IMG/VR virus record: IMGVR_UViG_2615840715_000006
Source of the DNA: an uncultured virus (IMG/VR IMGVR_UViG_2615840715_000006)
Taxonomy: Duplodnaviria > Heunggongvirae > Uroviricota > Caudoviricetes
Strand: one strand, 5' to 3'
Length of the DNA stretch: 19,997 nt
Below are positions 1 through 19,997 of the stretch, in pieces. Position 1 is the first letter of the stretch; each line of letters begins with the position of its first letter. The position numbers and the translations under genes were made by a program. The notes under the pieces were generated by a model. The model was given only the letters and a program-made list of their open reading frames with translations. It ran no database searches and had not been told where the DNA came from.

Positions 1-43
1 GCCCGACATGGGCGGCGTACTGGCGCTCGCTCATGCCTTGCAT
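1..43 (-). CDS. 5' end of probable terminase small subunit (Nu1-like HTH; 'elements of external origin' family); runs off the left edge
   Basis: Manual translation from ATG at 43: MQGMSERQYAAHVG. This matches my recollection of the N-terminus of the protein preceding GpA terminase in related prophages. Only 14 codons are visible. Confidence 0.65.
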   Translation of the reverse strand, partial: MQGMSERQYAAHVG

Positions 44-155
44 CGCCAGCCCCGATTATCATTCAAAGTCAGGTGCTTATGTCGTTGATAAGCCTCGCGG
101 ACAGAGCGAACGTCCATCCCACAAGGACGATGCAACTTACGAAGGAGCCACCACG

Positions 156-428
156 ATGACCACCCGCTTGAACCCGATCACCACCCCGCGCCACGAACTC
201 CGCGCCGAGAAGGCGCGCCGGAACAAGGAAGCCGCGCTGAACGCCTTCATCGGCAAGAAGGCCGAGATCGACGAGATGCTCGCCCGCCTGCAGGCGCTCA
301 GCGACGACCACTTCAACGCCCACCCCGACGAGGTGAACTGGGGCCATGTCGGTACCCTCGAACACTACGCCAGCCTCCTGAGACTCATCACCGACAGCGC
401 CTTTGGTGAGGGCGAACACGCCCGCTGA
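156..428 (+). CDS. Conserved phage hypothetical protein (90 aa, helical)
   Basis: GAAGGAG RBS at 141-147 before ATG 156 (MTTRLNPITT...PDEVNWGHVGTL). Typical GC-rich codon use. Same strand as the DUF3489 gene. Confidence 0.8.
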   Translation: MTTRLNPITTPRHELRAEKARRNKEAALNAFIGKKAEIDEMLARLQALSDDHFNAHPDEVNWGHVGTLEHYASLLRLITDSAFGEGEHAR

Positions 429-451
429 TCTCCGGCGCTGCCGGAACTCCT

Positions 452-524
452 GCCGCGCGCCCTGCGCGGCTCGGGGTCGTAGAAGGGTCGCGACGGTCGC
501 GACCCCGAACACGGAGACGACCCC
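452..524 (+). promoter_or_regulatory. Structured leader with nested inverted repeats before the DUF3489 gene
   Basis: Perfect palindrome GGGTCGCGAC-G-GTCGCGACCC (485-505). GGGGTCGT (473-480) is complementary to ACGACCCC (517-524). GCCGCGC/GCGCGGC hairpin at 452-470. Confidence 0.5.
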
Positions 525-1109
525 ATGACCAAGCTTTCCGACACCCAGCTCGTGATCCTCAGCGCCGCCGCGCAGCGCGAGGACCGCAACGTCCTGCCAC
601 TCCCCGGCTCGCTCCGCGGCGGCGCCGCCGCCAAGGTGGTCGGCGCGCTGCTCTCCCGTGGGCTGATTGCCGAGACGGCGACCGACAGCCGGGCCAAGAC
701 CGACGCCGCGCTCAACCGCATCTGGCGCAACGACGAGGACGGCAACGCCATCCTCCTGCACATCACCGACGCAGGCCTCGCCGCCATCGGCGTCGAGCCG
801 GAGAGCGGCGGCAGCGCGCCCACGGACGCCGACGAGGCGCCGAGCGCGGAGCCCCCGCAGGACGCTCCAGCCGGGGCCGACCCCGCGCCTAAGGCGCGCA
901 CACCGCGCACGGGCACGAAGCAGGCGAAGCTGATCGAGATGCTCCGCGCAGAGGGTGGCGCGACCATCGAAGAGATCGTCGCCGAAACGGGGTGGCAAGC
1001 TCACACCGTCAGAGGTGCCATGTCCGGCGCGCTGAAGAAGAAGCTGGGCCTGACGATCACCTCCGAGAAGGTCGAGGGACGAGGTCGCGTCTACGCCATA
1101 GGCGGCTGA
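525..1109 (+). CDS. DUF3489 domain protein (C-terminal winged HTH)
   Basis: N-terminal MTKLSDTQLVILSAAAQR, an Ala/Pro linker, and C-terminal RTGTKQAKLIEMLRAEGGATIEEIVAETGWQAHTVRGAMSGALKKKLGL typical of DUF3489. GGAG RBS at 513-516. Confidence 0.85.
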   Translation: MTKLSDTQLVILSAAAQREDRNVLPLPGSLRGGAAAKVVGALLSRGLIAETATDSRAKTDAALNRIWRNDEDGNAILLHITDAGLAAIGVEPESGGSAPTDADEAPSAEPPQDAPAGADPAPKARTPRTGTKQAKLIEMLRAEGGATIEEIVAETGWQAHTVRGAMSGALKKKLGLTITSEKVEGRGRVYAIGG

Positions 1110-1135
1110 CACCTCGCGTGGCAACGAACTCCATG

Positions 1136-1159
1136 CCGCCGCCCAACGCTGGGCGGCGG
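1136..1159. terminator. GC hairpin between convergent genes, probable terminator
   Basis: CCGCCGCCCA-ACGC-TGGGCGGCGG, a perfect 10-bp stem between the stops at 1109 and 1164. U-tract is weak. Confidence 0.55.
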
Positions 1160-1163
1160 TCCT

Positions 1164-1388
1164 TCATTCCACGCTCCGTATCCGGATCGCCTCAAACAGC
1201 CGCCTTAGCAGGTAGCCACGCGCCAGCGAGACGCCGACGAAGGCGAGGCCGATGGTCAGATGCTCCGCGACACCCGTCTCGATCCCGAACCACGGGAACA
1301 CGACGATCTGCGTGGCGATGGCCAAGAAGTAGCCGACGACAACGTTCGCCGCGGCCTCAACCATCGACATGGCCCGGCTCTGCTTCAT
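1164..1388 (-). CDS. Small two-TM membrane protein (74 aa), conserved phage hypothetical
   Basis: Two hydrophobic segments (NVVVGYFLAIATQIVVFPWFG; LTIGLAFVGVSLARGYLL) and a basic RRLFE tail. ATGA overlap with the MTase stop. Confidence 0.8.
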   Translation of the reverse strand: MKQSRAMSMVEAAANVVVGYFLAIATQIVVFPWFGIETGVAEHLTIGLAFVGVSLARGYLLRRLFEAIRIRSVE

Positions 1389-2368
1389 CGCAGGCTCTCC
1401 ATGAAAGCCATCACGAACTCTGCCGCAACCGGCGGCACGATCGCATTGCCGTAGCCCCGCAGGAGCCCCATGCGACCGGATATCCCATCAGCCAGCGGGA
1501 ATGTTCCGGGCTCAACGGGCCGCCATTTTCCATCCCGGCAGAGGAGCCAGTCCGGATCTCGCCAGACACCGTCCGTCGCATTGGTCCCGGCGGGGTCGGC
1601 GCCATCGACCAGTCCACCAGCTTCACCGTCCTGCGGCTCGCATCCGTGTTGCCCGCCGCGTTGTACGCTGACGTCGCGGGCGAACCCGCCATCGCCGTTG
1701 GCCAGCCCGCCAACCACACCTGCCGGCCGAGAAGCGCGTTGATCGGAACAGTCCGGCATTCGGATCCGTCCTTGTGATCCCGCGCCGAGGCTGTCGCCCA
1801 GCCCGCCCGGCTCCAGGGCCATGGCGCCGAAGAACAGGCGCTGGCGGATGTGCGGCGCGCCGATGCCCGCAGCCGGCAGATCGGCCGCCGCGACGGCGTA
1901 AGATGCCGCTTCCAGGTCAGCCGCCAGAGCGTCGAACCACGCCCACCCAGCCGGATCCTCAGCCGCTGTTCGAGCCGCGCCGCCAACGCGTCCGAGCACT
2001 GCCGTACTCGCGACCTGCTCGCCGAAAACGAACTCCGGGCGGCAGGCTGCGACGAGCCGCAGGAAGGCCGGGGCGAGATGGCGGTCATCGTCCTGTCCCT
2101 TGCGCTGCCCGGCCTGACTGAATGGCTGGCAGGGCGGCGAACCGGTCCAGACGGACATGTCCTCGGCCACGCCCGCGAGGCGCAGCGCGTAGGGCCAACC
2201 GCCGATCCCGGCGAAGAAATGACATTGGGTGAAGCCGCGCAGGTCGACGGGCTCCACGTCCAGGATTGACCGCCCGTCTACTTCGCCATCCGGCAGCAGC
2301 TTGGCCGAGATCAGCTCCCGCAGCCATGCGCATGCCGCGAGATCGGCAACGTTGTAGTAGACGGCCAT
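1385..2368 (-). CDS. DNA (cytosine-5) methyltransferase, catalytic (alpha) chain, 327 aa
   Basis: Motif I FFAGIGG, catalytic IV GSPPCQPFS, VI FGEQV, VIII APHIRQRLF, X LRGYGNAIVP. Start ATG 2368 overlaps the upstream TGA. No motif IX in this frame. Confidence 0.9.
   Translation of the reverse strand: MAVYYNVADLAACAWLRELISAKLLPDGEVDGRSILDVEPVDLRGFTQCHFFAGIGGWPYALRLAGVAEDMSVWTGSPPCQPFSQAGQRKGQDDDRHLAPAFLRLVAACRPEFVFGEQVASTAVLGRVGGAARTAAEDPAGWAWFDALAADLEAASYAVAAADLPAAGIGAPHIRQRLFFGAMALEPGGLGDSLGAGSQGRIRMPDCSDQRASRPAGVVGGLANGDGGFARDVSVQRGGQHGCEPQDGEAGGLVDGADPAGTNATDGVWRDPDWLLCRDGKWRPVEPGTFPLADGISGRMGLLRGYGNAIVPPVAAEFVMAFMESLR
1411..2088 (-). CDS. Nested alternative-frame ORF: putative beta subunit (motif IX and possibly TRD) of the C5 methyltransferase, 225 aa
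   Basis: Lies wholly inside the MTase gene, same strand, different frame. Carries LSPEHSRWLMGYPVAW (motif IX-like). AAGGGACAGGA precedes the ATG. Confidence 0.7.
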   Translation of the reverse strand: MTAISPRPSCGSSQPAARSSFSASRSRVRQCSDALAARLEQRLRIRLGGRGSTLWRLTWKRHLTPSRRPICRLRASARRTSASACSSAPWPWSRAGWATASARDHKDGSECRTVPINALLGRQVWLAGWPTAMAGSPATSAYNAAGNTDASRRTVKLVDWSMAPTPPGPMRRTVSGEIRTGSSAGMENGGPLSPEHSRWLMGYPVAWGSCGATAMRSCRRLRQSS

Positions 2369-3690
2369 CAGGCTGCGGCATCGGCCTTGTCGCCCAGCCG
2401 CTCGGCCTTCACCTCGTCGAAGGTCCGGCCGTCTCCGTCGAGGATCACATCGCGCCCGGTCTCGGCCTGCCAGCGTTCGACAGCCACATCGACATAGGCC
2501 GGGCTGATCTCCATCGCGAAGACACGGCGGCCATTGGCCTCGCCCGCCATGATCTGCGACCCGGAACCCGAGAACGGCTCGTAGCAGAGCCCGCCGCGGG
2601 CGACATGCTGGCGCATCGGGATGCCGAACGCGTCGAGGGGTTTCGGCGTCGGGTGGTCGGGACGCTCGTCCTTTGCGAAGGACGGCATCTCCCAAGTCGA
2701 GGGCAGCGTCTGCTCGGCGACCTTCGGCGGGCGGTTCGGCCGGCGCCAGCCCATGAAGCAGGGCTCGTGCTTCCACAGGTAATGCGAGCGGGTCAGGACG
2801 CCGCGGTCCTTCACCCAGATGATCTGCTGGTGGACGAAGGCGCCGGCCTTTTCCCAGCAGGCCTCCAGCATCGCCTGGCGGCGAGAGGCGTGCCAGCAAT
2901 ACCAGGCGGCATCGTCGGTAATCGCCTCGGCGACCGCAGCGGCGATGAAACCGTCGTAGAGGTCCGCCCCCTGCGAACTGTCGTCCCAGGTTGTGCCGTA
3001 GGACGCCGACCAGTCCTTGTTGCGGGTCGGATGGTTCGAGCCGTCGTAGTCGACAAGATACGGCGGGTCGGTTGCGAACAGGATCGCCCGCTCACCACTC
3101 ATCAGGCGGCGCACATCCTCGTGGCTGGTCGAGTCCCCGCAGAGCAGCCGGTGGTCGCCGAGGATCCACAGATCGCCTGTGCGCGAGGCCGGGTTGCGCG
3201 GCGGCTCGGGGATGGTCACCGGAGGCACCGAGCCCCCGGCGCCACCCTCTTCTTCACCGCCCTCGTCCGGATCGAAGGCCAGCAGCTTGTCGAGCTCGCC
3301 GTCGGAGAAACCGACCAGCGACAGGTCGTAGTCGTCCGCGAGCAGGTCCTGCAGTTCGGCCGACAGCAGCGCCTCGTCCCAGGTGCCGAGTTCCGTCAGC
3401 TTGTTGTCCGCGATCCGGTAGGCCCGGCGCTGCGCCTCGGTCAGGTGGCCCAGTACGATCACCGGCGCCTCGGTCAGCCCCAGCTGCGTGGCGGCCAAGA
3501 CGCGCCCGTGGCCCGCGATCAGTTCTCCGTCCTCACCGACGAGGCACGGAACGGTCCAGCCGAACTCGGCCATGCTGGCGGCGATCTTCGCGACCTGGTC
3601 GGCGCCATGCACCTTCGCGTTCTTCGCGTAGGGCTGGAGCTTGGCCAGAGGCCAGGTTTCGATCCGCTCGGGGGCGAAGCTCAGCGTCAT
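2368..3690 (-). CDS. ParB/Srx N-terminal domain fused to beta-class N4/N6 DNA methyltransferase, 440 aa
   Basis: ParB-like LIAGHGRVLAA...AYRIADNKL, then catalytic TDPPY, HPTPKP and SAM-binding EPFSGSGS in beta order. Start MTLSFAPERIE at 3690. Confidence 0.92.
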   Translation of the reverse strand: MTLSFAPERIETWPLAKLQPYAKNAKVHGADQVAKIAASMAEFGWTVPCLVGEDGELIAGHGRVLAATQLGLTEAPVIVLGHLTEAQRRAYRIADNKLTELGTWDEALLSAELQDLLADDYDLSLVGFSDGELDKLLAFDPDEGGEEEGGAGGSVPPVTIPEPPRNPASRTGDLWILGDHRLLCGDSTSHEDVRRLMSGERAILFATDPPYLVDYDGSNHPTRNKDWSASYGTTWDDSSQGADLYDGFIAAAVAEAITDDAAWYCWHASRRQAMLEACWEKAGAFVHQQIIWVKDRGVLTRSHYLWKHEPCFMGWRRPNRPPKVAEQTLPSTWEMPSFAKDERPDHPTPKPLDAFGIPMRQHVARGGLCYEPFSGSGSQIMAGEANGRRVFAMEISPAYVDVAVERWQAETGRDVILDGDGRTFDEVKAERLGDKADAAA

Positions 3691-3715
3691 GGGCGGGTGG
3701 TGTCCGTCGTGAGGT

Positions 3716-3792
3716 GGATACCGGCCGGAATCCGGACTCCGGATGCCGCGCTGGACTCCACGTGGGGTCCAGCGGCATCCGGGGTATCCGGC
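3716..3792. repeat. Long imperfect inverted repeat
   Basis: ACTCCGGATGCCG..CTGGACTCCA-CG-TGGGGTCCAG-CGGCATCCGGGGT, plus GGATACC (3716-3722) and GGTATCC (3783-3789). Confidence 0.7.
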
Positions 3793-3874
3793 CCGCAGGC
3801 CAGCGATTATTGGTGTTCGCGCGGGAGTCGGGTGGCTCTGGCTTCTGGGTGGCTTCCCAAAAATCCGGCCCTGT

Positions 3875-3930
3875 CGCTGGCGAAATATTGCGCCAAGCCC
3901 GCCAGCATACATAGTCGCCAGGAAGGAACC
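3875..3930 (-). other. Putative lambda-like cos packaging site (cosQ/cosN-like)
   Basis: Minus strand GGTTCCTTCC-TGGCGACTATG-TATGC-TGGCGGGCTTGG-CGCAATATTTCGC resembles lambda GGGTCCTTTCC...TTACG-GGGCGGCGACCT-CGCGGGTTTTCGC. Non-coding and upstream of the terminase-like gene. Confidence 0.5.
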
Positions 3931-4044
3931 ACGCACTTGGGCTGGGGGCGGACAGCGGCTCGCAAGGAAAGGATAAGCGCCTTTCCTTTCGTAACGGGTT
4001 CGCCAACGAAAGGATGTTTTTGCTCGGGTCCGTCCCGCGCGCGC

Positions 4045-4095
4045 CTCTCCCGAGTATATCCGGTTTCTAACCCGGGAGAGCCGTTTTTGTCTTAG
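4045..4095 (-). promoter_or_regulatory. Putative late promoter
   Basis: TATACT -10-like hexamer (4058-4053, minus) bracketed by the CTCTCCCG/CGGGAGAG inverted repeat, just downstream of the DUF6362-like gene. No canonical -35. Confidence 0.35.
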
Positions 4096-4137
4096 CGAAA
4101 ACTGTCCGGCGAACACTTTCCTATTGCGCCCATAGGC

Positions 4138-4566
4138 TTACGCGCCAGCGGCCAGCGCGATCACCTTGCGCTTCGACAGGCTGCGATTGAACGACCGCCT
4201 GTTGAGCGTCAGCGCGATCACCGATAGCCCGTATTGCCAGTGCTGATGCGCCGCGGAGCGTCGCAGACCGACCGCCCAGCAGATCTCCTTCCAGCGCTCG
4301 CCATGCGCTTTCATCCAGACGATCTTGCCGTCGAGCGGCTCGAGGCAGGCCGTCCAGGTGAGGGTCTCCTCCATCCGGCTGATGTCCTGCGGCGAGGGCA
4401 GCACGCGCATCGGCTTTGGCTCCTGGCCGACCTTGTCGCCGAAGCTGTGGACGATCTCGGGCCACGTGCTGAAGTATCCTTGCCGCCGCGGCTCGGGCAT
4501 CCGCTTCAGCACGAGGGCCGCCACGGCGAGCCGCTCCTCGACCATTGCCGGGGTCCAGTCCGTCAT
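4138..4566 (-). CDS. DUF6362-like protein with C-terminal HTH; possible late-gene regulator
   Basis: MTDWTPAMVEERL...QGYFSTWPE...PSPQDISRMEETLTW and HTH-like GERWKEICWAVGLRRSAAHQHW. Last gene of the early operon; ATGA overlap. Confidence 0.8.
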   Translation of the reverse strand: MTDWTPAMVEERLAVAALVLKRMPEPRRQGYFSTWPEIVHSFGDKVGQEPKPMRVLPSPQDISRMEETLTWTACLEPLDGKIVWMKAHGERWKEICWAVGLRRSAAHQHWQYGLSVIALTLNRRSFNRSLSKRKVIALAAGA

Positions 4567-4760
4567 CGCTGCACCTCCTGTTCCGAGGGGCGCGCGCCGT
4601 AAAGACGCTCGCCGAGTTGCCGTACTAGCTCCCGCTCAGGCCAAGTAAGTCTCTGGTCGTCAAGCGAAACTGCCAGAACGCCTTGCTCTTTCCAGCCTTC
4701 GCGCTTGACCTGTTCGGGGTCGCGGCGATGGCCGCCGTAGCCCTTGGGATGCCACCTCAT
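4563..4760 (-). CDS. Conserved phage hypothetical protein (65 aa)
   Basis: MRWHPKGYGGHRRDPEQVKREGW...; ATGA overlaps at both ends; GGAGG RBS. Confidence 0.8.
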   Translation of the reverse strand: MRWHPKGYGGHRRDPEQVKREGWKEQGVLAVSLDDQRLTWPERELVRQLGERLYGARPSEQEVQR

Positions 4761-5293
4761 TGGACGCCTCCCTTGGTCTCCAGCGCCCAGAACAGGATGG
4801 CGATGGCATCGGCCTCGTTGTCGTCGGCCGGGCTGAATCCGCGGGCCCGGGCAGCGTCGATCATGGCATCCTTGTTCGCGTTGCCCTTGCCGGTAGCGAA
4901 GCGCTTGATCGTGCCCACCGGGACGCCCTCGTAGGGCACGCCGCGCAGCTCTGCCCACGAGGTCAGCGTCGCCATGAGCCCGCCGTAGACATGCGCGGCG
5001 TCCGTGCCAGCGTGGCGGCGGACCTCCTCGAACCAGATCGCGGCGATGGGCCCGGAGAGCCGGTCCAGCTCGGCTAGCCAGTTCGTGAAGCGCAGATACC
5101 GCATGCCGCCGCCATCGAAGCGACCGGTACGGAAGGACACCGTGCCGGAGGTGATCAGCCCATCGGCTCCGTGCAGGGCCCACCCCGTGGTGATGCCGAG
5201 ATCGAGCGCGAGCAAGGTGCGATCGGCGCGGTGCGCGACAGGCAGATCGGGGATTGCCTCGCGAGCGCTGGTGGCGAGAGTCATGTCAGCCAT
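4757..5293 (-). CDS. RuvC-like Holliday junction resolvase (RNase H fold), 178 aa
   Basis: LLALDLGITTGW, WFEEV, IKRFATGKGNANK, DDNEADAIAI give the RuvC acidic tetrad. GAGGAG RBS before ATG 5293. Confidence 0.85.
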   Translation of the reverse strand: MADMTLATSAREAIPDLPVAHRADRTLLALDLGITTGWALHGADGLITSGTVSFRTGRFDGGGMRYLRFTNWLAELDRLSGPIAAIWFEEVRRHAGTDAAHVYGGLMATLTSWAELRGVPYEGVPVGTIKRFATGKGNANKDAMIDAARARGFSPADDNEADAIAILFWALETKGGVQ

Positions 5294-5330
5294 GGGTGGT
5301 CTCCTCTTCTGGTTGGCTGCTCGGGTGGAA

Positions 5331-5374
5331 GACGACGGCGGCCTGGTGCTTGGCGGTACGGGGCCGCCGTCGTC
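5331..5374. repeat. Perfect 13-bp inverted repeat upstream of the RuvC-like gene
   Basis: GACGACGGCGGCC (5331-5343) / GGCCGCCGTCGTC (5362-5374), 18-nt loop. Confidence 0.75.
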
Positions 5375-5432
5375 GGATCGGGTGGTTCGGGCGAGGACGG
5401 GCCACGCGCGCGAAACCCCTGGGGGTGGGCGT

Positions 5433-5738
5433 GGGAGAACCCGCCTGCGGCGTTCTCCCCCACCCCCGTAGGGGGTGGTTTCTCCCCCCAAACTGGAAGT
5501 CTGCATCAACCCACTGACAGAAAATGGGTTTTCCAGTTTGGATGGGTCACTTTCAGCATTTCCGGCCGAAACTGGTTGCAGCGTAGTCTTTGCGGTTCGA
5601 GCGCAATTCTGCAGGGGCAGTTTCGGAAGCGGGCCGAAACTGGCCACAACGGACGTGTGCGGGGCGGCGCGAAACGACGGCGAGGCAGTTTCGGAAAGGC
5701 CCCGCATCTGGTTCAAACTGGCCCCTGCGCAATTCTGC
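5433..5738. repeat. Iteron/hairpin cluster; candidate replication origin
   Basis: Seven AAACTG/CAGTTT cores (5490, 5534, 5569, 5618, 5637, 5686, 5715). GCGCAATTCTGC twice (5601, 5727). Hairpins at 5433-5459 and 5460-5478. Directly downstream of the primase-AAA gene. Confidence 0.6.
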
Positions 5739-5760
5739 GCGGAGCGATATGCGGGGGCGA

Positions 5761-8052
5761 TCATGGCCGCTCCCCCTCCGGATAGACCCAGACATTCGGG
5801 TTCTCGACCTCAAGGAGCGCCCCGGTCTGTGGCGATTTGTAATGGGTGGGCAGCACAGCGACGCTGGCGGGGGTGACCTCGCCGGTCGCCGGATCGACCT
5901 CCTCGCCGCCCGTGGGCATGACCATTCCCTCGACGCAGAGGTACCCGAAGCGCGAACGCGACGGCCCGAGGCCATAGGGGGCGCCGTCGCGGATGAACTT
6001 GATGGCGCCCTTGGTCGCCTGCACCGCGATCCGGTCGCGGATCGAATCCTTACCGCCCAGACCGGCCTTGTTCTCGAAGGCCTCGGCGAACTGGTTGATG
6101 GTGTAGAGCCGCCCCTCGACCGCCTCGTCGAGCAGGAGGGAAAGGATCACGTCCCGCTTGCGATCACGCTCCGCGTCGTATTTGGCGCCGACCTCCGCAC
6201 GCACCAACCTCTCGTTCATGGGATTGATCTCGGCCCATGCGCCATCCAGCTTGTCGACGAGCTTCGCTGGCAGTGCCGGCCCGTTCCGGAGCTCGATTTC
6301 CAACCGCCTCTGGGTAGAGTCCTCCTCGGGTCGGTGCAGGATCAAACCGGTGGTGTAGAAGCCCCGGAGCGCGCTGGCGCCGGATAGCGCAAGGAACGGA
6401 TCCTCCTTCACCTGGTGCTTGGAGAGCTTCTTGGTGTGGTGAACGAGGATCACGCCGCACTCGGGATTGACGTGGTCGCGCAGCACCTCGACCCGGTCCT
6501 TGAGGAAGAACATCATGGCGGCGTTGTCGTTTTCGCCACCGCCATCAGGGCCGCCATCGAAGAGGTTGCGGATCGGGTCGATGCAGAGGATGTCGAGTGG
6601 TTCGTCGGGGAACGCGGCCCTGATTGCCTCGGCCACGCGGGCGCTGCCCTCGGCATCGAGCAGCATCCGCAGTTTCGGCGTAACGATAAGGTTGTCGCGC
6701 GCGGCGGCGATCAGCTCGGGCTGGAGACCGATCTGCTGCATGCGCTCTCGCAGGTAGTGGTACTGGATCTCGGCCTGCAGATAGAAGATCCGGAGTGGCC
6801 GAGGCGGGGTGAAGCCGAGGAAGGGCACGCCCGCCGCCATGTGCACGAGCAAGGCGATCAGAAGATCGCTCTTGCCGACCTTCGGCGCGCCGCCCAGCAC
6901 CAGGAGCCCGCTTGGCGTCAGCACGCGCGGGCCGATGATGTCGTCCGGCATCGGGCTCGTGTCGTCAAGGAGCGCGCCCAGAGTGAAGGTCGGCAAGTCC
7001 GTCTGCGTGGGCGCTGCGCTGTCGAGGCGGATCAGCGGCGGCCCGTGCCGCTTGATGTGCAGCTCCCAGAGGCGGTTGGTCTCGCGCTTCAGCCGGTCGA
7101 GTGGCCAGGACGGGCGCAGCATCGCGGCGTTGTAGCCGCAGATCGCCGTCCAGCCCTCGTCCATCGACATCCGGCCCTCGTGGACCAGCCGCAGGAAATA
7201 GCCGATGGCGGCCGAGGCGCCCTCGAAGCGGGACCAGTCGTCCGTGCCGCCCTCGCGAACGGGCGTCACCAGCACGTCGTCGATTGCAGGTTTCTCGCGG
7301 GGCTCCGCCGTGGTCATGCCGACGCCTGCCATGGGCGGCATGTCGGCGACGCGCTCGGCCATTTCGGCGAGATCGACCTCGAGCTCGGTCGCCTCGCGGA
7401 TCTGCACGAGCCGGGTCAGCCCGCCCTTATGATAGACGGTGCCGGGCACGCGGATTGGCTGGTGGGCCGAGCGGAAATGGGTGTCGCCGCCGACCTTGAG
7501 CGCGATCTCGCCGCGCAGTTCGCACAGCCGGTCGAGATCCAGGCCCTCCGCGGGCTCGGTCAGCTTCCACCAGACATGGAGCTTGGTCGCGCCTTCGCGC
7601 GTGCGCCCGCCGCTCTCGACGATCAGCGTTGGCCGCCCGAGATGGTGGAGGAGATGATCGAGCTTGGCCGGGATGTCGCCGGAGTCGAGATCGACCACGA
7701 GGCTCTGCATCTGCAGGACATCCGCGGCGCGGGCCTGGCCCGTTTCCGCGACCGTGCCGGGAATGACGTAGACCGCGGCGCCCTCGCGCGATGCCCAGCC
7801 GGCGAAGGTGGCGAGCTTCTCCGGCGCCGTAGCATCCGCCTCGATCCAGATGTTGTGCGGCCGGCCGTCCTTGCCCTGACCCTTGTCGACGAAGCCACGG
7901 ACCGGGATTAGCCCCTCGGAGTAGCCGAAGACGACATCGACGAAGCAGGCGATCTGGTCCGCGTCCGGTTCGACCGCGAAGGGATCGTGCAGCGGCGCCG
8001 CGTCGTTGAAATCCCGCCAGGGATTGAAGTGGATGATGTTGTCGTCGCTCAT
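5761..8052 (-). CDS. Primase (RepB'/AEP-like)-AAA_25 ATPase/helicase fusion, 763 aa
   Basis: N-terminal VVDLD, ESGG..KLHVWW, IRVPGTVYHK primase motifs. Walker A GGAPKVGKS, Walker B LCIDP, LVHHTKK, SGASAL. ATGA overlap at the start. Confidence 0.88.
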   Translation of the reverse strand: MSDDNIIHFNPWRDFNDAAPLHDPFAVEPDADQIACFVDVVFGYSEGLIPVRGFVDKGQGKDGRPHNIWIEADATAPEKLATFAGWASREGAAVYVIPGTVAETGQARAADVLQMQSLVVDLDSGDIPAKLDHLLHHLGRPTLIVESGGRTREGATKLHVWWKLTEPAEGLDLDRLCELRGEIALKVGGDTHFRSAHQPIRVPGTVYHKGGLTRLVQIREATELEVDLAEMAERVADMPPMAGVGMTTAEPREKPAIDDVLVTPVREGGTDDWSRFEGASAAIGYFLRLVHEGRMSMDEGWTAICGYNAAMLRPSWPLDRLKRETNRLWELHIKRHGPPLIRLDSAAPTQTDLPTFTLGALLDDTSPMPDDIIGPRVLTPSGLLVLGGAPKVGKSDLLIALLVHMAAGVPFLGFTPPRPLRIFYLQAEIQYHYLRERMQQIGLQPELIAAARDNLIVTPKLRMLLDAEGSARVAEAIRAAFPDEPLDILCIDPIRNLFDGGPDGGGENDNAAMMFFLKDRVEVLRDHVNPECGVILVHHTKKLSKHQVKEDPFLALSGASALRGFYTTGLILHRPEEDSTQRRLEIELRNGPALPAKLVDKLDGAWAEINPMNERLVRAEVGAKYDAERDRKRDVILSLLLDEAVEGRLYTINQFAEAFENKAGLGGKDSIRDRIAVQATKGAIKFIRDGAPYGLGPSRSRFGYLCVEGMVMPTGGEEVDPATGEVTPASVAVLPTHYKSPQTGALLEVENPNVWVYPEGERP

Positions 8053-8807
8053 GCCGGCAGGCTCCAGCAGCGCTCGGCCCATGGGCAGAACCGGCATTCG
8101 AAGAAGTCGCGGTTCTGGGCCACGCGCGGCAGCAACTCGCCCGCATCGGTGGCGCGCAGGATTCGCACGCCGCGGTCGGACATGCGCTGCGCGAGATCGG
8201 CGTCGAATGGCACGAGCTCGTGGTGCAGCTCGGCCGTGTCCTTGTTGATCGCGGTGAAGAGCGCCGGGTTGGCCGAGATGCCCGGCACCGTCGCTTCCAT
8301 GTAGGCCTGGTAGAGCGCGATCTGCGCCGCGTAGACGGGCTTGGCGACGGTCACGCCCTTGGCCACCGTCTCGCGCCAGTTCTTCGCGTTCATGGTCTTG
8401 CACTCCCAGAGCGCGGGAGTGCGCAGCCCCAGCGCCGCCGGGGCCTCGGCAACGATCCCGTCGACGTGGCCGCGGATCCGCCCGCCCGCGACGGAGAAGC
8501 CGAACTGGCCGCCGTCACGTTTCTGGGTGACCAGATCGAGCCCCGCCGTCCGCAGCCAGCGGATGGCGAGATCCTCGAGTTCATGCCCGATCGCGAAGAT
8601 CCGGAGCGACCGGCCGGAGAAGTCGTGGCCTTCGTCCTTCGGTGCGCCCGCAAACTCGAACTGCAGCGCGCGCTCGCAGGCATGGCCGAGCCGGGACGCG
8701 CCGAGATAGTCGCGCGGCGGAGTTGCCGCGCGCTCTGCCTCGAGCGCGGCATCCACGGCGGCGTTGATGCGCTCCGCGATGCCAGGGCGGTGGTTGTAGT
8801 CCAGCAT
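8049..8807 (-). CDS. PD-(D/E)XK exonuclease, Cas4/RecB-like with probable Fe-S cysteines
   Basis: YLGASRLGHAC, GHELE, GHVDG, WECKT, QIALY, and C-terminal CRFC..AERC. Confidence 0.85.
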   Translation of the reverse strand: MLDYNHRPGIAERINAAVDAALEAERAATPPRDYLGASRLGHACERALQFEFAGAPKDEGHDFSGRSLRIFAIGHELEDLAIRWLRTAGLDLVTQKRDGGQFGFSVAGGRIRGHVDGIVAEAPAALGLRTPALWECKTMNAKNWRETVAKGVTVAKPVYAAQIALYQAYMEATVPGISANPALFTAINKDTAELHHELVPFDADLAQRMSDRGVRILRATDAGELLPRVAQNRDFFECRFCPWAERCWSLPA

Positions 8808-9241
8808 CAGAACGGGATCCCCGACTCGGCGGCGATCTCCGCCATCTCCGCGCGGAACGCCTCGACGGTTGTGACGATCAGCCGGTGCATGTCATTCTGA
8901 GTCAGCTGCCCCAGCGGTCGGTCCCAGCCGATGCGCTCCATCTCGGGGGCGAGCGCGCGCATCACGGCGGGCAGCGCCTGGGTTTCTTCTTCGGTGAAAT
9001 CGACCATGCTCAGTCCTCTCTTCGCTTTTCGGGTGAAGGCCGTCTGGCAGCCCATGGAGCAGAACCAGCGGCGGGTTTGGGTGCGGGTTGGGCGCGTCCG
9101 GTGGGGATCGAACCAGCCGAAGCCGCGGGTGCGCGCGGTGCAGACGGCGCAGAGGAGCGGGCGCGGATGCCAGAGGCGATCAATGCCCGGTCGATCCGGA
9201 GCCGCTTTGGGCGGGGATGGGACTTGCGCGACATGGCTCAC
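8807..9241 (-). CDS. DUF6511-like protein with N-terminal Zn finger (144 aa)
   Basis: GTG start overlapping the helicase TGA; CAVC...FCSMGC; acidic ..ESGIPF tail. A possible internal start at 9007 has a GAGGA RBS. Confidence 0.75.
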   Translation of the reverse strand: MSHVAQVPSPPKAAPDRPGIDRLWHPRPLLCAVCTARTRGFGWFDPHRTRPTRTQTRRWFCSMGCQTAFTRKAKRGLSMVDFTEEETQALPAVMRALAPEMERIGWDRPLGQLTQNDMHRLIVTTVEAFRAEMAEIAAESGIPF

Positions 9242-10905
9242 GCCGCCCTCCGCTCGGGCGCGGCCGACATCACGAGCCGGCGAATGTCGCGCCGGTTGAA
9301 CTGGAAGGTGATCAGCGCCGACGCCCGGTAGCGGGTGAGCCCGTAATCCTGCCGCTGCTCGGGCGAGAGGTATTGCAGCTGCTTCTCGGTCGGCGTCTGC
9401 GTCAGCCAGCGCTTCGACTTGAAGGCGCTCTCGTCGCTCTCGTGTTCGTTCAGCCAATCGTCGGCCTGCGCCAGACAGACGGTACGCTCGCCCACGCCGA
9501 GGAGGCGCGTCCGCTCATTCTTGCCACCGCCTACGGCATGCCAGCGCCCCTCGAGGTAGAACACGCCGCCCCAGGCGTTGAACCCGCTCGCCATGAGCGC
9601 GGACTCGTCGTCGAACAGGTCCTCCCAGGCGAAGCTGGAGCGCTTGAGGAGGTCGATCTCGGACATGACCACGCTGTCGAGCGGCGGTACCCCGTCGCGG
9701 AGGAACTCGAATCCGCAGATCGGGCATTGGCGGGCAGCGAGCGGGACCGTCGCCTCGCATTCCGGGCAGGTCTTCGTCGGCGCGTCGCACGGTGTGGGAT
9801 CGCGCCCGTCGAGATCGACGTCCTGCTCGAGCGTGCCGTGGGTCAGGCTCGAGATCCCGAAATCCAGAACGATGCAGTCGGTCTTGACGATGCCCGGATG
9901 CTCGGCGGGATCGACCGTGCGCAGGCCGCGCCCGACCATCTGGATCATGGTGGACTTGCAGGAGCTGGGGCGCAACAGCACCACGCAGGAGGTCGGCGGG
10001 TGGTCCCAACCCTCGGTCAGCACCGCCACGTTGACGACGACGTGGATCTCGCCAGCGGCATAGGCTGCGAGGATCCGACGGCGCGTCTCGGAGCCGAGAT
10101 CGCCGTGGATGACGCCGGCGGGGATCCCGTCACTGTTGAATGCCTCGGCGACGTTTTCCGCGTGGGCGACTGTCGAGCAGAAGACCACGGTCTGCCGGTC
10201 GCCGGCCTTCTCGCGCCAGTGCCGGATGACCTCGGCCGTGATCGGCGCGCGGTTCATGATCTCTGCCACCGCGCCCATGTCGTAGTCGGACGCGGTCTTG
10301 CGCACGGCACGAAGTTTCTCCTGCACGCCCACATCGATCACGAAGGTGCGCGGGGCTACGAGGTGACCAGAGGCGATCAGCTCGGCCAGCGTGACCTGGT
10401 CGCCGACGTTGTCGAAGACAGCGCGCAGCCCTTTCCGGTCGCCGCGGTTGGGCGTCGCCGTGACGCCGAAGATGCGCGCTTCGGGATTGGCATCGCGCAC
10501 CCGGTCGATGATCCGACGATAGCTGTCGGCCACCGCGTGATGCGCCTCGTCGATCACCAGCAGATCGAGCGTGGGCATCGCCTTCAGGCTCGACGAGCGC
10601 GACAGCGTCGGCGCCATGGCAAAGGTGACCTGGCCGGCCCACGACTTCGAGCCGGCATCCACCACGGACGTGGTCACCTCCGGATTGACCCGGGCGAACT
10701 TCGCGCGGTTCTGGCCGGTCAGCTCGTCGCGATGGGCGAGAACGCAGGCCTTGGCCTCCGTCTCCTCCACCAGCTTGCCGGTGACCGCGGAGAGCATGAT
10801 GGTCTTGCCCGCGCCCGTGGGCGCGACACCGAGCGTGTTGCCGTGCTTCGAGAGCGCAGCGAGGCTGCGCTCCACAAAGACTTTCTGGCGGGGACGAAGC
10901 CGCAT
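9238..10905 (-). CDS. SF2 DEAD/DEAH-box helicase with Zn ribbon (YejH/RadD-like), 555 aa
   Basis: APTGAGKT, DEAHH, TATP, LTEGWD, QMVGRGLR, CPEC...CPIC. Confidence 0.93.
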   Translation of the reverse strand: MRLRPRQKVFVERSLAALSKHGNTLGVAPTGAGKTIMLSAVTGKLVEETEAKACVLAHRDELTGQNRAKFARVNPEVTTSVVDAGSKSWAGQVTFAMAPTLSRSSSLKAMPTLDLLVIDEAHHAVADSYRRIIDRVRDANPEARIFGVTATPNRGDRKGLRAVFDNVGDQVTLAELIASGHLVAPRTFVIDVGVQEKLRAVRKTASDYDMGAVAEIMNRAPITAEVIRHWREKAGDRQTVVFCSTVAHAENVAEAFNSDGIPAGVIHGDLGSETRRRILAAYAAGEIHVVVNVAVLTEGWDHPPTSCVVLLRPSSCKSTMIQMVGRGLRTVDPAEHPGIVKTDCIVLDFGISSLTHGTLEQDVDLDGRDPTPCDAPTKTCPECEATVPLAARQCPICGFEFLRDGVPPLDSVVMSEIDLLKRSSFAWEDLFDDESALMASGFNAWGGVFYLEGRWHAVGGGKNERTRLLGVGERTVCLAQADDWLNEHESDESAFKSKRWLTQTPTEKQLQYLSPEQRQDYGLTRYRASALITFQFNRRDIRRLVMSAAPERRAA

Positions 10906-10915
10906 CGGACGCCCC

Positions 10916-11518
10916 TCACTGCGCCCAAGCCGGACGCCCCGGCGCCGCCGGAGCAGTCGGCTGCGATGCCGCCGCCGGCTGCGGCGCGGGCTGCGATGGC
11001 GGCTGGTAGCCATGGCCGGCCGTGCCCATGACCTGCGCGTAGTCGCGATGGTCTGGCGTGACCGCGGCACGGATCTCGTTCTTGTCCTCGCCCATCGCAT
11101 CGGAGCCGATGTCGATGCGCGCGACGAACTCCAGCCCGTCGAGGTCGGCGAAGCCGTTGATCCGACGTGCGGCCTGCGCCTCGGGCGAGGTGTCCTTGTC
11201 CGAGATCCCGCGCGCCGAGTTGAGCATGCCGCGGACGAGGCTGCGGCCCATGTTGGCCCAGTCCGGCCCCTTGGGGCTGTGCAGCCCGATCAGCGTGAAG
11301 ATCTTGCGCCGGGCATAGGGGCCCTCGAGCACGGTGAACTCGCCGTTGAGATACACCGCACCGGTGGAGCCGCGGGTGGCATAGCCCCCGGTCCAGCCCT
11401 GCGACGGGTCGTCGAAGCCGCCGGGGCGGATGGTCAGGCGCACCTTGGCGAGCGTCCCCTTGGGGATGAGGTTCGTGTTGGACTGCGCGTCGTTGAAATC
11501 GTTCCAGAGACCGGTCAT
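10916..11518 (-). CDS. Probable phage ssDNA-binding protein (OB-fold, DUF669-like), 200 aa
   Basis: DFNDA..LIPKG N-terminus, beta-rich core, Pro/Ala-rich tail ending RPAWAQ. Follows the Sak4-like ATPase. AAAGGA RBS. Confidence 0.65.
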   Translation of the reverse strand: MTGLWNDFNDAQSNTNLIPKGTLAKVRLTIRPGGFDDPSQGWTGGYATRGSTGAVYLNGEFTVLEGPYARRKIFTLIGLHSPKGPDWANMGRSLVRGMLNSARGISDKDTSPEAQAARRINGFADLDGLEFVARIDIGSDAMGEDKNEIRAAVTPDHRDYAQVMGTAGHGYQPPSQPAPQPAAASQPTAPAAPGRPAWAQ

Positions 11519-11532
11519 GGCGTGGGGTCCTT

Positions 11533-12411
11533 TCAGTTGGTGGGATCGGATTGAGGGGTCGCGGCGGGCGCCGGGATGCGCGGCGCGTCGGTGACGAGCG
11601 GGCGCGCATCGATCGGCAGCGGTTGGCGGATCTTCTCGATGAGCCGGCCGAGATGCGGCGGCTCGAGCAGGTCGAGGCGTCCGGAGCGGTCCTTGGCCGG
11701 ATAGCCCCAGCGGTTCTGCGTGTGGCAGACGAAGACCCGCTGCGGCACGCCATTGTCGTCGGGCAGCGAAGTGAGCGTCAGCACCTCGTCGACGATGCCC
11801 GGCAGTTCCAGCCCGGTCTTGGACCCATCGATCTGCGGGACGAAGACCTTGCGATTGAAGTCGTCGACCTTCTCGTCGAGGATCCCGACGAAGATCACGT
11901 TCTTGGCGCGCGTGTGCTGGAGATGCGTGAGCCAGGCGATCATCTCGCGGCCATGCAGCCCGTAGGCCCCACGGACGTCCGGCTTGCCGGTCTTGTCCGA
12001 ATGCGCCTCCGGCTGGCCCTTGCACCACTGGAAGCAGAGCCGCCCCGCGACGGTGATCGAGTCGATGAAGACCGTGTCGTACTTCTCCAGCACCTGCGGA
12101 TCGCCGTACTTCTGGCAGATTGCCTGGTAGTGGTCCTCGCTGTAGGGCTGGTCCTTGCGCAGCGCCGGGTTCGGACCGCCAATGAACACAGCGAAGTCGC
12201 GACATTCCCGCCAGGTGCGCGGGCGGATCGTGTCGATCGCCAGCCCCTCAATGGCGAGATCGCCGGCCTCGAGGTCGAAAAACAGCGAGGTGGTCGAATT
12301 GAGTGTGCGCAGAAGCGTGGTCTTGCCGATGCCCGGAGGTCCAAAGATGGCGGCCTTCACGCCGCGCACCTCGGCCAGCCGCTCGTCGGCGGTGATGATC
12401 GGGAGGCTCAT
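11533..12411 (-). CDS. AAA_24 / Sak4-like ATPase, 292 aa
   Basis: GPPGIGKT, FDLEAG, VFIDSIT, C-terminal AKDRSG. ATGA overlap. Confidence 0.85.
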   Translation of the reverse strand: MSLPIITADERLAEVRGVKAAIFGPPGIGKTTLLRTLNSTTSLFFDLEAGDLAIEGLAIDTIRPRTWRECRDFAVFIGGPNPALRKDQPYSEDHYQAICQKYGDPQVLEKYDTVFIDSITVAGRLCFQWCKGQPEAHSDKTGKPDVRGAYGLHGREMIAWLTHLQHTRAKNVIFVGILDEKVDDFNRKVFVPQIDGSKTGLELPGIVDEVLTLTSLPDDNGVPQRVFVCHTQNRWGYPAKDRSGRLDLLEPPHLGRLIEKIRQPLPIDARPLVTDAPRIPAPAATPQSDPTN

Positions 12412-12896
12412 GCGTCGCCTCCCTGCGGCCGGATCTCGACCTTCAACGCGCCGGTCTTCACGGTGCGCGCGGGCTCGAAGCCCTGGCGGATCGCATCGGG
12501 CCAGGCCGCGTATTTGCGCTCGGGCACCTTGAAGGCGATGTCGACATACTCGGCCGGATCGTCCCCGACGGCGCGGATCCGCTCGACCATCGCAGCCAGC
12601 TGGGACTGGTCCCACTCGACGCGTTTCGGCAGATCCGCGACCACGGTGAAATCGCCGTCGTCGAAGCGGACCGTGCCGGTATCCTTGGCCTGCGCCTGCC
12701 GCTCCTCGGCGGCGCGGGTGGCGTAGCGGACGGTCAGTGCGGCATCGAGCCGGGTCTTCGCAGCCGTGTCGCGTTTCAGGCGCTCGTCGATCTCGCGCTG
12801 TAGGATGGCCAGCAGTTCGACGGGCAGCGCGGCGATCTCCTGCGGGCTGAGGCCCGGCAGGTCATCGGGCGTGGGTGTGTTCTCTGGATAGGGCAT
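12408..12896 (-). CDS. Conserved phage hypothetical protein (162 aa)
   Basis: Helical N-terminus plus DLPKRVEWDQ motif; coupled to the ATPase gene. Confidence 0.8.
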   Translation of the reverse strand: MPYPENTPTPDDLPGLSPQEIAALPVELLAILQREIDERLKRDTAAKTRLDAALTVRYATRAAEERQAQAKDTGTVRFDDGDFTVVADLPKRVEWDQSQLAAMVERIRAVGDDPAEYVDIAFKVPERKYAAWPDAIRQGFEPARTVKTGALKVEIRPQGGDA

Positions 12897-12923
12897 TGGG
12901 GTCTCCGGGATGGGGGATGGGGA

Positions 12924-13286
12924 TCAGGCGGCCTCGAGCAGGCGCATCGAGAGCGCCGCGCCGGACGGGCCGGGCTTCGGACGGGCGACAGCGATGTAGG
13001 CGAAGGCGTCGGGGCCGAGCCGCGACTGCACGAGGTGGACGAGGTTCTGCTCGGCCGCGCGCCGGGCAGCAGCCGCCACCAGTTGCAGCGTACGTTGGCG
13101 ATCCGCCGGCAGCTTCGAGATGACCGACGTGGCATCGACGGCGAGGAACCCGCGGTGATAGACCAGCGCCTCGCCGGGTTCGGCCTGCGCGATCCAGGCG
13201 GCGAGCCCGATCTCGTCGAGTGTCGGCCCGTTTACGCCGTGCAGCGGCACGACCTCGGCCTCGGTGATGGGCGACAGGTGTCCCAT
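12924..13286 (-). CDS. Conserved phage hypothetical protein (120 aa)
   Basis: PGEALVYHRGFLAVD...LVHLVQSRLG..FAYIAVAR; start overlaps the upstream TGA. Confidence 0.8.
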   Translation of the reverse strand: MGHLSPITEAEVVPLHGVNGPTLDEIGLAAWIAQAEPGEALVYHRGFLAVDATSVISKLPADRQRTLQLVAAAARRAAEQNLVHLVQSRLGPDAFAYIAVARPKPGPSGAALSMRLLEAA

Positions 13287-13498
13287 CAGGCCGCCCCTGC
13301 GCGCGGCTGGGTGTCCATGGTGTGCTGGAGCTGGTCGCGCTCGAAGGCGACGATGTCCTCGAGGCGGTAGACGACCCGTCCGCCGATCTTCATGTAGGCC
13401 GGGCCTTCACCCGCCCACCGCCAGCGCTCCAGCGTGCGATGCGAGATCGTCCAGCGCCGGGCGAGTTCCTTCTGGTTCAGGCAATGCTTCTGCTGCAT
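13286..13498 (-). CDS. AlpA/excisionase-like HTH protein (70 aa)
   Basis: LNQKELARRWTISHRTLERWRWAGEGPAYMKIGGRVVYRLEDIVAFE; GGAGAGAG RBS. Confidence 0.88.
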   Translation of the reverse strand: MQQKHCLNQKELARRWTISHRTLERWRWAGEGPAYMKIGGRVVYRLEDIVAFERDQLQHTMDTQPRAGAA

Positions 13499-13539
13499 CG
13501 GCTCTCTCCGTTTGCGTGTGCTTCGGAGAGAGATTGCGA

Positions 13540-13700
13540 AATCCCGCTATGGGATGTCGTCAGGATCGCAGGGGGATGCGGAGGGGGATGGATATGGCCT
13601 TGCAGGACAGGCTTGGGTGGCTCGCTGGGGGATCGTCACCCCCCTCCATCCCCCAGCCGATCCCACACCGAGCGCGATCAGGAACCGCGCATGGGGGATG
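13540..13700. promoter_or_regulatory. Array of GGGGGAT(G) motifs upstream of the early operon
   Basis: GGGGGATG at 13571, 13583, 13693; GGGGGATC at 13627; inverted CATCCCCC at 13647. A further copy lies at 12912 in the next intergenic gap. Confidence 0.55.
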
Positions 13701-13709
13701 GCAGGCGAG

Positions 13710-14393
13710 TCAGTCGATGTTGAGACGGTAGCCGCCGCGGCGGTCGGAACGGATCAGCTGCCGCCAGTCCTTCTGCGATTTGAAGACGTCGGCCATGCGC
13801 AGGCTCTTCGAACCGGCCGAGGACAGGATGGCCTTGCCGCTCTGCAAGGGCTCGCCCCGCTGTGCGGCCTCGTGCAGGGCGCGGACGACCTGAGCCTGGA
13901 TCGGGCCGAGCCGGAAGCGGTAGCCGTTGCAGCGCACCTCCTGGTAATCGGCCGAGGCGATGAAGGTGCTCTCCTCCATCGCCGAGCCGCCGGAGGAGAA
14001 TCCGGACTGGAGCTCGAAACGATCGCGTTCCTCGCGCCGTAGCAGCAGATCGCCGATCATCACGAAGACCGGCTTGGCTTCGCCGTAGAGCGACGCATAG
14101 TCCGCGCGTGGCGTACGAAACTCGCTGACATGGAGCTCGCCGCAGCGGAACAGCTGGAAGACATCGCAGGCGTGCAGGTCGAGCAGCCCGCTGAAGGGCT
14201 TCTGCTCCCACGGCACGCGGAACCGCTCGCCGTCCTGGCCCTCCTCGTAGTCGCCGAATTCGACCGGCTCGCCGAAGACGCGGACCGACAGCCGGAGCTT
14301 GTCGTTCTCGGCAAGATAGACGAGGTCCGTCTCGGAGATCCGCCAGCGCTCGAGCACTTCGGGAAGCGTGAAATACAGCTTGTCGATGTGCAC
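13710..14393 (-). CDS. Phage regulator-like protein with N-terminal HTH and C-terminal winged HTH (227 aa)
   Basis: GTG start with GGAGGG RBS; YFTLPEVLERW; C-terminal LGPIQAQVVRAL...SDRRGGYRL resembling an OmpR-type wing. Divergent from the repressor. Confidence 0.8.
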   Translation of the reverse strand: MHIDKLYFTLPEVLERWRISETDLVYLAENDKLRLSVRVFGEPVEFGDYEEGQDGERFRVPWEQKPFSGLLDLHACDVFQLFRCGELHVSEFRTPRADYASLYGEAKPVFVMIGDLLLRREERDRFELQSGFSSGGSAMEESTFIASADYQEVRCNGYRFRLGPIQAQVVRALHEAAQRGEPLQSGKAILSSAGSKSLRMADVFKSQKDWRQLIRSDRRGGYRLNID

Positions 14394-14419
14394 GCGCCCC
14401 TCCGATTCCCATGTCCGAT

Positions 14420-14434
14420 GTTTACCTTATGTTC
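14420..14434 (-). promoter_or_regulatory. Alphaproteobacterial LexA-box-like site
   Basis: Minus strand GAAC-ATAAGGT-AAAC, one mismatch to GAAC-N7-GAAC. Overlaps a candidate -10 (TAAGAA 14437-14432) 17 bp from TTGATC (14460-14455). Confidence 0.55.
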
Positions 14435-14501
14435 TTATTCACTTGACGAGCTCCGATCAATCCGATTTTATCCTATTTCATCCACAGATGGGTGGGGAAA
14501 C

Positions 14502-15179
14502 ATGAACGAGCATCACACGCTTGCTGACCGTCTCAGGGCCCGTGCCAACCAGCTCGGCCTCAGCCCCGCCCACGTCGCCGAGATGGCCGGCGTGAACCGA
14601 TCCTTCGTCTACGACATCCTGCGCGGACGATCATCCCGTCCTGGCATCGACCGGCTGGCAGAGGTCGCCCGCGTGCTGAAGGTCGACCGCGACTGGCTGA
14701 TCCACGGGATCGGCGATGTCGAGGGCACGCCGCCCTTCATCGAGAACCCGGACGAAGCCTTCGTCTCGATCGCGCATGCGAGCCCGCGCCCCTCGATGGG
14801 CGGCGGCGCTGTTGTCGAGGAGCATGAGGATCCCGCCGGCCGCGCCTACCACTTCCGCCGGTCCTGGATCCGCCACAGCCTGAAGGCCAGCCCGTCCCAG
14901 CTGCGGATCATGCATGTGGAAGGCGACAGCATGGCGCCCACGCTGCTCGACGGCGACACGGTGCTTGTCGACATGGCGCGCCGCGCGCCGAACCCGCCCG
15001 GCATCTTCGTGCTGGACGACGGTATGGGGCTGGTGGCCAAGCGGCTCGAGCACATCCCGAACAGCGACCCGCCGGCGGTCCGAGTCATCTCGGACAACGG
15101 CTTCTACAGCCCCTACGAGCGAACGGCCGACGAGATCCACATCGTCGGCCGCATCCGTTGGTTCGCACGGGAGATCTGA
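14502..15179 (+). CDS. CI-like repressor: XRE HTH plus S24 autopeptidase, 225 aa
   Basis: HTH LSPAHVAEMAGVNRSFVYDILRG; SMGGG cleavage region; catalytic VEGDSM and VAKRL; IVGRI C-terminus. Confidence 0.93.
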   Translation: MNEHHTLADRLRARANQLGLSPAHVAEMAGVNRSFVYDILRGRSSRPGIDRLAEVARVLKVDRDWLIHGIGDVEGTPPFIENPDEAFVSIAHASPRPSMGGGAVVEEHEDPAGRAYHFRRSWIRHSLKASPSQLRIMHVEGDSMAPTLLDGDTVLVDMARRAPNPPGIFVLDDGMGLVAKRLEHIPNSDPPAVRVISDNGFYSPYERTADEIHIVGRIRWFAREI

Positions 15180-15180
15180 G

Positions 15181-15837
15181 GTGAACGCGTTCCGGGAGGT
15201 AGACGATGCCGATCCGGCGCTTGCGTTCTCGCCGATGGTGCGCGCGATCGAAAAGACCTTCGTGTGGATCGACGAGAACGGCGGCATCCCTCTGACGCCA
15301 TCCAAGGCTTTCAAGCGCGTGTTCGTGCACTGGGCCGCGGCCGAGTTCGAATGGCCCGGCCACACCGAGGCCGAACTCTTCGCCGTCAACAAGGTGCTGA
15401 ACGAGCCCGACTTCGCCCCGCTCACGGTTCTGCACGACCTGATGATCGCGATGAAGCTCGGCCGGCACTACAAGGGAGAGTTCCGACTGACCAAGGCAGG
15501 CGAGGCGCTGGTAAGCCATCCCGGTCGGATCTTCGGCAACTGGGACGTGTTCCTGAACGTGCTGAACGTTGAGACCGAGGACGGCGCTACCGGCGCCCGC
15601 CTCCGCCGCGTGCTCTTCGGAGAACCCGAGAAGGAGCCGTTGCCGCGCTACGACGGGGTGATGGGGCAACTCTACATCCAGGTGCTGAGACCGCTGTGTT
15701 GGGCGGGGCTGCTGCAGCAGGGGCGTGGCACAGCCAGCTATCGCTTCGAGGAAACGGTGTTCATGAAGACGCCGCTGTGGCGAGCGGCGATCCGGCTGGA
15801 GACGGACCAGAGGGTCAGGCGGGCACAGCGGCACTGA
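15181..15837 (+). CDS. Hypothetical protein (218 aa) co-transcribed with the repressor
   Basis: GTG one base after the repressor stop; GIPLTPSKAFKR, FRLTKAG, VLRPLCWAGLL (wHTH-like pieces); high-GC codon usage. Confidence 0.75.
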   Translation: MNAFREVDDADPALAFSPMVRAIEKTFVWIDENGGIPLTPSKAFKRVFVHWAAAEFEWPGHTEAELFAVNKVLNEPDFAPLTVLHDLMIAMKLGRHYKGEFRLTKAGEALVSHPGRIFGNWDVFLNVLNVETEDGATGARLRRVLFGEPEKEPLPRYDGVMGQLYIQVLRPLCWAGLLQQGRGTASYRFEETVFMKTPLWRAAIRLETDQRVRRAQRH

Positions 15838-15967
15838 TCCTGCCTACTTGTGCTCGAAGCGCGCCATGCAGGAGGTTTCTGACCATGGTGAACGGCCCTG
15901 GAGAGCGGATTCGCGTTGTGCGACAGGGGAGAGTCATGCGATACAGAGCGAAAAGCGGCGGGCAGAG

Positions 15968-16666
15968 ATGGTAGCGACGATAGACTTTAAGAACCCGACT
16001 ATGGTGATCGTTGGCCATTGGAACTCTGCGATTCTGAATGAACCGGGCTGGATTGCGAAACACTTGCTTGACGTGCCCGACGGACAGCAAGTGGATCTCC
16101 AAGCAATAGTTGTCGGCAACCAAGTTGGACCGTCCCATGTGGCGCCCGAGAAGCAAATTTGGCTGTTTGATCAATACGGTATATGCTGTTCCGGCCAACG
16201 ACTGGAAATGTACACTCGTGATCTCGACAATTTGGAGCCGCTCTATTTGGCGACGTCAAAGATCTCGCAGAAACTCCCGCACACACCGGTGCGTGCGATC
16301 GGCATCAACTTCAACGTGAAGATTAATGGCGACTTTGCCGCAATCACAGCGCTTTTAGAGACAAACGAGAGTTTTGACCTCTTGGGCACGATAAGGTCTA
16401 CGGAACGTACGGATTCGATAGAGATTGGTAACGAAAATCTGATAGAGATTGATGGCTTTGGTCGGGTTCAGACGACTTTAAATTTGACGAGGAAATCTGA
16501 TTTTGCTCAGGTTGAGATAAATTTCAATTATCACTCACCGGTGCAAGGCATTGAATTCTTGGATGGTTTTGTTGGCAAAGACCCCATTGCACACTGGCGA
16601 AGTCGTGCGATGACAATCCTCAGTGACTGCTACGATCTGACTGAAGTTGCGTCAGAATACTTTTAA
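15968..16666 (+). CDS. Cargo gene A: TIGR04255-like alpha/beta protein (232 aa)
   Basis: Lower GC. Motifs MVIVGHWNSAIL.EPGW and KLPHTPVRAIGINF recall TIGR04255-related proteins. Start uncertain (weak RBS). Confidence 0.65.
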   Translation: MVATIDFKNPTMVIVGHWNSAILNEPGWIAKHLLDVPDGQQVDLQAIVVGNQVGPSHVAPEKQIWLFDQYGICCSGQRLEMYTRDLDNLEPLYLATSKISQKLPHTPVRAIGINFNVKINGDFAAITALLETNESFDLLGTIRSTERTDSIEIGNENLIEIDGFGRVQTTLNLTRKSDFAQVEINFNYHSPVQGIEFLDGFVGKDPIAHWRSRAMTILSDCYDLTEVASEYF

Positions 16667-16681
16667 GGGAGGAAACGGAAA

Positions 16682-16885
16682 ATGGCAGAAAAAGAAGTGT
16701 CGGCAACATCAGGTCGGTTCAGTGGACCGACTGCAAACACCGGAGCGCAAAAGGTCGAAGCTAGCACCTGGACTTCCCGCTCCGTCTCAATCACCGTCTC
16801 TGCCTCTAGCAGAGGCGAGCGGCTCGTGTCCTTAAATGACCGCCTTCGGGGCAGCACAAGCAGAAGCACCGCCACCTCAGAATAG
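16682..16885 (+). CDS. Cargo gene B: Ser/Thr-rich small protein (67 aa)
   Basis: Strong AAGGGAGG RBS; fills the gap between A and C (15 and 8 nt spacers); 24 of 67 residues are Ser/Thr. Confidence 0.65.
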   Translation: MAEKEVSATSGRFSGPTANTGAQKVEASTWTSRSVSITVSASSRGERLVSLNDRLRGSTSRSTATSE

Positions 16886-16893
16886 GTGTAACC

Positions 16894-17799
16894 TTGGATT
16901 TTGTTTTCAAGGATGTATCCAGACTTGATACGTCTGGTCTATCACAAGGCGATGTTATCGCGAAAACCGATGCCGTAATTGATAGAATTGGTCAGGCGCA
17001 CCAGTACTACGCTGATGCACCTGACTATACTCATTTTATGGTCCTCACTCAGAGCTGTGACCTTGTGAGGAGGCAGGGCAACTTCAAAGCGCCCTATATA
17101 ACAATTGCAGCGGCCAAGCCCTTTAGGGGAACTATTGGAGAGTTTTTTGACCAGAAATCGAAGGTGGTTAAGGGTGCGGAATTCTCATTTCATTCCTCTA
17201 GCCTTGTAGGGAAGGCAAAGCAGCTCATTGAGCGGCATGTCAATAATACAGAGCCAGAGTTTTTCTTCCTCCCGAAGTCAGGGCACCCAAACATCCCTGA
17301 GGATCTTGTAGTTTTTCTTCGCCTGTCTGTAGCGCTGCGCAAGGAGCACTATGATGCACTAGCGGAAGCAAAGATTGCGGAGTTGGCTGACGTTTTCCAG
17401 GCTAAGCTTGGATGGCTTAAGGGGAATATTTACTCTCGCGTGGCCACCCCAGATTTTGAGGATCGGGGCTTGAACGCTGCTGAGATTAAGTCGGGGTTTT
17501 ACGAGCAGTATATTCCGAAGGACACGACGGTATGGCTTTCCGCTCTGCAGGCCGAGCTTCTGCGAAAGATAGTTAATGAGAGGCGAAAGGAAATCGAAAG
17601 GGACCTTTCATCAGAAGAGGTGCTGGAGATAATTGAAAGTGAGATCCCAGAGGATATTCAAATAATAGCAAATAACATAGTTGAACGCCTCAAAAAGAAT
17701 AAGCTTCTTGAGGGAGATCATGAAGCCGAGAAGAAATTTGCTCGAGTAATTTCGAACGAGCCATCGCTCAAGTCACTTGTTAAGTCCCTCGGAGGATAG
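16894..17799 (+). CDS. Cargo gene C: hypothetical protein with PemK/MazF-like motif pattern and helical C-terminal extension (301 aa)
   Basis: TTG start after AGGTG. Motifs LSQGDVI, FMVLTQSCDL, FFFLP, IAELADVFQAKLGWLKGNIYSRVATPD. Low GC. Confidence 0.6.
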   Translation: MDFVFKDVSRLDTSGLSQGDVIAKTDAVIDRIGQAHQYYADAPDYTHFMVLTQSCDLVRRQGNFKAPYITIAAAKPFRGTIGEFFDQKSKVVKGAEFSFHSSSLVGKAKQLIERHVNNTEPEFFFLPKSGHPNIPEDLVVFLRLSVALRKEHYDALAEAKIAELADVFQAKLGWLKGNIYSRVATPDFEDRGLNAAEIKSGFYEQYIPKDTTVWLSALQAELLRKIVNERRKEIERDLSSEEVLEIIESEIPEDIQIIANNIVERLKKNKLLEGDHEAEKKFARVISNEPSLKSLVKSLGG

Positions 17800-17925
17800 G
17801 TCAGCCGACAGCCGGTTGGGGTGTACGACATCATAAACCCTCAAGAAACAACCATACGACCCCCTCGATTTCGCCCTACTACGCCAATTCGTTTTTTGAA
17901 CTTGAACTGGAAAGCCTTGACCAGC

Positions 17926-17940
17926 GAACACGGAGCAAAC
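17926..17940 (+). promoter_or_regulatory. Alphaproteobacterial LexA-box-like site upstream of the recombinase operon
   Basis: GAAC-ACGGAGC-AAAC, the same variant as at 14420-14434, just 5' of the AGGAGG RBS of the operon's first ORF. Confidence 0.5.
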
Positions 17941-17962
17941 CGCCTCAGGAGGTTCGCTCCCC

Positions 17963-18181
17963 ATGCCCGACGACATCACCTTCGCACCACCCGCCGAGAC
18001 GCTCTCCACCGATGAGCGGCTGACGGAACTGGCCGCCATCCTCGCCAGCGCCGTCGCGCACACCAACCCACCGAAAACGAACGAGAATTCTCCGCTCGAC
18101 GGAGGCAGTTCGCTGGACATTCTCGCCCTCAGACGCCGTCGTCGGAGACAGGTTCGCAACCGAGTTGGAGACGACACATGA
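17963..18181 (+). CDS. Small hypothetical protein (72 aa), first gene of the recombinase operon
   Basis: AGGAGG RBS; LSTDERLTELAAILASA helix; ATGA overlap with DUF2924. Confidence 0.65.
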   Translation: MPDDITFAPPAETLSTDERLTELAAILASAVAHTNPPKTNENSPLDGGSSLDILALRRRRRRQVRNRVGDDT

Positions 18182-18675
18182 GGAAGAACACAAGGAAATC
18201 AGGCGCGAAGGCCGCGCCTGCGCACCAGGCGGAGAGGATCGACGTCCTGGCCGAACTGGCGGCGCTGAAGGCGATGACGGTGCCCGAGTTGCAGGAGAAG
18301 TGGCAGGCCATCTTCGGGGAGCGCGCGCCGAACGCCAGCCGTGGCAACCTCGAGCTTCGGCTCGGCTACCGCATCCAGGAACTGGCGCATGGCGGGATGC
18401 GCCGCGAGACGCGCCGCACGCTCGATGCGCTGGCCGACGAGGTCATGAGCGGCAAGCTCGGCGGCATGGTTGCGGACCCGCGCAAGCCAGCGCCCGGCAC
18501 GAAGCTGGTCCGCGAGTGGGGCGGCGAAGAGCACATGGTCACCGTTCTGGCGGACGGCTTCGAATGGCAGGGCCGGGGCTTCAGGTCGCTCTCTGCCGCC
18601 GTCCGCGCGATCACCGGCGCACACTGGAATGGCTGGCGCTTCTTCGGGCTCGACCAGACCGGAGGCGCCCGATGA
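18178..18675 (+). CDS. DUF2924 domain protein (165 aa)
   Basis: LGYRIQELAHGG, PGTKLVREWGG, FRSLSAAVRAITGAHWNGWRFFGL signature; ATGA overlap with the recombinase. Confidence 0.9.
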   Translation: MRKNTRKSGAKAAPAHQAERIDVLAELAALKAMTVPELQEKWQAIFGERAPNASRGNLELRLGYRIQELAHGGMRRETRRTLDALADEVMSGKLGGMVADPRKPAPGTKLVREWGGEEHMVTVLADGFEWQGRGFRSLSAAVRAITGAHWNGWRFFGLDQTGGAR

Positions 18676-19997
18676 CCCGAAAGAGCCAGACCGAACCGGC
18701 GCGCCGCCTGCGTTGCGCCATCTACACCCGTAAGTCGAGCGAGGAAGGGCTCGACATGGAGTTCAACAGCCTCGACGCGCAGCGGGAGGCCTGCGAGGCC
18801 TACATCGCCAGCCAGCGAGCCGAGGGGTGGGCCTGCCTGCGCGAGCGGTATGACGACGGCGGCTTCTCGGGCGGCACGCTGGACCGCCCAGCGCTGAAGC
18901 AGCTGATTACCGATGTCGAGGACGGGCTGGTCGACGTGGTCGTGGTCTACAAGATCGATCGTCTGAGCCGCGCGCTGATGGATTTCTCGAAGCTCGTCGA
19001 GATCTTCGACCGCCACGGCGTGACCTTCGTCTCCGTCACCCAGTCCTTCAACACGACCACGTCCATGGGCCGGCTGACGCTGAACATCCTGCTCAGCTTC
19101 GCCCAGTTCGAGCGCGAGGTCATCGGCGAGCGGATCCGCGACAAGGTCGCTGCCTCGAAGAAGAAAGGCATGTGGATGGGTGGCTACGTGCCGCTCGGCT
19201 ACGACGTGGTCGACCGCAAGCTGATCTTGAACGAGGCCGAGGCCGCGCAGGTCCGGACCATGTTCGAACTCTTCGCGCAGTCCGATTCCACCGCTGCGGT
19301 GATCCGGGAGCTGGACGCCCGCGGAATCCGGTCCAAGCGTGGCCGGCCCATCGACCGCGGGGCGCTCTACAAGCTGCTGCACAACCGCATCTACCGCGGC
19401 GAGATCACCCACAAGGACGAGACCTATCCCGGCATGCACGAGCCAATCATCGATTCGGAGTTGTGGGACGCCGCCCATGCCGTGCTGGCCGGCAACCGGA
19501 ACCAGCGGGCCGGACGCACCCGGAGCACCGAGCCGGCGCTGCTGCGCGGGCTGATCTTCACCGAGACCGGGGTCGCAATGACCCCGCACCACACCAAGAA
19601 GGGCAACAGGCGGTACTGTTACTACGTCTCGATGGACGTGATCCAGAAGCGGCCGACGGCCGAGCTGCGCGGGCCTCAGCGGCTGCCAGCGGCCATGGTG
19701 GAGGAAGCGGTCATCGGCGAGATCCGGAGGCTGCTGCGTACGCCGGAGATCATCGCGCGCACCGCGCGGGCCCTGAAGAGGGAGCGGCCCGACCTCGACG
19801 AGGGCACCGTGACCGCGGCGCTCACGCAATTCGACGATCTGTGGAAGGCGCTGATCCCCGCCGAGCAGGCCCGCGTCGTCCAACTGCTCGTGGCCCGCGT
19901 GACGGTGGGCGAAAACGGCCTCGACATCGACCTGCGCCATGACGGGCTCGGCGCGCTGGCGAGCCTGATGACGCCCGCGCGAGAGGACGCCGCCTGA
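18672..19997 (+). CDS. Large serine recombinase (integrase), 441 aa
   Basis: AIYTRKS catalytic Ser, DDGGFSG..DRP, VYKIDRLSR, AQFERE, PLGY, recombinase domain IYRG...HEPII. GGAGG RBS before ATG 18672. Confidence 0.95.
   Translation: MTRKSQTEPARRLRCAIYTRKSSEEGLDMEFNSLDAQREACEAYIASQRAEGWACLRERYDDGGFSGGTLDRPALKQLITDVEDGLVDVVVVYKIDRLSRALMDFSKLVEIFDRHGVTFVSVTQSFNTTTSMGRLTLNILLSFAQFEREVIGERIRDKVAASKKKGMWMGGYVPLGYDVVDRKLILNEAEAAQVRTMFELFAQSDSTAAVIRELDARGIRSKRGRPIDRGALYKLLHNRIYRGEITHKDETYPGMHEPIIDSELWDAAHAVLAGNRNQRAGRTRSTEPALLRGLIFTETGVAMTPHHTKKGNRRYCYYVSMDVIQKRPTAELRGPQRLPAAMVEEAVIGEIRRLLRTPEIIARTARALKRERPDLDEGTVTAALTQFDDLWKALIPAEQARVVQLLVARVTVGENGLDIDLRHDGLGALASLMTPAREDAA

Follow-up and report, generated by a model that had tools for sequence, protein, structure and literature searches.

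The locus described here raises the question of where a C5 cytosine methyltransferase keeps its target-recognition domain (TRD) and its motif IX when the chain that bears its other motifs contains neither. In the window, by which the whole stretch of 19,997 nucleotides that was analysed is meant, the outer reading frame (alpha chain, 327 amino acids plus stop) occupies positions 1385..2368 and a second frame (beta chain, 225 amino acids plus stop) positions 1411..2088. Both are located on the minus strand, a detail absent from the original prediction, and all features given below refer to this strand. Beta runs in the +1 frame relative to alpha and lies wholly inside it. Alpha comprises the catalytic large domain of a C5 cytosine methyltransferase, a linker and motif X, and beta contains, from its N- to its C-terminus, a helix-hairpin module, a TRD built of W-x-T-P repeats, and motif IX. 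Along the DNA the motifs follow the order I–VIII (alpha), TRD–IX (beta), and X (alpha), which is colinear with canonical enzymes, motif X being found 11-12 codons downstream of motif IX of beta. With a GC content of 69% the window holds 76 open reading frames of at least 100 amino acids across the six frames, long spurious ones being plentiful. Despite this the nested frame goes beyond chance, because it is also kept in relatives of 45–55% GC.

The motifs which define C5 methyltransferases are FxGxG (motif I), PCQ with the catalytic cysteine (IV), an ENV-like motif with its glutamate (VI), QxRxR (VIII), and GNxV (X). It had been claimed that the main frame harbours motifs I, IV, VI, VIII, and X and none resembling IX, and this proved to be correct: all five were located in alpha and no motif IX was found in the alpha frame. 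The AdoMet binding motif I, FFAGIGGW, covers residues 51-58 (2195..2218), motif IV with the catalytic cysteine, SPPCQPFS, residues 77-84 (2117..2140), a variant of motif VI, FGEQV, residues 115-119 (2012..2026), motif VIII, HIRQRLFF, residues 173-180 (1829..1852), and motif X, GYGNAIVPPVA, residues 305-315 (1424..1456). Among 27 diverse sequences the residues F51, F52, G54, I55, and W58 of motif I, S77, P79, C80, Q81, P82, and S84 of motif IV, G116, E117, and Q118 of motif VI (where EQV takes the place of the standard ENV), H173, R175, and R177 of motif VIII, and G307 and N308 of motif X were invariant. Read in the beta frame, the nucleotides of motif VIII belong to the conserved N-terminal module. 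The Pfam family PF00145 scored 49.1 bits on alpha, above its cut-off of 22, over residues 71-181 and profile positions 62-159 of 324; TIGR00675 yielded 34.1 bits, under its cut-off of 100.65, and phrog_363 matched alpha from end to end (E 1.3e-71).

The AF2 model of alpha was confident for residues 1-186, fell below a pLDDT of 50 for residues 187-273, and rose again to 86-90 in the final helix (residues 312-326). A Foldseek search with this model gave M.HhaI and M.HaeIII as the top matches (E 1e-7), and VIA-align superimposed it on M.HhaI (2zcj_A) with a Z of 14.0 and an rmsd of 3.0 A over 175 aligned residues. Between the two confident parts lies a linker (residues 187-268, 1565..1810), which is the out-of-frame reading of the recognition domain of beta. 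It is open and not conserved, cannot be aligned in the alpha alignment A2, and is predicted to be disordered, with a pLDDT of 28-35. Neither a folded TRD nor motif IX was present in alpha between motifs VIII and X, as seen in A2 and in the AF2 model. As both are encoded at +1, in beta, they would be supplied in trans and are missing from the chain which Pfam recognises.

The 225-codon nested frame had been proposed to end in motif IX, and this was borne out by the alignment of LSPEHSRWLMGYPVAW (residues 192-207, 1468..1515) to LAPAFSEWMMGWPAGW, the motif IX of gp70 of Mycobacterium phage ShiLan, in hhalign. In the beta alignment A1 the residues L200, P204, and W207 of this motif are invariant and L192, P194, W199, M201, and G202 are conserved to at least 90%. 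The motif overlaps alpha residues 285-300, and the chain ends 18 residues after it with the tail ATAMRSC, which is GYGNAIVP of alpha read at +1. The repeated W-(A/P)-T units were likewise found in beta (1684..1803), namely GWATASARDHKDG at residues 96-108 (1765-1803) and GWPTAMAG at residues 128-135 (1684-1707). They are variable-number modules of the recognition domain and their number differs with indels among the homologues, from about two to eight, about eight being present in the homologue P0034; in the alignment with gp70 they fall on its LLPTP..DG.GG repeats. Towards the N-terminus a module of a helix and a beta-hairpin (residues 31-81, 1846..1998) has the A1 consensus L..SLE.RLR...GS.LY.LTWK...TP.GR.I.RLRAS.RRTS, and AF2 placed a helix at 27-47 and strands at 55-63 and 69-77 with pLDDT values of 75-82. 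This module, a candidate for docking, has no counterpart in the one-frame gp70, where the hhalign match begins only at beta residue 97. Two PHROG families matched beta, phrog_31772 with E 1.8e-29 and a second one with E 1.1e-10. Pfam, searched with the single protein and with all 27 alignment members at E up to 10, yielded no meaningful match, nor did NCBIfam or the PDB, the latter queried with both sequence and profile. The AF2 model of the whole chain from the 27-sequence alignment was poor (mean pLDDT 56), a wide fold search with it by VIA-align did not rise above noise (best Z 3.3), and ESM Atlas returned solely viral clusters named 'hypothetical protein'.

The relationship to enzymes encoded in one frame was traced with profiles. 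The beta profile matched gp70 in hhalign with 92.5% (E 5e-7), residues 97-209 corresponding to 201-352 of gp70, and alpha matched the same protein with 99.2%, residues 73-190 corresponding to 65-160. The link from beta to TRD and motif IX is based on this one hhalign match (92.5%) and on one BLASTP match of a sister family; as judged by such sequence comparison, beta and the TRD–IX part of the one-frame mycobacteriophage enzyme are homologous. Both have [LW]PTP..D..GG repeats followed by L.P.F.EWMMG.P.GW and then GN.VVP, thus the same motif set and type of recognition domain. gp70 differs in being a single chain of 389 amino acids from one frame, which lacks the N-terminal helix-hairpin of beta and the junk linker of alpha. 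Chains in which beta is fused to a catalytic part were also looked for: PF00145 occurred in none of the 31 beta-family matches of at least 500 amino acids and, among the best 120 matches of near-equal length, in P0145 alone. P0145 was rejected as a fused enzyme, since a frameshift links residues 1-100 of alpha to beta in it and motifs VI, VIII, and X are absent. Two apparent same-frame fusions (L074 and L149) were discarded as well, each having a single 1-nt indel which shifts all three frames together and which marks an error or a pseudogene.

Stop avoidance and conservation of two frames, which the original prediction had suggested examining in homologues, were both seen, and the nested frame was not frequently interrupted. 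In tblastn, P0002 matched 161 of 163 related sequences, and for 159 of the 163 the match was at +1; in the two sequences missed (L145 and L146) a short beta is present by eye. Of 133 loci which had been selected for a continuous match to alpha, all were free of stops in the beta frame over the middle and TRD regions, and 2-5 were so in the +2 frame. Alpha, in turn, was open across the stretch under selection in beta in 127 of 127 loci and the third frame in 5 of 127; synonymous resampling of the beta codons gave 2.3 expected stops in alpha there and a mean chance of 0.088 of staying open. As the loci are phylogenetically related, these counts overstate the independent support. Codon diversity among 45 distinct close homologues had its peak at position 3 of alpha in alpha codons 1-120 and at position 1 of alpha, which is position 3 of beta, in codons 191-250, and was low at all three positions in codons 141-180 and 291-310. 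At alpha 121-190 and 265-300 invariant residues of one frame coincide on the DNA with those of the other: beta G51, S52, and W59 share nucleotides with alpha W144, L152, and E153, and beta W199 to G202 with alpha L292 and G295. These comparative sequence patterns confirm that alpha and beta are both under purifying selection and that beta is a real gene. Dual coding over about 680 nt had been expected; selection on two frames is indeed present, but it is confined to stretches of about 70 and about 35 codons and does not extend over all 678 nt.

The ribosome binding site which had been suspected before the nested ATG was found as the Shine-Dalgarno-like AAGGGACAGGA at 2091..2101, ending 2 nt before the ATG (2086-2088). 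This ATG is retained in 44 of 45 distinct close homologues. In a wider set, 69 of 134 loci had an ATG at this position, and a Shine-Dalgarno-like 4-mer stood upstream of 87% of these 69 ATGs as compared to 13% for other in-frame codons. Some start codon upstream of the beta domain was present in all 134 loci, and in 128 of them one is preceded by such a 4-mer. Beta would on these grounds be initiated at the ATG at 2088. The beta frame is, in addition, depleted of stops upstream of this ATG (alpha residues 31-93), being open in 121 of 134 loci as compared to a chance of 0.46, and other lineages have ATGs at alpha residues 31 and 37, both as seen in loci selected for a continuous match to alpha, so that beta may start farther upstream or occur in a longer isoform.

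Taken as a whole the locus is best read as a two-chain C5 methyltransferase made from one stretch of DNA in two frames, with alpha as the catalytic chain and beta as the carrier of TRD and motif IX; a probability of roughly 0.8 is assigned to this reading. Alpha would contribute the catalytic large domain with motifs I-VIII, the disordered linker of about 80 residues, and the short conserved segment with motif X. Beta, begun at its internal Shine-Dalgarno-ATG site, would supply the parts missing from alpha, i.e., the N-terminal helix-hairpin, the TRD, and motif IX. The linker of alpha may be stop-free only to let ribosomes get to motif X. The familiar two-lobed enzyme would presumably form by non-covalent association of the chains, neither of which would suffice for sequence-specific methylation (m5C) of DNA from phage or host; alpha alone could have a relaxed, non-specific activity. 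The likely role is protection from restriction, within what appears to be a translationally coupled methylase operon of the prophage early module. That the methyltransferase is an orphan is plausible in view of this setting and since no nuclease was recognised.

The alternative which survives best is that both chains are made and do not form an obligate enzyme, beta being a free specificity or DNA-binding factor which several catalytic chains share, or a regulator, and alpha acting solo or being inactive. It gains some ground from the widely varying number of beta modules and from at least two further intact nested loci of a sister subfamily (L163 and L164) in the same genome, which makes cross-talk between chains conceivable. 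Nevertheless it is improbable, because alpha and beta are co-inherited on one piece of DNA in each of the loci examined, a folded recognition domain is missing from alpha, and motif IX and TRD canonically constitute the small domain of the same enzyme, as described in excerpts of PMC3404938.

Programmed recoding to one polypeptide, with a +1 shift after motif VIII into the TRD and motif IX and a −1 shift before motif X, would account well for the exactly canonical order on the DNA through the frames 0, +1, and 0, which mirrors the one-frame gp70, and for the return of motif X to frame 0 so shortly after motif IX. The conserved residues of the two frames overlap, however, at alpha 121-190 and 265-300, so that one chain cannot hold both; alpha stays open through the entire TRD in all 127 loci, which recoding does not need, and beta has its own conserved Shine-Dalgarno and ATG. 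This explanation is thus very unlikely. The least tenable idea, a non-coding by-product of high GC and alpha codon usage, can draw on the abundance of open frames in the window and on parts of beta which are dictated by alpha, such as its tail, and is to be dismissed in view of the conservation of the frame in phages of 45-55% GC, the wobble in beta phase, matches of beta to thousands of called proteins (E 1e-29 to 1e-95), and the homology to an in-frame TRD and motif IX in gp70.

For the two-chain enzyme the question then arises how far it is spread. The beta profile matched 27,173 clusters at 50% identity, and 119 of the best 120 beta-family matches were without any Pfam domain; a tblastn search against phages with the sister-family beta of L163 gave no match. 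In Escherichia phage K1ind2 (53% GC) the nested ORF28 is annotated as 'Mte8-like protein' and in Paenibacillus phage Rani (44.6% GC) gp51 as 'g50 Internal gene', each in +1 inside a C5 methylase gene. Both are homologous to beta of the window with the same architecture, and what their records offer are annotation labels only. The expectation that standard annotation would miss the nested frame hence does not hold for these two GenBank records; standard pipelines drop the frame or call it 'hypothetical protein'. Excerpts of PMC5582158, PMC6070908, and PMC5056774 leave the nesting and its meaning undiscussed, and the open-access phage genome papers list the genes without comment. In the open-access literature no paper on the nested pair was found and M.EcoHK31I and M.AquI were the only precedents.

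Tentatively, and with a confidence slightly short of even, these data may be taken to outline a very large class of C5 methyltransferases, hitherto undescribed, from phages and prophages, in which TRD and motif IX always lie at +1 inside the catalytic gene. On the same tentative footing the class would include no fewer than two catalytic subfamilies and occur in phages of both Proteobacteria and Firmicutes, its catalytic chain would read the TRD out of frame as a disposable linker, few conserved overlaps of two genes on one strand would be as long and as widespread in prokaryotic viruses, and the W-x-T-P modules could make beta a swappable or multi-specific specificity subunit. Standard pipelines name the outer chain only, with Pfam spanning motifs IV-VIII. 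Cloning of such enzymes would leave the recognition subunit behind, and they would then count as inactive or as unusual in motifs IX and X and in the TRD. For the study of overlapping genes the pair is a clear-cut example from nature, in which about 200 codons are read in two frames of one strand, the tasks of the frames can be told apart, and one-frame relatives are at hand for comparison. A separable pair of catalysis and recognition with modular repeats would also be of interest for targeted methylation and for the escape of phages from restriction.

M.EcoHK31I, which recognises YGGCCR, belongs to a restriction-modification system, whereas the present locus lies in a prophage with no nuclease recognised. 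According to excerpts of PMC2836561 and PMC3404938, two-chain C5 methyltransferases exist in nature, namely M.EcoHK31I and M.AquI, and alpha of M.EcoHK31I holds motifs I-VIII and X, both of its chains being required for activity. A split of the M.EcoHK31I type had been proposed for the window. This stands insofar as in both cases the gene for beta, which carries motif IX, is enclosed entirely by that for alpha and shares its strand while using another frame. It does not stand for the recognition domain: in the published description to which the comparison was made, again from excerpts of PMC2836561 and PMC3404938, alpha of M.EcoHK31I keeps the TRD and beta has motif IX only, while beta of the window holds the whole TRD plus motif IX, about 200 amino acids, and an extra N-terminal module. 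The split is unlike that of M.EcoHK31I because alpha has an unconserved disordered linker where the TRD should be. In this respect the locus resembles M.AquI, which is split inside the variable region with motifs I-VIII on one chain and the recognition part and motif IX on the other (excerpts of PMC3404938). The small chain of M.AquI, however, also has motif X, which here resides on alpha, and, unlike in M.AquI, one gene sits completely inside the other in a different frame.

The outer reading frame is listed at 1385–2899 on the minus strand, its sensible start being the ATG at 2368, which yields the alpha chain of 327 amino acids (P0001). This protein contains motif I (FFAGIGGW), motif IV (SPPCQPFS), a variant of motif VI (FGEQV), motif VIII (HIRQRLFF) and motif X (GYGNAIVPPVA), and nothing resembling motif IX was found in its 327 residues, just as the original prediction had stated. 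The 225-codon alternative frame which it described on the same strand is likewise present, at 1411–2088 in the +1 frame of alpha, and carries a motif IX-like stretch, LSPEHSRWLMGYPVAW, at residues 192–207 of the beta chain (P0002). Beta also holds the expected W-(A/P)-T units, GWATASARDHKDG and GWPTAMAG, and the ribosome binding site-like sequence, the Shine-Dalgarno-like AAGGGACAGGA, stops 2 nt short of its ATG. As the window has a GC content of 69% and 76 open reading frames of at least 100 amino acids, the bare open frame carries no weight.

Searches of Pfam assigned PF00145 to residues 71–181 of alpha, covering motifs IV–VIII only, and gave no match for beta. Among the PHROGs, alpha matched phrog_363 end to end (E 1.3e-71), and beta matched all 145 profile positions of phrog_31772 (E 1.8e-29) and a second family, phrog_1008 (E 1.1e-10). 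With tblastn 342 phage records were matched by alpha and 211 by beta, the matches being co-located in phages of Escherichia, Klebsiella, Rhodobacter, Xanthomonas and Burkholderia. For Escherichia phage K1ind2 (53% GC) GenBank annotates the outer gene together with the nested frame, the latter as 'putative Mte8-like protein', and both are named 'DNA methyltransferase' in RefSeq. A comparison set of 163 sequences combined the window and both K1ind2 copies with 160 related loci drawn from collections of viruses and genomes. Alpha matched all 163 by tblastn and beta 161, in 159 of the 163 at +1 relative to alpha; L145 and L146, two loci lacking a tblastn match to beta, have a short beta visible by eye. 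Two apparent cases of beta in alpha's own frame (L074, L149) were each traced to a single 1-nt indel displacing all three frames together. Alpha stops prematurely, with beta intact, at L005 and L104, carries frameshifts at L021 and L091, and is fused through its residues 1–100 to beta in the protein P0145; the frameshifts and premature stops in these and in L074 and L149 are sequencing errors or decaying copies.

Selection on the two frames was examined as nucleotide diversity per alpha codon position in 45 distinct close homologues (49 full-length sequences, at least 70% identical). In alpha codons 1–120 diversity was maximal at position 3 (0.18–0.41 versus 0.01–0.12), indicating selection on alpha, and in codons 141–170 it was low at all three positions, as with both frames selected. 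In codons 191–250 the maximum moved to alpha position 1, equivalent to position 3 of beta (0.23–0.29 versus 0.002–0.08 at alpha position 3), so that beta is selected here and alpha is free, and codons 271–327 showed low or alpha-like diversity, with alpha or both frames selected. Avoidance of stop codons in the nested frame, a check the original prediction had called for, was found in homologues: among 134 distinct loci (143 with duplicates) picked because alpha matched in full and beta lay at +1, the beta frame was free of stops in 133 of 133 across the middle and recognition domain regions, and the +2 control frame was open in 2 and 5 of 133, respectively. Because this selection of loci conditions on both reading frames, the converse test was run on openness of the alpha frame across the beta-selected stretch, unconditioned on alpha continuity. 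In all 127 distinct loci, the 45 with a GC content below 0.58 included, the alpha frame was uninterrupted; synonymous resampling of the beta codons gave 2.3 expected alpha-frame stops and a mean chance of openness of 0.088, and the third frame was open in 5 of the 127. The 127 and 134 loci are related by descent and thus are not independent trials, yet the control frame still stands clearly apart.

Conserved residues of the two chains are encoded by the same nucleotides. In the alignments of beta and alpha the invariant beta residues G51, S52 and W59 coincide with alpha W144, L152 and E153, and the invariant or nearly invariant W199, L200, M201 and G202 of beta with L292 and G295 of alpha. This dual conservation, together with an alpha frame open through its unconserved stretch, means that two products must be made. 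Translation of alpha would continue as far as motif X, with beta started at an internal site. The same two observations speak against a single chain formed by a double frameshift, which is unlikely. For internal initiation of beta, the ATG of the window is retained in 44 of the 45 close homologues and an ATG stands at this position in 69 of 134 loci, preceded by a Shine-Dalgarno-like 4-mer in 87% of cases versus 13% of other in-frame codons; all 134 have some start codon ahead of the beta domain. Stops are also depleted in the beta frame ahead of the window's ATG (2088–2300, minus strand, alpha residues 31–93), where this frame is open in 121 of 134 loci (chance 0.46) and in 32 of 33 loci of low GC (chance 0.28), and ATGs occur at alpha residues 31 and 37 in many lineages. 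Beta may also exist as a longer isoform or be entered by another route.

In 27 diverse alpha sequences residues 1–186 are strongly conserved, residues 187–268 are unalignable, variable in length and rich in glycine, arginine and aspartate, and the C-terminus is again conserved (W.D.DWL.CRDGKWRPVEPGTFPLA.G.P.RVGRLRGYGNAIVP). Length changes of this linker coincide with indels in beta. The AlphaFold2 model of alpha is confident for residues 1–186 and the final helix, with a pLDDT of 28–35 at 187–273. Structurally the model comes closest to M.HhaI and M.HaeIII, with a Foldseek E of 1e-7 and, from VIA-align, Z 14.0 at an rmsd of 3.0 Å over 175 of the 327 residues, and the match takes in the large domain only.

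Beta consists of a conserved N-terminal module (L..SLE.RLR...GS.LY.LTWK...TP.GR.I.RLRAS.RRTS), a middle of GW.TP..D.KD modules variable in number with indels between them, and a conserved end (SG..LTGS.A.M..GGQLNP.HSRWLMGYP.EWD.CA.TAM). Homologues carry about two to about eight tandem GW.TP modules, long forms including P0034 with 440 amino acids. Tandem recognition domains are known from the multispecific methylases of Bacillus phages, which these repeats recall. The N-terminal helix-hairpin of beta (pLDDT 75–82) overlaps alpha motifs VII–VIII and has no counterpart in gp70, the one-frame enzyme of Mycobacterium phage ShiLan; it may have arisen by overprinting and may serve as the docking element. 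Past motif IX the beta tail ATAMRSC is GYGNAIVP read at +1, and part of the alpha segment EPGTFPLADG corresponds to the −1 reading of beta motif IX; both look like passengers of the opposite frame.

On the minus strand a gene for an N6/N4 DNA methylase (2371–4116; PF01555, its N-terminus ParB-like by eye only) precedes alpha, its stop overlapping the alpha start in a TGATG (2366–2370), and the alpha stop overlaps the start of a DUF7220 gene (1164–1388) in an ATGA (1385–1388). These junctions suggest a translationally coupled operon. Downstream of it lies DUF3489 on the plus strand (528–1109). The region 4121–15176 is a prophage early/replication module, with an AAA_25 protein of 880 amino acids that is primase-helicase-like (5764–8403), DUF6511 (8810–9457), a ResIII/SNF2 helicase (9241–11100) and an AAA_24 protein (11536–12615) on the minus strand and a CI-like repressor with HTH and Peptidase_S24 domains (14130–15176) on the plus strand. 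No nuclease partner was recognised among the neighbouring genes. The same genome has at least two further intact nested loci, L163 (G000:C20:14595-18095) and L164 (G000:C20:82904-86407), which belong to a different C5 subfamily (ENV and GNGVVP). Their nested frame is also +1, with WPTP repeats and LNPLFVEALMGWPTGWT, and, as in the window, a ParB-like/N6_N4 methylase gene lies immediately upstream of each. The sister beta matches the beta profile (96.9%, E 1.9e-10) and, by BLASTP, gp70 (E 5e-5). Another methylase copy of this type is split by an inserted transposase gene (G000:C20:145467-150137), its N-terminal half lying in L166 and its C-terminal half in L169.

Searching with the beta profile yields 27,173 cluster representatives at a threshold of E ≤0.001, of which 7,572 reach E ≤1e-30, and a Pfam domain is absent from 119 of the best 120 near-length matches. 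That standard annotation would miss the nested frame is true only in part, since some GenBank and RefSeq entries, as well as PHROGs, already record it. In Paenibacillus phage Rani (44.6% GC) the same layout is annotated as 'g50 Internal gene'. No account or explanation of the nested frame was found in searches of open full texts; in passages of three phage genome papers the genes are just listed (PMC5582158, PMC6070908, PMC5056774). A study of paired phage TET and C5 methylases describes methylase clades III–VI as markedly divergent in motifs IX, X and the recognition domain (PMC8256090), and these clades may be two-chain enzymes of the nested kind of which only alpha has been annotated.

The C5 methyltransferase gp70 of ShiLan, 389 amino acids in one frame, has three LLPTP..DG.GG repeats followed by LAPAFSEWMMGWPAGW and GNGVVPQQ. 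By hhalign the alpha profile aligns with it at 99.2% (E 1.1e-19; alpha 73–190 to gp70 65–160) and the beta profile at 92.5% (E 5e-7; beta 97–209 to gp70 201–352), so the two chains complement each other in covering a single canonical enzyme. The window's DNA also has the canonical order, motifs I–VIII being followed by the recognition domain with motif IX and then by motif X, with beta-frame motif IX 11–12 codons ahead of alpha-frame GNAIVP. By analogy, we infer that alpha and beta would assemble into the usual two-lobed enzyme. Precedents are M.EcoHK31I, M.AquI and monomeric enzymes complemented from fragments (PMC2836561, PMC3404938). The likeness to M.EcoHK31I put forward in the original prediction holds for the nesting but not for the split of domains: here, unlike in M.EcoHK31I, the entire small domain would be provided in trans and the alpha linker is an out-of-frame reading of the recognition domain. 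The spread of the nested pair also far exceeds that of M.EcoHK31I. What is rated as new relative to M.EcoHK31I is thus the domain split and the scale, the nested principle being already known.
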